Assembly (NCBI GenBank): GCA_017532025.1
Contig: JAFXJX010000092.1
Span: 22,642 to 86,641, forward strand
Source: Clostridia bacterium
Lineage (GTDB): Bacteria > Bacillota > Clostridia > Oscillospirales > CAG-272
Direction: 5' to 3'
Length of the DNA: 64,000 bases
This document shows positions 1 through 64,000 of the stretch, in pieces. How positions within the stretch are numbered: position 1 is the first letter of the stretch; the number at the start of each line of letters is the position of its first letter. The notes under the pieces were generated by a model. It did not search any database, had not been told where the DNA came from, and worked only from the letters and a program-made list of their open reading frames with translations. The translations under genes were made by a program, and so were the position numbers.

Positions 1-1932
1 AAGCGAATCGGTCACACAGCTCATGGTGCAGCCGGGAGAAGCTTCGGTCTGACCGTAAACCGATACGATTTCTTTCATATTCATCTTGTCAGCCGCTTCG
101 CGCATCAAATCAGCAGGACAGTTTGCGCCCGCCATAATACCGGTGCGGATATACGAGAAATCAGTTTTGGCAAAATCATCGTGACGAAGCATGGCAATGA
201 ACATGGTCGGCACGCCGTTGAAGCAGGTGATATGCTCACGGTTGATGCATTCGAGCGCAGGCTTCGGAGAGAAATACGGCAGCGGATAGAGCGTTGCACC
301 GTGTGTCATCGAAGAAGTCATCGAAAGCACCATGCCAAAGCAATGGAACATCGGCACCTGGATCATCATGCGGTCAGCCGTGGAAAGATCCATTTTATCG
401 CCAATGCACTTACCGTTATTGATGACGTTATAGTGGGTCAGCATAACGCCCTTCGGGAAGCCGGTTGTACCCGATGTGTACTGCATATTGCAAACATCGT
501 CAGGCTTAACAAGCGAAGCCAGGCGTTTCACCTCGTCCATCGGCACGTTCTTGCCGAGCGCAAGAGCTTCCTTCCATGTCAAGCAACCGTTTTGCTTGGA
601 ATCAATGGTAATCACATTACGAAGGAAGGGCAAACGCTTGCAGTGAAGCGGCTCGCCGGGAACGGTATTTTCAAGCTCAGGACAGAGCTCTTTGATGATG
701 CCGATATAGTCGGAATCGCGCCAACCATCAACCAACACAAGGGTATGCGTATCCGACTGACGGAGCAGATATTCCGCTTCGTGACTCTTATACGCGGTAT
801 TCATGGTCACAAGCGCCGCACCAATCTTGGCAACTGCCCAAAAAGCAATATACCACTGCGGCACGTTGGTTGCCCACACGGTCACATGAGAGCCGGGCTT
901 CACACCAAGCGCAATCAAGGCACGGGCAAATTCGTCCACATCGTTACGGAATTCGGTATAAGTTCTGGTATAGTCCAGTGTGGTATAGCGGAACGCAAGC
1001 TGATCGGGAAAAACATCCACAACGCGATCAAGAAGCGAACCGAAAGTTTCGTGCACCAAGCTGTACTTCGGCCAAATGAAGCGGCCTGTACCCGCGCGAT
1101 TCTGATAAAGCGCCACTTCACGGTGCTGTTTGATTTCAAAACGCTCCATGTAGGTCACAAAGTGCGGGAACACAATGGTGGGATCAGCAAGCTCTGCCGC
1201 CCACTGCGGATTCCATTCAAAAGAAAGATATCCATCGTAGGTTACCGAGCGAAGCGCGTTGACAAAGCGTTCAACCGGAAGATCACCCTCGCCCATCAGG
1301 CAGTAGGTTACCGAGTCTCCGCTTCCCTTCAAGTCCTTGATATGCACGTGCTTGATGTACGCGCCGAGGTTTTCCACCGTCTTCTCCGGCTCTTCGTGGA
1401 AGAGTCGGTAAGGATGGGAAATATCCCAAAGTGCCGCAAGCTCATCGCAAGCGAATACGCCGAGAACACTTGCAAGGCGGGCGGTATCAGCATAAATGCC
1501 GGAGCTTTCCACCAAAAGCACAATCTTTTTCTCTTTGGCAAGCGGGATCGCCTTTTCCAAAAAGGCAACAACAGCGGCATCGGCTTCTTCTTTGGTCTGC
1601 CATTCAATTTCCTTGGCATACAAACGCACATACGGCGCGTGAGCGGCTTTGGCAGCAGAAAGATAGCGAGTGAGTGTTTCTAAATTTTCCCCAATCTTTT
1701 CGCTGTCTGCCATATTGAAAACCGTGTCCAGACAAGGAATCGAAAGCCCCATATTGGCAAGCTTTCGAGAAGCGGCAGGAGTGTTTTCCGAAAAGATCGC
1801 ACCGCTTGCTGTAAAAGCAGGTTTATCTATATCATGAATCTCAATACCGGAAAACTGCATCTCCTTAGCAAAAGAACAGTATTCAGCCCAGGAGTACCCT
1901 TTCCAGTAATCGGTAGAAAATGCAAGTTTCAT
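1..1932 (-). CDS. Fusion protein: N-terminal xylose-isomerase-like TIM-barrel (sugar phosphate isomerase/epimerase-type) domain + AMP-dependent synthetase/ligase (acyl-CoA-synthetase-like) domain; C-terminus runs off the window
   Basis: Minus-strand frame is open from ATG (CAT at 1930-1932) to position 1, which is 644 codons. It is missing from the ORF track only because it has no in-window stop. Hand translation starts MKLAFSTDYWKGYSWAEYCSFAKEMQFSGIEIHD and continues without a stop into an adenylating domain. That domain carries the AMP-binding signature MQYTSGTTGFPKGVMLTH. The 181-1683 plus ORF is its antisense shadow. Confidence 0.8.
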   Translation of the reverse strand, partial: MKLAFSTDYWKGYSWAEYCSFAKEMQFSGIEIHDIDKPAFTASGAIFSENTPAASRKLANMGLSIPCLDTVFNMADSEKIGENLETLTRYLSAAKAAHAPYVRLYAKEIEWQTKEEADAAVVAFLEKAIPLAKEKKIVLLVESSGIYADTARLASVLGVFACDELAALWDISHPYRLFHEEPEKTVENLGAYIKHVHIKDLKGSGDSVTYCLMGEGDLPVERFVNALRSVTYDGYLSFEWNPQWAAELADPTIVFPHFVTYMERFEIKQHREVALYQNRAGTGRFIWPKYSLVHETFGSLLDRVVDVFPDQLAFRYTTLDYTRTYTEFRNDVDEFARALIALGVKPGSHVTVWATNVPQWYIAFWAVAKIGAALVTMNTAYKSHEAEYLLRQSDTHTLVLVDGWRDSDYIGIIKELCPELENTVPGEPLHCKRLPFLRNVITIDSKQNGCLTWKEALALGKNVPMDEVKRLASLVKPDDVCNMQYTSGTTGFPKGVMLTHYNVINNGKCIGDKMDLSTADRMMIQVPMFHCFGMVLSMTSSMTHGATLYPLPYFSPKPALECINREHITCFNGVPTMFIAMLRHDDFAKTDFSYIRTGIMAGANCPADLMREAADKMNMKEIVSVYGQTEASPGCTMSCVTDSL

Positions 1933-1952
1933 AGCATTTGTCTTCTTTCTTA

Positions 1953-3344
1953 TTATTGCTCTTCAAATACAATTTTGTTCAGTGCGTTAACATAGGCGCG
2001 GAGCGAAGCACCAATGATGTCAGTCGAAACACCGCTGCCCGAATATACCTTACCCTGACTGCGCAGACGCACAAGCGCTTCACCCATGGCTTCCTGACCG
2101 CGAGTTACCGAGCTGATGCGGAAATCGTCGAGCTCGTAGGTCGAGCCGATCACTTTTTCCACCGCGAGGAATGCCGCGTCAATCGGACCGTTACCAATCG
2201 AAACGCCATGGCGAATCTCGCCGTCTTTTTCAATCTCCACCTGTGCCATCGGCGAAATGCGGTCGCCGCTGTTCACAATATACGAACGCAGAATATAGGT
2301 GGGAGGAACTTCGTCTGCCACATTGGCAACAATGATTTCAAGCTCCTTACCACTGACAGATTTTCTTTCGGCAAGCTTTTCAAACGCTTTATGCACCTTG
2401 GCAAGGTCATCGCTCGAGATCTCATAGCCCATGTGCGCCACAACGTCAGCAATCTGACCGATGGTTGTGCCCTTGGCAAGCAAAATCTCATCCGAATCCT
2501 CAACGCTTTCCACCGCGGTGGCAACGCCTTCGCGCTTTTCACCGTACAGCCAAGGCATTGAAGATGCCACGCGTGTCATCGCCGTGGGGTCAACCGAGGT
2601 GGCAAGTGCCCAATCGTTACCGCGCAGAGCAACCGTGCGAACAAATGCGCTGAGCGCCACAGCTTCATCGCCCACAAGAGAGGTCTTCACCGCCACAGCT
2701 TCGCCCATCACTGCGGCAACACTGTTGGCGCAAGCCATGGAAAGCGAATCGTTGCAACGCACGCCAATCGCCACGTGAGCAAACGCCTCGGAGGAATCAC
2801 GGAAATTTTTGAGGAAAGCTACGAGCTCGGTGGGCGTCGCAACGCCTTCACTATCGCACAAGGTGATGTATTTTGCACCCGATGCAAGGGCAAATTCACA
2901 CGCCCTTGTGAGGAATGCAGGCTCGCTTCTCACCGCATCAGCAGCAGAAAATTCAACCTCTTCGGTCAGTGCGGCGCAAGCCGAAACGCGCGCTTTGATC
3001 ATCTCAAGCACCTTGTCAGGCTTAGCATGACAGAAATACTCCATCTGCACCACCGATGTGGGAATTTCCACAACGAGTCTCTTGTTGGTCAAAGGAGACA
3101 GCGCCTCCCAAGCGGCATTTGCGGCATTATCTTCGTCCGAAACAAGCGCCGAAACCGTGGTGTTGCCCAAAAAAGGAAGCACGGTTTTGATAAAAAGCTT
3201 ATCTTCGCTCGTATTGCGAAGAGCGCCCGCCTCAATCACATCCACACCGAGGGCTGAAAGCTGTCTTGCCAAAATCAGGCGTTCTTTGAAGGAAAGCCCG
3301 CTGACACGGGAAAATGTGGTGTCAATCACTTGAATCTGTTTCAT
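1953..3344 (-). CDS. 2-isopropylmalate synthase/homocitrate synthase-like protein (DRE-TIM fold + C-terminal LeuA-dimer regulatory domain) with degenerate catalytic motifs
   Basis: 463-aa ORF with ATG and an AAGGAG RBS. The N-terminus VIDTTFSRVSG...LGVDVIEAG aligns to the LeuA motif DTTLRDGEQ...GVD.IE.G. The C-terminus (NGPIDAAFLAVEKV...VSTDIIGASLRAYVNALNKI) resembles the LeuA allosteric domain. The RDGEQ and HxH motifs are replaced (see findings). Confidence 0.75.
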   Translation of the reverse strand: MKQIQVIDTTFSRVSGLSFKERLILARQLSALGVDVIEAGALRNTSEDKLFIKTVLPFLGNTTVSALVSDEDNAANAAWEALSPLTNKRLVVEIPTSVVQMEYFCHAKPDKVLEMIKARVSACAALTEEVEFSAADAVRSEPAFLTRACEFALASGAKYITLCDSEGVATPTELVAFLKNFRDSSEAFAHVAIGVRCNDSLSMACANSVAAVMGEAVAVKTSLVGDEAVALSAFVRTVALRGNDWALATSVDPTAMTRVASSMPWLYGEKREGVATAVESVEDSDEILLAKGTTIGQIADVVAHMGYEISSDDLAKVHKAFEKLAERKSVSGKELEIIVANVADEVPPTYILRSYIVNSGDRISPMAQVEIEKDGEIRHGVSIGNGPIDAAFLAVEKVIGSTYELDDFRISSVTRGQEAMGEALVRLRSQGKVYSGSGVSTDIIGASLRAYVNALNKIVFEEQ

Positions 3345-3365
3345 ACATCAATACTCCTTGATTCA

Positions 3366-3626
3366 CAAAATAAAAGCCCCCGAAGCTTACGCTTCGGGGA
3401 CGAAAAAATCGTCGGTACCACCCGAATTGCAGAAAAACTGCCACTCACAAGGCTCTGAATAAAGCCCTTTGCCATGGTAACGGGGCAAACCGAAGTTCTT
3501 TACTACATCCTTCAAGAACCCTGCTCCGGAGCGAGATTGCAACAAGGCTTCCCCACCGACTCGCAGCAACCGTCGGCTCTCTGAAGAGGTTTTGACCCCA
3601 TGCATAACTCCATCTTTGCATTTACG
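3366..3626 (-). promoter_or_regulatory. T-box riboswitch leader with intrinsic terminator, upstream of the LeuA-like gene
   Basis: The minus strand reads in the canonical order. Elements are the AGAGAG (GA/K-turn) motif in stem I, the AGTA box (GTAGTAA), the F-box CCGTTA, and the T-box core AATTCGGGTGGTACCGACG (plus coordinates 3410-3428). The terminator is CCCCGAAGC-GTAA-GCTTCGGGG followed by CTTTTATTTT (3366-3400). Confidence 0.85.
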
Positions 3627-3632
3627 AGAAAC

Positions 3633-3661
3633 ATCTTACCACAACAAATCCGATTTGTCAA
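3633..3661 (-). promoter_or_regulatory. Sigma-A type promoter for the T-box leader (TTGACA-17 nt-TAAGAT)
   Basis: The minus strand has TTGACA at 3656-3661, a 17-nt spacer, and TAAGAT at 3633-3638. Confidence 0.55.
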
Positions 3662-3699
3662 GAGTTTTTTGTCATTTTTTTAATCCATGCGGGCAAATC

Positions 3700-3728
3700 T
3701 TGACTTTTTTCTTTTGTCTGTATATAAT
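3700..3728 (+). promoter_or_regulatory. Sigma-A type promoter (TTGACT-17 nt-TATAAT) for the metallophosphoesterase gene
   Basis: TTGACT lies at 3700-3705 and TATAAT at 3723-3728 with 17-nt spacing, about 30 nt upstream of the ATG at 3757. Confidence 0.6.
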
Positions 3729-3756
3729 AAAAAGGAAGAAAGCCAAGGAGTTTTGT

Positions 3757-4470
3757 ATGAAGATTACCCGATACGAGCTGAAAACCAACAACAAAAAAAC
3801 ATATAAAATCGTCATTCTTGCCGATCTACACTCAACTGTGCCTGAAGGTCTGCTTGAAACCGTCAAGAAAGAAGCCCCCGATCTTATTGCCATTCCCGGA
3901 GACTGCATCGACTATACCGTTTCGCACGCGCTGAATATGCTCCCCTTTCTTCATTCGCTTGCCGAAATTGCTCCCACCTATTACAGCGACGGCAACCACG
4001 AACTTTTCAAAGAAGAAGACGTTAGAGCCGTGGAAGAAACAGGCGTTCGTTTCTTGTTTGATCAAACAGTCACGCACGGCGAACTTGTGATCGGCGGCCT
4101 TGCCTCCGGATTTGGGTTCGGAGAACAAGGCAGATGGAAAACAACACCCGCCCCAAATACCGATTACCTAAACGAGTTTTCACGTGAACCAGGCTTCAAA
4201 ATTCTGCTCTCTCACCATCCCGAATATTATAAACCCTATCTCAAAGCGCTTCCGATCGATCTTATCATCTCAGGTCACGCGCATGGCGGACAGTGGCGTG
4301 TGTTCGGTAGAGGTGTCTTTGCCCCCGGTCAGGGAATCTTTCCCAAATACACATCGGGTGTTCATGAAAACCGCTTTGTCATCAGCCGCGGTCTTGGCAA
4401 CCACACCGTCATCCCCCGCATCTTCAATAGACCCGAAATCGTGGTGCTTACCTTAACGGGAAATCAATAA
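3757..4470 (+). CDS. Metallophosphoesterase (calcineurin-like phosphoesterase family)
   Basis: ATG at 3757 is preceded by AAGGAG. Motifs appear in family order: LADLHS, GDCIDY, GNHE, SHHP, GHAHGGQ. The longer 3592 start in the ORF track has no RBS and overlaps the promoter region. Confidence 0.85.
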   Translation: MKITRYELKTNNKKTYKIVILADLHSTVPEGLLETVKKEAPDLIAIPGDCIDYTVSHALNMLPFLHSLAEIAPTYYSDGNHELFKEEDVRAVEETGVRFLFDQTVTHGELVIGGLASGFGFGEQGRWKTTPAPNTDYLNEFSREPGFKILLSHHPEYYKPYLKALPIDLIISGHAHGGQWRVFGRGVFAPGQGIFPKYTSGVHENRFVISRGLGNHTVIPRIFNRPEIVVLTLTGNQ

Positions 4471-4483
4471 TTCTGTAGTACAA

Positions 4484-4706
4484 TGTTTCATCTAAAACTT
4501 TACATTTGGCAATACCGCGAGATCCGACCCGTCCTGTTTGCAGGCCGAGTCGCCCTGCGCTACGCTTGGGTTTCGACTGCACACCGCCCCGTGTCATCCT
4601 GAGCGACGCGAAGCAAAGTCGAGGCGCAGCCGAAGTGGGATCTCGGGCGGTGTTCCGCTCAAGATGACACGCGGAGTGAAGTGCATGTAAAGTTTTCGTT
4701 GAAACA
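4484..4706. mobile_element. MITE-like non-coding element: 223 bp bounded by 22-bp imperfect terminal inverted repeats, with a GC-rich structured interior
   Basis: TGTTTCAtctAAAACTTTACAT (4484-4505) is the inverted complement of ATGTAAAGTTTTcgtTGAAACA (4685-4706), matching 19 of 22. The interior holds a second inverted pair, GTGTCATCCTGAGCG (4591-4605) with CGCTCAAGATGACAC (4656-4670). A crossing pair also exists, CCGCGAGATCC (4515-4525) with GGGATCTCGGGCGG (4637-4650). There is no ORF. Confidence 0.45.
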
Positions 4707-4740
4707 AGTTACCTTTTTCATCTATCATCTAACCAAAGCA

Positions 4741-4767
4741 CCCCGACAGTTTTTGATTCTGTCGGGG
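4741..4767. terminator. Hairpin between convergent genes (metallophosphoesterase / AraC regulator)
   Basis: CCCCGACAG-9 nt loop-CTGTCGGGG forms a perfect 9-bp stem 12 nt below the AraC stop. The flanking T-runs are weak. Confidence 0.5.
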
Positions 4768-4778
4768 TGATATCATTT

Positions 4779-5573
4779 TTATAGCGTATGCAAATACAAA
4801 CCGCCCTGCTCGCCCTCGGCGCGTTTTTCGGTGGGAGACATCCCGTAACGCTTGCGAAAATCGCGGTAAAAGGTGGAAAAATCGTTATACCCCACCTCGC
4901 GCGAAATCTCCGCCACCGATTTTTCGGTGGTAAGCAAGAGATGCTCGGCAAGCGTCAGGCGTTCTTTTAACAAATACTGATAGGGCGTGATTCCAAACTC
5001 TTTCTTGAACAGACGTATGGTATAATCCTCCGAATAGCCGTAACGCTCTGCGATTTGGGCAAGCGAAAGCTGACTGCGGCACTCAGTGGAAATCATGCGC
5101 TGAATATCCTTGGCAATCATCGTGCGCGTGTTTTCGGGCACAACTTGATGCTCAATTTCGGCAAGAAGCTCATACATCAAGCCATTCAAAGCAAAAAAGC
5201 CACTCTCATGGGCGAGATAGCGTCGATCGTATTCTTCCATCAACGCGCGAATGGCGCTTTTGTTGAACCTGCCGCGAATCGGAATGCCGTCCGCTTCGTT
5301 TTCTGAATAGGTTGCGTGAAAATGCAAATAGAGATACGAAGGACGCTCACTTACCGCCTTTCCGCTTTGGAAAAGCCCTGCACGCTGAATGTAATATTCC
5401 CCCTCAGAAAGCTCCACAAGCACGCCGTCTTCCTCAAAACGCAGCACGCCTTCCATCATAAAGATCAAAACGCTCTCGTCGAACACGCGACTCACGTGAT
5501 GCTCACGCCGTTCAAAGCGTTTAAAGCCGCTGTATATAAATTCGGGAAGCGGTTTTCGGCAAAGATACCACAT
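4779..5573 (-). CDS. AraC family transcriptional regulator (cupin-type N-domain + C-terminal HTH)
   Basis: The C-terminal region (LSLAQIAERYGYSEDYTIRLFKKEFGITPYQYLLKERLTLAEHLL...VGYNDFSTFYRDFRKRYGMSP) is a typical AraC HTH pair. The ATG at 5573 has a GGAG 8 nt upstream. The gene is divergent from a glycoside-hydrolase-like gene. Confidence 0.85.
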   Translation of the reverse strand: MWYLCRKPLPEFIYSGFKRFERREHHVSRVFDESVLIFMMEGVLRFEEDGVLVELSEGEYYIQRAGLFQSGKAVSERPSYLYLHFHATYSENEADGIPIRGRFNKSAIRALMEEYDRRYLAHESGFFALNGLMYELLAEIEHQVVPENTRTMIAKDIQRMISTECRSQLSLAQIAERYGYSEDYTIRLFKKEFGITPYQYLLKERLTLAEHLLLTTEKSVAEISREVGYNDFSTFYRDFRKRYGMSPTEKRAEGEQGGLYLHTL

Positions 5574-5709
5574 ATCAGTTCTCCGTTGTTCACTATATCG
5601 ATTTTTGCAATTAAGTCTTCGGTTATTGTACTTGTACATTGCACGTATTTGTGTTATTATAACAAAAAAGAGAGTCTTTTGTCAACATAATTTGGAAAGG
5701 ATTTTGAAC

Positions 5710-7545
5710 ATGCTACGAAATTTGCAATATACGCCCTTTTCTGCAAATGCCATCAAGCCTGAAGGATGGTTGAAAAAGCAGCTCACAATCCAAGCAAACG
5801 GTCTTGCGGGCAATCTTGACAAAATTTGGCCCGATATTAAGGACAGTATGTGGATCGGCGGTAGCCGCCATGACTGGGAAAGAGTGCCCTATTGGCTCGA
5901 CGGCTTCATTCCGCTTGCCTATCTTTTGGATGATGAAGACATGAAACAGCGAGCCAAAACCTATGTTGACGGCATTGTTGACCGCCAGAGGGAAGACGGT
6001 TGGCTCTGCCCTTGCCGTTCCGAGCAGAGACGGCATTACGACACTTGGGCAGCCCTTCTCCTTTGCAAGGTGCTTGCACTATACTGTGACGTAACAGGCG
6101 ACAGCCGCGTCGAAGACGCGCTTTACAAAGGTCTTAAGCAATTCTCTGACCACATCAATGGTGCCACCCTTCACGACTGGGGTGCAACCCGTTGGTTTGA
6201 AGGCTTGATTCCGATCTTTTGGCTGTATGAAAAACGCCCTGAATCCTGGCTGCTCCTGCTTGCCAAAAAGCTGAATATACAAGGCTTTGACTGGGAAAGG
6301 GTCTTTGCCACCGATATGCTCGATGAGCTTACCGACGGCTGGGATTATATCTCCCACGTTGTCAATCTCGGCATGATGTTAAAATCCCGTGCCTTAATGT
6401 CGCGCATCACGGGCGAAGACCCCGAAGCGTTTGCCCAAAAAGCCTACGCTTGGCTGTATGAAAATCACGGCATGGCGTGCGGGCACTTCACAGGAGATGA
6501 GAATCTCTCCACCACAAGCCCGATTCAAGGCAGCGAGCTTTGCAGTGTCAACGAGGCTATGTTTTCGTTTGAAAATCTCTTTCAGATTTCGGGCAATCCG
6601 TATTGGCTCGATCTTGTCGAAAAAGAAGCCTTTAACGCTCTGCCCGCCACAGTCAGCCCGGATATGTGGACACATCAATACGTGCAAATGACCAATCAGG
6701 TCGAATGCTCGCGCACGCCGCACCGCGTCTTTCGCACCAACAACGAAGAAGCGCACATCTTCGGTCTTGAGCCACATTACGGTTGCTGTACCGCCAATAT
6801 GGGTCAAGGCTTCCCAAAATTCGCGCTTTCCTCGCTTTACAAAACAAAAACAGGCATTGCCTGCGGCATTCCCCTGCCCATGACGCTTGAAAGTGAAATC
6901 AACGGCACTCACCTTACCTGTCAGGTTATCACCGACTATCCCTTCCGAAGTGAGGTGCGCTTTGTCTTCCGTGCCGAAGCCCCTGTTTGCTTTGATTTCA
7001 CTTTACGCATTCCGTCGCACGCATCCTCTGCCAAAGTGAATGGAAAAGATGTTGCTTGCGGTATGTACACCTTGCCGCTTTCTGTAACAGACACAACCGA
7101 AATCACGCTCTCGCTTGATTTTACCACCCGTTTTGAAAGACGTCCGAGCGGTATGCTCGCTCTGTGGCACGGTCCGCTTCTCTATTCTCTCCCGATTGCC
7201 GAGCGCTGGGAAATGCGCGAATATGAGCGTGACGGCGTGGTGAGAAAATTCCCCTACTGCGACTATTACATCTATCCCGAATCAGACTTCAACTACGGTT
7301 TTGCTACGTCGGATATCGAAAAAATTACCGTTTGTGAAGAAGATTTCGATGCACCCTTCACTCCAAAACAGCCGCCGATCAGGTTGAAACTGCCCATGGC
7401 AAAGGTCGCTTGGGAAAAGCCGGACGGCAGATGCGCCCTTCACCCCGTTTCGAACAAAGCGATAAGCAATATTGAAACTGTCACCTTAATTCCCTACGGC
7501 TGCACCAACCTCCGCATGACCGAAATGCCGCTGATTGAAGAATAA
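5710..7545 (+). CDS. GH127/GH146-like glycoside hydrolase (beta-L-arabinofuranosidase/DUF1680-type)
   Basis: ATG at 5710 follows GAAAGGA. The architecture and motifs resemble HypBA1-type enzymes: GSELCSVNEAMFSFENL (compare GETCASVAM) and the Cys-rich HYGCCTANMGQGFPKF (compare WFGCACCPANI). The gene is paired with a divergent AraC regulator. Confidence 0.6.
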   Translation: MLRNLQYTPFSANAIKPEGWLKKQLTIQANGLAGNLDKIWPDIKDSMWIGGSRHDWERVPYWLDGFIPLAYLLDDEDMKQRAKTYVDGIVDRQREDGWLCPCRSEQRRHYDTWAALLLCKVLALYCDVTGDSRVEDALYKGLKQFSDHINGATLHDWGATRWFEGLIPIFWLYEKRPESWLLLLAKKLNIQGFDWERVFATDMLDELTDGWDYISHVVNLGMMLKSRALMSRITGEDPEAFAQKAYAWLYENHGMACGHFTGDENLSTTSPIQGSELCSVNEAMFSFENLFQISGNPYWLDLVEKEAFNALPATVSPDMWTHQYVQMTNQVECSRTPHRVFRTNNEEAHIFGLEPHYGCCTANMGQGFPKFALSSLYKTKTGIACGIPLPMTLESEINGTHLTCQVITDYPFRSEVRFVFRAEAPVCFDFTLRIPSHASSAKVNGKDVACGMYTLPLSVTDTTEITLSLDFTTRFERRPSGMLALWHGPLLYSLPIAERWEMREYERDGVVRKFPYCDYYIYPESDFNYGFATSDIEKITVCEEDFDAPFTPKQPPIRLKLPMAKVAWEKPDGRCALHPVSNKAISNIETVTLIPYGCTNLRMTEMPLIEE

Positions 7546-7589
7546 AACTCCCCCATTGGCGTACCTGCGATAGAGCAGGATTGAAAAAC

Positions 7590-7635
7590 AACAACCGCCG
7601 AGAGAGACCAATCACAGTCTCGCTCGGCGGTTGTT
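7590..7635. terminator. Bidirectional intrinsic terminator between convergent genes
   Basis: AACAACCGCCGAG (7590-7602) pairs with CTCGGCGGTTGTT (7623-7635) in a 13-bp stem. It is flanked by A-rich sequence on the left and T-rich sequence on the right. Confidence 0.7.
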
Positions 7636-7638
7636 AAA

Positions 7639-9276
7639 TTATTTAGGCAATCTGTCACAAAACATCAAAAGGTTTGATGTTACTTTTTCATCCTCTGTAA
7701 GAGGACGAAACGTACCGTTTTCATAAAGAATATCCATAACCATTAGCGCAACTGTTCGTCCGACAAAGCCACCGGTTCTATAAGTTACTACAAGATCCCG
7801 CATCTGCGGCGGATACTCTTTCGCAATCAGCATTGCTCGCTCCAATGCATAGTCTGCTAAAGTTTTCTTAAGTTCTTCATCAAGTGATGGTAACTTGGAG
7901 AAGAACTCATTTTGGTCGCCATACATCACCATAATATTGACCTTGTTATCCTTAGTCAAATATCCACGATCTCTCAGACGGTCAAATTTTTCTTTGTTAG
8001 CAGGGGTATCTTCTATAGCCCCCATCATAAACTCGTACAAATATTCATAATCCGAAGTAAGATTGTTTTCCCAAGCACCCTTGCGCGAACAATAGCGTGT
8101 ATCGATCGACCAAGAATATACAGTGGGATATTTTTCCGACCAACGATTCATATTCCCACAAGCCCAATAAGATGGATAACTTTGGAACGGAACATACTCA
8201 GGATCACTCTGTGTTGCGGGAATAGAAACGTAAGCAATAAAATCACCGCCAGCCAAGGTCTTTATATGGTATTTTGAGAGATCTGTTTTGGGCGTGATAC
8301 TACATTTGTTGGTTATGGCGTAGAATATTGCAGCCGCTTCCAACAATTCTCGATTTCCGGTTGGAATATAAATATTCTTTACGTCAGCAACAGCTGCCCT
8401 TACCTGTGGTACATATTCACGTACCAAAAGCTTGGCGATCTCCATTTGCTTTTGCTTGCATTTGTCCTGCTGTTCAAGTGAGTATGTTTGGGGATTAAAA
8501 TCTACATATGTCGTGTAGCGATTTCCTGCTTGCTCTACCAAAAAACCGTTTGCTACCAGTTCCTTAACGGCATCTTCAATATAAACGGGAGTAACGCCCA
8601 ACTCTTCAGCGATTTCAACCATTGTTCTCGGAGTATGGTAAACGCTATATACAATATTTAGATTTAATTTGTTTTTCAAATAAAACTCGGTTGCCCCATT
8701 CTGCCCCGGATTCCCGCCATGACCAAAGCTTTCTGCTTCAATTGGTTTGATACCAAGTTTTCCGATTTTTCTTTCCATTATAAAACCTTCTTTCAATTCA
8801 TTTCTTGCCTTGTTCAGATGCCATTTGATTGTACCCTCGGGAATTTCTATTTCTTTGGCAATTGTAGAGATAGACTTGTTTTCGTAATAAAATGAATATA
8901 TGATTTTACGACGTATCTGTGTTAAAAAAGCAATTTCGCGCCGTAACAAATCAATCTTCGCTTCGGAATCCTCGTCCGCAATCAATGCCTCGTCCGCAAT
9001 CAATGTATTATCGGAAATACTTATTCCGTCTATCGAAATTCCTTCTCTTTTTTTCTTGTGAGATACAAATTTCGAATAAACATGCTTGGAGATTCTCCAA
9101 ATATATCCGTCTACATTTAGTATTTCATTTGCCGAAAGCAAAGATAAATAAACTTCTGAAACAATATCAGAGCTTAATTCTTCCGCTTCTTCATAAGAAA
9201 ATGATTTTTTCATGGCAAAACCATAAATTTTAGGCAGATACTCAACGATCAACTCGTCTGCTTGTTGTTTTTTCAT
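7639..9276 (-). CDS. Sigma-70 family (ECF-like) RNA polymerase sigma factor fused to a large soluble C-terminal domain containing a second winged-helix-like segment
   Basis: The N-terminal ~170 aa have a sigma region 2-like segment (IVEYLPKIYGFAMKK...DIVSEVYLSLL). They also have a region 4 HTH (KSISTIAKEIEIPEGTIKWHLNKARNELK). About 370 further residues follow with no TM segment. The ATG at 9276 has a GAGG 7 nt upstream. The gene is visibly AT-rich. Confidence 0.7.
   Translation of the reverse strand: MKKQQADELIVEYLPKIYGFAMKKSFSYEEAEELSSDIVSEVYLSLLSANEILNVDGYIWRISKHVYSKFVSHKKKREGISIDGISISDNTLIADEALIADEDSEAKIDLLRREIAFLTQIRRKIIYSFYYENKSISTIAKEIEIPEGTIKWHLNKARNELKEGFIMERKIGKLGIKPIEAESFGHGGNPGQNGATEFYLKNKLNLNIVYSVYHTPRTMVEIAEELGVTPVYIEDAVKELVANGFLVEQAGNRYTTYVDFNPQTYSLEQQDKCKQKQMEIAKLLVREYVPQVRAAVADVKNIYIPTGNRELLEAAAIFYAITNKCSITPKTDLSKYHIKTLAGGDFIAYVSIPATQSDPEYVPFQSYPSYWACGNMNRWSEKYPTVYSWSIDTRYCSRKGAWENNLTSDYEYLYEFMMGAIEDTPANKEKFDRLRDRGYLTKDNKVNIMVMYGDQNEFFSKLPSLDEELKKTLADYALERAMLIAKEYPPQMRDLVVTYRTGGFVGRTVALMVMDILYENGTFRPLTEDEKVTSNLLMFCDRLPK
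8970..9005. repeat. Perfect 18-bp tandem duplication inside the sigma-fusion gene
   Basis: CCTCGTCCGCAATCAATG occurs at 8970-8987 and again, immediately adjacent, at 8988-9005. It is in frame and encodes the duplicated peptide LIADEA/LIADED in the linker between the sigma regions. Confidence 0.9.
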
Positions 9277-9498
9277 TTTATTACCTCGGTACCGTTTGCC
9301 CATATAGTGGAAAGAAATGCAAAAAGGTTGGCAGTTTTGAAATGATTATATCACAAATTTCTAAATTTGTATACGTTTAATTCGCATTTACATCCACAAA
9401 AGCAGTGCTTGTCAGGAAAATTGACAAACTTTCGGAACGCACAAATCAAAGGATCCCTCCCGGAGGAAGGCTATTTTATCCCCCGACAGTATGGAAAA

Positions 9499-9534
9499 GG
9501 AGTACGAACAAATCGTCCGTACTCCTTTTGTTTT
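9499..9534. terminator. Intrinsic-terminator-like hairpin (works on either strand)
   Basis: GGAGTACG-11 nt-CGTACTCC is followed by TTTTGTTTT on the plus strand and by TTTTCC on the minus strand. Confidence 0.5.
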
Positions 9535-9558
9535 GCGGCAGGTAAACCTGCTTTATGG

Positions 9559-9581
9559 AAAACTCCCCCACGGGGAGTTTT
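9559..9581 (-). terminator. Intrinsic terminator of the divIC-like gene
   Basis: AAAACTCCCC-GTG-GGGGAGTTTT starts at the stop codon of the 9581-9874 gene. Confidence 0.6.
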
Positions 9582-9874
9582 TATTCTTCATCCTGATCCT
9601 CGGCAACGATCTGCTCTTCGCCGGGGAAATAATAGCCAAGCTTTCGCATGATGCGAATGATATATTCGTCGGTCACGTCGAGCGAAAGGTCATGCTCGTA
9701 TTTTTCATTTTCGGCAATCAAAGCCTCTTTCTGCGCGCGAAGACGCTCAAGCTCCTCGTCTTTTTCACCGCTGGCAACCTGCGTGGAAATCACCGTCACA
9801 AGCGCCACGGCGGCAACCATCAGACAGATCGCAATGAGATAGACCTTCTTTTTCATCAACAACTGTTTCATCAT
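9581..9874 (-). CDS. divIC: Septum formation initiator family protein (DivIC/FtsB-like)
   Basis: It has a single N-terminal TM segment (VYLIAICLMVAAVALVTVI) and then a coiled coil (EELERLRAQKEALIAENEKYEHDL). It sits after yabQ, as in the Bacillus yabP-yabQ-divIC order. The ATG at 9874 has an AAAGG RBS. Confidence 0.7.
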   Translation of the reverse strand: MMKQLLMKKKVYLIAICLMVAAVALVTVISTQVASGEKDEELERLRAQKEALIAENEKYEHDLSLDVTDEYIIRIMRKLGYYFPGEEQIVAEDQDEE

Positions 9875-9896
9875 GCACAACCTTTTTTCATTAACA

Positions 9897-10388
9897 TTAC
9901 AGTCGGCGAATGCCGACAAGATAACCCTTTTCACCAAGATGCGAGAGCTTTGCAAAAAAGCGCTTGGCTCTTCGCCGTTTTCCAATCAACGCCACACGGT
10001 CAAAAATCCGCTTCATAAAGCGAAAAGCAAACGCAAACGGCAGCTTCACAAGAGACAAAAGCCGCAAAAGAAGCGGATATGTCACCCTCGACAAAGTCAC
10101 GCGGAAGAGACAAAAGCCGAGAATTGCCATCACAAACGCCGAGGGGCGCACCTTGCCGCTGTTGGTGACGTAAAAAAGAATCGACATCACCGCGCCGCTA
10201 AAAGTAAAAAACAAAAAATCCTCAAGCGAGATACAACAAGCGTTCAAAAAACGAAAAACCTTCTTGTTGGGCTTTCGGAGTGTACGCAAAAGGCGAATGC
10301 CGTCGTACACAAATGCCAGCGCAAAGCCGATGACAAACGCCGAGATCAGCAGAATGAGCAGCTTTTTTTGCGAAAGATAAAGCGTCAT
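9897..10388 (-). CDS. yabQ: Spore cortex biosynthesis protein YabQ
   Basis: This is a 163-aa multi-pass membrane protein directly downstream of yabP, overlapping it by 4 nt. Size and position are typical for YabQ. Confidence 0.7.
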   Translation of the reverse strand: MTLYLSQKKLLILLISAFVIGFALAFVYDGIRLLRTLRKPNKKVFRFLNACCISLEDFLFFTFSGAVMSILFYVTNSGKVRPSAFVMAILGFCLFRVTLSRVTYPLLLRLLSLVKLPFAFAFRFMKRIFDRVALIGKRRRAKRFFAKLSHLGEKGYLVGIRRL

Positions 10389-10657
10389 TTACGGCGACCG
10401 AACAACCCTTTTTTGTGCGTGGCGCGCTCATCGGTATAGTAAATGCCGCTGATTTTGCCCTCGAGCGACACGCGCCCTGCTTCCATATCCATTTTCTTCA
10501 CGCGCATTTCCTCCCCCTCCACCACCAAAAGTCCAAGTGACGTGGAAAGCGAGACCAAGCCGTCATCAAACGACAAAACGTCGATCACACCGTCGGCATC
10601 CAAAGCTTTTCTTGCCAGAAGTGTGATATTTCCCGATGCTTCGGTATATTTTTCCAT
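10385..10657 (-). CDS. yabP: Sporulation protein YabP
   Basis: The sequence (GNITLLARKALDADGVIDVLSFDDGLVSLSTSLGLLVVEGEEMRVKKMDMEAGRVSLEGKISGIYY) is a typical YabP-family pattern. The ATG at 10657 has an AAGGGA RBS. An alternative ATG lies at 10681. Confidence 0.75.
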   Translation of the reverse strand: MEKYTEASGNITLLARKALDADGVIDVLSFDDGLVSLSTSLGLLVVEGEEMRVKKMDMEAGRVSLEGKISGIYYTDERATHKKGLFGRRK

Positions 10658-10714
10658 GGTAAGTTCCCTTTCATACAGCATGTCATAGCTATGTGTATGT
10701 GGAAGTGTGTCTGT

Positions 10715-10963
10715 TTATTCCTGTGAGAGTACCTCAAACATCGAGGAGGCTTCGGCTTTGCCGATATGCTCGGTAATCGCCGTTACGCGTACTGTCAAAG
10801 TTCTTTGACCGAATTTGATCTCGATCACGTCGCCAATCTTCACCTGATAGGAAGGCTTAACCACCTTACCGTTCACCGAAATATGCTCGCCGTCACAAGC
10901 GTCACTCGCCACGGTGCGGCGTTTGATCAGACGCGAGACCTTCAAATATTTATCAATTCTCAT
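10715..10963 (-). CDS. yabO: S4-domain RNA-binding protein (YabO/Hsp15-like)
   Basis: MRIDKYLKVSRLIKRRTVASDACDGEHISVNGKVVKPSYQVKIGDVIEI matches the S4 domain signature. Synteny with mazG and yabP supports the call. Confidence 0.85.
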   Translation of the reverse strand: MRIDKYLKVSRLIKRRTVASDACDGEHISVNGKVVKPSYQVKIGDVIEIKFGQRTLTVRVTAITEHIGKAEASSMFEVLSQE

Positions 10964-11613
10964 GACAAAACTTCCTTTTCCTTGGCATCCACCTCGTCAA
11001 TGCGGCGGTTGCAGGCATCAAAAAGTGCCTTTTCGGGGTCAATACCGCTTTCGTTGCAAAGCGCGCAAATATCAAACAGCATATCACCCACAGTCTCTTC
11101 CAAGGGCTTGGCATAGCCGCCCTTCTTTGCCTTTTTGGCAATCTTGGCAGCGCGCATCAAAGACGGCAGCGTGCGCGAAACCGATGAAAGACTTTCGGTT
11201 ACGGTTTCACGCTTTTTGGTCTCTTCCTTGATCTTTTCCCAGTTGACAAGCACCTCGCCCGAATTTTCCACCTGAATGTCGCCAAACACATGAGGATGGC
11301 GCACCACAAGCTTGCGGCAGACCTCGTCAGCCACGTCGTCAAAGCTAAAATCCCCCGCTTCTTCCGAAATGCGGGCATGGAATACCACCTGCAGCAGCAC
11401 GTCGCCAAGCTCCTCGCGAAGCAGCGGTACGTCGGCAGTATCAATGGCTTCCACCACTTCATAGGTCTCTTCAATAAAATTCTGGCGAATCGATTCGTGC
11501 GTCTGCTCCCTATCCCACGGACAGCCGTTTTCCGAACGGAGCACCTCCATAATCGTCAAAAGATCGTTCACCGTATAGCGTTCCTTGTTTTTGAGTTCTT
11601 CAATGCGATTCAT
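10960..11613 (-). CDS. mazG: Nucleoside triphosphate pyrophosphohydrolase MazG
   Basis: The motifs LRSENGCPWDREQTHESIRQNFIEETYEVVEAID and EELGDVLLQVVFHARI are MazG-type. The ATG at 11613 has an AAAGGA RBS. An alternative start lies at 11637. Confidence 0.85.
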   Translation of the reverse strand: MNRIEELKNKERYTVNDLLTIMEVLRSENGCPWDREQTHESIRQNFIEETYEVVEAIDTADVPLLREELGDVLLQVVFHARISEEAGDFSFDDVADEVCRKLVVRHPHVFGDIQVENSGEVLVNWEKIKEETKKRETVTESLSSVSRTLPSLMRAAKIAKKAKKGGYAKPLEETVGDMLFDICALCNESGIDPEKALFDACNRRIDEVDAKEKEVLS

Positions 11614-11644
11614 AATCGAATCCTTTCTTTTTATCATTCAGTCA

Positions 11645-13269
11645 TTATGACAATATATGCAGTTTTTGCAGTTTTTTGGCGAGTTTTTCCGAAAGTCCAA
11701 GTGAAATGGCATCTTCAAGCGTTACCGCTTTCAAACAAGATACCATCAAAAGAAACACAAGCACACCTGCCGCAATGGCAAGTAGCGTAGCAAGCGCTTC
11801 ATAGGGCAAAACATTTGATAATAAGCGATTGGCAAACAGTGACGCAACAGCCATGGGAAGCGATGCCAAAAATGGCTTTACCAAAAGCTTTCCGAGTGAA
11901 ATACCGCCGCACGAGCGGGCAAGATAGCCGAGATTTAAGGCGGCAACCACCGTATAGCAAAGAAAAGTCCCCACAGGGGTTGCGATCATACCAAAGCGAA
12001 GCATACCAAAATAGCTGACCGCGCATTTGGTGAAAATCCCAACACCAATGGCAAAAATCGGAAACCACAGCTTGCCGTACGCCTGCAAGAGCGAGTTTGT
12101 TACGGTTAGCAGTGCAAGCGGAAAAACAGACAGCGCTAACACAGCGAGAAGCGGCGTTGCCATTGCCACGCTTTCCTCGCTCGAAAACAAAAGCGAAAGA
12201 ATCGGCTTGGAGAGAAGCGAAAGCCCAAACGATGCAGGAAGCGCCAAGAGGGATGCCAATGAGAGCGCGCGAAATGCGGCTTTTTGAGCGCAGATCGTGT
12301 CTTTGCGCGTCAATGCGCCCCTCACAAAGGGAGAAACCGAATAGGCAATCGGCAGAATCAAAACGGTTGGCATGTTGAAAAGCGGCACGGCAAGCGCTGT
12401 ATAATTGCCAAAGGCAGCATTCGCCTCTGCCACGCTATACCCGATCTTGCGAAGGGTACGCATCACCAAAAACAAATCGAGCGAGGAAGCAAGCGTCATC
12501 ACCGAAGCGCTGATCGTATGGGGAAGGCAAGCTTTGCTATCTTGCGAAGATTTTCTTTTCTCTCGAAAGAGGAGATCGCGCCGCAACACGCCGCCAGATG
12601 TCCTTCGTCAGAATCAAAGTGCCGTTTGCAAAGGTAAAGCGAGAGGGTGGCAAAAAACGATGCCAAGGTCAAGCCGAAAATGGCATACGCCGCAACCACA
12701 GAACGATTGTAATAGGAGAGCGCCAAAGAAGCAAACAAAAGCCCGAAGATAAACTTTCCGCCCGCCTCCAAAATCTGCGAAAGCGCAATCGGCACCATCC
12801 GCCGCCGTCCTTGAAAATAGCCGCGCAAAGCGCCGGCATAGGTCATAAACAAAAGCGTGGGAGAGACCGCCAAAATGCCTGCAGCAGCCTCCGACGAGCC
12901 CAAAAGACGCGAAAAATGCCGTGCGGGAAGCGCCATCAGGAGCATACCGAAAAAGCCCACGATCAAAAACAGTCGGGCAGCGCTTCTATACAGCTTGCCG
13001 GCTCCTCTCTCATCCCCCTTGGCAACCGATTCCGAAACCAATAAGGAAAGCGCCACGGGAAGACCCGAGGTTGCCAGCACAAAAAAGAGCGTATATACGG
13101 TGTATGCGGCATTGAAATATCCCATGCCCTCATCCCCCAAGAGATTGGTTAGGGGGATTTTATACACCATACCCAAGAATTTAACCAAAAGACCCGAAAC
13201 GGCAAGTGCCACCGTTCCCGAAGAAAAGCGAAGTGCCTTTTCCCTTTTGTTCAAACTGCCCACAGTCAT
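11645..13269 (-). pseudogene. MOP/MurJ-family flippase (SpoVB/YabM-like polysaccharide biosynthesis protein) split by a frameshift into 12499-13269 and 11645-12589
   Basis: Two overlapping ORFs in different frames together make a ~540-aa multi-pass protein. The N-terminal part reads GTVALAVSGLLVKFLGMVYKIPLTNLLGDEGMGYFNAAY. The frames exchange near 12515-12530: frame A reads LRKIAKLAFPI then stops, and frame B continues TISASVMTLASSLDL. The position before mazG matches Bacillus yabM. Confidence 0.65.
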
Positions 13270-13315
13270 GCCCGCCTCCGACAAACAGCCGCGAGCAAAA
13301 AAGTCAGCTTACGGC

Positions 13316-14581
13316 TTAATAATCACACACCCGTTTGAAATCATCCTTAATTCTTTCAATATCAAGCGTTGTGAATTCGCCGTTTTCATATACAATCTTG
13401 CCATCCACCACCGTCATCAAAACATCGCGCGAGGATGCGCTGTAAACGGCGGTGTAAGAGGCATCATAAGTAGGAATGGTATTCAAGGAGTCAAGCGACA
13501 GAAGCACAAGGTCGGCAGCATAGCCCACGCAGAGCTTACCCGCTTTTTCCCTTCGTTGTGCAAAGGCTCCGTTTTCTGTTGCCATTTTGAGAATATCGCC
13601 TGCCTTGCCGAGCGACGGATTTCGTAAGGTACCCTTGGCAAGAAGCGATGCGGTATAAATTTCGCGGAAAAGATCAAGCGAATTGTTAGAGGCGGCACCG
13701 TCTGTGCCAAGCGTAACGTTCACGCCTTTTTCGCACATCTTGGTGATGTTGGCAACACCGCTGCCAAGCTTCAAGTTACTGCAGGGATTGTGCGCCACAC
13801 TTGCGCCTTTTGCCGCCAGAATTTCCATATCGTCATCGGTGAGATACACACCGTGCGCGCAGGTCGCAGGCGCTTCAAACACGCCGCAATCGTCAAGAAA
13901 CGCGGTGGGCGTTTTGCCGTGACGGCCAATACACTCGTTATGCTCTTTTTCGGTTTCCGAAAGATGGATCTGCATCAAAAGCCCCGCATCCTTGGTGTAA
14001 GCCGCCACGTCGCGGATATAACCTTCCACGTTGGTATATTCGGCGTGGAGCGACATATCGATTTTGAGTCTTCCCTCGGCGGCATTGTGATAATTCTTCA
14101 CAAGCGCAACCGATTCAGCAAAGCGAGAATCACCCTTGATGCGTGCGGCAGGGTCAAACGAAACCAGCGAGCGCGAAAGGTTTGCTTTGATGCCCGATTC
14201 AATCACAGCCTCAGCCGTTTCTTCGCAGAAGAAATACATATCCGAAAACGAAACGATGCCGCCGCGAAGCATTTCGGCAATCGCAAGCTGAGACGCCACT
14301 CTCACCTTCTCGGGTGTGAGTCTGTCTTCGGCGGGATAAATGCGCGTGGTCAGCCAGGTATCCAGCGGCATATCCTCGCCGTAGCCGCGAAAGAGAGTCA
14401 TCGCAGCATGGCAATGGGTGTTGTAAAGCCCGGGCATCAAAAGATTGCCGCGGCAATCCACCTCGCGGTCAAACGCCCCTTCGGGGCGCTTAATACCAAT
14501 ATAGGAGATCACGCGCTCAGTAACAGACACAAAAGCCGTTGTGTTATCGAGCAGACGCGCGTTTTTGAACAAAATTGTCAT
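13316..14581 (-). CDS. mtaD: Amidohydrolase, 5-methylthioadenosine/S-adenosylhomocysteine deaminase-like (MtaD)
   Basis: The sequence contains LMPGLYNTHCHAAMTLFRGYGEDMPLDTWL, later HLSET, and a C-terminal GTDGAASNN. These are motifs of the MtaD/chlorohydrolase subgroup. Confidence 0.8.
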   Translation of the reverse strand: MTILFKNARLLDNTTAFVSVTERVISYIGIKRPEGAFDREVDCRGNLLMPGLYNTHCHAAMTLFRGYGEDMPLDTWLTTRIYPAEDRLTPEKVRVASQLAIAEMLRGGIVSFSDMYFFCEETAEAVIESGIKANLSRSLVSFDPAARIKGDSRFAESVALVKNYHNAAEGRLKIDMSLHAEYTNVEGYIRDVAAYTKDAGLLMQIHLSETEKEHNECIGRHGKTPTAFLDDCGVFEAPATCAHGVYLTDDDMEILAAKGASVAHNPCSNLKLGSGVANITKMCEKGVNVTLGTDGAASNNSLDLFREIYTASLLAKGTLRNPSLGKAGDILKMATENGAFAQRREKAGKLCVGYAADLVLLSLDSLNTIPTYDASYTAVYSASSRDVLMTVVDGKIVYENGEFTTLDIERIKDDFKRVCDY

Positions 14582-14596
14582 AAAATTTCCTTTCTG

Positions 14597-15532
14597 TTAG
14601 AAAACAGACTCATCCTTTTGCCCAATAAACTCGCGGAAGATCGAGTGGTCGGGCACGTATTTTGCGGAAATCGAAGGAATCTTTTCATATTCCTTGATCA
14701 AATTCACCGCTTGCTCTTTATATCGGTTATCTTGGGGTACAAGCGAAAGATAATGCATCAGGTAATCGCGGATCACAAACGGCTCATACGCCATGGTGGA
14801 ATCAATCCGAAAATCCACTTGGTCTTCATACGGCATAATGTGACGCTCTTCATTGGCTCTCACACCCTCCCAAAGATAAAAGGTGTATTCGGGCGCAGCG
14901 CTTCGATAGCGGAAATCACGCACCAAACGGCGCGCAAAACGAAGCTCGTGTGAGGAAAAGAGCTCCTCACCGATTTTCAGAGAGGTTGCGGGACGGATCG
15001 AAAGAGAAACCACGCCCTCCTCACCGAGAATTTCGAGCACGTTCGGGTAGATTGCCTGAATGCCCTCAAACAAAAAGAAATCGGCATCTTTTCCGCAAAA
15101 CGGCGTGGTGCTCACGCACTTGCCTTCCACAAAGCTGTAGCGCGGAAGCTCTGCCACTTCGCCAAGGCGCAATTTGTGCACACAGTCGGCAAGAAGTGAA
15201 AGATTGATCGTGGTTGGCGAATCAAAGTCAATCGGCTTACCGCTTGCTTTGGCGCGCTCCAATAAAATGTCACGGTCAATATAAAAATCGTCGATGGATA
15301 TGGTTTTCACACGGATACCGCGTGAAAGAAACGCGTGGCAAATACGATCGGATGCCGTGGTTTTGCCCGAGCAGGTAGGCCCTGACAATGCAATGAATGT
15401 CTTGCCGCTTTGTAATACCGCATCGGCGGCGGCATCCACTTGCGCCAAAAAGCGTTCCTCGCAAGATCTGACGAAATCGAAAGTATCTTGCTCGGTCTTA
15501 AAATCATAAATAACAGATTGGATCTTATCCAT
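14597..15532 (-). CDS. Uridine kinase-family P-loop nucleoside kinase
   Basis: It has a Walker A motif (LSGPTCSGKTT) and a Udk-like core (ISIDDFY, PRYSF, FEGIQA). AAAGGAGG is spaced best for the ATG at 15532. An alternative ATG lies at 15538. Confidence 0.65.
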   Translation of the reverse strand: MDKIQSVIYDFKTEQDTFDFVRSCEERFLAQVDAAADAVLQSGKTFIALSGPTCSGKTTASDRICHAFLSRGIRVKTISIDDFYIDRDILLERAKASGKPIDFDSPTTINLSLLADCVHKLRLGEVAELPRYSFVEGKCVSTTPFCGKDADFFLFEGIQAIYPNVLEILGEEGVVSLSIRPATSLKIGEELFSSHELRFARRLVRDFRYRSAAPEYTFYLWEGVRANEERHIMPYEDQVDFRIDSTMAYEPFVIRDYLMHYLSLVPQDNRYKEQAVNLIKEYEKIPSISAKYVPDHSIFREFIGQKDESVF

Positions 15533-15574
15533 AGTCATCCTCCTTTGGGAGTCGGCTGACCTTCCTTAACCCTT

Positions 15575-17065
15575 TCAAAAATCCCGATAGGTATCAAAGA
15601 AGTGATATATTTTCTCGATGTACTGTGTGCGGATTTCTTCCTCTGTCATCTTGAGATACTCAAAAGGATATTTCGGCATAAAGTATCTTTCAATCTTGGC
15701 GGCAGGACGGGAAACCAGCTTGGTAACCGAACCTGCACCAACGGCAAAAATATGCTGAAGCTCTTCCATGATCAAAACATTATAAATGCCTTCCGCCCCC
15801 GGCAGAGAGAAACCAACGTTTTCAAGGTTACCCACCGTATTCTTCTGACGGTAAATGTAATAGGGCAAATAACCCGCCAGCTTTGCCTTGACCTGCGAAT
15901 AATCCACACTCTTTTGCGCTTCTCCGCCTGAAATGGCATAATTGTCAAGACCGCTTCCCGCGGCAAAATCGGCGGATTTTTTGATGCAGAAGGTGTGAAT
16001 CGTCAAATTATCGGGGCGCATTTTCAAAATGGTATCCACACTTTTGGAGAAAGAACGGTAGCTGTCACCGGGAAGACCTGCGATCAGGTCGGTATTGATA
16101 TATTGTATGCCGGAAGAACGGGCAATATCATATGCCTTGAAAAAATCCTCGCTTGTGTGGCATCTGCCGATACGAAGGAGCACTTCATCGTTTAAGGTCT
16201 GCGGATTGATGCTCATACGGGTAACACCCGCATCCACCATCAGTCTTACCTTTTCTTCGGTGATGGTATCGGGTCTGCCGGCTTCGCAGGTAAATTCGTC
16301 AAGCTTTTTGGGATCAATATGCTCGGCAATCTTATCAAAGATCATACCAAGCTGCCCCGCTGTCAGCGTGGTGGGCGTTCCGCCGCCAATATAGACGGTT
16401 GAAAGCTTCAAGCCCTTTTCGCGTATGATGTCAAACACCATATCAATATCGTTTAAGAGTCTTGCGAGATAATCGGGAATCAAAGCCTGTAGCTTCTTTG
16501 TGGCGTAAGATACAAAGGAACAGTAGGCACAGCGTGTGGGGCAGAACGGAATCGAAATATAAAGACTGCAGGAATTCGGTGTTAAGGATTGAATGATTCT
16601 TTGCTCGTTCACCGTAACGGCGTTGAGAAGCGCCGCTTTTTTGGGATTGAGAAAATACTCGTGGCGAAGCGCTTTTTTTACGTGGAATTCACTGCCGCCA
16701 AGCGATTCATACAGCTGACGCGCAATCTTGGCAGGACGAATGCCTGTGAGAATCCCCCACGCAGGTGTGTAGCCGAAAAAGCTTTCTCCCGCTTTGAAAA
16801 CAGCCTTGCCCACAGCAATCTTCCCCGCACGCTTTTCATCCCCGTCTTTGATCGGCTGGGTAAATTCAGCAGAAGCGGATTGCTCGCCCACCTGAATCTT
16901 GGCATAGGCAAAGATCTTGTCCTCCTCGTTATGCGTGGTTACCGTAACAACAGGAGTCTCATCGGTCACCACTTCATCCTGCGCAAACTTCGCTCCGGGA
17001 AAGAAGATCATACAAAGAGTTTGTATATAATTGACATTGACATCGGTATCGAGTATCAGTTTCAT
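15575..17065 (-). CDS. hemZ: Radical SAM coproporphyrinogen dehydrogenase-like protein HemZ
   Basis: The 496-aa protein has the radical-SAM cluster motif FCPTRCAYCSF and a HemN-like core. Its position after dtd is typical for Firmicutes. Confidence 0.75.
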   Translation of the reverse strand: MKLILDTDVNVNYIQTLCMIFFPGAKFAQDEVVTDETPVVTVTTHNEEDKIFAYAKIQVGEQSASAEFTQPIKDGDEKRAGKIAVGKAVFKAGESFFGYTPAWGILTGIRPAKIARQLYESLGGSEFHVKKALRHEYFLNPKKAALLNAVTVNEQRIIQSLTPNSCSLYISIPFCPTRCAYCSFVSYATKKLQALIPDYLARLLNDIDMVFDIIREKGLKLSTVYIGGGTPTTLTAGQLGMIFDKIAEHIDPKKLDEFTCEAGRPDTITEEKVRLMVDAGVTRMSINPQTLNDEVLLRIGRCHTSEDFFKAYDIARSSGIQYINTDLIAGLPGDSYRSFSKSVDTILKMRPDNLTIHTFCIKKSADFAAGSGLDNYAISGGEAQKSVDYSQVKAKLAGYLPYYIYRQKNTVGNLENVGFSLPGAEGIYNVLIMEELQHIFAVGAGSVTKLVSRPAAKIERYFMPKYPFEYLKMTEEEIRTQYIEKIYHFFDTYRDF

Positions 17066-17088
17066 AGTCTTTGTCCTTTACCGAGCAT

Positions 17089-17550
17089 TTATGCTCTTTT
17101 TTTCAAAACATCACTTTCCATCACAATGGTCACAGGACCGTCGTTGATGATTTCATATTCCATGTGTGCGCCAAACACACCTCTGCCAACGCTCTTGCCG
17201 ATGGCTTCTTCAAACTTTTCAATAAAAAATTCATACAGACGGTTGGCTTCATCGGGAGCTGCCGCAAACAAATAATCGGGGCGGTTTCCTTTTTTGTAAT
17301 TGGCGAGCAGCGTAAACTGCGAAACCACCACAGCACCGCCGTCCACATCAATGACCGAGAGGTTCATTTTGTCATTTTCATCGCAAAAAATACGCATTTT
17401 TGCAATCTTTTGCGCCAAAAGAATCGCATCCTCCTCCGTATCCCCTTGGGCAACACCCAAAAGAATGGCAAGTCCTTTTTCACAAGCACCGGTTATTTTG
17501 CCGTCTACCGTCACCGATGCGCGCTTCACGCGCTGAACAACAGCTTTCAT
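17089..17550 (-). CDS. dtd: D-aminoacyl-tRNA deacylase
   Basis: MKAVVQRVKRASVTVDG...GLAILLGV...SQFTL...GNRP...FGAHM matches the full-length Dtd pattern. Confidence 0.9.
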   Translation of the reverse strand: MKAVVQRVKRASVTVDGKITGACEKGLAILLGVAQGDTEEDAILLAQKIAKMRIFCDENDKMNLSVIDVDGGAVVVSQFTLLANYKKGNRPDYLFAAAPDEANRLYEFFIEKFEEAIGKSVGRGVFGAHMEYEIINDGPVTIVMESDVLKKRA

Positions 17551-17578
17551 CTTTATGTTAACCTTTCTTTTTCAAACA

Positions 17579-19798
17579 TCAGGTGTAGCCGCGCTTCACG
17601 TCAATCACGTGGTTGACCGATTTTAAGCGTGACATGATCGAGCGGAAATGATCAATATCGCGGCAGCCTACCACCATATTCACAATAATGCCCTGCGACT
17701 TCATTTGGGTGTTGATCTGGTGGAGCGATACGCGCATTTCGGCAAGCGCCGCCGTCAAGTCGGCAAGAAGCATCAGATCGTTTTCGGCAAATACCTGCAT
17801 AATGGCTTCAAACATATTGCCGTCACCCGAGGACTTGCTTGCTTCCTTTTCCCAATGCGCGCTGATAAATCTGCCCGCATTGGCAGGATTGCTTTCACCG
17901 AGAATGACGTTGGGGCAGTCGGATTTATGGATCGAAATGCCATAACCTTTGGTAATAAAGCCAACAATCGAATCGCCCGGCAAGGGGTTGCAACAACGCG
18001 CAAACTTCACTTCACAGCCGTCCACACCGTCCACCACAACGCCGCCCTTGTTCTTTTTACCGGGCTTCACGGCAATCTTTTCCACTTCAAGAGCCGTAGG
18101 CTCTTCAGGCGGCAGTGCCACCACGCGGTCAAACTCATCTTTCAGCTTCACCGCAATCTTAGCCACGGCAAGACCGCCGTAGCCGATGGTGTTAAACAAA
18201 TCTTCCACCGATGCCATGCCAATGCGATGACCCAAATTGGCAAGAATCTCATCGCGCTGTGCCGGCGTATAAGGGCGACCGTATTTGCGGAATTCGCGTT
18301 CAATCTCCGCTTTACCCACCATGATATTTTCGGTTTTTCTTTCTTTTTTGAACCACTGGCGAATCTTGCTTCTCGCTTCACCCGTTTTGACCACCTTCAA
18401 CCAGTCTCGCGACGGACCTTTGGAGGAGGAAGACGTGATGATCTGCACAATATCGCCGTTATTCGGAATGCGGTCAATCGGCGCAATGATACCGTTGATC
18501 TTCGCACCCACCATTTTGTTGCCAACCGCCGAGTGAATGGAATACGCAAAGTCAATCAAGGTTGCCCCCTGCGGCAGGGTGATCACATCGCCCTTGGGGG
18601 TAAAGACAAATATTTCATCCTGAACGATATCTACCTTCAAGGCGCGCATGAATTCGTCAGAATCACGCGTACCTTCTTCGCTTTCGATCAGCTTGGAAAT
18701 CCATCTTAACTTCTCATCAAAGCTTTCGTCGCTCTCCTTGATACCCGACTTGTACTTCCAATGCGCGGCAACGCCGTATTCGGCAATCTGATGCATCTTT
18801 TTGGTACGAATCTGCACCTCAAACGGAATGCCGTCGCGTCCAATGACCGTGGTATGCAGCGATTGGTACATATTGGGCTTTGGCGTGGAAATATAGTCCT
18901 TGAATCGACCCGGCATCGACTTGAACGCATCGTGAATAATACCCATAACGGTATAGCATTCGAGTTCAGTTGCGGTAATGATACGAAAGGCGTAAAAGTC
19001 ATAAATCTCATCAAACGACTTGTTTTGCGAGAACATCTTGCGATAGATGCTGTAAACGCTTTTCACGCGTCCGTCAATGTTGAAAGTAAGACCGTTTTCG
19101 CCAAGCTTTTCATACAGAATATCCTTGGTGCGCGCAATAAAATCAATATTGGCGCCGTATTTGTCTTCAATATCGGTTCTGACCTCATCGTAACCGATCG
19201 GGTCAAGATACTGAAGCGAAATATTCTCAAGCTCCTGCTTGATTCTCTGCATACCGAGACGGTGTGCAAGAGGGGCATAGACCTGCATCGTTTCAAGCGC
19301 GGTGATCCTGCGCTTTTTCTCAGGCTTTGCCATCAGTGTACGCATATTGTGCAGACGGTCGCAAAGCTTAATGAAGATCACACGGACGTCCTTTGCCATG
19401 GCAAGAAACATCTTGCGCAAATTCTCCATGTGTTCTTCTTCTTTGTCATCAAAAGGAATCTGCACAAGCTTGGTCAACCCGTCAACCAAAAGCTCAACCG
19501 TCGGACCGAATTCTTTGCGAATGATCTCAATCGAAATCTCATTACCGCAATCCTCGACCGTATCGTGCAAAAGCGCCGCACAAACCGAATCGGTGTCAAG
19601 ACCTAAAGACGCCACAATTTCTGCCACCGCAACAGGATGCATGATATAGGGCTCTCCGCTCGCACGGAATTGCCCATCATGCAAACGGTAAGCATATTTG
19701 TAGGCGCGTTTGATTTTATTCATGTCGTAAGGGCGGTTGTTGTCATCCGAAATCATGACAAGCTTAGCAATCGCTGCGTACATGGCTTTTCCTTTCAT
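17579..19798 (-). CDS. relA: Bifunctional (p)ppGpp synthetase/hydrolase (RelA/SpoT homolog)
   Basis: The 739-aa protein has an HD domain (HDGQFRASGEPYIMHP...LHDTVED). It also has a synthetase domain, a TGS domain (IFVFTPKGDVITLPQGATLIDFAYSIH) and a C-terminal ACT domain. Confidence 0.95.
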   Translation of the reverse strand: MKGKAMYAAIAKLVMISDDNNRPYDMNKIKRAYKYAYRLHDGQFRASGEPYIMHPVAVAEIVASLGLDTDSVCAALLHDTVEDCGNEISIEIIRKEFGPTVELLVDGLTKLVQIPFDDKEEEHMENLRKMFLAMAKDVRVIFIKLCDRLHNMRTLMAKPEKKRRITALETMQVYAPLAHRLGMQRIKQELENISLQYLDPIGYDEVRTDIEDKYGANIDFIARTKDILYEKLGENGLTFNIDGRVKSVYSIYRKMFSQNKSFDEIYDFYAFRIITATELECYTVMGIIHDAFKSMPGRFKDYISTPKPNMYQSLHTTVIGRDGIPFEVQIRTKKMHQIAEYGVAAHWKYKSGIKESDESFDEKLRWISKLIESEEGTRDSDEFMRALKVDIVQDEIFVFTPKGDVITLPQGATLIDFAYSIHSAVGNKMVGAKINGIIAPIDRIPNNGDIVQIITSSSSKGPSRDWLKVVKTGEARSKIRQWFKKERKTENIMVGKAEIEREFRKYGRPYTPAQRDEILANLGHRIGMASVEDLFNTIGYGGLAVAKIAVKLKDEFDRVVALPPEEPTALEVEKIAVKPGKKNKGGVVVDGVDGCEVKFARCCNPLPGDSIVGFITKGYGISIHKSDCPNVILGESNPANAGRFISAHWEKEASKSSGDGNMFEAIMQVFAENDLMLLADLTAALAEMRVSLHQINTQMKSQGIIVNMVVGCRDIDHFRSIMSRLKSVNHVIDVKRGYT

Positions 19799-19823
19799 TG
19801 TTTCGGATTTTTCTTCCGAATTT

Positions 19824-21947
19824 CTATTTTTGAATCTGATTTTTCAATTTGAGGTAGGTGGGCGCACGCTCGGTATCCACCTTGTTTTTCACATAATTCA
19901 CGCTATATCTCAGGTTTTCGCCGTTCTCACCGAGCTGCTCAATGGCAACAATGCCGCACTCGTTCAGAATCTTCAGAATCACACGAAGCTTCGCATAGTG
20001 GATGCGCGAATTGCCCGCAAACTGCGAAAGCAGCTCTCTCACACCGGTAATATCGTCTCTGGTGTTACCGTAGTGACGCTTGAACCAAAGATATACGGGA
20101 GCAATATCGTCACGCGTGGGCAAAACATCCTCACTCTTGTCAAAAGACGCGCCCTGCATGATCTCCTCGTAGCGGCGTCTGTCTGCCTTATCGATATCAA
20201 ATTCACCCTCAGAAAGACGAATGGCTTTGAGGATCAGCTGTACCGAAACCGTACCGCGGAATTCATTGATACCAAGATTGAAAAGCAAATCGATCTTATC
20301 GCCCGCATAGTATTCAAGCTCGGCTCTTGACTTGCCAAAGCGAAGCGCCGTTACCGACACGCCGTCTTTTTCCACAAGCAATTTGGCGTGCTTTTCACCA
20401 AGCTGCATGATCGAGCGTAAAGTCGCACCGCGCATCATAAAGAGCGGTGTGGGATTGGCAATGCCGTAGGGTTCAAGCAAAGAAAGCGATTCTGCCGCCT
20501 CCAGTGAAATGGCATCACCGGAGAGCTCACAGTCCACATCAATGCCTGCGAGTTGCTCGGCATCCTGCAGATGATCTTTCACATATTCGTTGATCCTTTG
20601 GCGAAAAGCGGGAAGCGATTCCCTTGTGACCGAAAGCCCTGCCGCAAGTTCGTGACCGCCGAATTTCACAAGATGCTCTTCGGAATCGGTCAAAGCATCC
20701 ACAAGATTGATGCCCTTGATCGAGCGTCCGCTTCCCTTGCCCATGTCGCCGTCAAACGAAATGAGAATCGAGGGGAGCCCGAATCGCTCGGTAATGCGGC
20801 TTGCCACAATCCCAATCACGCCGTGATGCCAATGATCGTCGGCAAGCACAATGATCTTATCCTGTTCAAGATCGCATTCCTTCTTAATCTTTTCTTCCGC
20901 TTCTTCAATGATGCGGTTTTCTTCCGCTTGCCGTTCGCGATTGATCTCGCAAAGCTCGGCTGCAATGCGCTGCGTTTCACTCGGCGAATCGGAAAGAAAG
21001 AGACCCACCGCGCGCTCGGCACTGTCAATTCTGCCCGCCGCGTTGATGCGGGGCGCAATCACAAAGCTGATCACAGATGCGGTGATCGCCGCTTTTTTCT
21101 TTTCATTTCTGCCTGCCGCGTCGAGAAGGGCTGTTACCCCTGCTCTCGGACGGGAGTTGAGAATTTCAAGACCCAATTTCACGATCAGTCGGTTTTCATC
21201 CACAAGCGGCATAACGTCGGCAACCGTACCCATTGCCACAAGGTCGATAAAATCAGAGGAAAGCTCGTACAGCTTTTCTTTCAGACATCCGCTATTCTGC
21301 CAACGTTTTTTCTCACAAGCCGAAACCAGCTTGAACACAACACCAACACCGGCAAGCTCCTTGAAGGGATATTCGCTGTCGGCACGGCGAGGATTTACCA
21401 CCGCCACAGCCCCGGGAAGACGGGATTGGCATTCGTGGTGGTCGGTCACAATGGTGTCAATGCCAAGTGAGCGGGCATACTCCACTTCCTCAACTGCTGT
21501 CACGCCGGTATCTACCGTAATCATTAACGTCACGCCGTCTGACGCAAACTTGTCAATAGCAAGGTTGTTAATACCATACCCCTCGCCACTTCGGTCAGGT
21601 ATGTAATAAGAAACCGAAAGCCCTCTTTTCTTCAAATAAAGAGACAAAACGCTGACTGAAGTCACGCCGTCCACGTCGTAGTCACCGTAAATGACCACCT
21701 TCTCTTGTTCGGTAATGGCGCGCTCAAGACGCAAAACTGCCTTTTCCATATCGGGAATGAGAAAAGGATCGTGCAATTTCGCTTCGGAAAGCTGAATAAA
21801 CGCATTTGCCTTTTCGGGGGTATCACAGCCGCGCAAGAGCAAAAGAAGGGCTGTCACGGGCGGAATCTTTACCGCCTCGGCAAGAGAGAGCACCTCGGGA
21901 GAGCTTACTGTATATTCACTTTTCAGGTTCCACTTGTTTTTGTTCAT
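19824..21947 (-). CDS. recJ: Single-stranded-DNA-specific exonuclease RecJ
   Basis: The 707-aa protein has DHH motifs (IYGDYDVDGVTS, TVDTG, IVTDHH) and DHHA1 (GGHELAAG). It ends with a TAG stop at 19824-19826. Confidence 0.95.
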   Translation of the reverse strand: MNKNKWNLKSEYTVSSPEVLSLAEAVKIPPVTALLLLLRGCDTPEKANAFIQLSEAKLHDPFLIPDMEKAVLRLERAITEQEKVVIYGDYDVDGVTSVSVLSLYLKKRGLSVSYYIPDRSGEGYGINNLAIDKFASDGVTLMITVDTGVTAVEEVEYARSLGIDTIVTDHHECQSRLPGAVAVVNPRRADSEYPFKELAGVGVVFKLVSACEKKRWQNSGCLKEKLYELSSDFIDLVAMGTVADVMPLVDENRLIVKLGLEILNSRPRAGVTALLDAAGRNEKKKAAITASVISFVIAPRINAAGRIDSAERAVGLFLSDSPSETQRIAAELCEINRERQAEENRIIEEAEEKIKKECDLEQDKIIVLADDHWHHGVIGIVASRITERFGLPSILISFDGDMGKGSGRSIKGINLVDALTDSEEHLVKFGGHELAAGLSVTRESLPAFRQRINEYVKDHLQDAEQLAGIDVDCELSGDAISLEAAESLSLLEPYGIANPTPLFMMRGATLRSIMQLGEKHAKLLVEKDGVSVTALRFGKSRAELEYYAGDKIDLLFNLGINEFRGTVSVQLILKAIRLSEGEFDIDKADRRRYEEIMQGASFDKSEDVLPTRDDIAPVYLWFKRHYGNTRDDITGVRELLSQFAGNSRIHYAKLRVILKILNECGIVAIEQLGENGENLRYSVNYVKNKVDTERAPTYLKLKNQIQK

Positions 21948-22007
21948 AGTAAAGTATTCAACCTTTCGGGTTTGATTGGGTTTGATCGCAAGTCACAGGA
22001 TACCGCA

Positions 22008-22409
22008 TCACGAATGAATATCCACCATCTCCACAGTCAGGGTCTTTTTGCTTTTTCGCACGGCAATCGCAATCACGGCGTACGCAAGGGCAGGCGTGAT
22101 CAGCGCCGCAAGCGTGCGGTAAAGCGTATGCTCTGTCAAAAGTGCAGCAATACCGTATGCAACAAAGGAAAGAATCAGCGGAAGCAAAAAGACAAGCGCC
22201 GCCACGCCGATCACGGTTGCACCCGGCGTTTCAATCGTAACCGAATCGCCAACCGTAGCGTTCAAAGTGTTCTTCACTGTCACTTCAAGCATCTGTGCAC
22301 ATCCGCCACAGCCCGATTCCTTGTGACAGCCGTCACACATCGTCTGCCGCTTGACAAGCAGTATGGCGGAATCTCCCACCACTTCTTTTACAATTGCCGT
22401 TTGTTTCAT
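22008..22409 (-). CDS. RseC/MucC-family (SoxR-reducing system) small membrane protein
   Basis: It has an N-terminal Cys cluster (CDGCHKESGCGGCAQ) followed by two TM helices. This is the RseC family architecture. Confidence 0.65.
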   Translation of the reverse strand: MKQTAIVKEVVGDSAILLVKRQTMCDGCHKESGCGGCAQMLEVTVKNTLNATVGDSVTIETPGATVIGVAALVFLLPLILSFVAYGIAALLTEHTLYRTLAALITPALAYAVIAIAVRKSKKTLTVEMVDIHS

Positions 22410-22413
22410 ACAT

Positions 22414-24039
22414 TTATCCTTTGGTTGATTCGTAAGTCGGACGGTACGCCGCCATCAAATGCGCGGCAATCTTCAAGCCGTCAAGTGCGGCAGAGGTAAT
22501 ACCGCCGGCATAGCCTGCACCCTCGCCGCAGGGATAAAGACGCTTCATCGAAACCGACTCGCCGTTATCCCCTCGCAAAATGCGAAGCGGAGCGGAGGTT
22601 CTGGTTTCCACCGCGGTGAGCAAAGCATCAGGAGCATCAAAGCCCGCAATCTTTTTGCCAAATTGCCAAATTCCCTTTTTCAACATGGATGAAACAAAGG
22701 ACGGCAATACCGCGTTTAAGTCAGCAGGCACAACAAAGCCCGATTCCATATAGGTCGGCATCACGCGCGTCGGCGCACTTCCCACTCGGTCTGAGAGGAA
22801 ATCTCCAACCGTGGCAATCGGTGCGGCATAAGCAGCGCCGCCTTTGGCAAGTGCTTCGCGATAAGCCGCTTTTTCAAGCGACCGTTGAAAGGCAATCGCC
22901 TGCATGGGGTTGTTTCCGTAATCCTCGGGCAAAACCGAAACCGCAAGGGCGGCATTGGAATTTTTGCCGTTTCTCGCATGAATACTCATGCCGTTCGTTA
23001 CCACCGCTTCTTCTTCGGAGATGGCGGCAACCACCGTACCGCCGGGACACATACAGAAGGAATATACCCCTCTTTCTCCTTCGCGGTAGGAAAGCGTGTA
23101 TTCGGCATGGGGGAGTTTTTTGGCAAATCTGCCGTACATCGCCCTGTCAATATCCTCGGCAAGATGCTCAATCCTCACACCCACCGAAAACGCCTTGGGC
23201 TGTAATGCATGGTTGGTTTTGTTCAGATAAGAATAGGTATCTCGTGCAGAATGTCCAATGGCAAGAATCACAGCGCCTGCCATGATCTCGCCGTGTTGCG
23301 TTTTCACCAAAACACCGTCGGAGCGTTCGGTAAAAGCCTCTGCACGGGTGTGATATAAAATTATGCCGCCAAGAGATTCGATTCTTTTGGCAACCGATGC
23401 GACCACTTGTTTCAAAAGGTCTGTGCCGATATGCGGCTTGGCGTTCACAAGAATCTCTTCGGGTGCGCCGAATTCACACAGCTTTTCAAGCACATACGCG
23501 CAAAGCGAATCGTTTTTTCGCGTCACAAGCTTGCCGTCAGAAAACGTACCCGCACCGCCCGCGCCAAACTGAATGTTCGAATCGAGCGATAAAACCCTCT
23601 CGCGGTAAAAGCGCGCCACGTCCTGCTCTCTTTCGGCAATGCTACCGCCGCGCTCAAGCACCACGGGGCAATACCCGTGCTCAGCAAGCGCAAGTGCCGA
23701 AAACATACCGGCAGGGCCAAAGCCCACCACCACAGGCGGATGATACAGCGGCGTTTCTCCAATGACAGGCTCATAGCGGCTTTTTTCCATCGTCACCGCC
23801 GAAAGTGCTGCCAGCTTTGCATCACTCGGCGTTCCCTCAAGCTCTGCCATCACCGAGCAAATGTACACAATGTCACTTCGCTTTCTGGCATCCACCGACT
23901 TTTTCGCCAGTGTAAGCTTATGGGGTAAAAATCCTGCCTGCTTGAGTTTTTTTCGTGCTAAGGAAAGTGCCGCATCTTCATGCGAGTCGATCGGTACTTT
24001 TATATTTTGCAGAAGAATTCTTGTCACAGGCTCTCTCAT
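22414..24039 (-). CDS. NAD(P)/FAD-dependent oxidoreductase (COG2509-type FAD-dependent dehydrogenase)
   Basis: The dinucleotide-binding motif VVVGFGPAGMFSALALAEHG is present in a 541-aa protein. Its start overlaps the cdaR-like stop by 4 nt. Confidence 0.7.
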   Translation of the reverse strand: MREPVTRILLQNIKVPIDSHEDAALSLARKKLKQAGFLPHKLTLAKKSVDARKRSDIVYICSVMAELEGTPSDAKLAALSAVTMEKSRYEPVIGETPLYHPPVVVGFGPAGMFSALALAEHGYCPVVLERGGSIAEREQDVARFYRERVLSLDSNIQFGAGGAGTFSDGKLVTRKNDSLCAYVLEKLCEFGAPEEILVNAKPHIGTDLLKQVVASVAKRIESLGGIILYHTRAEAFTERSDGVLVKTQHGEIMAGAVILAIGHSARDTYSYLNKTNHALQPKAFSVGVRIEHLAEDIDRAMYGRFAKKLPHAEYTLSYREGERGVYSFCMCPGGTVVAAISEEEAVVTNGMSIHARNGKNSNAALAVSVLPEDYGNNPMQAIAFQRSLEKAAYREALAKGGAAYAAPIATVGDFLSDRVGSAPTRVMPTYMESGFVVPADLNAVLPSFVSSMLKKGIWQFGKKIAGFDAPDALLTAVETRTSAPLRILRGDNGESVSMKRLYPCGEGAGYAGGITSAALDGLKIAAHLMAAYRPTYESTKG

Positions 24040-24836
24040 TTTGTAACCTTTTGTACCATAACGGTGTAAGGCGTTCCGTCACTGTTCAGGACCTCATACA
24101 CGTTACCCTTGAAGTTACCCTCAAAGCTGATTGAAATCGGAACCTCCACCTTGAGAGCATTGGCGCTTTCTTCCACGTTGGCAAACACCGTAATCACCGC
24201 ATTTTGCACCTCGGTATTGTTCGGATCAAGATAAGCGTTCAGTTGATTGAACAGCGTGTGGTCATCCTCGGGAGCAAGACTGCGAATGGTCAAAGTGACA
24301 AAATCGCTCGCCAACTCGTAATTGCTGTTGCTGACCTTTACGTAGCTTTTGGGTACGGTAATTTCGTGCGTATGACCAACCTTAATTGTTGCCTTTACCT
24401 TAACCTTGCCACTCGCAAACGAGCTGCCGTTGGCCTTCAAAACCTCGCTGATTCCATCAGGAAGTGTATCTTCCTTGAGAGAAAGCTCAATTTCCGCCAA
24501 GCCGTCACCGTCATCGTCGTTCAGCGTTTTAGCGGAAAAATCCTCGAGCTGAAGCAGCTGCAACGGATCAACAAGAGCCGATGCACCTCTTACAATGAGG
24601 GATTGATATTCAAGTGTCACGCGGTCGGAAAAATCAAGTCCGTTTTTTTCTTTTACGCTAAGCGGCAAGGGTTTTTCCACCACGTTGGTAGCAACCACGT
24701 AAAGCCAAATGGTAATGGCAAGAATCAAGGTTAACACCTTGGCAACATTGTCAAGAGTACGGCTTTTCTTTACGGTAAGATCGCCCGCCACATCGCGGTC
24801 ATTTGTTTCAAACTGTTCGTCATTCATGTATTTCAT
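24036..24836 (-). CDS. cdaR: YbbR-domain protein, probable diadenylate cyclase regulator CdaR
   Basis: It has an N-terminal TM segment (VLTLILAITIWLYVVATNV) and then beta-rich repeats. It lies immediately downstream of cdaA with a 4-nt overlap, which is the canonical cdaA-cdaR arrangement. Confidence 0.6.
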   Translation of the reverse strand: MKYMNDEQFETNDRDVAGDLTVKKSRTLDNVAKVLTLILAITIWLYVVATNVVEKPLPLSVKEKNGLDFSDRVTLEYQSLIVRGASALVDPLQLLQLEDFSAKTLNDDDGDGLAEIELSLKEDTLPDGISEVLKANGSSFASGKVKVKATIKVGHTHEITVPKSYVKVSNSNYELASDFVTLTIRSLAPEDDHTLFNQLNAYLDPNNTEVQNAVITVFANVEESANALKVEVPISISFEGNFKGNVYEVLNSDGTPYTVMVQKVTK

Positions 24837-25717
24837 ACCGTTTCATCCTTTCCGCCGTCATTCTTCTCAGAAGCATCTTTTTTCTTTGCCATACGGAATC
24901 TTTGGCGAATGCCTCTGCCGTTTTCTTCGCCCTCCAGCATCAGCTGCGTGAGTTCCTTATGAAGCTTGGCATAGTCGTAATTTCGCTTCAGCTTGCCGTC
25001 GTGTGCAATCGAGATCACACCGTTTTCTTCGCTTACCACAATCACCGCGGCATCCGAGTTTTCACTCATGCCAATGGCGGCACGGTGTCTTGTACCAAGA
25101 TCCTTGATGATATCGGGATTGGTCGAAAGCGGCAAAAAACAGCCTGCCGCATGAACTCTGGCGTTACGAATAATCACCGCACCGTCGTGAAGCGGCGCTT
25201 TGTTGAAGAAAATGTTTTTGATCAAAAACGAGCTGACATCCGCATTGATCAAAGTTCCTGTTTTGGCGTAATCACCGAGCTTGGTTTCGCGCTCAATCAC
25301 GATCAAAGCACCGGTTTTATCAAGCGACATATCGCAGATCGCCTCGCAAAGGTTATCAATCACATCTCCGTAAAGGGCGCTGTCTTTGGCATCGGTCAGA
25401 CTCTTGATGCCGCGGAAGGGCTCACCGCCCACTTTTTCAAGAGCGGAACGAAGCTCGGGCTGAAAGACCACCACAAGCGCAATCAGTCCAACCTGCAATA
25501 CGTTTTGCAGAATAAAGCGCATGGCAACGAGTTCATAAAAATCGCTGATCACGCGTAAAGCGAGCAGAACGCCCACGCCGATTGCCAGTTTGCTGGCACG
25601 TCTTTCACGGATAAACTTGTAGGCAAGATACAAGAAAAACCATACAAGACAGATATCAATCACGTCAAACACGTCAATTTTGGTGAAAAAGTTAAGAATG
25701 TCCTTCAAAATACTCAT
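24833..25717 (-). CDS. cdaA: Diadenylate cyclase CdaA (DacA)
   Basis: Three N-terminal TM helices are followed by a DAC domain with LHDGAVII and GTRHRAA motifs. The ATG at 25717 has a GGAG 7 nt upstream. The 25735 start in the ORF track is a TTG codon without an RBS. Confidence 0.9.
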   Translation of the reverse strand: MSILKDILNFFTKIDVFDVIDICLVWFFLYLAYKFIRERRASKLAIGVGVLLALRVISDFYELVAMRFILQNVLQVGLIALVVVFQPELRSALEKVGGEPFRGIKSLTDAKDSALYGDVIDNLCEAICDMSLDKTGALIVIERETKLGDYAKTGTLINADVSSFLIKNIFFNKAPLHDGAVIIRNARVHAAGCFLPLSTNPDIIKDLGTRHRAAIGMSENSDAAVIVVSEENGVISIAHDGKLKRNYDYAKLHKELTQLMLEGEENGRGIRQRFRMAKKKDASEKNDGGKDETV

Positions 25718-26639
25718 TGTTTTTCTCCGTTTCAAAACAACTTTTGATCATACTGTTTTCGGGAATAAAAAGCGCTTCATTTTCTGCCAAACGATCCACA
25801 AAATCGGTGATCATCGAAATATCCAAAAGCATTTCGCGCTTCAGGGTACGTCTGTCAACCTGATGAGGCAAGATCGGATCCCATTCTCGCTTGATACCGT
25901 GAATGGCAACGTGAACGGTATCTTTCGAAAAAGCAATCATCAAATCCTTTGAAAGCGCATACTTAACCTCCATGATCTCATCGATCCAAGGCGGTGAAAG
26001 TATGTATCTTGCACACGCTTCATCTTCGGCATACACGCGGAAAAAGCGGTTGAAGTCTTTGTGTTCAAGCATCACAGGGGAAAGCGACCTTCTGTTTTTC
26101 GAAACAGACTGATTGTTTGAAAAATCCTTTTCTTTGATATGGAGTGTTGTTGTAAACTCTCGGTTTAAGTGAAAGGTCATCCAACAGCCGTCAAAGAAGG
26201 TGACACTGTGATGCCCTTTTCCGCTTTGCGTTTTCTGACCGATTGTAACGTCTGCCATTTCAAAACGGACACCGCCGCGCTCACCCGTTACAAGATTAGC
26301 CGACTCGAAGCTGTTGCCCATCATGATCAAGCCGCTCTCGGCAATCTCTTCTTCGGAAAAGCCGTCTTTTTCGCGGTAGCTGACAGAGCCGTAAGAATCT
26401 TCCAAAAGTTCTTTCATCAGATTGTCTTTGCAAAGTCTTTTGTAGCGTGAAACCGTCACCGCAATCAAAAGCACAAACGCCAGCACAAAAACAAGCGCCA
26501 CCGACGCCAGAATGCCAACCGTCTCCAAAGACGGCTTCAAAAACAGCGAGATCGAAAAAGCGATCAAAATCAAAAGCAGTGCCAAAACAAATAAGCGGAT
26601 TCTAAAACGATATCGTCGCAATCGGCGAAATAAATCCAT
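25692..26639 (-). CDS. Hypothetical two-TM membrane protein (DUF3137-like by recollection)
   Basis: Two N-terminal TM helices are followed by a ~240-aa soluble domain. The ATG at 26639 has an AAGGA RBS. The 3' end overlaps the cdaA start by 26 nt. The family assignment is from memory only. Confidence 0.5.
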   Translation of the reverse strand: MDLFRRLRRYRFRIRLFVLALLLILIAFSISLFLKPSLETVGILASVALVFVLAFVLLIAVTVSRYKRLCKDNLMKELLEDSYGSVSYREKDGFSEEEIAESGLIMMGNSFESANLVTGERGGVRFEMADVTIGQKTQSGKGHHSVTFFDGCWMTFHLNREFTTTLHIKEKDFSNNQSVSKNRRSLSPVMLEHKDFNRFFRVYAEDEACARYILSPPWIDEIMEVKYALSKDLMIAFSKDTVHVAIHGIKREWDPILPHQVDRRTLKREMLLDISMITDFVDRLAENEALFIPENSMIKSCFETEKNNEYFEGHS

Positions 26640-26802
26640 TTCCAACCATCCTTCTCGGCGGACAAAACCCCATTATCTACAGTAATGCTATTATAAATAA
26701 TATTATATAATAAATCCCTTCGTCTGTCAACAAAAAAGGGCAAAAAAAAGAAGGCTGGCCTTTGCTTTTTCTTGCTCTTTTTCTCGGTTTTTTACCAAAA
26801 AA

Positions 26803-27477
26803 TCAACTGTTCGCCGTTCTGTCTGAACCAATCATAGCACGGAGTTCATCCAGCGCATCCGAAAGACCGCCAACTCTGTCAATAATTCCCTCTTCAACAG
26901 CCTGCAAGCCGTCAAGCACACTGCCCATATCGGCGGCAAGCTCGTCTGGCACAAGCATGAGTTCCGAAAGACGCGCTTCGCTGATCTGCGAATGCGATGC
27001 CACAAAGCGAACGATCCTTTTTTGCACGCGACTCAGGTAATCATAGGTCTGCGGCGCGCCGATCATCGTGCCACTCATTCTGACAGGATGCACCGTCATG
27101 GAAGCGCTCGGCACAATAAACGAAACCCTTGCCGAAACCGCAAGCGGCACACCGATCGAATGCCCACCCCCAATCACAAGCGAGACCGTCGGCTTTTTCA
27201 TCGAAGCGATCATTTCGGCAATGGCAAGCCCCGCTTCCACATCGCCACCCGCTGTGTTCAGAATCACAAGAAGCCCCTTGGCATCCTCATCTTCTTCGAG
27301 TGAAACAAGCGACGGTATGATATGCTCGTATTTGGTGGTCTTTACCGTCTCGCCGAGGATCGAATGCCCCTCGACCTGACCGATGATGGTCATCGAGCGA
27401 ATGCCGCTTGTGCGGCTCTTTTCTCCCTCCTCGCTCACCTTCTGCCCGTCTTCCTCCGCCAAAACGATTTTTTTCAT
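26803..27477 (-). CDS. tepA: ClpP-family serine protease-like protein (TepA/translocation-enhancing protein type)
   Basis: The ClpP-like core reads ILNTAGGDVEAGLAIAEMI...VIGGGHSIGVPLAV...MTVHPV, with Ser and His positions retained. There is an N-terminal acidic extension. Confidence 0.7.
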   Translation of the reverse strand: MKKIVLAEEDGQKVSEEGEKSRTSGIRSMTIIGQVEGHSILGETVKTTKYEHIIPSLVSLEEDEDAKGLLVILNTAGGDVEAGLAIAEMIASMKKPTVSLVIGGGHSIGVPLAVSARVSFIVPSASMTVHPVRMSGTMIGAPQTYDYLSRVQKRIVRFVASHSQISEARLSELMLVPDELAADMGSVLDGLQAVEEGIIDRVGGLSDALDELRAMIGSDRTANS

Positions 27478-27617
27478 AAAAATTCTCCAATATTCTTTAC
27501 TTTGCCATTATTTTATGTTATACTTAGTTTGTATGGGGTCGCATACAAGGCTTACCTGTTCCTTGTTATTTTTGTCAGATCCCCCAAAATCATACGAATC
27601 GAAAGAGGTATCAAAAA

Positions 27618-28196
27618 ATGGAAACTTTTATCGTTGAAACTTCTGCGCGCCATATCCACCTGTCTCAGGAACACATCGACATTCTCTTTGGTGAAGGCTA
27701 TCAGCTCACCAACAAAAAGGATCTTTCTCAGCCCGGTCAGTTCGCTTGTGCTGAACGTCTTGACGTTGTCGGCCCCAAGAAGACCATTCCCGGTGTCAGC
27801 ATCTTAGGTCCCGCCCGCAAGGCAAGCCAGGTTGAAGTCTCCTTCACCGACGCAAGAACCCTCGGCGTTACCGCACCTGTTCGTGAAAGCGGCGACACTG
27901 CAGGCTCTCCCGGCGTAAAGCTTGTAAACCCCTTGAACGGCGCGTCTGTTGAACTCACCGACGGTGTGATCGTGGCAAAAAGACATATCCACATGACACC
28001 TGCCGATGCCGCACTCCTCGGCGTAGCCGATAAGGAAATTGTTTCGGTTAAGATTGAAACCAACGGCAGAACCACCGTCTTCTGCGACACCGTTGTCCGT
28101 GTCAGCGATACATTTGCGCTCGCAATGCACATCGATACCGACGAAGCCAACGCAGCAGCAGCCACCTGCGGATGCACAGGTTATATCGTAAAGTAA
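27618..28196 (+). CDS. pduL: Phosphate propanoyltransferase / phosphotransacylase PduL
   Basis: Both PduL repeats are present (ETSARHIHLSQEHIDILFG and IVAKRHIHMTPADAALLGV), followed by ALAMHIDTDEANAA. Confidence 0.9.
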   Translation: METFIVETSARHIHLSQEHIDILFGEGYQLTNKKDLSQPGQFACAERLDVVGPKKTIPGVSILGPARKASQVEVSFTDARTLGVTAPVRESGDTAGSPGVKLVNPLNGASVELTDGVIVAKRHIHMTPADAALLGVADKEIVSVKIETNGRTTVFCDTVVRVSDTFALAMHIDTDEANAAAATCGCTGYIVK

Positions 28197-28209
28197 GTAC
28201 ATAACGCAA

Positions 28210-28245
28210 AAAGGAGTTTCGCACAGCGAGACTCCTTTGTTTTTT
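28210..28245 (+). terminator. Intrinsic terminator of pduL
   Basis: AAAGGAGT-13 nt-ACTCCTTT is followed by GTTTTTT. Confidence 0.8.
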
Positions 28246-28306
28246 CGGGAGGATGATATCTCCCGAGGATAAGCAAATTTTGCAAAACAAGAATTGATTA
28301 AAAAGC

Positions 28307-28387
28307 GGGAGGGGAGACCCCTCCCCTACGGCTACGGCGTTTTGTGCGGTTTTGTTGTAGGGGAGGCGTTTCGCCTCCCGTTTTTTT
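28307..28387. repeat. GC-rich hairpin pair built on GGGAGG/CCTCCC motifs with a mutually exclusive middle pairing
   Basis: GGGAGGGG (28307-14) pairs with CCCCTCCC (28318-25). CTCCCCTAC (28321-29) pairs with GTAGGGGAG (28357-65). GGGAGGCG (28361-68) pairs with CGCCTCCC (28372-79), followed by T7. An A-run at 28300-04 gives the first hairpin a U-tail on the minus strand. Confidence 0.6.
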
Positions 28388-28443
28388 CTTTCGTTTTTGG
28401 AAAAACAACCCTTGTTTCGGTATAAAAAAGAAACCACCGGTAG

Positions 28444-28528
28444 GGGTTGGCGCCCTCGACAACCCGTTTTCAATAATCAAATCTTGTTTATCTGCATTTG
28501 ATCGTTCTCGGGTTGTCAAGGCCAACCC
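28444..28528. repeat. Inverted-repeat element (two-part stem around an AT-rich 42-nt core)
   Basis: GGGTTGGC (28444-51) pairs with GCCAACCC (28521-28). GACAACCCG (28458-66) pairs with CGGGTTGTC (28509-17). A nested small hairpin, ATCAAAT...ATTTGAT, lies in the core. Confidence 0.55.
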
Positions 28529-28571
28529 TTGCCAATGAACTGTCATTTATCAAATCAAACACATTCTTACG

Positions 28572-28600
28572 AAAAAAGGCTGAGCATAACACTCAGCCTT
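28572..28600 (-). terminator. Intrinsic terminator of the transketolase genes
   Basis: On the minus strand, AAGGCTGAG-7 nt-CTCAGCCTT is followed by TTTTTTCG, starting 7 nt below the stop at 28607. Confidence 0.8.
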
Positions 28601-28606
28601 TCCTAT

Positions 28607-29536
28607 TTACTTAACAGCCTTTTCTACTTTTTCAGCAATGCCTTCGGCGGTGAGACCGAAGTAAGCCAGCACGTCATTCGAAGGACCGCTGACGCCGAAT
28701 TTGTCGTCAACGCCAACTCTTGTCAGCTTGCAGGGTGCATTCTCGCAAAGCACTTCAGCAACAGCCGAGCCAAGACCACCGATGGTGGAGTGCTCTTCTA
28801 CGGTCACAATGTTGCCGGTCTTCTTGGCGTAGGTCGTGAGAAGCTCACTGTCGATCGGCTTGATGGTGTGAATGTTGATCACAGCGGCATCAATGCCCTT
28901 GGCAAGAAGAATCTCTCTTGCCTGCATAGCCTTTGCTACCATAAGACCGGTTGCCACAATGGTAACGTCCTTGCCGTCAGCAAGCACAACGCCTTTGCCA
29001 AGTTCGAACTTGTAGTCCTCTCGGTTCACAGCAGGTGAGGTGGGGCGAGAAAGGCGCAGATAGACAGGACCTTTTGCTTCAAGAAGTGCCGCCTTGGTTG
29101 CCTGCGTTGCTTCAATGGCATCACAGGGAGAAATCACCGTCATGCCGGGAATCACGCGCATGAGCGCAATATCCTCACAGCACTGGTGGGTCGCGCCATC
29201 TTCACCGACCGAAACACCCGAGTGGGATGCGCCGATCACAACGTGAAGATTGGGATACGCGATCGAGTTGCGGATCTGCTCGTAGGCTCTGCCCGCGGTA
29301 AACATGGCATACGAGGATGCCACAGCGGGAACACCTGTGGAAGCAATACCGGCGGCAACACCCATCATGTTTGCCTCGGCAATGCCGCACTCTATATATC
29401 GTTCGGGAAATGCTTTTTTGAAATAATCCACCTTAACGGAATCAGCAAGGTCAGCAGAGAGCACATAAAACTTATGCTCCTTGCCAAGCTCAACAAGCGC
29501 CTTACCGTAGGCTTCTCTGGTTGCAATATCAGCCAT
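28607..29536 (-). CDS. Transketolase, C-terminal (pyrimidine-binding) subunit
   Basis: MADIATREAYGKALVELGKEH...IAEANMMGVAAGIA is a typical split-transketolase B subunit. The ATG is at 29536. Confidence 0.9.
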   Translation of the reverse strand: MADIATREAYGKALVELGKEHKFYVLSADLADSVKVDYFKKAFPERYIECGIAEANMMGVAAGIASTGVPAVASSYAMFTAGRAYEQIRNSIAYPNLHVVIGASHSGVSVGEDGATHQCCEDIALMRVIPGMTVISPCDAIEATQATKAALLEAKGPVYLRLSRPTSPAVNREDYKFELGKGVVLADGKDVTIVATGLMVAKAMQAREILLAKGIDAAVINIHTIKPIDSELLTTYAKKTGNIVTVEEHSTIGGLGSAVAEVLCENAPCKLTRVGVDDKFGVSGPSNDVLAYFGLTAEGIAEKVEKAVK

Positions 29537-29552
29537 TGTTCTTACCCCTTTC

Positions 29553-30368
29553 TCACTCTGCCGCCAAGATTTCTTTGACAGCGGCTTCGTACTGCTCGGC
29601 ATTCGGCGCGTTGCCGTGCCACTTGGGGTTGCCTTCCATAAAGGAAACACCCTTGCCCTTCACGGTGTTGCACACGATAACAGAAGGACGGTTTTCTGCC
29701 TTGCAGGCGGTGAGTGCCGCTTCGATCTCTTCAAAGTTGTGACCGTCAATTTCAGTGGCAAACCAACCGAAGGTTTCAAACTTCTTGGCAATGTCGCCCG
29801 GCAAGCTGATTTCGTCAACAGGACCGCTGAGCTGTACCTTATTATAGTCAACAAATACGTAAAGATTCGAAAGGTTAAAGTGGTTGGCAAGCATCACAGC
29901 TTCCCAGATCTGACCCTCCTGCAGCTCGCCGTCACCAACAATGCAGTAAACATTAAAGTTATCCTGATTGTCGAACGCCATGCCGCAAGCGGTGGAAAGA
30001 CCCTGACCGAGAGAGCCGGTGGACATATCGATACCGGGGGTCTTCTTGGAATCGGGGTGACCCTGCAAAAACGAGCCGATCTTGCGAAGCGACTTCAGTT
30101 CTTCCTCGGGGAAGAAGCCCTTCTGCGCCAAAGCGGCATAGAGAGCAGGCGCGGCGTGACCCTTGGAAAGCACCAAGCGGTCGCGATTTTGCATTTGGGG
30201 ATCTGCAGGCGAAACCTTCATTTCGCAGTTGTAAAGATAGGTCACAAGCTCGGCAATCGAAAACGATCCGCCGGGATGACCCGATTTGGCAAGGAAAATG
30301 CCTTCAAGGGCAAGAAGTCTGTTCTTCTTTGCTTTTTCTTTTAATATGTTGAGCTGTTCGGTATTCAA
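29553..30368 (-). CDS. Transketolase, N-terminal (TPP-binding) subunit
   Basis: The motifs SGHPGGSFSIAELV, LSKGHAAPALYA and GSLGQGLS...GDGELQEGQIWEA are present. An AGGAG RBS favours the TTG at 30368. The ATG at 30386 is the alternative. Confidence 0.88.
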   Translation of the reverse strand: MNTEQLNILKEKAKKNRLLALEGIFLAKSGHPGGSFSIAELVTYLYNCEMKVSPADPQMQNRDRLVLSKGHAAPALYAALAQKGFFPEEELKSLRKIGSFLQGHPDSKKTPGIDMSTGSLGQGLSTACGMAFDNQDNFNVYCIVGDGELQEGQIWEAVMLANHFNLSNLYVFVDYNKVQLSGPVDEISLPGDIAKKFETFGWFATEIDGHNFEEIEAALTACKAENRPSVIVCNTVKGKGVSFMEGNPKWHGNAPNAEQYEAAVKEILAAE

Positions 30369-30515
30369 GTGAACTCTCCTTTGCATAGAAGCTATGCGGT
30401 TTCATTCATTTTGACACGCCTTGGCATAAAGGCGCATTTACTTTTATATAGTATCATATCTCGCAGATTTTTTCAATAGTTTTTTTCACCAAAGTAAAAC
30501 TTTTTGATATTTTTA

Positions 30516-32060
30516 TCAACCCATCTTGTTTTTTCGCATCAAACGGAAGAAATCATCGGCACGCACAAAAGCAAAGCGTCCCCCTGTCAGCTCTTGCATC
30601 TTCTTTTCCACCGCGGCAAAATCCGAAACACGAAGCTGACCCCATATCGAAAACTGCGCCGCCACAAATTTGGGTGACATTCCGTCCCAAGCGTTCACTT
30701 CGCGTGTTAATACACGCATCAGATGCTCTTCGGTACAGGTATAGCAAGGGGTGAACTGTTTGATCGGCATATCCCCTTCCCAAGAAGAGATCGACTCGCG
30801 ATCGTCGGTAAAGAGCTGTACCGTGATGCCGTAAAGCTCGGGGGCGTTTTCGGCATACAGCCTTCTTTGATTTTCGGTCATGTTATCCCATACCGTCACC
30901 GCGCGAAGACCCGCGCGCTTGCAGTAGCGGTTCGAAAGGGCTGCGTATTTGGCAAAATCCGCGTCATCCCTCACGTAATTCTTCGCCTCAATCTCTTCGG
31001 CAAGCGTATTCACAGGCATGGCGTATCCAAGACCCGACGGTCCCGACACAAAGCAATCCTTCTCAGTCGCCGTATCATAATAATACTGTAATATATCGGG
31101 GGCTGTATCCACAAGCGAGGGGCTGATCGTCCAGTTGATCGGAACTTTTCCGCGATCATCCTTCGTCGCATCCCATAACTTACGCATATAACGCTGTACA
31201 TATTGAATGTTGTCACCGTCGCTGGCAAACAAAGCCACATAAATCTTGTTTTCAAGCAAAGACATCGGCGGCTCGGTGGGGATTTTTACCTCTTTTTCGT
31301 GAGCAAACACGGTAAAATTCGAGAAAAGATCGCCCGGCACGGTCGAAAGCCCATATGCCGTTGCCGTGGTAATGCCCGAACGCTCTTCGGTGTACCAGCC
31401 AATGGCAATCGCATGACCCGGCTCCATATCGGCAAGGAATTTTTCATACACAAGTCTTTCGTTTTCGCGGCGATTCTCGCAAAAAACCACAGCGCATCCC
31501 GCGGCAGCAACAAGATCGCGCAGATGAAACACCTCGTGGGGCGCTTGCGAAACGATCAGGCGGTGGGTGTTCTTTTGCCAATACTTGTTGTAAGCGTAGG
31601 TGTAGATTTCTTCGGCGGTGGTCATGGTAAAGGTGGTCAAATCTTCCACAACGGGAAGGATCACGCCCTCTCCCATCAAGTATCCCCACAGCCTTTCAGT
31701 CATGGGAATCGCGTTTTGTGTCGATGCCGCCGTGCAGGCAAGATTGATATAATGAGGGCTGATTCTCGGATCATATAAAACAGCGCCCGATACCTCGTGG
31801 GCATACTTTTTGAAAACCGAAAGAAAGTCGGTCTTTGTATAGGGGTAGCCCAGCGTTTGGATCCAGGTTTCACTTCCCTCGTCGGTGTGCATATCCGGGA
31901 TCAAAAGACGCACTTCGGTGCGATTCACGATTCCTTGCAGGGTTGCAAGCGCTAACTGCTCGTCTCGCTTCATGGTATTGCTTTCCACCGCGTCAAGCGT
32001 TGCACCTTGATAAGTAAACGCGGGGAAAATTCTGTCTTGGCGCCATGTCATTGTTTGCAT
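30516..32060 (-). CDS. GxGYxYP-family putative glycoside hydrolase
   Basis: The 514-aa protein contains the family-name motif as GPSGLGYAMP, plus LFASDGDNIQY. AAGGAG lies 7 nt upstream of the ATG. It starts 27 nt after the malic enzyme stop. Confidence 0.65.
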   Translation of the reverse strand: MQTMTWRQDRIFPAFTYQGATLDAVESNTMKRDEQLALATLQGIVNRTEVRLLIPDMHTDEGSETWIQTLGYPYTKTDFLSVFKKYAHEVSGAVLYDPRISPHYINLACTAASTQNAIPMTERLWGYLMGEGVILPVVEDLTTFTMTTAEEIYTYAYNKYWQKNTHRLIVSQAPHEVFHLRDLVAAAGCAVVFCENRRENERLVYEKFLADMEPGHAIAIGWYTEERSGITTATAYGLSTVPGDLFSNFTVFAHEKEVKIPTEPPMSLLENKIYVALFASDGDNIQYVQRYMRKLWDATKDDRGKVPINWTISPSLVDTAPDILQYYYDTATEKDCFVSGPSGLGYAMPVNTLAEEIEAKNYVRDDADFAKYAALSNRYCKRAGLRAVTVWDNMTENQRRLYAENAPELYGITVQLFTDDRESISSWEGDMPIKQFTPCYTCTEEHLMRVLTREVNAWDGMSPKFVAAQFSIWGQLRVSDFAAVEKKMQELTGGRFAFVRADDFFRLMRKNKMG

Positions 32061-32087
32061 CGTTGTTCTCCTTTGGCTGATACTGTA

Positions 32088-33260
32088 CTACACTCTTGCC
32101 ACGCCGCTTTGGTAGGCGGCGGCTTTCACCGCCTCGGCAACGGCGGCGGCCACTTTTTTGTCAAGCGGACTCGGAATGATATTCTCGCTCGTCACCTCAT
32201 CATCACGAATGTATGCGGCAAGCGCACGCGATGCCGCCACTTTCATCTCTTCGTTGATCTCTTTGGCGCGGCAATCAAGCGCGCCGCGGAATACGCCGGG
32301 AAAAGCGAGCAGATTGTTGATCTGGTTGGGGTAGTCTGAGCGACCCGTACCCACCACAGCCGCCCCTGCCGCTTTGGCAAGGTCAGGCATGATCTCAGGT
32401 GTCGGATTTGCCATCGGAAAAACAATCGGGTCTTTCGCCATGCTCTTTATCATATCGCCGCTGACAAGATTCGGCGCGGAAACACCAATGAAAACGTCAG
32501 CTCCCACAAGCGCTGCCGCAAGTGTTCCCTTTTGTTTTTCGCGGTTGGTGACGGCGGCGATTTCGGTATGCGCGGGGTTGTCATACACATCTCCCTCGCA
32601 GAGAATGCCCACCCGATCCACCATCGTCAGATGACAAACACCCATGTTCATCAAATGCTTGGCAATGGCAATGCCGGCAGAGCCCGCGCCGTTGATCACC
32701 ACGCGCACCTTGCCGATCTCTTTTTTCACCACCTTCAAGGCGTTGATGAGCGCCGCGGCAACCACAATGGCAGTGCCGTGCTGATCGTCGTGAAAGATCG
32801 GAATGTCGCAGATTTCTTTGAGCTTTCTTTCAATTTCAAAGCAACGCGGCGCGGCAATATCCTCAAGATTCACGCCGCCAAACGAGCCGGAAAGCAAATA
32901 CGCCGTTCTCACGATCTCATCGATCTCCCGGCTCTTGATGCAAAGCGGAAAGGCATCCACGTCGGCGAACTCCTTGAAGAGCACACATTTGCCCTCCATC
33001 ACAGGCATCCCCGCTTCGGGACCGATGTTGCCAAGACCCAAAACCGCCGAGCCGTCGGTCACCACCGCCACCAAGTTCTTGTGGCGGGTCAAGGCGTATG
33101 ATTTTTCAATATCCTTTTGAATCTCAAGGCAAGGAGCGGCAACACCGGGGGTGTATGCCAAGGAAAGATCCTCACGCGTCACAATCGGCGCGCGGCTCTT
33201 TACTTCAATTTTACCCTGCCACTCTTCATGTTTTTCTAAAGATGCTTTGCTGTAATCCAT
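32088..33260 (-). CDS. NAD(P)-dependent malic enzyme (oxaloacetate-decarboxylating malate dehydrogenase)
   Basis: LSLAYTPGVAAPCLEI, VAVVTDGSAVLGLGNIG and NGAGSAGIAIAKHL match the short MaeB/SfcA-type pattern. The ATG at 33260 has an AGAGGA RBS. Confidence 0.9.
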   Translation of the reverse strand: MDYSKASLEKHEEWQGKIEVKSRAPIVTREDLSLAYTPGVAAPCLEIQKDIEKSYALTRHKNLVAVVTDGSAVLGLGNIGPEAGMPVMEGKCVLFKEFADVDAFPLCIKSREIDEIVRTAYLLSGSFGGVNLEDIAAPRCFEIERKLKEICDIPIFHDDQHGTAIVVAAALINALKVVKKEIGKVRVVINGAGSAGIAIAKHLMNMGVCHLTMVDRVGILCEGDVYDNPAHTEIAAVTNREKQKGTLAAALVGADVFIGVSAPNLVSGDMIKSMAKDPIVFPMANPTPEIMPDLAKAAGAAVVGTGRSDYPNQINNLLAFPGVFRGALDCRAKEINEEMKVAASRALAAYIRDDEVTSENIIPSPLDKKVAAAVAEAVKAAAYQSGVARV

Positions 33261-33276
33261 TGTCTTATCCTCTTTG

Positions 33277-34644
33277 TCACACCATTGCTTCGGGGTGAAA
33301 CACGGTGTCAAATTCTTCTTCTGTTAAATAACCGAGCTGTACACACGCTTCTTTGAGCGAAAGATTCTCCGCATAAGCTTTTTTGGCAACCTTGGCGGCG
33401 TTTTCATAGCCAATGTGGGGATTCAGTGCCGTCACAAGCATCAAAGAACGGTTCAGATTCTCCTCCATTTTATCTTTCTTGGCAGAAACACCCACAAGGC
33501 AGTTTTTCACGAAAGAATCAAGTCCGTCGGCAAGCAGTCTTACCGATTGCAAATAATTGTAGGCAATCACGGGCATAAAGACATTGAGCTGAAAATTGCC
33601 TTGCGATGCCGCAACACCGATGGCAGTATCGTTGCCCATCACTTGCACTGCCACCATGGTCAAAGCCTCGCACTGTGTGGGATTCACCTTGCCGGGCATG
33701 ATGGACGAACCCGGTTCATTTTCGGGAATGGCAATTTCTCCCAGTCCCACGCGCGGACCGGAGGCAAGCCAGCGAATATCGTTGGCAAGCTTCATCAAAT
33801 TGGCGGCAAGCGCCTTGAGCGCGCCGTGAGAGAACACAAAAGCATCCTTGGACGAAAGCGCGTGAAACTTGTTCTCGGCACTCACAAAAGGAAGACCTGT
33901 TTTTTCAGAAAGAAGCTCAGCCACTTTGTTGCCAAAGCCTTTGGGGGCGTTGAGTCCCGTACCCACGGCAGTGGCACCGATGGCAAGCGAAAAAAGAGGT
34001 GTCAGGCTGTTTTCAATCATCGTTTTGGCTTCACAAAGAAGGCCGCGCCAGCCGTAAATTTCCTGCGAAAAGGCAATCGGCACAGCATCCTGCAGATGCG
34101 TTCTTGCCGATTTGATAATCCCCTCGTTTTCTGTTTCCAAGCGGCAAAGCACTTGAATTGCCTCGTCAAGTGCAGGCAAAAGCCGCTCTTTCACCGCCAT
34201 CACCGCCGCAATATGCATGGCGGTGGGGAAAGTATCGTTAGAGGATTGCGACATATTCACGTCATCATTCGGGTGAAGCGCCACACCAAAATTGCGCGCC
34301 GCGTAATTGGCAATCACTTCGTTGGCATTCATGTTCGATTGCGTACCGCTTCCGGTCTGCCAGACCGCAAGCGGAAACGAAGTATCCAAATCTCCGCCGC
34401 TCACTCTTGCTGCGGCGTCAGTGATGGCTTTGCATTTTTCCCACGTCATACGCTCGGGCACAAGAGTGTGGTTGGCAAGTGCCGCCGCTCCCTTCAAAAG
34501 ACCAAAGGCGCGAACAATCTCACGCGGCATTTTTTCTTCGCCAATCTTAAAATTTTCAAGTGAGCGCTGTGTCTGCGCGCCCCAAAGCGCATCTTGGGGG
34601 ACTTTGACCTCGCCCATCGAGTCATGTTCGATTCTGTATTCCAT
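33277..34644 (-). CDS. fumC: Class II fumarate hydratase
   Basis: MEYRIEHDSMGEVKVPQDALWGAQTQRSLENF, GSSIMPGKVNPTQCEA (SS loop) and a length of 455 aa fit FumC. The ATG at 34644 is spaced from GAGG better than the upstream Met codons. Confidence 0.92.
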   Translation of the reverse strand: MEYRIEHDSMGEVKVPQDALWGAQTQRSLENFKIGEEKMPREIVRAFGLLKGAAALANHTLVPERMTWEKCKAITDAAARVSGGDLDTSFPLAVWQTGSGTQSNMNANEVIANYAARNFGVALHPNDDVNMSQSSNDTFPTAMHIAAVMAVKERLLPALDEAIQVLCRLETENEGIIKSARTHLQDAVPIAFSQEIYGWRGLLCEAKTMIENSLTPLFSLAIGATAVGTGLNAPKGFGNKVAELLSEKTGLPFVSAENKFHALSSKDAFVFSHGALKALAANLMKLANDIRWLASGPRVGLGEIAIPENEPGSSIMPGKVNPTQCEALTMVAVQVMGNDTAIGVAASQGNFQLNVFMPVIAYNYLQSVRLLADGLDSFVKNCLVGVSAKKDKMEENLNRSLMLVTALNPHIGYENAAKVAKKAYAENLSLKEACVQLGYLTEEEFDTVFHPEAMV

Positions 34645-34850
34645 ACTGATCATTGCCTCATATTGTAATATAGATAGCTTGATTATACCCTCTCGGTCGA
34701 AATTTGTCAAGGAAAACCCACGCTTTTCAATCAACACTCTGATATATTTTATCATTTTCCGAAAAAACTTCACAAGCTTTCTTTTTTTGTATAACTTTTG
34801 ATTTTGCGGCAAGAATAGTATCAGCAAAACAAAAAAAGGATGGAGAGCTT

Positions 34851-35609
34851 ATGAACACAAACAATTCCCAGAATCATAACAACAAAAGCCCGAACAAAAA
34901 CGGCAAGAAGTTCAAAATGAACGAAAAAACCATGACAACCCTTCTGTACGTCGGCGCGGCCATTCTCGTGGTCGTCATCCTCAGCGTTTCAATCTTCGCG
35001 TTTGCCTCGCGCAAAAACGAAACCAAACCGGCACCCGAAAGTAGCGCTGACACAACAAGCCAATCCGATGTGACAACCAAAGCACCCGAAACCACCGCAC
35101 CTCCCACAACCACAGCACCCACAACCACAAAAAAAGTCACCCCCATTGATAAGCCTACCGTTTCCACACCCAGCTATGTTCTTCCTGTGGAAGGCAAGCT
35201 TTTGAAAAACCATGACAGCGAAACACTCGTCTATTCGGTCACCATGAACGACTACCGCGTTCACCTCGGCATTGACGTGGAAGCACCCGTCGGATCGGCG
35301 GTTTACTCGGTAGCGGACGGTAAGATCAAAAGCGTCTATCAGGACTATATGATGGGCACTTGCATCGAAATCGAACACAAAAACGGCATCGTCTCCTGTT
35401 ACAAGAATCTCGGTGAAACACTCCCCGACGGCATTAAGGAAGGCGCCACTGTCACATCCGGTCAGTTGATTGCCGGTGTGGGCACAACTGCCATCGTGGA
35501 GCAATGCGACGAAGCACATCTCCACTTTGAAATGAAGAAAAACGACGAATATGTCAATCCACTTGACTTTGTTTCTTACGGCAAAGACTCGGAAAGCTTA
35601 AAAAAATAA
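34851..35609 (+). CDS. M23 family metallopeptidase with N-terminal TM anchor and Thr/Pro-rich linker
   Basis: The TM segment is TLLYVGAAILVVVILSVSIFAF and the linker is TTAPPTTTAPTTT. The LytM motifs HLGIDV and HLHFEM are intact. Confidence 0.85.
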   Translation: MNTNNSQNHNNKSPNKNGKKFKMNEKTMTTLLYVGAAILVVVILSVSIFAFASRKNETKPAPESSADTTSQSDVTTKAPETTAPPTTTAPTTTKKVTPIDKPTVSTPSYVLPVEGKLLKNHDSETLVYSVTMNDYRVHLGIDVEAPVGSAVYSVADGKIKSVYQDYMMGTCIEIEHKNGIVSCYKNLGETLPDGIKEGATVTSGQLIAGVGTTAIVEQCDEAHLHFEMKKNDEYVNPLDFVSYGKDSESLKK

Positions 35610-35627
35610 ACAAAACACCCAAAGCAG

Positions 35628-35670
35628 ACAAAACACCGTTCGTACGTCAAACGGTGTTTTGTTCGTTTTT
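35628..35670 (+). terminator. Intrinsic terminator of the M23 peptidase gene
   Basis: ACAAAACACCGTT-9 nt-AACGGTGTTTTGT forms a 13-bp stem followed by TCGTTTTT. Confidence 0.85.
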
Positions 35671-35744
35671 GAGTATTTGTTGTTTTTGTAACTTGATTTG
35701 TAACCTGTTTGTTCGACAATCGCAAAAATATTTGATGATTTCTC

Positions 35745-35773
35745 TTGACAGAACAGACAAAACGCAGTATGAT
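35745..35773 (+). promoter_or_regulatory. Sigma-A type promoter (TTGACA-17 nt-TATGAT) for glutamine synthetase
   Basis: TTGACA lies at 35745-50 and TATGAT at 35768-73, 44 nt upstream of the ATG. Confidence 0.6.
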
Positions 35774-35816
35774 ATAGCCATATTCATCATACTAACAGAA
35801 TAAGTGAGGATATGAT

Positions 35817-37898
<2,082 letters not shown>

Positions 37899-37905
37899 AA
37901 CCAAG

Positions 37906-37942
37906 CCCGCAAGCCTATTTTCAAAACGCTTGCGGGTTTTTT
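37906..37942 (+). terminator. Intrinsic terminator of glnN
   Basis: CCCGCAAGC-13 nt-GCTTGCGGG is followed by TTTTTT. Confidence 0.85.
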
Positions 37943-38024
37943 ATAAAAAATTTTCCTACCATGCAACGAAAGAGAGATGTTTCCTGTATAGGAAGGTGAA
38001 GGGATCCAAGAAAGGAGGTCTGTT

Positions 38025-38576
38025 ATGACAGATGAAAAAATCGTAGCCCTGTATTGGGCGCGCTCCGAAGACGCGATCAAAGAGACCGACAAAGCCTACG
38101 GTACATACTGCCGTTACATTGCCTACAATATCCTGCGCGAAAAAGAAGATGCCGACGAAACGGTAAACGACACCTACCTCAAAGCATGGCAAAGTATGCC
38201 GCCACAAAAACCCAATCCCTTAAAAGCCTTTCTCGGCAGAATCACAAGACAGCTCTCGATCAATCGGTTGGAAAAGAAAACTGCACAAAAGCGCGGCGGC
38301 GAGTTTGCTCTCTCGCTCGAAGAATTACAAAACGCCGTTCCCGATACCTCCCCCGACCTTGCCGACCAAGCGGCGCTTGCGGATGCGCTCACCCGTTTTC
38401 TTCACGCTTTGCCAATCATCCAAAGGCGTGTTTTTATCCGCAGGTATTGGTATCTTGAGTCGATCGGTGAGATTGCAAGTGCCTTTTCCATGAGTGAAAG
38501 CAAAGTAAAATCCATGCTCATGCGCTTACGACAAAAACTGAAACAACACTTGACAAAGGAGGGTTTTGGCAGATGA
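38025..38576 (+). CDS. ECF-type sigma-70 family RNA polymerase sigma factor
   Basis: The 183-aa protein has region 2 (DETVNDTYLKAW) and a region 4 HTH (ESIGEIASAFSMSESKVKSMLMRLRQKLK). It has a GGAGG RBS. Its stop overlaps the next ATG (ATGA). Confidence 0.88.
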   Translation: MTDEKIVALYWARSEDAIKETDKAYGTYCRYIAYNILREKEDADETVNDTYLKAWQSMPPQKPNPLKAFLGRITRQLSINRLEKKTAQKRGGEFALSLEELQNAVPDTSPDLADQAALADALTRFLHALPIIQRRVFIRRYWYLESIGEIASAFSMSESKVKSMLMRLRQKLKQHLTKEGFGR

Positions 38577-40012
38577 AAAGCACCGATATTCTTTACGCCC
38601 TGAACGATATCGACCCGCATCTTATCACCGATGCTCTCACAACCGCAAAGCCGAAAGCTGCTTTTCGCAGACTGTTTCCGATTGCCGCCTGTTTTGTTCT
38701 TATCTTGGCACTTCTTCTCTCCCTGTTTCTGTTTATGTGGAAAGATGATTCGCCCCAAGCGCCCACACCTCTTGATACCGTACCGCTCATCGAAGCGGGT
38801 GATACATTGGCTGACGAGGTCGTTCCACCCTACTATCCCACCACAGAGGGTGGCATGGCAAGCTATGCCTATCTCACCTTTGATCTCACCACCGTGATCG
38901 AAGCTGAGGTGATCGAAGTACTCCCCGAGTCCTACATCAGCCTCGACGGCGGCAGATATTATAAAATCGCTCGCCTGCGCGTGATCGACAACGTAAACGG
39001 CAAAAACCTGCCGTAGGAGATCTATCTTCGTTACGATAGCTCTGATCGCGGTGTTCAGCTTGAGGGATACGATTCGTTTCTGTTTTCGCTCGATCAGGTC
39101 GGCATCGAAAACTATCTGATGTTTAACGCAAATACCAAACAGGCAACTTACTTCCCCAATATGTTTATCGGCTCTTGGGCGATCAGCTACGGCTCGGCAA
39201 TTGCCTTTACCGACGGCAAAGTCGATCTTTCTTTCTTCGACAGGATCTTTGACTACTTTGATAATCCCGATCTTGACAGAATGCGCGAATGGGTATTCGA
39301 CGAGCCTGAAAAGTATAGCTTCCCGGTAGGTCGCGAAAGTACGATCGAAGAAGCCAAAGCAAGAATCGCATCCTTTCTCGAACAAGAAACGATCAAGCGC
39401 CCCTGCGATTATCTTACGGCAGAAGACGTCTTCTCATCCGATGAAGCAAAAGCCCTGCAAAGCTATCTTACACCAAGCAAAGGCAGTCTTTTTACGCAAA
39501 ATCTGTCTCGTTCCGCAAAAAGCGCCACAATCACCTACACTCGCGTGATCAACGGTTTTTCCACCAACGAAATCATCACAATTGACATGAACAGTCAAAC
39601 CATCACCGAAAAAGGCGAGAGATTTACCAAAGAAGACCTCTCTGCCCTTCCCGACCTTGTAACTGCCAAAAAGCAGATCACGCTTGATCCCGAACACCCG
39701 CCGCACGTCAAGCTCACGTTCAGTGTAAGCGGCAGTGCTCGTTTCCGAACCTTTGATTATACGCTTGTCTATCGCAAAATTAACGGCCAAGTTTACGGCA
39801 TCATTCGCGCCGAGTGGGTCTTTACCTACAGCAATGATGATCGCGAAGAACCGTTCTCACACGATTTCCGCGACGACGTTTATTTCCTTTACGACCAAGA
39901 CGGAAACGCTTGGCAACACAACCGCGACTCCTTGTCAAAAATCCTCGGAGAAGACTCTATCATCCGCCAAAATCGCTATTTCGACCCCGACAACGGCATC
40001 TGGTGGCACTAA
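38573..40012 (+). pseudogene. Anti-sigma-like single-pass membrane protein gene interrupted by one in-frame TAG (38573-39016 + 39017-40012 in the same frame)
   Basis: It is translationally coupled to the ECF sigma gene. The N-terminus (ILYALNDIDPHLITDA) and TM segment (LFPIAACFVLILALLLSLFLF) match the partner proteins seen after Clostridial ECF sigmas. The frame stays open straight through, apart from the TAG at 39014-39016. Both track ORFs (38573 and 39119) are in the same frame. Confidence 0.6.
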
Positions 40013-40056
40013 AATAATCCGAAGAATCAAACGATTCTTCGGATCAATCTGAAGGC

Positions 40057-40090
40057 AAAGTCACTTTTATGAAAGGTGGCTTTGTTTTTT
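40057..40090 (+). terminator. Intrinsic terminator after the anti-sigma-like gene
   Basis: AAAGTCAC-11 nt-GTGGCTTT is followed by GTTTTTT. It is preceded by a perfect 12-bp hairpin, ATCCGAAGAATC-AAAC-GATTCTTCGGAT (40017-40044), which has no U-tail. Confidence 0.7.
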
Positions 40091-40157
40091 GCGCTTAATT
40101 TTGTCAGTTGCAATCACTTTCGAACACCTCATCCGTCTTTGCCCTATTCTCAAGAAC

Positions 40158-40192
40158 AAAAAAAGATCCCGCCTGTTCGGCGGAATCTTTCC
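40158..40192 (-). terminator. Intrinsic terminator of rubrerythrin
   Basis: The minus strand reads AAAGAUUCCGCC-GAAC-AGGCGGGAUCUUU followed by UUUU. Confidence 0.8.
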
Positions 40193-40206
40193 TTTTATGT
40201 CGAAAA

Positions 40207-40740
40207 TCAATAATTTTCTTTTCTCACTTCGAAGTAGCTCTGAGGATGTGCGCATACGGGGCAGAGCTTGGGGGCAGCGGTGCCAACCACGATGTGACCG
40301 CAGTTGCGGCATTCCCACATAGCTTCGCCGGCTTTGGCGAACACTTCGTTCACTTCTACATTGTGGAGGAGCGCGCGGTATCTTTCTTCGTGGGTCTTTT
40401 CAATAGCGGCAACAGCTCTGAACTGATAAGCAATCTTCGCAAAGCCTTCTTCTTCAGCCACTCTTGCAAACTCATCGTACATATCGGTCCATTCGTAGTT
40501 TTCGCCTTCTGCAGCAGCAAGAAGGTTTTCAGCGGTGGTACCGATGCCGTTCAGATGCTTGAACCACAGTTTTGCGTGTTCCTTTTCGTTATCAGCAGTC
40601 TTCTGGAAGATTTCTGCGATCTGTTCGTAGCCTTCTTTTTTGGCAACGCTTGCAAAGTAAGTATATTTGTTTCTTGCCTGAGATTCGCCTGCAAATGCAG
40701 CAGCGAGATTCGCTTCGGTTCTTGAGCCTTTGAGTTCCAT
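40207..40740 (-). CDS. rbr: Rubrerythrin
   Basis: It has a ferritin-like diiron domain ([17 protein letters not shown]...EKEHAKLW...EGENYEW). It also has a C-terminal rubredoxin-like domain (CRNCGH...CPVCAHP). An alternative ATG lies at 40746. Confidence 0.92.
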
Positions 40741-40801
40741 AATCATGATCTCCTTATAATTAAAAATTTATTTTTTATTGGTAACGGCTTTGCCGTCAAG
40801 T

Positions 40802-41164
40802 TCATGGTATCCGATTGCAGTTTTCACATCTTGCACTCACGGTAAGGCAGTAGTGATAGTCCTTTTCCCCTACCGCGCTTTGCAAGAGCGTATCAAGTCC
40901 TGTGATCATAAGATCTTCCACCGCACCACAGTTAGGACAGATGAGATGCTCGTGCGGTGCGACTGTTTTGTCAAATCGGTCGGGTGCGTTCGGCACTTCG
41001 ATTTTTTTGATGATTCCTGTTTCGGCAAGTTCGTTGAGGTTGCGATAGACCGTGCCAACTGCAATTTTCGGAAGGCTTTTTTTCGCTTCCCGATGCACTT
41101 CGTCAGCCGTAACATGGCCATATCTTGCAACAATGGCAAGAATCAACTGACTTTGCTTGGTCAT
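40802..41164 (-). CDS. Fur family transcriptional regulator (PerR-like by context)
   Basis: It has a winged helix (SQLILAIVARYGHVTADEVHREAKK...GTVYRNLNELAETGII) and metal sites (HEHLICPNCG...CENC). It lies directly upstream of rubrerythrin. Upstream alternative TTG/GTG starts are possible, up to 41194. Confidence 0.8.
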   Translation of the reverse strand: MTKQSQLILAIVARYGHVTADEVHREAKKSLPKIAVGTVYRNLNELAETGIIKKIEVPNAPDRFDKTVAPHEHLICPNCGAVEDLMITGLDTLLQSAVGEKDYHYCLTVSARCENCNRIP

Positions 41165-41382
41165 GTACTTCACAGCTCTCACACTCCCTTCCAAATTTAG
41201 GAACTGTTCTTGAATGCATTATAGCAAACGTAACACCATTTGTCAATACCTTTTTTGATAAAATTTAAGAATTTTTCTCAAATTCATTTTATGCGTTTTG
41301 AAAAAATCGTGCCGTCCGTTGGGTCGTCCCGATTTAGACCGCAGCAAAGTATTAAAATTAAAACCATGTCACCGATTCACAA

Positions 41383-44300
41383 TCATTCTTTTCGTGAACG
41401 CGCTTTCTTGATAACATAATAGCAAACCAAGAAAGCGATAACAGCAAGACACAAGATTGAACCAACAATAATCAAGACGATCACATACGTCGGCAAACCG
41501 TCCTCCGCACTGAGTTTAGGGATAGATTCTGTCTTGGTATGACCACATACCGTACACCTGTAGCTCATAATGCCCTCTTCATCTGTCGTTGCAGGCTTAA
41601 TCACAACACCCTCAGCATATGTATGCGGAATGTTAGGATCATCTTGGCAAGTGAGTTCCGCAATCGTATAGGTAAACCCGACAGTGGCACTAGGAGTCAT
41701 GCCCTCCTTGATTGCATAAGCAATGATTGTCACATCCTCCGTGATCGTAATGGGTCCGTCATACCGAATTCTTGCAGGATTGTTTTCATCGCACGGGCAG
41801 GAAAGATCGAGTGTATAATAAATGGTTGCGCCCTCTGTCTCTGTGCTGAGAGTAATCTGTGTTCCGGCAGGCACCTTACTACCGCTCTCTAGATTCGATG
41901 TAACCTTTTGGCAGGTATTGGCACGAGCCGCTGTCTGCGATATCACAGTTACATCTGCTGTAAGATCTGTACCTTCCACAGTAAGACGTATCTTCCCTGT
42001 CCCGGGAAGTTCACCTTGCAGAGTGATCAAGGCTCTTCCGTTTTTATCTGTTATGACAGACGCCGTTGAAACAGAGATAATATCGGGTGTCAATGAGGTT
42101 ACACAAACAGTTTTGTTTGCACCTGCTTCTTTGGGAAGCAGTTCAACAATGAAGTGTGCGCTATCGCCATAAACCACCGTTGCCGATTGCGGCACAACAA
42201 GGTCTTTCGGTAGGAGATAAACCTTCAACTCCTCTTCATAGCCGTTCGCCATAGCCGTTCCTGCATAATTGATAACACCTTGAATCGAAACTTTCACGCT
42301 ATCGCCCAACTTAGTCTCGGGGATAAATGTGAAAACACTCGCATATTCCACGTTAGGGTCGTCAAAAGATGTCTCCGCATTTATCGGAACAATCTTACCC
42401 TCAACCGTTTTGCCGTCAGCAGTAACCGTTACAGTGTGCGTGTTAATGCTATCAATCCGCATATATTGGCTAAATGCAATGCGCACGCTTTCGGTATAAG
42501 CATTCACCTGCTTCACGGTAGGCGCCATCTTGGAAACCAACGCAATATTCACTTCAGTTTGCGGAGGCGGTACAGGCAAGTAGCCGTTTTCATCGGCGTC
42601 GGGATCATTTCTCGAATCCGCATCATAATAACCGTCTTTCGAGAATTTCACAAGCCACTGTCCCATAGGAACATCCCATGCGTACCGTCCCTCTTTGTCG
42701 GTATAAAGCGGATTGACCTGATCCCATTCTTCGGCATTCCAGAAAACATCGCCCTTTTCGCTATCGTAATAGTAGGCTTCCACCTTTACACCCTCCAAAC
42801 GGTTGGAAGGCACAGCTTCGCACACATAACCGGAGGGGTCGATGAGGAGCGGTACATCGACACCGTCACCCGGCACAGCTTGGTTCCGAGGTTTGTTTTC
42901 AGGTTTACCATCATCGGGATCATCTTCCGGGTCCTCGGGGCATTTCGCCGCGGCATAGATTCTGTCTCTCAGATTATCCAGTTTTTCCATGTATGATTCA
43001 TGCGTTTTCTTGATGGTATAATCAAGCGTTTGGCTTCTCAGCATACCGGCGCCCAGCATTCCAAAGCTGCCCGCCGCCGCAACTGAGTGCAGGCATACGT
43101 ATGAGCTCACCACCGAGCTGGCATGCGGCAAAAGACCGAGCGCTCCGTTAAGCAGCGCGCTGTACATCTGATACGCTTCCACTTCCAGGTACAAACCCTC
43201 GCGCGCGGCATAATAATCCAGAACCAATGCCGTGTACTCTGCATAGAATGCCTGATATTGCGCCGTAGACAACGCATAGCTTCCGTCAGGGCATTTTCTT
43301 TCAAGTGCCAAAGGCAACAGCTCTGCCCATGAAGTAAAGATAATATCGTTGTTTTTAATCAAGTTGTTCAGTCTCGCCACGTCCAAACACAATACAAAGT
43401 TACCTGCCAGTCCCAACGAAGCAAAATCCATGAGCACTGCGGCGATACTGAGCATACCTTGCGCATATTGCATTCCTCCTTGTGGTGACAGATCATACGA
43501 CGCCACACTCGGTACGTTATTGGCATACCAGGTTTCATCTATCACCACCGAACAGCTAACATGCTGCTTGGCACTCGGAATCACAATCTCGTAGGTTTCG
43601 CTGAAGGGCGTGTTGCTCTTTTTCACGTAAACGACCGTGTTTTCACCGTCGATCATCTTGGTGTAGCCGTCTTTCAGCAGAACATCCTCGCTCTTTTGGG
43701 TATAGGTCAGCGTATTCTGAGCCATCCGCATGATCGGTGCGTTATCATTTTGCTTGTCAACCAAAACGTAGGTGATCGAGCTATCAGTTTCTTCGCTAAC
43801 AACGCCGATGTCTTCAGAAAAACCCACACCAAACTTTTCAAGTTCTTCCCCGGTCTGCAAAACGCCGTCATAGAAGTTTTGTTCGTTGATATAAGCTGTA
43901 TCGTTTTCACTTTCCGTAAACACAACGTTATAGCCGCAAGGGAGATCGGTTGAGTCTTTGTAGGTAATACTGCCTACCCAAATATCCGTTCCGGGTTTAT
44001 TCGTCATAGGAATATAAGTTTCTTTTCCGTTGGTTCCCGCAGTCACAACGTAAACGTCACTTAAACGCTTCGCTGAGCCGTTGGAAAAAGCAACGCGAAA
44101 AGAGTATGAACAATTACCCGTCCAAGTATACTGACTTGGATATTCGTTTTCCCGAATATTGAGCGTTATCGTTTTATCGCCGTTGATCACCTCAATGGTT
44201 TCCACGTAACAAAAGTCTTCCCGATAATGCAACCAAGACATTGCCGTTTCGTATTCAATGTCGTTATACTCGCTCTGAATATTGGCGTAGATAGCATAAT

Positions 44301-47300
44301 ACGAATTGTTTTTCGGCTCGTTCAGCCGAATGGTAGCCCGATAGTTTCCCGATGCATTTGCCGTCACCGTTGCCACAACAACGCCGTTGCTAAATACCGT
44401 AACCTTACTTTTGGCAGGCGCTTTTCCGTTTATTATCACGGAATCGGTGCCCGTCTTTTCAGGAATCAGAATTGTTGCATTTGCTATTTTCAGCGAGATC
44501 GTACCAACAGACTGCGTAATGTTGTCACCGCCCATAGAGAAAGCAAGAGACGCATTGACAACACACTCCGAGGAAGCAGTCAGAGGAACAACGTAAACGT
44601 ATAAAATGCCTTCGGATTCATTCGTATAAATCGTCAGCACCTGTTCATCCAGCGTATAGTTCACAGCCGTTTTGTTCCAATATACGCCTTGGGATAACAC
44701 GGTAAAGCCTTCGGGCAATTCAAGAATAACCGTTTCTCCCGATGCCTTGTAAGATGGCTTAAGTTTATATTCACAACGAAGCAGCAACGTTGTTCCCACC
44801 ACACAGCTTGTATGGTTAGCTGTAAAAAGGGTATTTTCTTTTTCGATGTACCAAAAACGTTCTTCTTCAAACACGGGTACTGTGAGATCAGTTATTTCGG
44901 TCACTTTTCCGTTTTGAACCGAAACCCTCCGCAAGACGTAGTCAACATCCTTTGCCATACCACAGGCGTTCAACTTGGAAAGATGGTCCATATTATCAAG
45001 AAGTGAGGAACGACCCATAAGAACAACGTCGTACTCACCTGCAGCAAGCGGCATTGACGCGTAAGTTTCACCAATATTCTCGTAAAGAACTCGATTCCCT
45101 TTGGAATCAAACACCATAACACAATTCTTGGCGTTGCCAAGGTTACGGTAGATGCTCAACCGCCCATTTTCCAAAAGCACAAGATTTGCCTCGGCAAGAC
45201 AATTTTCATCCAATTGCACAACAACCGTCTCGGCAGTCTTCACCCCATAGGTGTCAACCATTTGAATTTCCAATGTATCATACGGAGAAACCGTATCCGC
45301 CGCCGGAATCAGGTACGGATACTGAGCTGTAAAGTCAACAATTTCGTTTTGTGTGGTTTGGTTAAAAAGGCGGAAGGACAAGCCGTCAAAATTCAAAAGC
45401 TCAGACTGCAAAAATTGCTCATCATCCAAAGATGTGCCGATCACAACACCCGAAAGCATTATTCTGCACGTAGGCAGTGGCGTCATTTGTACATCGCCAA
45501 GCGATATATTTTTTGAAAGCTCCTCACCTGAGATAGACACAAGGCGATTGTAATACGTATCCGCGCGGATGCGGAGTTTGGTTGACAGACACAGCGCATC
45601 GAAAGCGAAATATCCGTTTTCATCCACAGATATCGAATAATCCTTTGAAAAACTCTCCGCATACTGTATCACCGTCATAGAAGCACCATTGATCTCGTTG
45701 CCCAGCAAATCGGTGACTCGTCCACTCACCGTAACCGTTTCAAGGCGCGAAAGTGTAAGCGAAACATCAGTAACTTCAGAGGGAACAGCATCCCCCGCGT
45801 GAGCCTGATACACAAACGCCAAATCCTCGCCCAACACAACCCGAAAACGTAAGTCATCCGGTCGTTTTGTCAAAACGATTGTATTGCCCTTACCCAAAAG
45901 AACAGTGCCGTCATACCAAAGCACGTCATAATCTGCCTCCGACACTTGACCGTCATCACCGAAAACCTTTGCCGAAAAAGAAATCTTCGAACCATCCTCA
46001 TGAGTAACGTATTCAAAAGAAACTCCGTGCGCTCTGGCATAGTCTTCGCCACAACTGCCCAAATGAACAAAGAGTACCAGTTCCGGATCAGACGTATTAA
46101 AAGCCGAATCGGCAATACTCGTTATATGAAGAGGGATACGTATAGACATGCCAACAGAACAAAACGCTCTTTCGGCAATACTCGTCACACTTTCATCATC
46201 CGGAATCACACTGTTTTTACACCCAAGGAGCAAAGTTTTGCTTGCTGTTTCAATCAAAGTATTTCCTGCCGAATGGTAAACTTCGTTTCCTTCTTCAACC
46301 GTAATACTGCTAAGACTTTCGCATGATCCAAAAGCTTCAAAGCCAATGCTTGTCACACTATTTGGAATGGTAATTGATGTAACACCCGTGCAGCCATAAA
46401 AGGCCCAGGCACCAATTTCTGTCACACCGCTTGGAATCGTAACAGAAACAAGGTCTTTGCATCCCTTAAACGCGCCGTTACCGATACTCGTTACACTGCC
46501 GTCAGTCGGAATCACACTGTTTTTACATCCAAGGATTAAGGTTTTGGTTGCTGTTTCGATGATCGTATTTGCTGCAGAATGGTAAACCTCGTTTCCTTCT
46601 TCAACCGAAATGCTGCCAAGATTTTCACAAAATTCAAAGACATTTTCGTTAATTCTCGTTACATTGGCAGGAATCGTGATAGATTCAAGAGCCGTGCAAT
46701 CTCTGAAAGCATCGTAACCGATCTGCTCCAATTGCTTGGGAAGCACAACCGAACGAAGCTTTTCACAATAAACAAAGGCATAGGTTCCAATAAAACCAAT
46801 ACCATCCGGAATCACAACCGATTCAAGACTTGTGCAACCATAAAAACAACTTCCCGGAATCGTAGTCAGCCCCTCAGAAAGCGTAACCGATTTAAGGCTC
46901 GTGCACCAATTAAACATCCTTTCGCCTATATAAGTCACGCTATTAGGAATCGTAATTGTCTCAAGACTTTCACAACCATCAAACATAGATTCGCCTATAT
47001 AGGTCACACCGTCGGCAATCGTAACCGAAGTCAGGTTAACGCAGTTTGTAAATACGTTGTCACCAATTTCGGTTACACCTTGGGGAATCGCAACAGAAAC
47101 AAGACCTGCCATTTCCTCAAAAGCGCCGTCGGCAATGCTTATTACGCTTCCGTCATCAGGAATCACGCTGTTATTACAGCCCTGGAGCAGTTCTCCATAC
47201 CAATTTATCAGCGTATTCCCTGCCGAATGGTAATCCTTGTTTTCTTTGGCGACTGAAATGCTGTTCAGCCCTGTACAACGGTTAAACGCCGATACAGCAA

Positions 47301-48117
47301 TACCCGTTACGCTTGCCGGAATCGTAATCGAAGTCAGGCTGATACAACCCTGAAACGCTCTGTAGCCAATACGCTCCAAGCCTTCGGGAAAGGTTATTTC
47401 CGTAAGCTGTGTGCAAGAGCCAAATGCATCGCTGTTTATTGTTTTCAATTGACTGTTTGGAGAAACAGTTACGCTGACAAGACTTTCACAATTCAAAAAA
47501 GTGCTGTCACTGATTTCGGTCAACGCATCCGGAATCACAAACGATTCAAGGCTTGTGCAACCTTGAAAGGCAGACGAATATATCTCCGCAAGCTCGCTGT
47601 TTTCGGAAATATCCACTGAAACCAAACTTTCACAGCCCTCAAACGCATTTCCTTGAATCAATGTCACACTCGCAGGGATTGAAATTTCTCTTAGCGATAC
47701 ACACTGAGAAAAAGCATTCCAACCGATTGTTGTCAATCCGTCGGGCAAAACGACAGACGCAAGATTCGAAAATTCGTAAAAAGCGGAACTTCCAATTTGC
47801 AATATACCGTCTGAAAGAACAAGGGAAACCACCTGTTCTTTGAGGTTGGGATCCAAATTCTCAAATTGAAATTCATCAATTTTGTCGGTATTGCTGATGG
47901 TCAGCTTACCTTCGCTATCAAGCACGGCATCAAAATCATAATCGTCAAACGTAAGCATACCGTTTTCTTCCGTCCCCTGATCGGGCGTGGTGGGAATCCA
48001 TATAACACCCCCGCCACCCTCAACAAAATCAAGTGCCATAATTGGCATTTGAAGCATTCCAAACAAAATGGAAAGCGCTAAAAACAGACTCATAAATCTT
48101 CGAGTAAAACCACGCAT
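41383..48117 (-). CDS. Giant (2244 aa) cell-surface protein: signal peptide, ~600 aa of BspA-type leucine-rich repeats, beta-sandwich/Ig-like and carboxypeptidase-regulatory-like domains, an internal hydrophobic helical module, Big_2-like and chitobiase/FN3-associated-like domains, C-terminal TM anchor
   Basis: ATG follows a GGAGG RBS. The signal peptide is FMSLFLALSILFGMLQMPIMA. LRR units of the IPxxVTxIGxxAFxxCxxLxSV type are repeated about 25 times. Near the C-terminus are the motif GATIYYTLD and the anchor YVIVLIIVGSILCLAVIAFLVCYYVIKKARSRKE. Confidence 0.9.
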   Translation of the reverse strand: MRGFTRRFMSLFLALSILFGMLQMPIMALDFVEGGGGVIWIPTTPDQGTEENGMLTFDDYDFDAVLDSEGKLTISNTDKIDEFQFENLDPNLKEQVVSLVLSDGILQIGSSAFYEFSNLASVVLPDGLTTIGWNAFSQCVSLREISIPASVTLIQGNAFEGCESLVSVDISENSELAEIYSSAFQGCTSLESFVIPDALTEISDSTFLNCESLVSVTVSPNSQLKTINSDAFGSCTQLTEITFPEGLERIGYRAFQGCISLTSITIPASVTGIAVSAFNRCTGLNSISVAKENKDYHSAGNTLINWYGELLQGCNNSVIPDDGSVISIADGAFEEMAGLVSVAIPQGVTEIGDNVFTNCVNLTSVTIADGVTYIGESMFDGCESLETITIPNSVTYIGERMFNWCTSLKSVTLSEGLTTIPGSCFYGCTSLESVVIPDGIGFIGTYAFVYCEKLRSVVLPKQLEQIGYDAFRDCTALESITIPANVTRINENVFEFCENLGSISVEEGNEVYHSAANTIIETATKTLILGCKNSVIPTDGSVTSIGNGAFKGCKDLVSVTIPSGVTEIGAWAFYGCTGVTSITIPNSVTSIGFEAFGSCESLSSITVEEGNEVYHSAGNTLIETASKTLLLGCKNSVIPDDESVTSIAERAFCSVGMSIRIPLHITSIADSAFNTSDPELVLFVHLGSCGEDYARAHGVSFEYVTHEDGSKISFSAKVFGDDGQVSEADYDVLWYDGTVLLGKGNTIVLTKRPDDLRFRVVLGEDLAFVYQAHAGDAVPSEVTDVSLTLSRLETVTVSGRVTDLLGNEINGASMTVIQYAESFSKDYSISVDENGYFAFDALCLSTKLRIRADTYYNRLVSISGEELSKNISLGDVQMTPLPTCRIMLSGVVIGTSLDDEQFLQSELLNFDGLSFRLFNQTTQNEIVDFTAQYPYLIPAADTVSPYDTLEIQMVDTYGVKTAETVVVQLDENCLAEANLVLLENGRLSIYRNLGNAKNCVMVFDSKGNRVLYENIGETYASMPLAAGEYDVVLMGRSSLLDNMDHLSKLNACGMAKDVDYVLRRVSVQNGKVTEITDLTVPVFEEERFWYIEKENTLFTANHTSCVVGTTLLLRCEYKLKPSYKASGETVILELPEGFTVLSQGVYWNKTAVNYTLDEQVLTIYTNESEGILYVYVVPLTASSECVVNASLAFSMGGDNITQSVGTISLKIANATILIPEKTGTDSVIINGKAPAKSKVTVFSNGVVVATVTANASGNYRATIRLNEPKNNSYYAIYANIQSEYNDIEYETAMSWLHYREDFCYVETIEVINGDKTITLNIRENEYPSQYTWTGNCSYSFRVAFSNGSAKRLSDVYVVTAGTNGKETYIPMTNKPGTDIWVGSITYKDSTDLPCGYNVVFTESENDTAYINEQNFYDGVLQTGEELEKFGVGFSEDIGVVSEETDSSITYVLVDKQNDNAPIMRMAQNTLTYTQKSEDVLLKDGYTKMIDGENTVVYVKKSNTPFSETYEIVIPSAKQHVSCSVVIDETWYANNVPSVASYDLSPQGGMQYAQGMLSIAAVLMDFASLGLAGNFVLCLDVARLNNLIKNNDIIFTSWAELLPLALERKCPDGSYALSTAQYQAFYAEYTALVLDYYAAREGLYLEVEAYQMYSALLNGALGLLPHASSVVSSYVCLHSVAAAGSFGMLGAGMLRSQTLDYTIKKTHESYMEKLDNLRDRIYAAAKCPEDPEDDPDDGKPENKPRNQAVPGDGVDVPLLIDPSGYVCEAVPSNRLEGVKVEAYYYDSEKGDVFWNAEEWDQVNPLYTDKEGRYAWDVPMGQWLVKFSKDGYYDADSRNDPDADENGYLPVPPPQTEVNIALVSKMAPTVKQVNAYTESVRIAFSQYMRIDSINTHTVTVTADGKTVEGKIVPINAETSFDDPNVEYASVFTFIPETKLGDSVKVSIQGVINYAGTAMANGYEEELKVYLLPKDLVVPQSATVVYGDSAHFIVELLPKEAGANKTVCVTSLTPDIISVSTASVITDKNGRALITLQGELPGTGKIRLTVEGTDLTADVTVISQTAARANTCQKVTSNLESGSKVPAGTQITLSTETEGATIYYTLDLSCPCDENNPARIRYDGPITITEDVTIIAYAIKEGMTPSATVGFTYTIAELTCQDDPNIPHTYAEGVVIKPATTDEEGIMSYRCTVCGHTKTESIPKLSAEDGLPTYVIVLIIVGSILCLAVIAFLVCYYVIKKARSRKE
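46201..46632. repeat. Intragenic ~306-nt direct duplication within the LRR region
   Basis: CGGAATCACACTGTTTTTACA...GGTAAAC.TCGTTTCCTTCTTCAACCG occurs at 46201 and again at 46507, offset by 306 nt (102 aa). The copies encode SI(T/S)VEEGNEVYHSA(G/A)NT(L/I)IETA(S/T)KTL(L/I)LGCKNSVIP. A third, diverged copy lies upstream in the protein. Confidence 0.85.
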
Positions 48118-48174
48118 AAATGCCTCCTGTTTATTTTTCAGACAACTGTCATACTTCTTTAAGAATACACCCTT

Positions 48175-48203
48175 ATCATATCACATCATCATTAAACTTT
48201 CAA
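48175..48203 (-). promoter_or_regulatory. Sigma-A type promoter with extended -10 (TTGAAA-17 nt-TGATATGAT) for the giant surface protein gene
   Basis: The minus strand has TTGAAA at 48198-48203, a 17-nt spacer ending in TGA, and TATGAT at 48175-48180. It lies about 55 nt upstream of the ATG. Confidence 0.55.
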
Positions 48204-48285
48204 GGCAAAACCACAAAAAAAGCATTCCGATTAGATTTTTTTCAAAAAAATCAAAGAACACCGAATTTTTTCAAAAATCCCTTTC

Positions 48286-48323
48286 AAAAGCGAAAACCGC
48301 CCTTACAAGCGCAAGAGCGGTTT
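48286..48323 (-). terminator. Weak terminator-like hairpin after the dehydratase-like gene
   Basis: AAACCGC-16 nt-GCGGTTT is followed on the minus strand by TCGCTTTT. It begins 5 nt below the stop at 48328. Confidence 0.4.
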
Positions 48324-48327
48324 GTTT

Positions 48328-49602
48328 TTATACGGTTTCTTTTTCCTTCTCGGCAAGGTTTTCTCTTGCCACAGACAGCATCAGCTTGATGCGGTTTTCC
48401 TGATTCACGCGCGTAGCGCCGGGGTCGTAGTCAACTGCCACGATGTTGGCATTCGGATAGACCTCGCGGAGCTTTCGCACCATGCCCTTGCCCACAATGT
48501 GATTGGGCAGACAGCCAAACGGCTGTACGCACACAATGTTTTCGTAGCCCGACTCACAAAGCTCCATCATTTCCGCCGTCAAAAGCCAGCCCTCGCCCAT
48601 TTTGCAACCAAGACCGATCATATCGTCTCCAAGCGCTCTCACATGAGAATGCGGTGCGGGGCAGAACAGATCGCTTCCCTTTGTCACAGCCTTGCGAATC
48701 ACCTTTTCATAACGGGCAAGATACCGGCGAAGAAGCTTGTTGATATAGAGAAAGCTTTTCTTGCCGCCGTACAGCTTGACATCCTGAATGTTGTTGTCAA
48801 ATATGTACTGCAAAAAGCCAAGCAGTCCCGGCACGTTCACTTCACAGCCTTGGCTGTGTAAAAAGGCTTCAAGGTCATTGTTGGCAAGGGGCGAGTATTT
48901 CACATAGATCTCACCCACAATGCCCACCTTGGGCTTTTGTGTTCTGTGAAGCGGGATAGCGGCAAAATCCTTCACCATCGCCTTGACTGTCTTTTTGATC
49001 TTGTGCATCGAAACGAGTTTGCCGCGTCTGAGTGCATCGGATGTCAAGGTCACATAGCGCTCAAGAAGCGCATCGGTCGCGCCGGGGATTGTTTCATAAG
49101 CCCTTGTCTGATTGGCAAGAAGCATGAGCGCATCGCCATAGATCACACCGGCAAGCGCGCGGCGGATCACGGTTAAGTTGATCACAAAGCCCTCGTTTTT
49201 TTCAAGCCCCGCAGGATTCAAAGAAATCACAGGCACTTGGGCAAAGCCCGCCTTGGCAAGCGCTTTGCGCAAAAGGTGAATGTAATTGGAAGCACGGCAG
49301 CCGCCGCCGGTTTGGGTAATCAAAACCGCTGTGCGGTTGAGGTCATACTTTCCGCTTTTTAAGGCATGGATAAACTGCCCGATGACAAGGAGTGCAGGAT
49401 AGCAAGTATCGTTATGCACGTATTTTAAGCCCTCTTCCACGATCTCGCGGTCGCAGGTGGTGAGAAGCTCCATGTCGTAGCCCATCCCGCGGAAAGCTTC
49501 CGAAATGATGGCAAAATGCACCGAAAGCATATTGGGAAGAAGGATCTTGTAAGTTTCCTTCATCTCTTTTGTAAATTCAATCCGTTTGATTTCTTCACTC
49601 AT
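48328..49602 (-). CDS. 2-hydroxyacyl-CoA dehydratase-family / acyl-CoA dehydratase activase-related protein (YjiM-like)
   Basis: The 424-aa protein reads VHNDTCYPALLVIGQFIHALKSGKYD...LITQTGGGCRASNYIHLLRKAL, as in HgdB/DUF2229-type subunits. It starts 3 nt after the activase stop. Confidence 0.65.
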   Translation of the reverse strand: MSEEIKRIEFTKEMKETYKILLPNMLSVHFAIISEAFRGMGYDMELLTTCDREIVEEGLKYVHNDTCYPALLVIGQFIHALKSGKYDLNRTAVLITQTGGGCRASNYIHLLRKALAKAGFAQVPVISLNPAGLEKNEGFVINLTVIRRALAGVIYGDALMLLANQTRAYETIPGATDALLERYVTLTSDALRRGKLVSMHKIKKTVKAMVKDFAAIPLHRTQKPKVGIVGEIYVKYSPLANNDLEAFLHSQGCEVNVPGLLGFLQYIFDNNIQDVKLYGGKKSFLYINKLLRRYLARYEKVIRKAVTKGSDLFCPAPHSHVRALGDDMIGLGCKMGEGWLLTAEMMELCESGYENIVCVQPFGCLPNHIVGKGMVRKLREVYPNANIVAVDYDPGATRVNQENRIKLMLSVARENLAEKEKETV

Positions 49603-49605
49603 GAT

Positions 49606-52524
49606 TTAACCCTCCAGCGCCGCAAACAAACTGCGCAAACGAATCTTCACAGCACCGAGATTGGTGATCTCGTCGATTTTGATCTGCGTGTAAATCTTCC
49701 CTGCACTCTCCAAAATACGGCGAACTTCATCGGTGGTGATGGCATCCACGCCACAGCCAAAGGACACAAGCTGAACAAAGTTGATGTTAAGTTCCGGATG
49801 CTCGGCAACAAAGTGCGCCGCACCGTACAGGCGCGCGTGGTAAGTCCATTGATTGAGCACGGCAAGGCGGCGCTTGGTGTAATAATTGCCGAGCGAATCC
49901 TCCGACAGCACCACAATGCCGCTGTCTTTGATGAAATCGTCAATGCCGTGATTGATCTCTTTATCAAGATGGTAGGGGCGTCCTGTCAGCACGATGATGG
50001 GAAGCTGTTTTTCTTTGGCAAGTGCCAAAAATTCTTCGCCCTTTTCGCGAATCTGTGCCATGTATTTTTCATATTCGGCATACGCCGCATTCACGGCAGT
50101 TCTGGTCTCGGCAAGCGAAATGCCACCAAATTCACGCTCCAGCATCGCATGAAAATGCTTCACAAAATCCTTCGGGCGGTGAATACCGAAATCGTCGTAT
50201 ATCATGCGAACATCCGCAGGAAAAGCAGTATTCGCCGCAATCACTCTGGGGTAATACGCCACCACAGGACAGTTAAAATGGTTATCGCCAAGACCTTCGT
50301 TCATGTTATAGCTGAGACAGGGATAGAAGATGGTTTTCACGCCCTCGTCCACAAGCGCTTGAATATGCCCGTGCGCCAGCTTGGCAGGATAACATACCGT
50401 ATCGGACGGAATGGCATTCTGTCCTGCAAGGTACAACTTTTTGGTGGAGGGCGGTGACAGCTTTACCCCGAAACCGAGGTTTTTGAAAAGCGTATGCCAG
50501 AACGGAAGCAGTTCAAAAAAGTTAAGCACCATCGGAAGACCGATCGTTTCGCGCTCACCTTCAAACGAAGAGTAACCCGAAAGAAGCTCTCTTTTATAAT
50601 CCCAAAGGCTGTAGGTTTCTTTCACGATCTTTTTTTCATTCGGCTTTTCACAGCGGTTACCGCCAATAAAGCGTCTGCCACCGTCAAAGAGATTCACCGT
50701 CAACTTGCAGCGGTTGGTACAGCCTTTACAGGTCACGGCTTGTACAGTATGGGTAAAGCGGCGCACTCCCTCTTTGTCAAGAATCCCGCTTTGTGACAGA
50801 TTCTTGATCTTCGCCTGCTCTTTGGCGTACAGCGCTGCGCCGAACGCACCCATTTTACCTGCCACGGCAGGACGGATCACTTCTTTGCCAAGCTCGTTTT
50901 CAAACGCGCGAAGCACGGCGTCGTTAAGGAACGTACCGCCCTGCACCACAATATGCTCGCCGAGCGATTCACCGGCCGATACGCGAATGACCTTATACAG
51001 CGCATTCTTCACCACGCTGATGCAAAGACCTGCTGAGATGTTCTCCACACTCGCGCCGTCCTTTTGCGCCTGCTTGACCGAGGAATTCATAAATACCGTA
51101 CAGCGCGAACCGAGATCGACAGGCTTGTCGGCAAACAAGGCAAGGCGCGAAAAATCTTCTGCCGAATGCCCAAGCGCCCCCGCAAAGGTCTGCAAAAACG
51201 AGCCGCAGCCCGAAGAGCAAGCTTCGTTCAAGAAAATATTATCGATCACACCGTGACGAATCTGAAAACATTTGATATCCTGACCGCCGATGTCGATGAT
51301 AAAATCCACCTTCGGCTCATATTTTTTGGCAGCGGTAAAATGCGCCATGGTTTCCACCACGCCAAAATCGAGGTGAAAGGCGTTTTTGATCATTTCTTCG
51401 CCGTATCCGGTCGATGCCGCACCCATAATGCGAATATCGGGATAGGTGGTATATACCGTTTCGAGGAATTCTTTCACGATCGGCACGGGGTTGCCGCTGT
51501 TGGTCTGATACGAAGACAGAACGATCTCCTCGTTTTCATTGATCAGAACCGCTTTGATGGTGGTTGAGCCGGAGTCAATGCCTATGTAAGCGCGGCGGTC
51601 TTTGCCGAGCGCGGCAAGCGGAAGGTTGTCCTCTTTGTGGTGGCGCGCATAAAACGCATCGTATTCGTCTTTGCTGGCAAAGAGCGGCGCGCAACCAAGG
51701 TATTCGCCTTTCTTTTCGTAATGTGCAGTCTTTTCAATCAGATCAGCAAGTGAAAAAACCTTGGTGTCTTCCGAATACGCCGCACCCAACGCCACAAAGT
51801 AAAGCGAGTTTTCGGGAAACACGCCCGAAAGACCCAGCGTTTTGTCAAAAGCTTCGCGGAGTGAAGACAAAAAGGTGAGCGGTCCTCCGAGATACACCAC
51901 GTTGCCCTCAATCTTGCGCCCTTGCGCAAGCCCCGAAACCGTCTGGTTCACCACCGCATAAAAAATGCTGGCGGCAATATCTTCTTTCAACGCGCCCTGA
52001 TTGATCAAGGGCTGAATGTCCGTTTTGGCAAACACGCCGCAACGCGAAGCAATGCTGTAAATTTTCGTGTGGCTTTCGGCAAGGGTGTTCATATCGTCAG
52101 GCGTCACGCCGAGAAGAGTTGCCATCTGATCGATAAACGAGCCTGTACCACCCGCGCAGGTGCCGTTCATACGCACCTCGGGAAGCCCCGAAACAAACAG
52201 AATCTTGGCATCCTCGCCGCCAAGTTCAATGATGCAATCGGCATCCGGCACGCGCTGTTTTACCGCAATTTTGGTAGCAAACACCTCTTGCACAAAGGGA
52301 ATGTCAAATTCTTCGGCAAATCCCATACCCGCCGAGCCGGAAATCGCAAAGCTTGCCTTAGCCGCTTCAGGGCAACATGAGAGAATCTCACGAAGCATTT
52401 CACCGATTTTTTCGGTGATCTGCGAAAAATGCCGTCTGTACTGCTTGAAAAGAAGCTTGCCGTTTTCATCCAAAACCACAGCCTTTAGCGTGGTAGAACC
52501 CACGTCCATTCCGATTTTTAACAT
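49606..52524 (-). CDS. CoA-substrate-specific enzyme activase-like protein: tandem BcrAD/BadFG-type ATPase domains + C-terminal dehydratase-related domain
   Basis: Two acetate/sugar-kinase-fold ATPase starts are present (MLKIGMDVGSTTLKAVVLD and YIGIDSGSTTIKAVLIN). Each is followed by ELGGEDAK/DIGGQDIK and CAGGTGSF/CSSGCGSF motifs. A Cys-containing ~330-aa C-terminal domain follows. The ATG is at 52524. Confidence 0.75.
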   Translation of the reverse strand: MLKIGMDVGSTTLKAVVLDENGKLLFKQYRRHFSQITEKIGEMLREILSCCPEAAKASFAISGSAGMGFAEEFDIPFVQEVFATKIAVKQRVPDADCIIELGGEDAKILFVSGLPEVRMNGTCAGGTGSFIDQMATLLGVTPDDMNTLAESHTKIYSIASRCGVFAKTDIQPLINQGALKEDIAASIFYAVVNQTVSGLAQGRKIEGNVVYLGGPLTFLSSLREAFDKTLGLSGVFPENSLYFVALGAAYSEDTKVFSLADLIEKTAHYEKKGEYLGCAPLFASKDEYDAFYARHHKEDNLPLAALGKDRRAYIGIDSGSTTIKAVLINENEEIVLSSYQTNSGNPVPIVKEFLETVYTTYPDIRIMGAASTGYGEEMIKNAFHLDFGVVETMAHFTAAKKYEPKVDFIIDIGGQDIKCFQIRHGVIDNIFLNEACSSGCGSFLQTFAGALGHSAEDFSRLALFADKPVDLGSRCTVFMNSSVKQAQKDGASVENISAGLCISVVKNALYKVIRVSAGESLGEHIVVQGGTFLNDAVLRAFENELGKEVIRPAVAGKMGAFGAALYAKEQAKIKNLSQSGILDKEGVRRFTHTVQAVTCKGCTNRCKLTVNLFDGGRRFIGGNRCEKPNEKKIVKETYSLWDYKRELLSGYSSFEGERETIGLPMVLNFFELLPFWHTLFKNLGFGVKLSPPSTKKLYLAGQNAIPSDTVCYPAKLAHGHIQALVDEGVKTIFYPCLSYNMNEGLGDNHFNCPVVAYYPRVIAANTAFPADVRMIYDDFGIHRPKDFVKHFHAMLEREFGGISLAETRTAVNAAYAEYEKYMAQIREKGEEFLALAKEKQLPIIVLTGRPYHLDKEINHGIDDFIKDSGIVVLSEDSLGNYYTKRRLAVLNQWTYHARLYGAAHFVAEHPELNINFVQLVSFGCGVDAITTDEVRRILESAGKIYTQIKIDEITNLGAVKIRLRSLFAALEG

Positions 52525-52591
52525 AAATCCTTGCGCTTTCCCACGAAAGCATCCTTTCTTGCCACGGTCAAAACCGTAGCAAAATATCCGT

Positions 52592-52633
52592 AAAAACACC
52601 CCGTTTTCTACTGTCGGACACAAGAAAACGGGG
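52592..52633 (-). terminator. Intrinsic terminator after the membrane protein gene
   Basis: The minus strand reads CCCCGTTTTC-15 nt-GAAAACGGGG followed by TGTTTTT. Confidence 0.8.
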
Positions 52634-52746
52634 CATCCCAATCATATCCTGTTTACAATTGTAACACTTTTGAAAAGTTTTGTAAATATCAAAACCTATG
52701 AAGTTTTCTGAAAATTAGCTGAATTTATTGCAAAAACCATCCAAAA

Positions 52747-53343
52747 TCAAAACAAAACAAGACAAAAGAGAAAAGAAAGAAGCGCCGCTGAGCTACCCGC
52801 CACAAGTTCTTTCAAGGTGTGTCGCTTGAGTGCCAAAGAAGAAAGATACACCATCAAAAGACCAAACAGCGAAGGCAGAATCCAAAGCGGATTCACAAAA
52901 TAAGCGGGCAAAAGCAGAGGTCCGGTCACACCGCAGCCGTGTCCGCTTGCGCGGAAAATCGTCAGCTTGTTGATCAGCGTGAGAATCACAACCGATACAA
53001 AATAGGTAAAGAGAATGATGGTTAAGCCGCGGCTGATATCTGCCACAAGCGCATATACCACACCGCCGAGATAGCCGATGATGCTGAAAACAAAGGCAAG
53101 CTTTCTCTGTGAGGCTCTTCCCTTTCTTCTGAGCGAGGGAATCAAAGCCCAAACAAGATAAGAAAGCGCAGGAATCACCGAAAGAAAGGTGATCGAAAGA
53201 ATCAACGAAGACAAAGAGGTAAACACGCCCGAAGGGTAAAAATAAAGAGCCACAAGAAGCGCGCCGATGAGAAGCGGCGGCACGGTGATCACGCGGATCG
53301 CCTTAGCAAGAACTTTGACAAAAGTTTTGTTTTCATTACGCAT
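52747..53343 (-). CDS. Integral membrane protein (5-6 TM; weak PAP2-like SGH motif)
   Basis: The protein is hydrophobic throughout. FRASGHGCGVTGP and KRHTLKE loosely recall PAP2 motifs. Its ATG overlaps the degV stop (ATGCGTAA). An alternative ATG lies at 53352. Confidence 0.55.
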   Translation of the reverse strand: MRNENKTFVKVLAKAIRVITVPPLLIGALLVALYFYPSGVFTSLSSLILSITFLSVIPALSYLVWALIPSLRRKGRASQRKLAFVFSIIGYLGGVVYALVADISRGLTIILFTYFVSVVILTLINKLTIFRASGHGCGVTGPLLLPAYFVNPLWILPSLFGLLMVYLSSLALKRHTLKELVAGSSAALLSFLFCLVLF

Positions 53344-54223
53344 TGCGTTCATCCCCCCAGAAGAAAAGTGCCACTGTGCCGGGTCCTGTGTGACAGCCGA
53401 TGGTCGGACCAATGTTGTTGATCACAACTTTACCGTTCATGTGCGGAAAAGCCGCTTCCACAAGATCGGCAACTGCTCTTGCATCCTCATAGCAATCCGA
53501 ATGCGAAAGGAAGCATTTGCCACTGTAGTTTTCGCGGTCATGCGCAAACTGCTTCATTTTGTTCACAATCTCCTGGCGCACACGCGCTTTGCCGCGAATT
53601 TTAAAGCGCGGCACAAGATGGCCGTCCTTATCCATGTCAAGAAGCGGACAGATTTTAAGCACCGTACCAAACCAACCCGAAAGAGGCGACACTCTGCCAC
53701 CTTTGATAAAGAAGGTAAGGTCGGTGGAGAAAAACCAATGGTGCATTTCTTTTTTGTGTGCTTCCAGCCATGCGTAAAGCTCATCAATCGTCATGCCGCC
53801 ATCGCGAAGCTCGGCAGCTTTGTCGGCAATCAAGCCAAAGCCCGAGGAAGCACCAAGTGTATCCACCACGTAAATTTTACGGTCGGGGTATTTTCCCGAA
53901 AGCATATTGGCAGCCACGTTTGCCGAATTGAACACGCCCGAAAGACCCGACGAAAGCGAGAGGTGAATGAGGTCCTTGCCGGACTCCAAAATCGGTGTAA
54001 AGCGTGCCAAAAATTCATCCACGTTCACCTGCGCAGTCTTGGGCTCTGCCCCATCGGTCAGCGCTTTGTAAAAATCGGAAGGAGAAAGCGACGTGAACAA
54101 GTCGTCATCATACGCGGTTTGATCAAGATAGTAATGAAACGGAATGTACTCAATATTTTTTTCTTTCAGATGCTCCTTCGAAAGATCGACAGTAGAGCAA
54201 CAGGTAATCACATAGCTTGCCAT
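53336..54223 (-). CDS. DegV family fatty-acid-binding protein
   Basis: The 295-aa protein reads SYVITCCSTVDLSKEHL...TAQVNVDEF...HLSLSSGLSGVFNSA...IGCHTGPGTVALFF, a typical DegV pattern. Confidence 0.9.
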   Translation of the reverse strand: MASYVITCCSTVDLSKEHLKEKNIEYIPFHYYLDQTAYDDDLFTSLSPSDFYKALTDGAEPKTAQVNVDEFLARFTPILESGKDLIHLSLSSGLSGVFNSANVAANMLSGKYPDRKIYVVDTLGASSGFGLIADKAAELRDGGMTIDELYAWLEAHKKEMHHWFFSTDLTFFIKGGRVSPLSGWFGTVLKICPLLDMDKDGHLVPRFKIRGKARVRQEIVNKMKQFAHDRENYSGKCFLSHSDCYEDARAVADLVEAAFPHMNGKVVINNIGPTIGCHTGPGTVALFFWGDERNA

Positions 54224-54399
54224 AACAGGTTCCTTTCTTTGCGGTTTTGTACCAACAGTATGCGACGTTTGTTTGCCGCAACTCTATTGTATAGTTTTGC
54301 CATAAAAAAATCCACCTATTTATGGTGAGAGGCGCTCCACAATGCAAAAACAAAAAATGAGAGCCGGTTTTTGCCGACTCTCAGATTTGTAGAGTTCAC

Positions 54400-54426
54400 A
54401 AAAAGCCGCATGAACAGCGGCTTTTT
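54400..54426. terminator. Bidirectional intrinsic terminator below the XRE regulator gene
   Basis: AAAAGCCGC-7 nt-GCGGCTTTTT lies 7 nt below the stop at 54433. Confidence 0.8.
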
Positions 54427-54432
54427 GATATT

Positions 54433-55047
54433 CTATTGTTTTTTGCGAATCCCGAAAGCAATCAAAATAATCAACTGCGCCGGAATACCCAAAAGATAGA
54501 TCATCCAAAAATTCCCAAGTGAAAGCAGCGAAATATGCACCACCAAAAGGATGCTCCAAACCAAAACGGAGACCAAAATCAAAATATGCCGTCTGCTTCC
54601 CCAAATGGAATTCAACACCAAAAGCACAATAGCAGAAACCGGAATTGCGTAAACAAAAATCTGCCAGAACGCCACCCCTGCCGTTGCGGTGATCACAAAC
54701 ACCAAAAGTGAGATTGCCCAAATCGAAAGAATCGTAATCCATGCAATCCGCCTGTGGTTGGGTGAAAAGCGCCTCGGTTGCACTTCTTCAGGCTCAGGCA
54801 AAACCTCAGCTTCGCTTTCTTCCAAGAATTCTTCTGAATGTTCCTTCAAAAGATAATCCACCGTCACGCCAAAGATGTCAGCCATCATCAGAAGCACGTA
54901 CGCATCGGGAATTGCTTCCCCTCTTTCCCAACGGGAAACGGCTTTATCGGAATAGTTCAGCTTTTCACCAAGCTCAAACTGTGTGAGATGCGCGCGGCTT
55001 CGCAGCGTGGCAATGTTGTGCGCCACAGTTTTTTTCAGTTCATCCAT
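54433..55047 (-). CDS. XRE-family HTH transcriptional regulator fused to a 4-TM membrane domain
   Basis: The N-terminus (IATLRSRAHLTQFELGEKLNYSDKAVSRWERGEAIPD) is an HTH_3 motif. The C-terminal 100 aa are hydrophobic helices. Confidence 0.85.
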   Translation of the reverse strand: MDELKKTVAHNIATLRSRAHLTQFELGEKLNYSDKAVSRWERGEAIPDAYVLLMMADIFGVTVDYLLKEHSEEFLEESEAEVLPEPEEVQPRRFSPNHRRIAWITILSIWAISLLVFVITATAGVAFWQIFVYAIPVSAIVLLVLNSIWGSRRHILILVSVLVWSILLVVHISLLSLGNFWMIYLLGIPAQLIILIAFGIRKKQ

Positions 55048-55212
55048 TCATTGCCACCCCTTTCGGCTTAATTTGTTGTTTTAGTATAACATATTTGAGA
55101 TGCAATTTCAAGAGTTTTTTCGCAAGAAACCAAACACGCACCCATTTTGAATCGCATGGTCATATAATAGGATGGAAAAGTCTTCTTGCTTTGAATATTC
55201 ACCCACAAATCT

Positions 55213-55236
55213 TGCATATATTTGCATAATTATGCA
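55213..55236. promoter_or_regulatory. Candidate ArgR/AhrC operators (overlapping ARG-box-like palindromes)
   Basis: TGCATATATTTGCA (55213-26) is a near-palindrome and TGCATAATTATGCA (55223-36) is a perfect 14-bp palindrome. TGAATATTCA lies at 55192-55201. All are in the XRE/argG divergent region. Confidence 0.45.
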
Positions 55237-55314
55237 ATAATTCACGCATAACTGCAAAAAGTTGCAAAAGCAAAGCAGAATCAAAAAAATATTGAAAAAT
55301 CTTCAAAAAAGCTA

Positions 55315-55343
55315 TTGACAAAGCGAATGTTATTGGCTATAAT
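55315..55343 (+). promoter_or_regulatory. Consensus sigma-A promoter (TTGACA-17 nt-TATAAT) of the arg operon
   Basis: TTGACA lies at 55315-20 and TATAAT at 55338-43, both exact consensus, 49 nt upstream of the argG ATG. Confidence 0.75.
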
Positions 55344-55356
55344 GGGATTCGTGATT

Positions 55357-55380
55357 TGCAAATATCAGAATATTTATGCA
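55357..55380. promoter_or_regulatory. Candidate ArgR operator overlapping the arg transcript start region
   Basis: TGCAAATATCAGAATATTTATGCA has TGCA-AT-rich-TGCA symmetry, as in the upstream boxes. It lies between the -10 element and the RBS. Confidence 0.4.
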
Positions 55381-55391
55381 TGGAGGCTAAC

Positions 55392-56615
55392 ATGAATAAA
55401 GAAAATATCAAAAAAGTCGTACTCGCCTACTCGGGCGGTCTGGATACATCCATCATCATTCCGTGGCTCAAGGAAAACTACAACAACTGCGAAGTGATTG
55501 CCGTTTCGGGCAACGTCGGTCAGGCTGACGAGCTTGAAGGTCTTGAAGAAAAGGCACTCAAAACAGGTGCATCCAAGCTCTACGTTCTCGATCTTACCGA
55601 AGAATACGTAAACGAATACATCATCCCCACCATGAAGGCAGGCGCTATCTACGAAGAATACCTTCTCGGCACCAGCCACGCACGTCCCTGCATTGCCAAG
55701 GGTCTTGCTGAAATCGCCATCAAAGAAGGCGCTGACGCGATCTGCCACGGCTGCACCGGCAAGGGCAACGACCAGGTTCGTTTTGAGCTTACCCTCAAGC
55801 ACTTCTGCCCCGATATGCCCATCATCGCTCCTTGGCGCGAATGGGATATCAAGAGCCGTGAAGAAGAGATCGAATACGCAGAGGCGCACAATGTACCGCT
55901 GAAGATCAACCGCGAAACCAACTATTCCAAAGATAAAAACCTCTGGCACCTTTCCCACGAAGGTCTTGACCTCGAAGACACCGGCAATGAGCCGCTTTAC
56001 GATAAGCCCGGCTTCCTTGAAATGGGTGTTTCCCCCATCATGGCACCCGATAAGCCCACCTACATCACCCTTGATTTTGAACAAGGTGTTCCGGTTGCCT
56101 TCAACGGCGAAAAGATGAGCGCCAAGGAAATCATCCTTGCTCTTAACAAGGTTGGCGGCGAAAACGGCATCGGTCTTCTTGACATCGTGGAAAACCGTCT
56201 TGTCGGCATGAAGTGCCGCGGCGTTTATGAAACCCCCGGCGGAGCTATCCTTTACAAAGCTCACTCGGTTCTTGAATCGATCTGCCTTGATAAAATGACA
56301 CTCCACGAAAAGCAGAAGCTTTCCATCACCTATGCCGAGCTCGTTTACAACGGTCAGTGGTTCACTCCCCTTCGCGAAGCGCTTGCCGCATTTGTTGACA
56401 AAACTCAGGAAAAAGTGACCGGTAAGGTGCGCCTGAAGCTCTACAAGGGCAACATGATCAATGCAGGTGTATGGAGCGATTACTCGCTGTACAGCGAAGA
56501 GATCGCAACCTTCGGCGAAAGCGACTACGATCAGAAGGATTCCGCAGGCTTCATCAACCTCTACGGTCTGCCGATCAAGGTGCAGGCTATGGTGGACGCC
56601 AAGAACAAGAAGTAA
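55392..56615 (+). CDS. argG: Argininosuccinate synthase
   Basis: [12 protein letters not shown] is the P-loop-like motif, and [12 protein letters not shown] and SHEGL are also present. A GGAGG RBS precedes the ATG at 55392. Confidence 0.95.
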
Positions 56616-56627
56616 GATTTTCCGAAT

Positions 56628-56670
56628 AGGCACCGTTCGCTTTTTGCCGCGGTGCCTTCTCGTGTTTTTT
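56628..56670 (+). terminator. Intra-operon hairpin with U-tract between argG and argH (possible partial terminator)
   Basis: AGGCACCG (56628-35) pairs with CGGTGCCT (56650-57). It is followed by TCTCGTGTTTTTT. Confidence 0.45.
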
Positions 56671-56724
56671 GAAATATCAAAATTTATGACAATTTGACCC
56701 CCAAAAGAAAGGATCATCACCATT

Positions 56725-58101
56725 ATGAGCAAAATGTGGGCAGGACGCACAGCAGGCGAAACCGACAAGCTTGCCGACGATTTTAACTCGTCGATCGCGT
56801 TCGATTCGAGAATGTACCGCCAGGATATCACAGGCAGTATGGCACACGCCGCCATGCTTGGCAAGCAAGGCATCATCACGGATGGCGAAGCAGAACAACC
56901 CATTAACGGTCTTGCTGAAATTCTCGCCGATCTTGAAAGCGGCGCACTTTCGATCGATATGACAGCCGAGGACATCCATATGTTCGTGGAAAGCGAACTC
57001 ACACGCCGTCTTGGCGACCTTGGCAAAAAGCTTCACACCGCAAGAAGCCGCAACGACCAGGTGGCACTTGATCTGCGCCTGTACCTGCGCGATGAGATCA
57101 AAGTCATCATGTCCGAGATCAAAGCACTCATTGCCGCCCTTTGTGAAAAGGCGGAAGAAAACAAAGACGCGATCATGCCGGGCTACACCCATCTGCAAAG
57201 AGCACAGCCGATCCTGTTCGCTCACCACTTGCTTGCCTACTGCATGATGCTGATGCGCGATATCGGCCGTTTTGAAGATACCGCCCGCCGCATGAACGCA
57301 TCCCCCCTCGGCTGCTGTGCCCTTGCCGGCACAACTTATGATACCGACCGTCACTTTGAAGCCGAAAGGCTCGGCTTTGGAGAAGTGATGCAAAACTCGC
57401 TCGACGGCGTTTCAGACCGCGATTTCGGTGTGGAATTGATGTCCGCCTGCTCGCTTTTAATGATGCACCTTTCCCGCCTTTCGGAGGAAATCATTCTGTG
57501 GGCAAGCTGGGAATTCAAATTCATCGAGCTCTCCGACGCTTACACCACAGGCTCTTCGATCATGCCGCAGAAGAAAAATCCCGACATGGCAGAGCTGATC
57601 CGCGGCAAAACAGGCAGAGTGTACGGCGACCTCATGGCGCTCCTCACCACCTTGAAGGGTCTGCCGCTCGCTTATAACAAAGATATGCAGGAAGACAAAG
57701 AAGCCATCTTCGATGCTCTTGACACGGTCAAGCTTTGCCTTTCGGTCATGACACCCATGATTGCCACCATGACCTCCCTCAAAGCCAACATGAAAAAAGC
57801 CGCACAAAAAGGCTTTATCAATGCTACCGACCTTGCCGATTATCTTGTTAAAAAAGGATTGCCCTTCCGCGCGGCATACAAGATCGCAGGCTCGCTTGTG
57901 GCAAAATGCATTGCCGAAAACACAGTTCTTGAAGACCTCCCTCTTTCGGTGTATCAAGACTACAGCGAACTTTTTGACAACGACCTGTACGGTGAGATCT
58001 CGCTCGAAACCTGCGTGGAAAAACGCAGCTCCGAAGGTGGCACGTCACCCGCATCGGTTGAAAAACAAATCACGCTCGTGAAGGAGTATCTGGCAAAATG
58101 A
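56725..58101 (+). CDS. argH: Argininosuccinate lyase
   Basis: WAGRT, TARSRNDQVA, PGYTHLQRAQP and GSSIMPQKKNPD (the fumarate-lyase signature) are present. Confidence 0.95.
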   Translation: MSKMWAGRTAGETDKLADDFNSSIAFDSRMYRQDITGSMAHAAMLGKQGIITDGEAEQPINGLAEILADLESGALSIDMTAEDIHMFVESELTRRLGDLGKKLHTARSRNDQVALDLRLYLRDEIKVIMSEIKALIAALCEKAEENKDAIMPGYTHLQRAQPILFAHHLLAYCMMLMRDIGRFEDTARRMNASPLGCCALAGTTYDTDRHFEAERLGFGEVMQNSLDGVSDRDFGVELMSACSLLMMHLSRLSEEIILWASWEFKFIELSDAYTTGSSIMPQKKNPDMAELIRGKTGRVYGDLMALLTTLKGLPLAYNKDMQEDKEAIFDALDTVKLCLSVMTPMIATMTSLKANMKKAAQKGFINATDLADYLVKKGLPFRAAYKIAGSLVAKCIAENTVLEDLPLSVYQDYSELFDNDLYGEISLETCVEKRSSEGGTSPASVEKQITLVKEYLAK

Positions 58102-59033
58102 CAAAAGTATTCATAGACGGAAGCGCAGGCACCACTGGTCTTCGCATTGTGGAGCGTCTTTCTACCCGCCGCGACCTTTCTCTCATTATCCTTCCCGACG
58201 ATAAAAGAAAAGACCCCCAAGCAAGAAAAGAAGCACTTCATTCTGCCGACATTGCCTTTCTCTGCCTACCCGATGCCGCCGCTGTTGAAGCGGTCGCACT
58301 CGCCGAAGGCTCAGACTGTGTGATCATCGACACCTCCACAGCCCACAGAACCAACGAAGCATGGGCATACGGCTTTCCCGAGCTTTCGGGAAGAAAAGAA
58401 AAAATCCTCGCGTCCAAGAGAATTGCCAATCCCGGTTGCCACGCCTCCGGCTTTGTGGCACTCGTTGAGCCGCTTGTCAGCGCGGGACTTCTTCCCGCCG
58501 ATGCCGAGCTTTGCTGTTTTTCCTTAACAGGCTATTCGGGCGGCGGCAAGAACATGATTGCCGAATACGAAGGAGAAAAAAGAGATCCGCTTCTCGCAGC
58601 ACCCCGTCAGTACGGGCTCACCCAACAACACAAGCACTTAAAAGAAATGGCAAAGATTGCCTCTCTTGAAAAGCTCCCTGCCTTTTCCCCCATCGTTGCG
58701 CCCTTTTACAGCGGCATGGAAGTGACAATTCCGCTTTTCACACACCACTTGAACTGTGAAGCCAAAAACGCCATTTCTGAAATCACCGAAATTTACAAAA
58801 AAACCTTCCGCGGTCCGATCGTTTCCTGTATCGAGAGCACTTCCGAAAACGGCTTTCTTTCGGCAGGCGCGCTCTCAGGCAAAGACACCATGGAAGTTTC
58901 GGTTTACGGCAACGAAGACCGCATCATTTTGGTTTCCCGTTTTGACAACCTCGGCAAAGGCGCATCGGGTGCTGCCATTCAGAATATGAATCTGATTTTG
59001 GGGCTTGACGAAACCACCGGACTTGCGGTATAA
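58098..59033 (+). CDS. argC: N-acetyl-gamma-glutamyl-phosphate reductase (short type-2 form)
   Basis: The 311-aa protein has VFIDGSAGTTGLRI and the active-site motif ANPGCHASG. Its ATG overlaps the argH stop. Confidence 0.9.
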   Translation: MTKVFIDGSAGTTGLRIVERLSTRRDLSLIILPDDKRKDPQARKEALHSADIAFLCLPDAAAVEAVALAEGSDCVIIDTSTAHRTNEAWAYGFPELSGRKEKILASKRIANPGCHASGFVALVEPLVSAGLLPADAELCCFSLTGYSGGGKNMIAEYEGEKRDPLLAAPRQYGLTQQHKHLKEMAKIASLEKLPAFSPIVAPFYSGMEVTIPLFTHHLNCEAKNAISEITEIYKKTFRGPIVSCIESTSENGFLSAGALSGKDTMEVSVYGNEDRIILVSRFDNLGKGASGAAIQNMNLILGLDETTGLAV

Positions 59034-59069
59034 TAACAAGGTTAACGCTAAACATAAAGGTTTGAAAAT

Positions 59070-60293
59070 ATGAAAGATATGAAATTGATCAACGGCGGCG
59101 TGACCGCCGCCAAAGGATTTACGGCAAACGGCATTCATTGCGGCATCCGCAAGAATCGCACCAAGCGCGACCTTTCGCTGATTGTCAGTGAAAAGGTAGC
59201 TTCTGCCGCATCGGTATATACCACCAATCTCGTGAAAGGCGCGCCCCTTCTTGTGACCAAGGAGCACCTGAAAAACGGAAAGGCGCAAGCCATCATTTGC
59301 AACAGCGGCAACGCCAACACCTGTAATGCAAACGGCATCGAAATTGCCGAAGCCATGAGTGAACTCACCGCAAAAGCACTCGGCATTGCGGCAGACGACG
59401 TGGTCGTTGCCTCCACAGGCGTGATCGGTCAACCGCTTGACATTGAACCCATTGCCAACGGTATGGACTCACTTGTCAAAGGTCTTTGCGAAAACGGCAG
59501 TGATGCCGCCGCAGAAGGCATTATGACAACCGACACGGTGAAAAAAGAAGTCGCCGTGGAATTTGCCCTCGGCGGCAAGACCTGCCGTCTTGGCGGCATT
59601 GCCAAGGGCAGCGGCATGATTCACCCCAACATGGCAACCATGCTTGTGTTCATCACCACCGACGCCGCCATCTCCCCCGAAATACTTGGGAAGGCGCTTT
59701 CCAGCGACATTGCGAACACCTTTAACATGGTATCGGTTGACGGCGATACCTCCACCAACGACATGGTCACCGTGCTTGCCAACGGCATGGCAGGCAATCG
59801 CGAAATCACAGAAGAAGGCGAAGATTTTGCCATCTTCATGAAAGCGCTCAACACCGTTACCGTTTCGCTCTGCCGCATGATTGCTGGCGACGGCGAAGGT
59901 GCCACCAAGCTTCTTGAATGCTCGGTCACAGGCGCGCTTGACGAACAAAATGCCAAAACCGTTGCCAAGAGCGTGATCTGCTCTTCCCGGTTGAAAGCCG
60001 CCATGTTCGGCGCGGATGCCAACTGGGGCAGAGTTCTTTGTGCCATCGGCTATTCGGGTGCTACGGTTGACGTTTCCAAGGTTGGCGTTTCGTTCATCAG
60101 CCAAAAGGGCAAGATCACAGTTTGCGAAAACGGTGCGGGCATCGATTTTTCCGAAGAAATCGCCAAAGAAATCTTGCTTGAAAAAGAAATTGAAATCGCC
60201 ATCACGCTCGGCGACGGCTCGTCTTGTGCGAAAGCATGGGGATGCGACCTCACCTACGATTACGTGAAGATCAACGGCGACTACCGCACATAA
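59070..60293 (+). CDS. argJ: Bifunctional glutamate N-acetyltransferase / amino-acid acetyltransferase
   Basis: It has GFTANGIHCGIRK and the autoprocessing site PNMATMLVFITTDA. The length is 407 aa. Confidence 0.95.
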   Translation: MKDMKLINGGVTAAKGFTANGIHCGIRKNRTKRDLSLIVSEKVASAASVYTTNLVKGAPLLVTKEHLKNGKAQAIICNSGNANTCNANGIEIAEAMSELTAKALGIAADDVVVASTGVIGQPLDIEPIANGMDSLVKGLCENGSDAAAEGIMTTDTVKKEVAVEFALGGKTCRLGGIAKGSGMIHPNMATMLVFITTDAAISPEILGKALSSDIANTFNMVSVDGDTSTNDMVTVLANGMAGNREITEEGEDFAIFMKALNTVTVSLCRMIAGDGEGATKLLECSVTGALDEQNAKTVAKSVICSSRLKAAMFGADANWGRVLCAIGYSGATVDVSKVGVSFISQKGKITVCENGAGIDFSEEIAKEILLEKEIEIAITLGDGSSCAKAWGCDLTYDYVKINGDYRT

Positions 60294-60318
60294 AAGGCAA
60301 AGAGGACAGAGAGTAATC

Positions 60319-61200
60319 ATGGACAATCATCTTTTTTCCAATCATGAGCGCGCAGAGGTTTTGACACAAGCGCTCCCCTATATCAAACGCTACAACGGCA
60401 AGATCGTTGTGGTCAAATACGGCGGCAACGCCATGATCAATGAGCAGTTAAAACAGCAGGTCATGGAAGACATCGTGCTTCTTTGGCTGATCGGTGTCAA
60501 GATCGTTCTGGTACACGGTGGCGGCCCCGAAATCAGCGAAATGATGGATAAGCTCGGCAAAAAGCCCACTTGGGTGAACGGTCTGCGCGTTACCGATAAA
60601 GAAACGGTGGATATCGTGCAGATGGTGCTGGCAGGCAAGGTCAACAAGACCCTTGTCAACCTGCTCGAAATGAAGGGCGGCAAAGCCATGGGTATTTCGG
60701 GTATGGACGGCAGACTCATCGAAGCCAAAATGAAAAATCCCGAGCTCGGCTACGTTGGCGAGATCACCAAAATTCACATCAACCCCGTGCTTGACCTGCT
60801 GGAAAAAGGCTACATCCCTGTGATTTCCACCTTGGGTTGCGACAAGCAAGGCAACGCCTACAACATCAACGGCGACACCGCAGCGGCATATATCGCAGGC
60901 GCGATGAATGCCGAGCGTCTCATCATGATGACCGATATCGACGGCATCTTGCGTGACAGAAACGACCCCACCACGCTGATTCGCGAGCTCACCACCGCCG
61001 AAGCCAAGCAGCTGGAAGCCGACGGTATTATTTCAGGCGGCATGATTCCCAAGGTCGAATGCTGTATCAAAGCCATTGATGAAGGCGTGAAAAACGTAAC
61101 CATCATGGACGGCAGAGTGTCCCACGCCATTCTGATGGAACTGCTCACCAACGAAGGTGCAGGTACCATGGTTACCAACGAAACGAAAAAGAGAAAATAA
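60319..61200 (+). CDS. argB: Acetylglutamate kinase
   Basis: IVVVKYGGNAM, VLVHGGGP, NINGDTAA and GGMIPK motifs are present. Confidence 0.95.
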   Translation: MDNHLFSNHERAEVLTQALPYIKRYNGKIVVVKYGGNAMINEQLKQQVMEDIVLLWLIGVKIVLVHGGGPEISEMMDKLGKKPTWVNGLRVTDKETVDIVQMVLAGKVNKTLVNLLEMKGGKAMGISGMDGRLIEAKMKNPELGYVGEITKIHINPVLDLLEKGYIPVISTLGCDKQGNAYNINGDTAAAYIAGAMNAERLIMMTDIDGILRDRNDPTTLIRELTTAEAKQLEADGIISGGMIPKVECCIKAIDEGVKNVTIMDGRVSHAILMELLTNEGAGTMVTNETKKRK

Positions 61201-62364
61201 ATGAAAACGATCAAACAACTTGACGACGAATACGTCGCACATACATACAAGCGCTTCCCTGTTGAAGTGGTGTCCGGCAAAGGCTCGATCCTTTATGACG
61301 CAAACGGCAAACGCTATATTGACCTTGGCTCAGGCATCGGCGTGACCGCCTTCGGCATTGCCGATGAGGTTTGGAACAACGCCGTGATCGAACAGCTTGG
61401 TAAGGTTCAGCATACCTCGAACCTCTACTACACCGAGCCTTGCGCCCGTCTTGCTATGATGCTTTGCGAAAGATGCGGCATGAAGCGCGTCTTCTTCTCA
61501 AACTCGGGTGCCGAAGCCAACGAATGCGCCATCAAGGTCGCAAGAAAGTATGCTTCTGACAAAAAAGGCATCACCGAGCCTGTCATTTTAACACTTGTCA
61601 ACAGCTTCCACGGCAGAACACACACCACACTTGCCGCCACGGGTCAGGAAGTCTTCCATAAGCATTTTCAGCCCTTAACCCCCGGCTTTGTGCATCTGCC
61701 CGTAGGCGATACCGAAGCCCTCAAAGAAGCGGTCAAAACCCATACCGTTGCCGGCATCCTCATTGAATGCGTGCAGGGTGAGGGCGGCGTCAACAAGCTT
61801 CCCGAGGATTATGTAGAAGCCATCAAGCAGATTTGTGAGAGCGAAGATATCCTTTTGATGGTGGATGAAGTGCAAACCGGCAACGGCAGATGCGGCAGTC
61901 TGTACGCCTATATGCAGTACGGCATCACCCCTGACGTGGTCTCCACTGCCAAAGGTCTTGGCGGCGGCTTGCCGATCGGCGCAACGCTTCTTGCCGATAA
62001 GGTCAAGGATGTGCTGGGCTACAGCGATCACGGCTCCACCTTTGGCGGCAACCCCATCGCCGCGGCGGGTGCTTGCAGCATCATCGAGCGCCTTGACGAG
62101 AACTTCCTTGCCGAGGTCAGACAAAAGAGTGACTACCTCTTTGAAGCCTTCCAAAACGCCAAGGGCATCAAGAATGTTTCGGGTATGGGACTTATGATCG
62201 GTCTTGAAACCGAAAAGCCCGCGTCCGAAGTGCTTTCCGCCTGCATGGAAAAAGGCGTGCTTTGCCTCACTGCCAAAACCAAGCTTCGCTTGTTGCCCGC
62301 GCTCAACATTCCCATGGACACCCTCAAAGAAGCGGTAAGCGTGATTCTTGACGCTTGCCAATAA
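61201..62364 (+). CDS. argD: Acetylornithine aminotransferase
   Basis: This class III aminotransferase has [22 protein letters not shown] and [10 protein letters not shown] (PLP lysine). It starts directly after the argB stop. Confidence 0.92.
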
Positions 62365-62383
62365 CCCGAAAGGAAGAACCAAA

Positions 62384-63376
62384 ATGAAAAACAGAAGCTT
62401 TTTGAAACTTCTCGACTATACCCCCGAAGAGATCACCGCTCTTCTCGACTTTGCCGACAAGCTGAAGGCAAAGAAAAAGGCAGGCATTCCCCACCGCCTG
62501 TGCGAGGGCAAGAACATTGCGCTCGTTTTTGAAAAGACCTCCACCCGTACCCGTTGCGCCTTTGAAGTGGCGGCTGCTGACCTCGGTATGCATCCGGTTT
62601 ATCTCGACCCGCAGGGCTCGCAGATTGGCAAAAAGGAATCGATTGCCGATACCGCACGCGTGCTTGGCAGAATGTTCGACGGCATTGAATACCGCGGCTT
62701 CGGTCAGGAGATCGTGGAAGAGCTTGCCAAATACGCAGGCGTTCCGGTTTGGAATGGGCTTACCAACGAATATCACCCCACACAGATCCTTGCCGACTTT
62801 ATGACCATCCGTGAAAAGTTCGGTACGCTTTCGGGCATCAAGCTTGTCTATATGGGTGACGCCCGCTATAACATGGGTAACTCCTTGATGGTAGGTTGCG
62901 CCAAAATGGGTATGCACTTTGTGGCTTGCGCGCCCAAGGCGTATTTCCCGAATGCAGACCTGGTTGCCGCTTGCGAAGAGATCGCCAAGGAAACAGGTGC
63001 CGTTCTTGAATTCATCGAAGACCCCATGCTTGCCACCAAAGATGCGCACGTTATCTACACCGACGTGTGGGTGTCGATGGGCGAGCCTGCTGAGGTATGG
63101 CAAGAAAGAATCGAAGCCCTCTCGCCTTACGCCGTAACCAAAGAGCTCATGGAAAACGCAGGAAAGCAGTGCCGCTTCATGCACTGTCTGCCCGCATTCC
63201 ACGACTTGAAGACAGTTATCGGTCTTGACATTTACAAAAAATTCGGTCTCACCTCGATGGAAGTCACCGACGAGGTGTTCGAAAGCGAAGCATCGATCGT
63301 CTTCGACGAAGCCGAAAACCGTATGCACACCATCAAAGCCGTTATGGCAGCAACCCTCGTGGGCATTCAGGAATAA
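62384..63376 (+). CDS. argF: Ornithine carbamoyltransferase
   Basis: [21 protein letters not shown] and HCLPA motifs are present. The ATG at 62384 follows AAAGGAAG. Confidence 0.95.
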
Positions 63377-63394
63377 AAAATAAAGGAGAAAACC

Positions 63395-64000
63395 ATGAAA
63401 AGAACCAAACTCTGTGCACTTGTTGCCCTGCTTTTGATCTGCGCCATGTTGCTCGCTTCTTGCGGCGATGACGAAAAAGGTATTTCCAAAGCATCCTCGT
63501 TCAACGCCATTCTGAACCCTGATTACAACCCCAACGCGGACAAAATGACGACAGCCTCCACCCTCGACGGTCTCGACGGCTACACCGTTGCGGAATTCAA
63601 CGACGATTTTGCCGTATTCACAAAAGAATCTTTTGATACCAAAGAACAAACCATCAAAATCGTTTCCCTGCGTCAAGGAACTATCGTTCTCAGCGTCACC
63701 TCTTCTGAGGATGCGCAGTATTCCGTGACTCTCAACAACAACACTCCCACCTTCACAGTTCACAAGCGTTACGGCGAAAATCTCGGCAAAGACCGCTACA
63801 CCCTTTACGACGCTGCCGGTAACTCCATAGCTTCCCAGCTCTACAAGCTCCCCACACCTTCCACCTTTGCCGATCTGATTCTCTTCGATTCCACACTCTA
63901 CGAAGAAGATGAAACCGGCAAACTCAACGAAGTGGTCACCATCGCTGAAAACTTCAAGATCAGCGAACCCGACGCTTACAGCGAAAAGTATTTCTATTTC
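63395..64000 (+). CDS. Putative lipoprotein (partial; runs off window)
   Basis: ATG at 63395 follows AAAGGAG. The signal peptide with lipobox is MKRTKLCALVALLLICAMLLASC. The frame is open for 202 codons to the window edge. The antisense ORF 62324-63763 is a shadow. Confidence 0.75.
   Translation, partial: MKRTKLCALVALLLICAMLLASCGDDEKGISKASSFNAILNPDYNPNADKMTTASTLDGLDGYTVAEFNDDFAVFTKESFDTKEQTIKIVSLRQGTIVLSVTSSEDAQYSVTLNNNTPTFTVHKRYGENLGKDRYTLYDAAGNSIASQLYKLPTPSTFADLILFDSTLYEEDETGKLNEVVTIAENFKISEPDAYSEKYFYF

Follow-up and report, generated by a model that had tools for sequence, protein, structure and literature searches.

The minus strand at the start of the window (the whole stretch of DNA analysed, 64,000 nucleotides from a Clostridia bacterium) carries a genuine, complete Leu T-box leader of the transcription-attenuating type, followed by two genes that are strictly paired across related Clostridia loci. 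Judged from its residues, the first gene encodes a LeuA-like protein that is catalytically dead and keeps the LeuA fold and regulatory domain. The second encodes a fusion of a TIM barrel with an AMP-forming acyl-CoA synthetase (ACS) domain. The pair resembles the activation step by which isovalerate would enter a non-canonical route to leucine. It is proposed, with somewhat better than even confidence, that the operon supplies a leucine-starvation-induced isovalerate-CoA ligase, which would feed reductive carboxylation to leucine with the LeuA-like protein as a non-catalytic partner. All window coordinates given below refer to features on the minus strand.

The original prediction of a complete T-box leader, for which an Infernal scan against Rfam family RF00230 had been suggested as a check, was borne out. 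The covariance model matched positions 3393–3625 with 102.9 bits, above the gathering score of 93 (E 1.7e-22), the alignment spanned the full model (positions 1–219 of 219) and this was the sole Rfam match within the 64-kb window. The predicted promoter, TTGACA-17-TAAGAT, lies at 3661–3633 and is of the sigma-70 type with a TG-extended −10 element (10/12 matches). Stem I (3521–3622), the first element of a leader that continues through Stem II, the Stem IIA/B region, Stem III and the antiterminator, contains a K-turn (GA motif), the specifier loop, the AGAGA bulge (3582–3578) and the distal loop GGUUGCUGCGA (3571–3561). RNAalifold analysis of 36 orthologous Stem I sequences returned 22 pairs, 18 of which carry compensatory changes.

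The remaining motifs that had been predicted from the letters were also recovered in the Rfam alignment. Stem II (3494–3520; model positions 106–132) has the GAA...AGUA S-turn, with AGUA at 3504–3501, and is followed by the F-box CCGUUA (3483–3478). The T-box core, GGGTGGTACCG / GGGUGGUACCG (3423–3413), holds the antiterminator bulge UGGU, which pairs with the NCCA 3′ end of the tRNA. The strong terminator is an 11-bp hairpin (3401–3376), eight of whose pairs are G-C, with the U-tract TTTTATTTT after it, the whole element spanning 3366–3401. The 3′ arm of the antiterminator overlaps the 5′ arm of the terminator, and the strand CGUCCCC is common to both.

The 3′ side of the specifier loop reads CAAU-CUC-G, so the specifier is the Leu codon CUC at 3535–3533, with the purine G3532 directly after it and then a helix, CUCC (3531–3528), paired with GGAG. 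At the aligned position, all 57 readable orthologous T-boxes have CUC or CUG, a synonymous switch of the kind predicted by selection for Leu identity. As a positive control, the same reading gave AUG upstream of a metNIQ-like transporter. The original prediction had taken GGTTCTTGAAGG (3520–3509) for the bases before the closing helix of Stem I and had called CUU (Leu) within it, with UUC (Phe) as the alternative. Both codons are rejected. The Rfam alignment places GGTTCTTGAAGG in Stem II, as its 5′ strand and S-turn, and what the specifier loop presents is CUC followed by G. The amino acid named was thus right for the wrong reason, as the specifier had been read from Stem II; the codon and its location in Stem I (3533–3535) are corrected here.

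Conservation of the pair and of its T-box across Clostridia, proposed earlier as a test, was found in a genome scan. The LeuA-like gene stands immediately 5′ of the TIM-ACS gene in 80/80 related loci, judged where the contig allows. A T-box lies directly upstream of the pair in 57 of 79 distinct loci, and none does so in the other 22.

The LeuA-like open reading frame (1953–3344), which is preceded by AAGGAG, encodes 463 residues, in which Pfam finds an HMGL-like barrel (E 3.8e-30) and the C-terminal regulatory domain LeuA_dimer (E 1.7e-31). It shares with LeuA, 2-isopropylmalate synthase, the general fold and the succession of barrel, linker subdomains and LeuA_dimer, and the GxGPxDA loop of LeuA_dimer is present in both. 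Alignment to solved LeuA structures revealed that the first LeuA motif, DTTLRDGEQ, has become DTTF---SRVSG through a three-residue deletion, and that the HxH site has changed from HCH to RCN. The protein has neither the catalytic Arg, Asp and Glu of RDGEQ nor the metal ligands of HxH, and the catalytic motif is absent from all of the best 120 homologues listed. Every NCBIfam equivalog model for LeuA scores below its cutoff, the best reaching 279.6 bits against 532. These results agree with the earlier claim that the gene is no ordinary leuA and that its product appears catalytically dead.

The predicted structure of the LeuA-like protein is that of a LeuA homologue. In the AF2 model (pLDDT 86) the barrel superposes on the N-terminal domains of bacterial LeuA at 2.2–2.4 Å, and structures of full-length M. 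tuberculosis LeuA, the Leu-bound entry 3fig among them, ranked first by E-value in the structure search. A PDB search with the regulatory domain returned one weak match only (3f6g, E 0.0016). Within the family the regulatory domain is far more conserved than the barrel, with a mean column identity of 0.77 versus 0.55 and 35 versus 17 invariant residues. Several LeuA-type residues persist in the barrel, namely VEF..DA.RSE, the Asp of TLCD, and the Glu and Lys in VQMEY..KKP. The protein most probably partners the ligase without catalysing a reaction itself; the best guess at its role is a putative leucine-binding subunit that gives feedback control.

The fusion gene begins at 1932, 20 nt beyond the LeuA-like gene, and encodes the two domain types that had been predicted there. 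The N-terminal domain (1108–1932) is a xylose-isomerase-like TIM barrel of the AP_endonuc_2 family (74.7 bits; gathering score 31.1). The ACS domain (1–1077) is cut by the window edge at residue 644. The full-length protein of 835 residues was read in the locus L001 (11413–13920), whose copy is identical to that of the window over the part in common and provides the C-terminal motifs. The ligase comprises AMP-binding and AMP-binding_C domains with core motifs A3, A5, A7 and A8 and the A10 lysine (TSGTTGFPKG, YGQTE, TGD, RLKDMIIRGG and the C-terminal GK), and by these motifs it is an intact AMP-forming acyl-CoA synthetase of the ANL superfamily. The ligase could be placed in no named ANL subfamily or known substrate class, the nearest NCBIfam model being PRK12583 (681.5 against a cutoff of 832) with no equivalog reached, and the nearest solved structures in a PDB search were distant.

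The modules of the system differ in their conservation. Identity across families amounts to 70–78% for the ACS domain and about 40% for the other two parts (TIM and LeuA-like). By mean column identity ACS stands at 0.83 and TIM at 0.58, and the rate of evolution in the TIM and LeuA-like modules is about double that of the ligase domain. Of 66 orthologues, 36 share with the window's protein a complete putative TIM metal-ligand set, E-D-H-H-D-E, its positions assigned by alignment to 8z1i and general knowledge of the family; the other 30 carry substitutions (for example, ENHHDV, n = 12; KDHHDE, n = 7). The best guess for the fused barrel is a docking or scaffold module for the LeuA-like protein.

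Gene neighbourhoods in relatives connect the pair to branched-chain amino acids. About three quarters of the loci with full flanks (32/43) have a pathway partner within ~6 kb: a 2-oxoacid:ferredoxin oxidoreductase in 24, a branched-chain aminotransferase (BCAT) in 21 and an HTH-cupin ligase in 17. The neighbouring BCAT and the VorB subunit of 2-ketoisovalerate:ferredoxin oxidoreductase (VOR) both pass their NCBIfam cutoffs (474 versus 307 and 543 versus 399, respectively). Each HTH-cupin ligase, for which MbcS is the best NCBIfam match, stands behind its own T-box with the specifier AUC (Ile, n = 13) or GUC/GUA (Val, n = 8), and the division of these ligases into two protein clusters matches the specifier exactly. 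The window's ligase shares 22–29% identity with them and belongs to a different ANL subfamily; the Leu, Ile and Val ligases are no simple paralogues. In one locus, L026, a single Leu T-box heads the order P-loop-VOR-BCAT-LeuA-like-TIM-ACS, so VOR and BCAT would be induced there by Leu starvation, which implies a biosynthetic direction. An Amidohydro_2 gene lies 3′ of the pair in ~40% of loci and is absent beside the pair in the window. No VOR, BCAT or Ile/Val ligase is encoded within the window's own 64 kb, and neither leuCD nor leuB adjoins the pair.

Related loci combine a ligase that would activate the acid with a 2-oxoacid:ferredoxin oxidoreductase and a BCAT, under amino-acid-starvation control. 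The earlier statement that the pair fits none of the usual classes of T-box cargo was too strong, as the BCAT, VOR and Ile/Val T-box ligases of relatives place it in amino-acid supply.

In the proposed mechanism, the anticodon of uncharged tRNA-Leu would pair with CUC in Stem I and its free 3′ end would stabilise the antiterminator, allowing RNA polymerase to pass the hairpin at 3401–3376 into both genes. The ACS domain of the 835-residue fusion would be the catalytic product, converting isovalerate into isovaleryl-CoA; isovalerate is a putative substrate, read solely from genomic context. Isovaleryl-CoA would next undergo reductive carboxylation by a 2-oxoacid:ferredoxin oxidoreductase of the VOR or PFOR type, giving 2-oxoisocaproate, from which a branched-chain aminotransferase would form leucine; the putative direction of flux is toward leucine. 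These last two enzymes, found beside the pair in most relatives, would be encoded elsewhere in this genome. The LeuA-like protein may act as a leucine-binding feedback subunit of the ligase, docked or scaffolded by the TIM barrel.

Alternatively, the isovaleryl-CoA (or other branched acyl-CoA) formed by the ligase might mainly prime the synthesis of iso-branched membrane fatty acids, so that scarce leucine is spared rather than made. Classical labelling in ruminococci, where isovalerate reportedly entered both leucine and lipids, counts in favour of such a role. So does the likeness of the clustered Ile/Val ligases to MbcS, a characterised branched-chain carboxylate CoA ligase that supplies lipid primers in S. 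aureus (PMC11167679). However, T-boxes normally induce genes that raise the pool of the cognate aminoacyl-tRNA, the pair clusters with BCAT and VOR and with no fatty-acid synthesis genes, and the shared Leu T-box of L026 would be senseless if VOR and BCAT degraded leucine for primers. A mainly lipid-directed function is accordingly considered unlikely, though leucine supply and primer supply are compatible with each other.

A similarly low probability is given to the idea that the LeuA-like protein, the TIM barrel or both are real enzymes with new chemistry that act together with the ligase, and in many loci also with the Amidohydro_2 protein, in a multi-step path whose substrate is not isovalerate and whose product is a leucine precursor. 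The putative TIM metal-ligand set retained by the window's protein and 36/66 orthologues, the LeuA-type residues remaining in the LeuA-like barrel and the frequent downstream Amidohydro_2 gene would suit this idea, as would the two extra TIM-barrel modules that the Leu branch has and the Ile and Val branches lack. Against it stand the family-wide loss of all LeuA metal and substrate ligands, the substitutions at putative metal ligands in 30/66 TIM domains, the faster evolution of both modules and the lack of an Amidohydro_2 gene beside the window's pair. An ordinary leuA operon, with a divergent, active synthase and a generic fatty-acid CoA ligase linked by chance, could fit three facts: Leu T-boxes are well documented in front of leuA (PMC2494555), Pfam detects both LeuA domains, and family members go by the name 2-isopropylmalate synthase in some annotation sources. 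The original prediction had allowed for such an outcome on proper alignment; it is contradicted by the lost catalytic residues, LeuA equivalog scores far below cutoff, the pairing in 80/80 loci and the want of adjacent leuCD or leuB, which make it very improbable. Activation of isovalerate for leucine synthesis remains the preferred reading.

That fibre-degrading rumen and gut Clostridia use branched short-chain acids as growth factors has been recognised since the 1960s, and ruminants are fed these acids on that account; genes for their activation step, or its regulation, were not found assigned in the searchable literature. The locus and its relatives offer a concrete, testable gene set that could mark, in metagenomes, the capacity to turn branched acids into amino acids: every acid has its ligase and every amino acid its T-box, and VOR or PFOR and a BCAT complete the set. 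Acyl-CoA ligases are also added to the list of T-box cargo, and the dead LeuA proteins form a large, conserved family open to direct tests of function. A broader and more tentative proposal, held at rather less than even confidence, is that many gut and rumen Clostridia possess a dedicated, hitherto unassigned gene system for making Leu, Ile and Val from the branched short-chain acids in their surroundings, in which three ligases, each under its own T-box (Leu CUC/CUG, Ile AUC, Val GUC/GUA), feed a shared VOR and aminotransferase and a dead LeuA is the obligatory leucine-sensing subunit of its ligase.

Rumen anaerobes reportedly make leucine by carboxylating isovalerate, a route some 60 years old that was described by Allison and co-workers (their 1984 paper is cited in PMC7709123). 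The steps predicted here agree with that route (acid to acyl-CoA, ferredoxin-dependent reductive carboxylation to the 2-oxo acid, then transamination), and its enzyme set of ACS, VOR/PFOR and BCAT is clustered in relatives of the pair; the Allison route was defined physiologically. A literature search found no paper assigning the pair's genes, their T-box control or the LeuA-like partner to the isovalerate route, and, for Prevotella, one article continues to describe the reverse reaction as 'not proven' (PMC7709123). MbcS resembles the window's ligase in being of the AMP-forming type and scavenges branched short-chain carboxylic acids, but it belongs with the neighbouring Ile/Val ligases rather than with the window's ANL subfamily, serves lipid primers and lacks the N-terminal TIM barrel, obligatory LeuA-like neighbour and T-box control.

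HisZ, a dead paralogue of HisRS, is the histidine-sensing regulatory subunit of ATP phosphoribosyltransferase. Its likeness to the LeuA-like protein lies only in the proposed logic, an inactive paralogue of a same-pathway enzyme serving as an obligatory partner with possible end-product control; the sequences are unrelated, and complex formation and leucine binding are only proposed for the LeuA-like protein. If true, a dead LeuA acting as a ligase subunit would be a new case of a pseudoenzyme turned allosteric regulator. The leader itself has the RNA family and architecture of known Leu T-boxes of Firmicutes, such as those of B. subtilis leuS and the ilv-leu operon, sharing the K-turn, specifier loop, AGAGA bulge, distal loop, Stem II S-turn, F-box, UGGU antiterminator bulge, competing terminator and Leu codon specifier. 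It differs from them in its cargo, a dead LeuA paralogue and an acyl-CoA ligase fusion in place of a synthetase, canonical biosynthetic enzyme or transporter, and in being, among relatives, one of three parallel T-boxes (Leu, Ile and Val), each with its own ligase.

The leader upstream of the LeuA-like gene is a T-box riboswitch. An Rfam scan of window positions 1-8000 returned a single match, RF00230, at 3393-3625 (minus strand; 102.9 bits against a gathering score of 93, E = 1.7e-22), which covered the whole model; RF00230 was also the sole Rfam family across the 64-kb window. This bears out the complete T-box of the original prediction, and in the Rfam alignment and the sequence the AGAGA bulge, AGUA box, F box and GGGUGGUACCG core lie where it had placed them. 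A consensus scan likewise recovered the leader's own promoter, TTGACA-17-TAAGAT (3661-3633, minus strand), in which a TG precedes the -10 element, and a single terminator-like hairpin (3401-3376, minus strand) of 11 pairs, 8 of them G-C, followed by TTTTATTTT. A 72-residue ORF wholly within the leader (3387-3605, minus strand), called as a gene on the source contig (9740-9958 in L001, the source-contig copy of the locus), is almost certainly an artefact of ORF listing and no real gene. Directed away from the T-box, a near-consensus promoter, TTGACT-17-TATAAT (3700-3728, plus strand), faces a divergent metallophosphoesterase gene (3592-4470, plus strand; Metallophos, 237 residues as called on the source contig).

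The covariance-model alignment gives CAAU CUC G as the 3′ side of the Stem I specifier loop; the CUCC that comes next pairs with GGAG. This identifies CUC (C3535, U3534, C3533, minus strand) as the specifier, with the usual purine at G3532. An independent check of this position was provided by an RNAalifold prediction on 36 aligned orthologous Stem I sequences, in which 18 of the 22 pairs show compensatory changes and the CUC columns are unpaired, just 5′ of the basal helix. Leucine was thus correctly predicted from the sequence, with the wrong codon (CUU) at the wrong location: GGTTCTTGAAGG (3520-3509), which had been taken for the end of Stem I, belongs in the Rfam alignment to Stem II with its GAA...AGUA S-turn. 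This assignment rules out both CUU and the alternative UUC within GGTTCTTGAAGG.

The first gene of the operon encodes a LeuA-like protein of 463 residues (ATG at 3344, end at 1953, minus strand), preceded by AAGGAG at 3359-3354. It contains the Pfam domains HMGL-like and LeuA_dimer, and its NCBIfam LeuA scores all fall far short of the cutoffs (at best 279.6 vs 532). In an alignment to solved LeuA catalytic domains, it carries DTTF---SRVSG in place of DTTLRDGEQ and RCN in place of the HxH metal motif, in keeping with the earlier suspicion that the protein is catalytically dead. In its confident AF2 model (mean pLDDT 86), the barrel fits bacterial LeuA N-domains with a deviation of 2.2-2.4 Å; the best E-values belong to M. 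tuberculosis LeuA in full length, among them the entry with leucine bound. Taken together, the sub-cutoff scores, motif loss and superposition indicate a LeuA fold without LeuA catalytic machinery; the scores and lost motifs rule out an ordinary leuA.

Homologues of this protein form a large family of about 460-470 residues in Clostridia MAGs, annotated as 'hypothetical' or 'alpha-isopropylmalate synthase regulatory domain-containing protein', and the catalytic motifs are present in none of the 120 family members listed. Conservation is concentrated in the C-terminal regulatory domain, with a mean column identity of 0.77 vs 0.55 for the barrel and 35 invariant positions vs 17. A PDB sequence search with the regulatory domain gave a single weak match, to 3f6g.

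The second gene starts with an ATG at 1932 (minus strand), 20 bases downstream of the first, and runs past the window start; on the source contig it encodes 835 residues and is the last gene of a two-gene operon. Its product joins an N-terminal xylose-isomerase-like TIM barrel to AMP-binding and AMP-binding_C domains (TIM-ACS), so that both the fusion and the 20-nt gap are as originally described. The adenylate-forming core motifs are intact. The nearest NCBIfam model, PRK12583, was matched below its cutoff (681.5 vs 832), and a search for a close solved relative found none. Across families, the ACS domain is 70-78% identical to that of the window, compared with only about 40% for the TIM and LeuA-like parts. 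The putative metal-ligand positions of the TIM barrel are all kept in 36 of 66 orthologues, including the window's, and substituted in the other 30.

When one genome per species was scanned, 80 loci were recovered, from Oscillospiraceae, Acutalibacteraceae, Lachnospiraceae, Ruminococcus, Faecalibacterium, Christensenellaceae and others; a goat-colon MAG is the closest of them (93% identity). In all 80, the TIM-ACS gene lies directly 3′ of the LeuA-like gene where the contig continues; the pair is thus conserved across Clostridia. L062 and L050 carry a typical Clostridia-type operon in MAGs labelled Bacteroidales and Synergistaceae, labels that probably reflect binning error and not transfer. 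The T-box linkage is conserved too: of 79 distinct loci with sufficient upstream sequence, 57 have a T-box immediately ahead of the LeuA-like gene, as detected by an nhmmer profile of 46 leaders. A regular expression for the T-box core missed some T-boxes (e.g. in L035), and Rfam at the gathering score confirmed the T-box in 13 of 20 loci tested. Readable specifiers, parsed automatically with nine leaders re-read by eye, were all leucine codons (CUC in about 49, CUG in 8).

Among the 22 loci without a directly upstream T-box, the pair is part of a longer operon in seven, and the longer operon of L026 carries a Leu (CUC) T-box at its head. Seven of the 22 form an Acutalibacteraceae group with a strong common promoter and conserved operator-like boxes in place of the T-box (L013 1560-1990; L016, L028, L039, L065, L078 5570-6004; L029 720-1150). 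This promoter, TTGACTTT-17-TATAATA, is flanked by the boxes TTGTGCAAAAT.CACA and TTGTTGCAGTATACGATTTT and the palindrome ACTTATAGTGCATAAGT, and from its sequence looks to be under protein-operator control. A hidden T-box or other known RNA was sought in such loci, and L028 5050-6050 gave no Rfam match by E-value.

Pfam-annotated contexts and a tblastn map over all loci revealed that the pair is usually accompanied by some of the following: a branched-chain aminotransferase (BCAT), an oxidoreductase, a small P-loop protein, an Amidohydro_2 protein and HTH-cupin ligases. The oxidoreductase is either a four-subunit 2-oxoacid:ferredoxin type (VOR) or a 1165-residue PFOR-type enzyme. At least one of BCAT, oxidoreductase and HTH-cupin ligase is present in 32 of 43 loci with full flanks; NCBIfam cutoffs were passed by BCAT (aminotransferase) and VorB (oxidoreductase alpha subunit). 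A search of the 64-kb window for VOR, BCAT and the Ile/Val ligases found none; the window does contain a very long ORF of 2244 residues (41383-48117, minus strand), and a 1256-residue LRR_5 protein is encoded on the source contig past its left edge.

The HTH-cupin ligases, one or two per context, are proteins of about 755 residues with HTH_19, Cupin_2 and AMP-binding domains (L038 372-5566; L051 189-5448; L064, L066, L077, L086 1661-4258; L087 2090-4641). Each gene is preceded by its own T-box, with specifier AUC (Ile) in 13 and GUC or GUA (Val) in 8, and the 21 ligases cluster into two groups that match the Ile/Val specifier exactly. As a control for specifier reading, an AUG (Met) T-box in L084 (8170-8417, minus strand), divergent from the Leu T-box, lies upstream of a metNIQ-like ABC transporter. 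The P-loop protein (219 residues; L086 4258-4917 and equivalents) has a weak CbiA/MinD/ParA match and no NCBIfam match; its gene immediately precedes that of the VOR delta subunit in every locus where the two were mapped. The protein may help in maturation or act as an accessory factor. The best NCBIfam match of the HTH-cupin ligases, below cutoff, is MbcS of S. aureus, a branched-chain carboxylate CoA ligase that has been characterised (PMC11167679).

Three acid-activating ligases would thus stand beside VOR and BCAT, each responding to a different branched-chain amino acid through its tRNA. According to Allison and co-workers, rumen and gut anaerobes reportedly make leucine from isovalerate, isoleucine from 2-methylbutyrate and valine from isobutyrate, and the present picture fits this classical route, in which the acid is converted to acyl-CoA, reductively carboxylated with ferredoxin and transaminated. 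A biosynthetic direction is argued for because an AMP-forming ligase works towards acyl-CoA, because T-boxes induce on starvation, and because the oxidoreductase and transaminase of L026 are under a common Leu T-box. From this context and direction, it is proposed that the window operon serves leucine-branch activation, with uncharged tRNA-Leu switching on a predicted isovalerate-CoA ligase. The reverse reaction is still termed unproven for Prevotella in a paper citing Allison 1984 (PMC7709123).

Supply of lipid primers, as for MbcS, is a possible role of the ligase that would be compatible with one in leucine synthesis; the T-box logic and the L026 operon are less readily explained by it. It is also possible that the TIM barrel or the LeuA-like barrel has acquired a new catalytic role, as the intact ligand set of the window's TIM barrel would allow. 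The frequent Amidohydro_2 neighbour would also be in keeping with this: this protein (PF04909, 270 residues, L086 12897-13709), which has no NCBIfam match and is absent beside the window's pair, is encoded directly after the TIM-ACS gene in L086, L012, L015, L019, L025 and others (29 of 84 loci, or 18 of 43 with full flanks). An essential enzymatic step is harder to reconcile with a ligand set decayed in 45% of orthologues and with the fast evolution of both the TIM and LeuA-like modules. An ordinary leuA operon is excluded, as the TIM-ACS pairing in the scan loci adds to the low scores and lost catalytic residues.

In real LeuA, the regulatory domain binds leucine. Given its constant presence, its loss of enzymatic function and the strongest conservation in this domain, the LeuA-like protein would most simply be a non-catalytic partner, perhaps one through which leucine exerts feedback control. 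A docking site for it may be provided by the fused TIM barrel; in the Ile/Val ligases, the corresponding role may fall to the cupin domains.

The literature searched, comparative T-box papers included, yielded no account of the pair or of acyl-CoA ligases or VOR under the control of a T-box; a prior mention is possible in Vitreschak 2008 (PMC2271356) or Allison 1984 (PMC241695). As a regulatory element, the T-box is entirely standard. Novelty appears to lie in the genes that the Leu T-box controls, in a dead LeuA obligatorily paired with a TIM-ligase fusion, and in the partition of branched-acid ligases among Leu, Ile and Val T-boxes. The fusion of an HTH domain to an adenylate-forming enzyme in the Ile/Val ligases is reminiscent of the BirA-type enzyme/repressors.

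Follow-up and report, generated by a model that had tools for sequence, protein, structure and literature searches.

Closest described systems

The short-form LeuA proteins (TIGR00973/PRK00915; structures 3rmj, 3ewb and 3eeg) are built in the order barrel, helical subdomain II and LeuA_dimer domain, and the same order is found in the predicted product of the gene described here. In canonical LeuA, the active site is capped by an accessory subdomain I (HSSGIHQDG ... NYE), on which IPMS activity depends (PMC9860122). We refer to the new protein as pLeuA, a label used here for a predicted non-catalytic paralogue of 2-isopropylmalate synthase. The barrels of pLeuA and short-form LeuA can be superposed at 2.3 Å, and the signatures of the regulatory domain are common to both. 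However, pLeuA is about 50 amino acids shorter, lacks the metal triad, RDGEQ, GERAGN and accessory subdomain I, reaches about half of the equivalog cut-offs and is encoded with a ligase fusion instead of leuBCD. No description of the pLeuA family was found in the literature searched.

According to a published account (PMC9734150), HisZ is a catalytically dead paralogue of histidyl-tRNA synthetase that serves as the histidine-sensing regulatory subunit of short-form HisG_S. The logic that we propose for pLeuA is the same, namely a dead paralogue that has kept an amino acid site and would act in trans as an allosteric subunit of a committed enzyme. On the other hand, pLeuA is unrelated to HisZ in fold and ancestry, we infer its complex and its allostery, and the enzyme that it is proposed to regulate belongs to the adenylate-forming ligases and carries an additional TIM barrel.

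Labelling work by Allison on Bacteroides/Prevotella ruminicola reportedly showed that branched-chain volatile fatty acids are converted to branched-chain amino acids by reductive carboxylation. The neighbourhoods of pLeuA match the set of genes expected for this route, which comprises an AMP-forming ligase, a 2-oxoacid:ferredoxin oxidoreductase (OFOR; VOR, IOR or PFOR) and BCAT, and amino-acid-specific T-boxes precede the ligases. The ilv-leu operon of B. subtilis carries a T-box with a CUC leucine specifier. The leader described below is predicted to be the same CUC-specifier transcription attenuator before leucine-supply genes, but it precedes the pLeuA/ligase pair and not the canonical ilv-leu genes. 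Branched-chain acyl-CoA synthetases are represented by the MbcS type (PMC10026030). In contrast to MbcS-like ligases, to which it is ~26% identical, the pLeuA-associated ligase carries an N-terminal TIM barrel. A dead-LeuA partner for MbcS or any other branched-chain acyl-CoA ligase was not found in the literature searched.

Catalytic and regulatory parts of pLeuA

The features of the locus are collected in Table 1, where positions refer to the window, i.e. the whole 64-kb stretch of DNA that was analysed. In pLeuA, Pfam recognizes an HMGL-like match at aa 17-226 (PF00682, 105.6 bits) and a LeuA_dimer match at aa 330-458 (PF08502, 109.3 bits, model positions 2-130 of 131). Residues 270-285 are predicted to be disordered.

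Table 1. Predicted features of the pLeuA locus in the window, listed in the direction of transcription
Feature	Position	Strand	Basis or remark
Promoter-like site, TTGACA, 17-nt spacer, TG-TAAGAT	3633..3661	-	consensus match only, 10/12, extended -10 TG
T-box leader RNA (tRNA-sensing riboswitch)	3393..3625	-	Rfam RF00230, 102.9 bits vs gathering score 93
Specifier codon CUC (Leu), Stem I specifier loop	3533..3535	-	covariance-model alignment and sequence
T-box core GGGUGGUACC	3414..3423	-	covariance-model alignment and sequence
Intrinsic terminator, 11-bp GC-rich stem (3401-3376), then TTTTATTTTG (U-run)	3366..3401	-	sequence
Ribosome-binding site AAGGAG	3354..3359	-	9 nt before ATG at 3344
pLeuA ORF, LeuA homologue, 463 aa	1953..3344	-	stop codon at 1953-1955, ATG at 3344
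pLeuA aa 1-262, degenerate HMGL-like (DRE-TIM) barrel	2559..3344	-	Pfam, alignments, predicted structure
pLeuA aa 263-329, accessory-region remnant	2358..2558	-	subdomain I deleted, helical subdomain II kept
pLeuA aa 330-463, LeuA allosteric (LeuA_dimer) domain	1956..2357	-	Pfam and intact signatures
Partner domain 1, aa 1-285, xylose-isomerase-like TIM barrel (AP_endonuc_2)	1078..1932	-	E142, D170, H197, E239 present here
Partner domain 2, aa 286-644 of 835, AMP-forming acyl-CoA ligase, YTSGTTGFPKG	1..1077	-	cut by window edge

The fate of the catalytic motifs was followed by aligning pLeuA with solved LeuA structures using HMMER and with E. coli LeuA and six other canonical LeuAs using MAFFT. 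In the HMMER alignment, DTTF---SRVSG of pLeuA stands opposite DTTLRDGEQTPG, vRCNDSL opposite sHCH(N/D)DL and GDEA opposite GERAGN, and MAFFT gave the same motif registers. The former Arg/His/His positions are occupied by Ser13, Arg196 and Asn198, the register of the Asp metal ligand in RDGEQ is Arg/Val, and Lys220 takes the place of a Glu that is invariant in canonical LeuA. In addition, the MAFFT alignment revealed a deletion of ~28 residues that removes the GSGAFAHSSGIHQDG...NYE motif of accessory subdomain I, a loss that is absent from the original prediction for this gene. The same elements are missing throughout the family. None of the 58 pLeuA members has retained any of the metal ligands D14, H202 and H204 (E. 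coli numbering), which are present in 7 of 7 canonical LeuAs, and neither GERAGN nor the HSSGIHQDG/NYE motif is present in any of the 58. The substrate-Arg position of (L)RDGxQ is occupied by Ser in the window, and 50 of 58 relatives have Lys or Arg there.

pLeuA stays far under the cut-offs of all LeuA equivalog models in NCBIfam, the best being NF002086 (279.6 bits vs 532), and TIGR00973 reaches 242.1 against 598.7. An AlphaFold2 model of pLeuA (mean pLDDT 86.9) was superposed with Foldseek on the catalytic domain of Listeria LeuA (3ewb), resulting in a TM score of 0.90 and an rmsd of 2.3 Å. Since the model superposes well on the LeuA barrel, the catalytic residues are missing and not shifted. 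Judged from these comparisons, pLeuA is predicted to be catalytically dead, with every element for the Claisen condensation lost.

The regulatory domain presents a different picture. Its signatures GNGPIDAA, EAMGE and STDIIGAS...NALNKI are intact, and the positions that are invariant in canonical regulatory domains are invariant or nearly so across the pLeuA family (G425, G427, P428, D430, A431, L446, G457, G462, G472, G477, T482, D483, A491 and N497 in E. coli numbering). No other part of the protein is as well conserved, the mean pairwise identity within the family being 63% here compared to 44% for the barrel. These features suggest leucine as the putative ligand of the domain. However, a Glu beside the TDI motif that is invariant in canonical LeuA is Gly in the pLeuA family, which counts against leucine.

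The pLeuA family comprises ~110 clusters (representatives at 50% identity), all with a length of 453-490 aa, and its hosts are gut and rumen Bacillota, Bacteroidota, Coriobacteriia and Victivallaceae. Comparison with a 93%-identical orthologue gave a dN/dS of 0.063 for the whole gene, and the value is 0.09 in the barrel and 0.03 in the regulatory domain. pLeuA is a maintained gene under purifying selection and is not decaying. Catalytic loss combined with purifying selection is the mark of a pseudoenzyme, and both are found here. The original prediction had been made by eye from the strings DTTFSRVSG (aa 8-16), VRCNDSLSMACANSVAAV (aa 195-212), LVGDEAVA (aa 223-230), NGPIDAAFLAVEKV (aa 385-398) and VSTDIIGASLRAYVNALNKI (aa 439-458), all of which are present in pLeuA. 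Its view that the metal and substrate motifs are gone while the regulatory domain is well preserved agrees with the alignments and the superposition, and the degenerate clade is conserved.

A T-box leader and a TIM barrel/ligase partner

Upstream of pLeuA, the Rfam model RF00230 was matched in full (1-219), and this is the sole Rfam match in the 64-kb window. The promoter-like site stands just upstream of this leader. MFE folding of Stem I did not reproduce the known architecture (z = 0.66), and therefore the covariance-model alignment was used to assign the specifier. In the window, CUC is followed by G and by the 3' strand of the lower helix, CUCC, which pairs with GGAG. UGGU in the T-box core is predicted to pair with an ACCA tRNA 3' end, whose discriminator would be A as in tRNA-Leu. 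T-boxes with a CUC specifier directly precede pLeuA in the window and in another 20 loci from Bacillota (21 in all), and in each of them CUC and a purine stand immediately before the lower Stem I helix on its 5' side; in three leaders the specifier was assigned by eye and by consistency with the neighbours (CUC + A + UUCC). We predict that a T-box with a leucine specifier controls the pLeuA/fusion operon. This link between a T-box and pLeuA is new in the present analysis. In loci L019-L021 and L015, the same clusters contain sister ligases preceded by T-boxes with AUC (Ile) and GUA (Val) specifiers, and VorB and BCAT are encoded there as well.

In every one of the 65 loci whose sequence extends downstream of pLeuA, spanning four phyla, the next gene encodes a fusion protein of ~835 aa that joins a xylose-isomerase-like TIM barrel to an AMP-forming acyl-CoA ligase. 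The isolates Adlercreutzia sp. ZJ304 and Slackia sp. ZJ119 are among the carriers of the pair. The constant linkage to a downstream ligase, which the original prediction had named as a point to check, is hereby observed. In many loci the stop codon of pLeuA and the start codon of the fusion overlap by 1-4 nt. Furthermore, the divergence of pLeuA follows that of the TIM domain (r = 0.93; mean identity 48% for both), whereas the ligase domain has a mean identity of 74%. Invariant adjacency, overlapping codons and parallel divergence suggest that pLeuA and the fusion would form a physical complex. No direct (Rosetta-stone) fusion of pLeuA to the ligase was found among the best 150 representatives.

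The complete partner gene can be read in locus L001 (11413-13920). On record, the ligase carries AMP-binding and AMP-binding_C domains (Pfam), and the motifs YTSGTTGFPKG, YGQTE, HTGD, GRLKDMIIRGGENIYP and PMNAAGKILK are readable and conserved. Its best NCBIfam model is a generic 'fatty acid CoA ligase family' with a score below the cut-off, and NF009233 gives 681 bits, under its cut-off of 832. Gene context points to isovalerate as the putative substrate.

The TIM domain was modelled with a pLDDT of 93.9, and its top fold matches are the isomerase Art22 and sugar 3-epimerases, so that the fold search returned generic sugar isomerase/epimerase neighbours only. The candidate metal residues D170, H197 and E239 are conserved, and Lys replaces E142 in 20 of 57 sequences, which make up the whole Bacteroidota clade. 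In Bacillota the candidate E-D-H-E site appears intact, and this hints at catalysis rather than docking as the putative task of the domain. Stand-alone homologues of the TIM domain adjoin ACT-DUF711-PepF genes without pLeuA and are uninformative on function.

At least 29 loci have BCAT and/or an OFOR gene (PFOR TIGR02176, IOR or VOR) next to the pLeuA/fusion pair. Three loci from Bacteroidales have the pair and ilvC-leuCD-cimA-leuB in one operon. In tblastn searches, canonical leuA, BCAT and PFOR were not found within the 64-kb window. The window and several other genomes have no OFOR or BCAT gene near the pair, which counts against the pathway proposed below.

Proposed role and alternative readings

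The reading towards which we lean is that pLeuA is a non-catalytic, leucine-sensing partner subunit of an isovalerate-activating fusion that starts leucine synthesis by reductive carboxylation. A dead LeuA copy with a putative leucine-binding domain, its constant pairing with a ligase and the leucine T-box together indicate that it is probably the leucine sensor of a salvage route. The original prediction had considered a ligand-sensing or scaffolding subunit, and this proposal is strengthened by the leucine-specifier T-box, which had been overlooked at that stage. According to our model, the two-gene operon would be transcribed only in the presence of uncharged tRNA-Leu, by means of the CUC T-box and the terminator. 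AMP-forming ligases run from the acid to the CoA-thioester, and the ligase of the fusion would convert isovalerate to isovaleryl-CoA. Reductive carboxylation by a 2-oxoacid:ferredoxin oxidoreductase would then give 2-oxoisocaproate, and transamination by BCAT would yield leucine. As obligate partner subunit of the fusion, whose gene follows directly, pLeuA would bind leucine via its retained regulatory domain and feed back on the ligase in trans, similar to HisZ and HisG. Direction and sign of this regulation are predictions of the model. We put forward more tentatively, and without counting it as the probable outcome, the broader idea that the LeuA allosteric module was detached from catalysis and re-used as leucine-sensing subunit of an unrelated TIM-barrel/ligase fusion, which would be the committed step from isovalerate to leucine.

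It is also conceivable, but in our view unlikely, that the barrel forms a new active site, either metal-independent and on its own or shared with the partner barrel, and carries out a chemical step of leucine supply instead of sensing. Residues E131, D136, R139, D164, E102 and K108 are invariant in the pLeuA family, and K220 replaces the canonical Glu. Half of the old barrel pocket is among them (E131, D136, R139 and D164), and most relatives have retained Lys or Arg where the substrate Arg stood, so that the barrel may still hold a ligand site. Purifying selection on the barrel and the isomerase/epimerase-like partner TIM domain with its E-D-H-E residues in Bacillota point in the same direction. 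However, most of the invariant barrel residues are equally invariant in canonical LeuA and may merely hold the fold, the Arg position is taken by Ser in the window's own pLeuA, Bacteroidota carry Lys in place of one candidate metal ligand of the TIM domain, and conservation is lower in the barrel than in the other half of pLeuA. Moreover, the conversion of isovalerate to leucine needs no such enzyme at any step.

A pLeuA dimer might instead organize or stabilize the ligase, e.g. as an alpha2-beta2 assembly or as a tether to the oxidoreductase, without sensing a small molecule. Consistent with such an assembly factor, the pairing is invariant and translationally coupled, and LeuA_dimer is the dimerization domain of LeuA (Pfam description; PMC9860122). 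We regard this as improbable, because the ligand-site signatures (GxGP-DA, the G462 position and TDI) are near-invariant and dimerization alone would not need them. LeuA is a domain-swapped dimer (PMC9860122), and a catalytically intact cimA/leuA-like gene is located 5 kb upstream in the same operon in the three Bacteroidales loci, so that pLeuA might regulate canonical LeuA or CimA through swapped heterodimers; this is very improbable, since the conserved neighbour in all loci is the ligase fusion and not a synthase, and most loci, like the window, have no synthase gene near the pair. Despite the overall homology of pLeuA to LeuA, an active isopropylmalate synthase with shifted or misaligned residues and a recently decayed leuA pseudogene can both be rejected with near certainty, because the loss is seen in each of three independent alignments as well as in the structural superposition, and more than 100 clusters from different phyla have an intact reading frame, with a dN/dS of 0.06.

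If pLeuA is the leucine-sensing subunit of the fusion, it would join HisZ as a clean second case in which the dead paralogue of an amino acid enzyme acts as allosteric subunit in trans. pLeuA, the fusion, OFOR and BCAT would then be the long-missing genes for the conversion of isovalerate to leucine known from labelling studies, in a pathway widespread among Bacillota, Bacteroidota and Coriobacteriia of gut and rumen and with parallel isoleucine and valine branches recognizable by T-boxes of their own. For each ligase, the specifier of its T-box (Leu, Ile or Val) would serve as a free label of the substrate branch. This would define, in a concrete form that can be tested, the genes with which rumen and gut anaerobes assimilate branched-chain volatile fatty acids into amino acids, a process that bears on ruminant fibre digestion and on the balance of branched-chain fatty acids and amino acids in the human gut.

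The expectation that default pipelines call the gene leuA applies to one of two annotation sources. NCBI names pLeuA 'hypothetical protein' or 'alpha-isopropylmalate synthase regulatory domain-containing protein', whereas its relatives at JGI are labelled '2-isopropylmalate synthase'. In metabolic reconstructions, calls of the latter type would wrongly credit the organisms with a step of leucine biosynthesis.

Loss of catalytic residues in pLeuA and retention of its regulatory domain

Pfam recognises two domains in pLeuA, one an HMGL-like barrel at aa 17-226 (105.6 bits), the other the allosteric LeuA_dimer domain at aa 330-458 (109.3 bits). Every NCBIfam LeuA equivalog gives a match, at about half of its cut-off (NF002086, 279.6 versus 532; TIGR00973, 242.1 versus 598.7). 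The original prediction stated that the catalytic motifs of LeuA are lost, and possibly shifted residues were searched for by profile alignment and structure prediction. In HMMER alignments with the solved LeuA catalytic domains 3rmj, 3ewb and 3eeg, DTTLRDGEQTPG aligns with DTTF---SRVSG, sHCH(N/D)DL with vRCNDSL and GERAGN with GDEA of pLeuA. Identical registers were obtained with E. coli LeuA in MAFFT, where the accessory-subdomain-I motif GSGAFAHSSGIHQDG...NYE is gone through a deletion of ~28 residues. Catalysis by IPMS needs subdomain I, and truncations without it are nearly inactive (PMC9860122). In the AlphaFold2 model (mean pLDDT 86.9, with aa 270-285 as the sole notable disordered stretch), a regular barrel of eight strands is followed by a short helical subdomain and the beta-alpha regulatory domain. 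Foldseek matched it to LeuA, MAM and homocitrate synthases, and the barrel of Listeria LeuA (3ewb) superposes with a TM score of 0.90 and an rmsd of 2.3 Å. The alignments together with this superposition show that the catalytic residues are absent and not displaced, and the motif loss was thus borne out. An active LeuA is excluded on the same evidence.

A word-indexed search yielded 120 clusters with 40-100% identity to pLeuA, nearly all of 458-475 aa. In an exhaustive search of 50%-identity representatives, ~110 members were full-length (453-490 aa) and aligned in one stretch; next came a step down to canonical LeuAs of about 500-547 aa with two aligned stretches. Scanning species-representative genomes gave 69 loci, almost all from rumen, gut or faeces: in Bacillota (Oscillospiraceae, Acutalibacteraceae and Lachnospiraceae-labelled MAGs), Bacteroidota (Bacteroidales, Salinivirgaceae, Cryptobacteroides, Coprenecus), Coriobacteriia (Eggerthellaceae MAGs and the isolates Adlercreutzia sp. 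ZJ304 and Slackia sp. ZJ119) and one Victivallaceae MAG. Compared with a 93%-identical orthologue, dN/dS is 0.063 overall, 0.09 in the barrel and 0.03 in the regulatory domain. A decaying leuA pseudogene, raised originally as a recent decay product without conserved orthologues, is excluded by the family size and this ratio.

Residues were surveyed in 58 distinct members and seven canonical LeuAs. None of the 58 carries the LeuA metal ligands, and all lack the GERAGN and subdomain-I motifs. Both groups share an invariant Glu of VEF, Asp of EDA, Arg145 and Asp of PDT. At the substrate-Arg position, 50 of 58 members have Lys or Arg, whereas the window protein has Ser. Among the substitutions specific to the family are G445, replacing an invariant Glu adjoining the TDI motif, and the invariant K220, replacing the invariant beta-8 Glu ('QVE' motif) of canonical LeuA; K220 could take the place left empty by the lost metal ion. 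The predicted preservation of the regulatory domain held: it is the best-conserved part (mean pairwise identity 63%; barrel 44%, linker 34%), and all positions invariant in canonical LeuA regulatory domains are invariant or nearly so. These include G462, the site of the feedback-resistant E. coli LeuA allele G462D. As a member of the LeuA superfamily, pLeuA is a pseudoenzyme that probably serves as a regulatory subunit. JGI calls the proteins 2-isopropylmalate synthase, as was expected of default pipelines; PGAP declines LeuA and names them 'regulatory domain-containing protein' or 'hypothetical'.

The leucine T-box leader and the partner fusion

The T-box leader is the sole Rfam element of the 64-kb window. 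In 20 further Bacillota loci, the T-box directly 5′ of pLeuA has a CUC specifier at the same place. CUC encodes leucine, and T-boxes turn on genes whose products make more of the cognate amino acid available; the pLeuA-fusion pair therefore belongs to leucine supply. The public record places a 72-aa gene without Pfam match wholly on the leader, almost certainly a spurious call.

Features of the pLeuA locus and compared loci (window positions unless a locus handle is given; L001 is the source contig)
Feature	Position	Strand	Remark
Promoter-like site	3661-3633	-	TTGACA/TG-TAAGAT
T-box leader	3393-3625	-	Rfam, 102.9 bits; directly 5′ of pLeuA
Specifier CUC	3535-3533	-	In Stem I; then G, lower helix CUCC/GGAG
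T-box core	3423-3414	-	GGGUGGUACC
Terminator	3401-3366	-	11-bp, with U-run
RBS AAGGAG	Between terminator and ATG	-	
pLeuA start ATG	3344	-	
pLeuA ORF	1953-3344	-	463 aa
K220 codon	2685-2687	-	
Partner fusion	1932 to left edge; complete in L001 11413-13920	-	835 aa; directly 3′ of pLeuA
Partner domain 1	aa 1-285		AP_endonuc_2 (xylose-isomerase-like) TIM barrel
Partner aa 142 codon	1507-1509	-	Candidate metal Glu
Partner domain 2	aa 286-835		AMP-binding acyl-CoA ligase
72-aa gene	~3387-3605 (L001 9740-9958)	-	
Further CUC T-boxes	L005, L006, L008, L010-L013, L015, L017, L018, L022-L024, L026, L028, L030, L065, L070, L076, L077		
Ile/Val T-box leaders	L019 238-472 and ~2900-3140; L020, L021 likewise; L015 ~5800-6040		
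LRR_5 protein	41383-48117	-	2244 aa
Second LRR_5 protein	L001 14829-18599		1256 aa; just left of window
BcrAD_BadFG protein	49606-52641	-	1011 aa

Constant linkage to the downstream ligase had been put forward as a check, and tblastn over all compared loci found the fusion directly 3′ of pLeuA in 65/65 family loci with downstream DNA and after canonical LeuA in 0/6. The pLeuA stop and fusion start overlap by 1-4 nt or lie 2 nt apart in many loci. For the ligase, NF009233 'fatty acid CoA ligase family' is the top NCBIfam model, at 681 bits and so under its cut-off of 832; by structure, the ligase is nearest to fatty-acyl, feruloyl and malonyl-CoA synthetases. Mean identity is 74% in the ligase domain and 48% in both pLeuA and the TIM domain, the latter two diverging in parallel (r = 0.93). 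The TIM domain, predicted with a pLDDT of 93.9, is similar to the isomerase Art22 and to sugar 3-epimerases.

As a less likely alternative to the regulatory subunit, the pLeuA barrel or both barrels may have a neo-catalytic role. D170, H197 and E239 of the TIM domain are conserved; the candidate metal Glu at aa 142 is Lys in 20/57 sequences (the Bacteroidota clade and L030, within L030-L083), so that in this clade the domain may not be a metalloenzyme. Other alternatives are that pLeuA is a purely structural scaffold or that it regulates a canonical synthase.

Clostridia also encode stand-alone homologues of the TIM domain (L085-L088, 7001-7825), of ~261-275 aa and with 33-37% identity; these come after ACT - DUF711 - oligoendopeptidase F - small ORF, a conserved arrangement without pLeuA or ligase.

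Gene neighbourhoods and a possible route to leucine

In at least 29 loci, the pair adjoins one or more genes for BCAT (NF009897, over cut-off), NifJ-type PFOR (TIGR02176, about 1640-1700 bits), IorA/IorB (TIGR03336, over cut-off) or VOR subunits (VorB). Three Bacteroidales MAG loci (L062 700-17156; L082 and L063 similar) carry one operon on a single strand, ilvC-leuC-leuD-cimA-like-leuB-aminotransferase-metY-metX-pLeuA-fusion-PFOR; their cimA-like gene has intact catalytic motifs and their pLeuA is shorter (418-434 aa). L019-L021 carry a longer operon, [T-box AUC, Ile]-MbcS-like ligase-[T-box GUA, Val]-MbcS-like ligase-VOR-BCAT-pLeuA-fusion, and L015 has a Val T-box and MbcS-like ligase, then the Leu T-box, pLeuA and fusion. 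Some Ile/Val leaders score under the Rfam gathering score and were located by motif. The three ligases seem to stand for Ile, Val and Leu branches within a common scheme, each labelled by its own T-box; this clustering with VOR, BCAT and the pLeuA pair suggests a three-branch system from branched-chain acids to amino acids.

When leucine is scarce, uncharged tRNA-Leu would stabilise the antiterminator. Because of the leucine label, the AMP-forming chemistry and the OFOR/BCAT neighbours, isovalerate is the likely ligase substrate; it would be converted to isovaleryl-CoA, reductively carboxylated by the OFOR to 2-oxoisocaproate and transaminated by BCAT to leucine. As a regulatory subunit, pLeuA would dimerise via its regulatory domain, as in LeuA, bind leucine and restrain the ligase; it may dock onto the TIM domain through its dead barrel, whose catalytic face would lie open without subdomain I. 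The nearest functional analogue is HisZ, a dead HisRS paralogue that is the histidine-sensing subunit of HisG (PMC9734150). We found no publications on the pLeuA family, its fusion partner or a Leu T-box before such genes in a search that was thin on subscription journals. The gene set makes the old isovalerate-to-leucine observation testable at gene level.

Surroundings of the pair in the window

Only unrelated genes flank the pair in the window and likewise at the loci L035 (Salinivirgaceae) and L032 (Adlercreutzia). Window 3757-9303 and 9300-36000 carry ordinary Clostridia housekeeping and sporulation genes (among them divergent metallophosphoesterase, AraC, GH127, sigma-70-like protein, DivIC/YabQ/YabP, MazG, MurJ-like, RelA/SpoT, RecJ, CdaA, ClpP, split transketolase, malic enzyme, fumarase and type III glutamine synthetase), with no branched-chain amino acid metabolism genes among these neighbours. 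In the related locus L012, a TPP riboswitch (17941-18039) lies a few kb 3′ of the pair, and a Thia_YuaJ thiamine transporter gene lies at the equivalent side of the source contig (L001 19112-19696, outside the window). Numerous leucine-rich repeats of the BspA type (LRR_5, 414 bits), a CarboxypepD_reg domain and CHB_HEX_C/Fn3-associated domains make up the 2244-aa protein, probably a giant surface protein. The 1011-aa protein has two BcrAD_BadFG ATPase domains and DUF2229 ('CoA enzyme activase'); activases of this kind act on 2-hydroxyacyl-CoA dehydratases or benzoyl-CoA reductase-like enzymes.

What the first reader, a model, noticed from the sequence alone, without database searches (positions are those of the whole stretch)
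7639..9303. AT-rich single-gene island encoding a sigma factor fused to a ~370-aa cytoplasmic domain
Lines sampled inside this gene run about 27-42% GC, against about 50-58% in neighbouring genes. This is an eyeballed estimate, not a computed one. That suggests horizontal acquisition. The product has sigma-70 regions 2 and 4, then a long soluble extension with a second winged-helix-like stretch (MVEIAEELGVTPVYIEDAVKELVANGFLVE). It has no TM segment and there is no adjacent anti-sigma gene. ECF-like sigmas with fused C-terminal regulatory domains are known for some groups, but I do not recognise this extension. It may be a self-contained one-component sigma/sensor.
Basis: partly seen in the sequence, partly recalled or inferred. 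Interest (0 to 1): 0.55.

Follow-up and report, generated by a model that had tools for sequence, protein, structure and literature searches.

The report
Self-promoted sigma factor fused to regulator
This AT-rich single gene encodes an alternative RNA-polymerase sigma factor permanently joined to a DNA-binding-type regulator module of unknown fold; it carries its own conserved promoter and belongs to a large, uncharacterised, horizontally mobile family of gut and rumen bacteria.

Summary
ORF 7639..9303(-) exists. Its GC is 38.7% (GC3 35.9%) against a window mean of 49.0%, the lowest stretch in the window. About 4 points come from amino-acid composition and about 8.5 from foreign codon usage. 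The true start is the ATG at 9276 (545 aa), because the first ATG lies inside a promoter -10.

The product is an ECF-type sigma2-sigma4 domain, a conserved junction, a winged helix, and a ~290-aa alpha/beta domain. That last domain has no Pfam, PDB or viral-fold match despite a pLDDT 94.6 model. It has no TM segment and no anti-sigma neighbour.

The gene belongs to a large family (more than 1000 clusters) in Oscillospiraceae, Butyrivibrio, Ruminococcus and Treponema. Context is variable, some copies sit next to IS elements, and annotation is generic.

New here:
- A bipartite promoter, CCAACC-N16-CACTATAT, precedes the gene in 31/31 loci. It also precedes relatives only 34% identical and one non-family gene. 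This points to autoregulation.
- The module also exists as a stand-alone gene.
- The sigma4/module junction is the most synonymously constrained part of the gene. It encodes an SD-like sequence plus an in-frame ATG, so internal initiation is possible.

Verdict: a new variant of the known "ECF sigma with regulatory extension" kind. The sensing function is inferred, not shown.

The parts
9345..9373 (-). SigmaA-type promoter with extended -10 (TATACA-17 nt-TGtgaTATAAT); the likely basal promoter
   Evidence: Consensus scan gives 10/12 matches with a TG extension. The equivalent ATAGAC-N17-TGATATAAT is conserved in many Oscillospiraceae loci.
9302..9343 (-). Family-specific bipartite promoter: A-tract, G-CCAACC-TTTT (-35), invariant 16-nt spacing, CACTATAT (-10). 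Inferred to be the autoregulatory ECF-type promoter.
   Evidence: CCAACC-N16-CACTNTAT occurs once per locus in 31/31 loci, always just upstream of the gene, and nowhere else in 518 kb. The spacer sequence varies while its length does not. The motif is also upstream of family members 34-54% identical and of one non-family gene in L037.
9277..9301 (-). Conserved leader GGCAAACGGTACCGAGGTAATAAA, with the Shine-Dalgarno GAGG at 9284-9287
   Evidence: Direct reading; conservation across loci.
7639..9276 (-).
   Evidence: Met-1 of this version aligns with the Met-1 of at least 90% of 88 homologues.
9055..9276 (-). Sigma region 2 (aa 1-74)
   Evidence: TIGR02937 covers aa 15-172 of the 554-aa ORF. 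Sigma70_r2 is weak at 14.4 bits. The model has helices 3-74 at pLDDT about 80-87. Foldseek matches ECF sigmas SigH/SigL/SigE/SigW.
8935..9054 (-). Disordered sigma2-sigma4 linker (aa 75-114), containing an exact 18-bp tandem duplication at 8970-9005
   Evidence: pLDDT is below 50 for residues 75-114. TRF reports 2.0 copies at 100% identity. The duplication is absent from the 97%-identical P0001.
8779..8934 (-). Sigma region 4 (aa 115-166)
   Evidence: Sigma70_r4 E 6.8e-10; Sigma70_r4_2 E 1.4e-7.
8731..8799 (-). Conserved junction L-K-E-G-F-I-M-E-R-K-I-G-K-L-G-I-K-P-I (aa 160-182). It contains an SD-like AAAGAAGG (8785-8793) and the in-frame ATG of Met167 (8776-8778). This is a candidate internal translation start.
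   Evidence: This stretch has the lowest synonymous diversity of the gene: 0.22 against a mean of 0.51, sd 0.08. The AAG codon is used in 27/29 loci and GAG in 20/29, against 13.5 expected for each. The SD-like sequence plus ATG is retained in relatives at 25-38% identity. Stand-alone module genes begin at this motif.
8509..8691 (-). Winged helix-turn-helix (aa ~196-256)
   Evidence: TrmB/HTH_24/MarR_2 hits fall just below cutoff. Foldseek aligns 55-60 residues to MarR/ArsR/DtxR/IclR wHTH domains at 1.2-2.6 A rmsd.
7642..8508 (-). C-terminal alpha/beta domain (~290 aa) with no recognisable family or fold. Invariant residues include C373, R378, K382, D392, R398, N405, D409, E415, K430 and R433.
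   Evidence: Zero Pfam hits at E<=10. The module model has pLDDT 94.6 and pTM 0.90. No PDB or BFVD match at E<0.001.
7580..7635 (.). Strong hairpin terminator (19-bp stem, 95% complementary) shared by the convergent sigma and GH127-like genes
   Evidence: Inverted repeat I2 at 7590-7608/7617-7635. On the minus strand it is followed by GTTTTTC.

Best explanation
The gene encodes an ECF-type (group 4) sigma factor whose usual separate anti-sigma partner is replaced by a fused cytoplasmic module. That module is a winged helix plus a ~290-aa alpha/beta domain of unknown fold.

The gene is a self-contained transcription unit. A sigmaA-type promoter gives basal expression. A second, family-specific promoter (CCAACC-N16-CACTATAT) is read by the protein's own sigma domain, giving positive feedback. 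The fused module then decides whether the sigma is active, most likely by binding a cytoplasmic ligand or partner. It does so in cis, or in trans where the module is a separate protein.

The unit moves horizontally among gut and rumen anaerobes. It reached this genome relatively recently from a lower-GC donor.

Shown:
- the domain architecture;
- the absence of any known fold for the module;
- the foreign composition and the distribution across hosts;
- the conserved bipartite motif with fixed spacing;
- the existence of stand-alone module genes.

Inferred:
- the sigma binds RNA polymerase core and reads that motif;
- the module is regulatory or sensory;
- the direction of transfer.
For: Sigma identity:
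- TIGR02937 scores above its curated cutoff.
- Foldseek and phmmer hit only ECF sigmas.
- There is no sigma3, and the sigma2-sigma4 linker is disordered.

No anti-sigma and no conserved neighbours in 31 loci.

Promoter:
- The motif is present in 31/31 loci, with invariant 16-nt spacing and a variable spacer sequence. It has an AAC-containing -35 followed by a T-tract, as in Firmicute ECF promoters, and lies about 25 nt before the start codon.
- It is retained in the Treponema copy, where the leader has diverged.
- At least 9 of 17 independent metagenome hits lie in front of other family members down to 34% identity.
- In L037 it sits after a terminator and in front of a different gene, a T9SS-sorted GLUG protein. 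So it behaves as a portable promoter.

Module autonomy:
- The isolated module folds as one compact unit, pTM 0.90.
- It is shaped like a one-component regulator, with an N-terminal wHTH and a C-terminal domain carrying many invariant polar residues.
- Stand-alone genes occur in L036 and L037, next to fused paralogues.

HGT.
Against: - No experiment or ligand-site evidence shows sensing.
- Pfam Sigma70_r2 is below its gathering score in this protein (14.4 against 24 bits).
- The full-length model gives no confident docking of the module on the sigma domains: pTM is 0.68, against 0.90 for the module alone. An intramolecular inhibitory interface is therefore not supported.
- The regulon is unknown. 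Apart from self-promoters, only one candidate target was found, and none in the 64-kb window even with 2 mismatches.
- The conserved motif could in principle be bound by the wHTH and not by the sigma domain.
- Several paralogues appear to share the same -35/-10, which raises an unanswered specificity problem.
Confidence: 0.55

Rival explanations
1. Two proteins from one gene. As well as the 545-aa fusion, ribosomes start at the conserved internal Met167, behind the SD-like AAGGAGG encoded by the K-E-G codons. This produces a free ~379-aa wHTH+module protein. That protein acts in trans on the sigma, either like an anti-sigma or as an oligomerisation partner.
For: - The junction is the most synonymously constrained stretch of the whole gene, about 3.5 sd below the mean.
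- AAG is used in 27/29 loci and GAG in 20/29, against 13.5 expected for each. The A-rich codons after the ATG are kept even in hosts where the gene's GC3 is above 0.70.
- A GGAGG or GGAAGG core lies 7-11 nt before a conserved in-frame ATG in relatives down to 25-38% identity.
- Genuine stand-alone module genes begin at exactly this motif.
- The one fused protein that lacks the SD/Met arrangement has a stand-alone module gene next door.
- Gene callers repeatedly chose this Met on truncated contigs.
Against: - In the window itself, and in L001, the SD is degraded to AAAGAAGG.
- The K-E-G residues are conserved at the protein level, which already forces GARGG.
- The sequences are phylogenetically related, so the codon counts are not independent.
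- The whole sigma4 region (codons 123-175) shows lowered synonymous diversity. This could reflect mRNA structure, recombination between paralogues or translational pausing.
Confidence: 0.3
2. Sigma with a built-in activator or tether. The module is not a sensor. It is a second DNA-binding or oligomerising unit whose winged helix contacts DNA near the promoter, for example the A-tract or the conserved leader. This would give the holoenzyme extra promoter specificity.
For: - The wHTH has a canonical MarR/ArsR-type fold.
- Conserved sequence exists outside the -35/-10: the upstream TTTCAAAAA and the leader GGCAAACGGTACCG, which contains the palindrome CGGTACCG (CGGCGCCG in L026).
- Paralogues share the same -35/-10, so another specificity determinant is needed.
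Against: - The leader palindrome is not consistently maintained: it reads CGGCGTCG, CGTAACCG or CGGTATCA in other loci and is absent in Treponema.
- The leader differs completely in family members at 34-54% identity that keep the -35/-10.
- No DNA-binding data exist.
Confidence: 0.2
3. Sigma mimic. The N-terminal domain is a degenerate sigma-like fold that does not bind RNA polymerase, as in PhyR. The protein would then be an ordinary wHTH transcription factor, or a partner-switching component.
For: Sigma70_r2 scores below Pfam's threshold in this protein. None of the specific NCBIfam sigma equivalog or subfamily models is passed.
Against: - TIGR02937 passes its cutoff.
- Region 2 passes the Pfam threshold in relatives, at 27.7 and 26.6 bits.
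- A promoter-like bipartite motif with fixed spacing co-travels with the gene across phyla.
- There is no receiver domain and no NepR-like partner.
Confidence: 0.08
4. The AT-richness is not a sign of transfer. It is simply an intrinsic property of this family (K/N/I/Y/E-rich protein, low expression).
For: The gene is 2-8 GC points below its flanks in nearly all 30 other genomes. About 4.2 of the 12.7 points here come from amino-acid composition.
Against: - GC3 tracks the host in other genomes (0.36-0.75). Here it is 0.36 in a host whose genes have GC3 0.50-0.68, the largest deviation seen.
- Identity to L001 is 96.8% for the gene against 86.5% for the flanks.
- The family has a cross-phylum distribution and variable context, and sits next to IS elements in Butyrivibrio.
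Confidence: 0.12

Closest known systems
[quoted passage not shown]
   Same: It has a sigma2-sigma4 core without sigma3. The extension after sigma4 is longer than 50 aa. There is no co-encoded anti-sigma factor. The gene stands alone and has a group-specific, apparently autoregulatory promoter.
   Different: The extension is about 370 aa, much longer than the 20-200 aa of the characterised groups. It contains a complete winged-helix DNA-binding-type domain plus a domain with no Pfam or PDB relative. None of the described extension types (SnoaL, TPR, Cys-rich, DUF1835, TM helices, WD40) is present. The module also exists as a separate gene. The hosts are gut Clostridia and spirochaetes.
ECF262, an uncharacterised extension-bearing ECF group. 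Its model protein is SFB89493.1 from Ruminococcus albus, listed under 'Others' in Table 2 of PMC8999054.
   Same: The host type is a rumen Clostridium. It has a fused extension of unknown function and no described mechanism. R. albus 7 does carry a distant member of the present superfamily on plasmid pRUMAL02 (WP_013483710.1; hhalign probability 99%).
   Different: Identity with ECF262 could not be tested. No text describing the group was available. SFB89493.1 was not found in the cluster of the R. albus 7 protein.
One-component wHTH regulators (TrmB, MarR, IclR and GntR/FadR types)
   Same: The module on its own has their layout: an N-terminal winged helix, then a long helix, then a C-terminal globular domain. 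Its wHTH superposes on theirs at about 2 A rmsd. TrmB is the best Pfam wHTH hit.
   Different: All wHTH Pfam scores are below their gathering thresholds. The effector-type domain shows no fold similarity to theirs (TM <= 0.15). Here the module is usually fused behind a sigma factor.
Canonical ECF sigma / anti-sigma pairs (SigW-RsiW, SigE-RseA, AlgU-MucA)
   Same: The sigma domain resembles these sigmas structurally. The L037 arrangement, a fused gene followed by a stand-alone module gene, resembles a sigma gene followed by its regulator gene.
   Different: There is no anti-sigma domain, zinc-binding motif or TM helix. The module is cytoplasmic and has a wHTH.
PhyR (a sigma-like domain fused to a receiver domain)
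   Same: A sigma2-sigma4-like domain is fused to a C-terminal signalling domain.
   Different: There is no receiver domain and no NepR partner. A co-travelling promoter motif argues that this is a working sigma.

Membership tests
ECF (group 4) sigma-70 family | Sigma2 and sigma4 domains present; sigma1.1 and sigma3 absent | tested here: met
   Sigma70_r4, r4_2 and (weakly) r2 hit, with no r3 or r1 hit. The model shows two helical bundles joined by a 40-aa disordered linker.
ECF (group 4) sigma-70 family | Scores above the curated threshold of the ECF superfamily model TIGR02937 | tested here: met
   54.6 bits against a cutoff of 42.9, covering aa 15-172.
ECF (group 4) sigma-70 family | Region 2 passes Pfam Sigma70_r2 gathering score | tested here: not met
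   14.4 bits against 24 in the window's protein. Relatives P0292 and P0368 pass, at 27.7 and 26.6 bits.
ECF (group 4) sigma-70 family | Structural similarity to solved ECF sigma factors | tested here: met
   The Foldseek top 25 are all ECF sigmas (SigH, SigL, SigE, RpoE, AlgU, SigW), with E from 5e-5 to 1e-2.
ECF (group 4) sigma-70 family | Own gene preceded by a group-specific bipartite promoter (AAC-type -35, fixed spacer) | tested here: met
   CCAACC-N16-CACTNTAT is present in 31/31 loci and in front of distant members.
ECF (group 4) sigma-70 family | Binds RNA polymerase core and initiates transcription at its cognate promoter | not testable with these tools
   Needs biochemistry or genetics.
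ECF (group 4) sigma-70 family | Assignment to a defined ECF group (ECF Hub group HMMs) | not testable with these tools
   The group HMMs are not available here. No NCBIfam equivalog or subfamily model is passed.
ECF sigmas with regulatory C-terminal extension | Extension of more than 50 aa after sigma4, with no co-encoded anti-sigma factor | tested here: met
   The extension is about 370 aa. No anti-sigma-like neighbour appears in the window or in 30 loci.
ECF sigmas with regulatory C-terminal extension | Extension belongs to one of the described types (SnoaL-like, TPR, Cys-rich, DUF1835, TM helices, WD40, carbohydrate-binding) | tested here: not met
   Only wHTH-type sub-threshold Pfam hits were found, and the last 293 aa give none at E<=10. 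There is no TM segment.
ECF sigmas with regulatory C-terminal extension | Extension modulates sigma activity | not testable with these tools
   The full-length model gives no confident inter-domain packing (pTM 0.68). Truncation genetics are needed.
TrmB/MarR-type wHTH one-component regulators | Winged helix-turn-helix fold | tested here: met
   Foldseek aligns 53-61 columns at 1.2-2.6 A rmsd to ZitR, YodB, CzrA, DtxR and MarR.
TrmB/MarR-type wHTH one-component regulators | Passes the family's Pfam gathering score | tested here: not met
   TrmB 21.8 against 25.6; HTH_24 20.7 against 21.9; MarR_2 16.5 against 27.
TrmB/MarR-type wHTH one-component regulators | Homologous effector-binding or dimerisation domain | tested here: not met
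   No fold match beyond the wHTH: TM <= 0.15 and best E 0.035.
Genomic island (classical) | Compositional deviation from the host | tested here: met
Genomic island (classical) | Integrase, tRNA target and flanking direct repeats | tested here: not met
   There is no tRNA in 1-20000 and no integrase among the neighbours. The only flanking repeat is a ~20-nt inverted repeat made of gene ends and terminator halves.
Anti-phage defence systems (PADLOC) | Match to a defence-system protein model beyond a generic HTH | tested here: not met
   Only HTH-level hits to Csa3 and CasR were found.

The most novel reading that the evidence does not exclude
The gene is a compact 'sigma plus its own regulator from one reading frame' device. 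The full-length product is the sigma-module fusion. A conserved internal Shine-Dalgarno/ATG at the sigma4-module junction also yields the free wHTH+module protein, which controls the fusion in trans by titration or hetero-oligomerisation. Together with the co-travelling self-promoter, this would make a portable, self-contained feedback switch built on a regulator fold not yet seen in any solved structure.
Probability: 0.25. Interest if true: 0.75.

Novelty: new variant of a known kind. Interest (0 to 1): 0.55.

Why it matters
ECF sigma factors with fused extensions are the least understood branch of the third major bacterial signalling system. Most extension-bearing groups have no characterised member.

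This family is large: more than 1000 clusters at 90% identity, and 315 at 50% for the module alone. It is widespread in rumen and gut anaerobes, including culturable Butyrivibrio and Ruminococcus. It joins a sigma factor to what looks like a complete one-component regulator of unknown fold.

The analysis yields a concrete, testable promoter (CCAACC-N16-CACTATAT), a high-confidence structural model, a culturable test organism, and a specific hypothesis of internal translation initiation. If the module is a ligand sensor, the unit would also be an attractive orthogonal, single-gene, self-amplifying switch for engineering anaerobes.

For annotation, three corrections follow. The start codon should be moved to 9276. 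Many ~380-aa 'proteins' in metagenome catalogues are truncated calls of this family. The C-terminal domain deserves its own family model.

Tried and rejected
- **Stand-alone module as the common form: rejected.** Four of six ~380-425-aa 'stand-alone' representatives proved to be truncated gene calls. Their upstream in-frame codons read sigma region 4. Only L036 and L037 are genuine.
- **A conserved operon partner or anti-sigma: rejected.** Clustering the neighbours of 31 loci found only generic or spurious recurrent families: an ABC ATPase, AraC-PocR, XRE-TPR, a repetitive surface protein and an antisense ORF. None is related to the module.
- **Phage or plasmid carriage: not supported.** No phage record carries the module. 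The only plasmid hit is a distant R. albus megaplasmid paralogue. No PHROG covers the module.
- **Defence system: rejected**.
- **Known RNA element in the leader or intergenic region: none**.
- **Additional motif copies or paralogues in the window: none**.
- **A palindromic operator in the leader (CGGTACCG): considered.** It is not consistently conserved, so it was not adopted.
- **Link to ECF262: could not be established**.
- **Empty-site comparison in conspecific strains, anchored on MazG: no exact match on record**.
- **Classical island hallmarks: absent**.
Full report
**1. Observation**

The ORF at 7639..9303 on the minus strand (554 aa) is real.

Its GC content is 38.7%, against a window mean of 49.0% (sd 3.0% for windows of the same length). 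It is the lowest stretch in the 64-kb window. GC3 is 35.9%, against 50-68% for all other long ORFs.

I split the deficit into two parts. Host genes average 51.4% GC. This protein encoded with host codon preferences would be 47.2%. The observed value is 38.7%. So about 4 points come from the K/N/I/Y/E-rich amino-acid composition and about 8.5 points from truly atypical codon usage. For example, 90% of Val codons end in A/T, against 36% in the host.

**2. Gene boundaries**

Upstream lies a good sigmaA-type extended -10 promoter (TATACA-17-TGtgaTATAAT, 9373..9345).

The first ATG (9303) has no ribosome-binding site and lies inside a conserved -10-like element. The second ATG (9276) has GAGG 8 nt upstream and coincides with Met-1 of at least 90% of 88 aligned homologues. 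The protein is therefore 545 aa.

After the stop codon comes a 19-bp-stem hairpin followed by a T-run (7590-7635).

The gene is monocistronic. It lies between the divIC-yabQ-yabP-S4-mazG cluster and a convergent GH127-like gene.

**3. The protein**

*N-terminal 166 residues.* This part passes the curated threshold of the ECF sigma model TIGR02937 (54.6 against 42.9 bits). It has a clear region 4, a weak region 2 and no region 3. PDB sequence and fold searches return only ECF sigmas: SigH, SigL, SigE, AlgU and SigW.

*Structure model.* An AlphaFold2 model built on 88 diverse homologues has these features:
- two helical sigma domains joined by a 40-residue disordered linker;
- a short disordered junction;
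- a very confident C-terminal module.

Modelled alone, the module reaches pLDDT 94.6 and pTM 0.90.

*The module.* Its first ~60 structured residues form a canonical winged helix. They superpose on MarR, ArsR, DtxR and IclR DNA-binding domains at 1.2-2.6 A rmsd. The Pfam hits (TrmB, HTH_24, MarR_2) fall just below threshold.

The remaining ~290 residues form a mixed alpha/beta domain. This domain has:
- no Pfam hit, even at E<=10;
- no NCBIfam, PHROG or PADLOC family;
- no PDB sequence match;
- no PDB or viral fold match (best E 0.035, TM <= 0.15).

There is no TM segment.

**4. The family**

The architecture is not a one-off. More than 1000 clusters at 90% identity match over the full length. 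The module alone finds 315 clusters at 50% identity.

Carriers include Oscillospiraceae (Faecousia, Flemingiibacterium), Acutalibacteraceae, Ruminococcus, Lachnospiraceae (cultured Butyrivibrio fibrisolvens DSM 3071) and several Treponema. All are annotated only as 'sigma-70 family'.

A 512-aa protein on the R. albus 7 megaplasmid pRUMAL02 is a distant member. It shares the sigma domain, the junction and the wHTH (hhalign probability 99%).

**5. Horizontal transfer**

Neighbourhoods are not conserved across 31 loci. Two loci have tandem paralogues. In B. fibrisolvens the gene lies between IS66 and IS605 transposases.

The gene's GC3 follows its host, ranging from 0.36 to 0.75. It usually lies 2-8 GC points below its flanks. 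The window and its near-conspecific L001 are the extreme case, at -10 to -12 points.

The nearest other relative (82% identity) sits in 37%-GC DNA.

Between the window and L001, the sigma region is 96.8% identical while the adjacent chromosome is 86.5% identical. The window also has a 3.07-kb AraC+GH127 cassette inserted exactly beside it.

Classical island hallmarks (tRNA, integrase, direct repeats) are absent.

I conclude that the gene arrived, or was replaced, fairly recently from a lower-GC lineage, at a locus prone to gene flux.

**6. A co-travelling promoter**

Aligning the upstream regions revealed an element present in every locus. It consists of:
- an A-tract;
- G-CCAACC-TTTT;
- a variable spacer;
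- CACTATAT;
- a leader carrying the Shine-Dalgarno sequence.

The strict pattern CCAACC-N16-CACTNTAT occurs exactly once in each of 31 loci. It always lies about 25 nt before the start codon, always has a 16-nt spacer, and occurs nowhere else in 518 kb. It persists in the Treponema copy, where the surrounding sequence has diverged.

I scanned the metagenome collection with the same -35/-10 pair, written to exclude this subfamily's own leader. The scan gave 17 hits. At least 9 are directly upstream of other family members, including proteins only 34-38% identical. Butyrivibrio and other long-contig copies also have the motif.

In L037 the motif sits after a terminator, 35 nt before a different gene. 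That gene encodes a secreted GLUG-motif protein with a type IX secretion sorting domain. It lies immediately downstream of a fused family gene and a stand-alone module gene.

Three features argue that the family's own sigma domain reads this promoter, giving autoregulation with a basal sigmaA promoter upstream:
- two conserved blocks at a fixed distance with a free spacer;
- an AAC-type -35 followed by a T-tract;
- co-inheritance with the gene across phyla.

This is an inference, not a demonstration. No second copy exists in the window, even with 2 mismatches, so the regulon remains unknown.

**7. The module as an autonomous unit**

The representative search suggested many ~380-aa 'module-only' proteins.

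Four of the six I examined are artefacts. Their contigs break about 50 nt upstream of the called start, and the in-frame upstream codons read sigma region 4.

Two are genuine:
- In L037 a 413-aa gene lies 170 nt downstream of a complete 556-aa fused paralogue (29% identity between them).
- In L036 a module gene directly follows the end of another family gene.

The genuine stand-alone proteins begin exactly at the junction motif (x-G-x-x-G-I-K-P-I).

**8. The junction**

The junction motif L-K-E-G-F-x-M-E-R-K-x-G-K-L-G-x-x-P is almost invariant in the family.

At the DNA level it is the most synonymously constrained stretch of the gene. Its diversity is 0.22, against a mean of 0.51 and sd 0.08. 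The true start region scores only 0.43-0.46.

The K-E-G codons are AAG-GAG-GG far more often than the genes' own codon usage predicts: 27/29 and 20/29, against 13.5 expected for each. The result is AAGGAGG 8 nt before the conserved in-frame ATG, followed by A-rich codons even in high-GC hosts.

The same arrangement is seen in relatives at 25-38% identity. The one fused gene that lacks it is the L037 gene, which has a separate module gene next door.

This suggests internal translation initiation producing a free module. There are caveats:
- the counts are not phylogenetically independent;
- the amino-acid motif already forces part of the SD;
- in the window itself the SD is weakened to AAAGAAGG.

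I rate this at about 0.25-0.3.

**9. Comparison with what is known**

ECF sigmas with fused C-terminal extensions are an established kind. They are the second most common mode of ECF regulation, covering 19 or more groups (PMC7826278, PMC8999054).

Characterised extensions are SnoaL-like (ECF41), TPR (ECF42) and Cys-rich (ECF238). The catalogued types include DUF1835, TM helices and WD40. None of these is present here.

An uncharacterised group, ECF262, has a Ruminococcus albus model protein (Table 2 of PMC8999054). It may correspond to this superfamily, but I could not verify that.

The present case therefore works like a 'one-component' ECF sigma. Its extension is a different and much larger entity: a complete wHTH-plus-domain regulator-like module of unknown fold that can also live as a separate gene.

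**10. Verdict**

I classify the finding as a new variant of a known kind.

It is of moderate interest for three reasons:
- the family is large;
- it occurs in culturable organisms;
- the analysis produced a specific promoter, a confident model and a testable internal-start hypothesis.

Function as a sensor, the signal and the regulon all remain inferred or unknown.

Noticed in passing
window 8970-9005: An exact 18-bp tandem duplication (2.0 copies, 100% identity) inside the disordered sigma2-sigma4 linker duplicates LIADEA. It is absent from the 97%-identical homologue P0001, so it is a very recent in-frame slippage event.
   Followed up: yes
window 4471-7549 versus L001 1819-1822: Compared with the near-conspecific MAG contig L001, the window carries an extra 3.07-kb cassette (AraC regulator plus GH127-like glycosidase). 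It is inserted exactly between the sigma gene's terminator and the metallophosphoesterase gene. The sigma region is 96.8% identical between the two genomes, but the flanking chromosome is only 86.5% identical.
   Followed up: partly
window 7536-7555 and 9571-9590: A ~20-nt inverted repeat (TGAAGAATAAAACTCCCC) brackets the sigma gene. On each side it consists of the last codons and stop of the flanking gene (GH127-like, DivIC) plus the first half of a terminator. It may be coincidence or a recombination scar.
   Followed up: partly
window 9430-9580: Three separate hairpins lie between the divIC stop and the sigma promoters (9565-9577, 9495-9529, 9454-9468). This is more insulation than a single terminator would need.
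   Followed up: no
window 11645-13284: A MurJ/SpoVB-type flippase-like gene appears split into two overlapping ORFs (11645-12589 and 12499-13284, minus strand). This suggests a frameshift or a sequencing error.
   Followed up: no
window 41383-48117: A giant ORF (2245 aa, minus strand) has the second-lowest GC3 in the window (0.457 against 0.50-0.68). It may be another foreign or atypical gene.
   Followed up: no
L037 3161-7917: In a 35%-GC contig from an organism with type IX secretion, three elements lie in a row: a fused family gene (556 aa, no motif upstream), a stand-alone module gene (413 aa), and then the CCAACCTTTT-N12-CACTATAT motif driving a 517-aa GLUG plus Por_Secre_tail protein. 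This is the only candidate non-self target found.
   Followed up: partly
L057/L058 9707-11404: A Ser/Thr protein kinase gene starts 78 nt downstream of the family gene, and a second kinase lies 4 kb further on. Kinase-regulated ECF sigmas are known, so this could be a second regulatory layer in that lineage.
   Followed up: no
L055 (B. fibrisolvens CP146963.1) 969-7495 and 13528-15267: IS605 (Y1 transposase plus OrfB) and IS66 transposase genes lie directly upstream of the family gene. A distant paralogue (579 aa, 23% identity over sigma plus wHTH) lies 4 kb downstream.
   Followed up: partly
L039, L046, L049: Three 29%-GC metagenome contigs share a repeated non-coding element (aatccccatcacCCAACCTTTT..CACTATATatggtgtttgt) that contains the motif, with no ORF downstream. 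Its nature is unknown.
   Followed up: no
metagenome protein catalogues (P0241, P0256, P0259, P0266; L031-L034): Many ~380-aa 'proteins' are truncated calls of this family. Contigs break in the conserved sigma4 DNA, and gene callers pick the internal Met behind the SD-like KEG codons.
   Followed up: yes
PHROG phrog_1740: The sigma domain matches positions 52-215 of a 567-position phage 'RNA polymerase sigma factor' profile. So phages also have long sigma factors with a ~350-aa C-terminal part, but the module here does not match that part.
   Followed up: no
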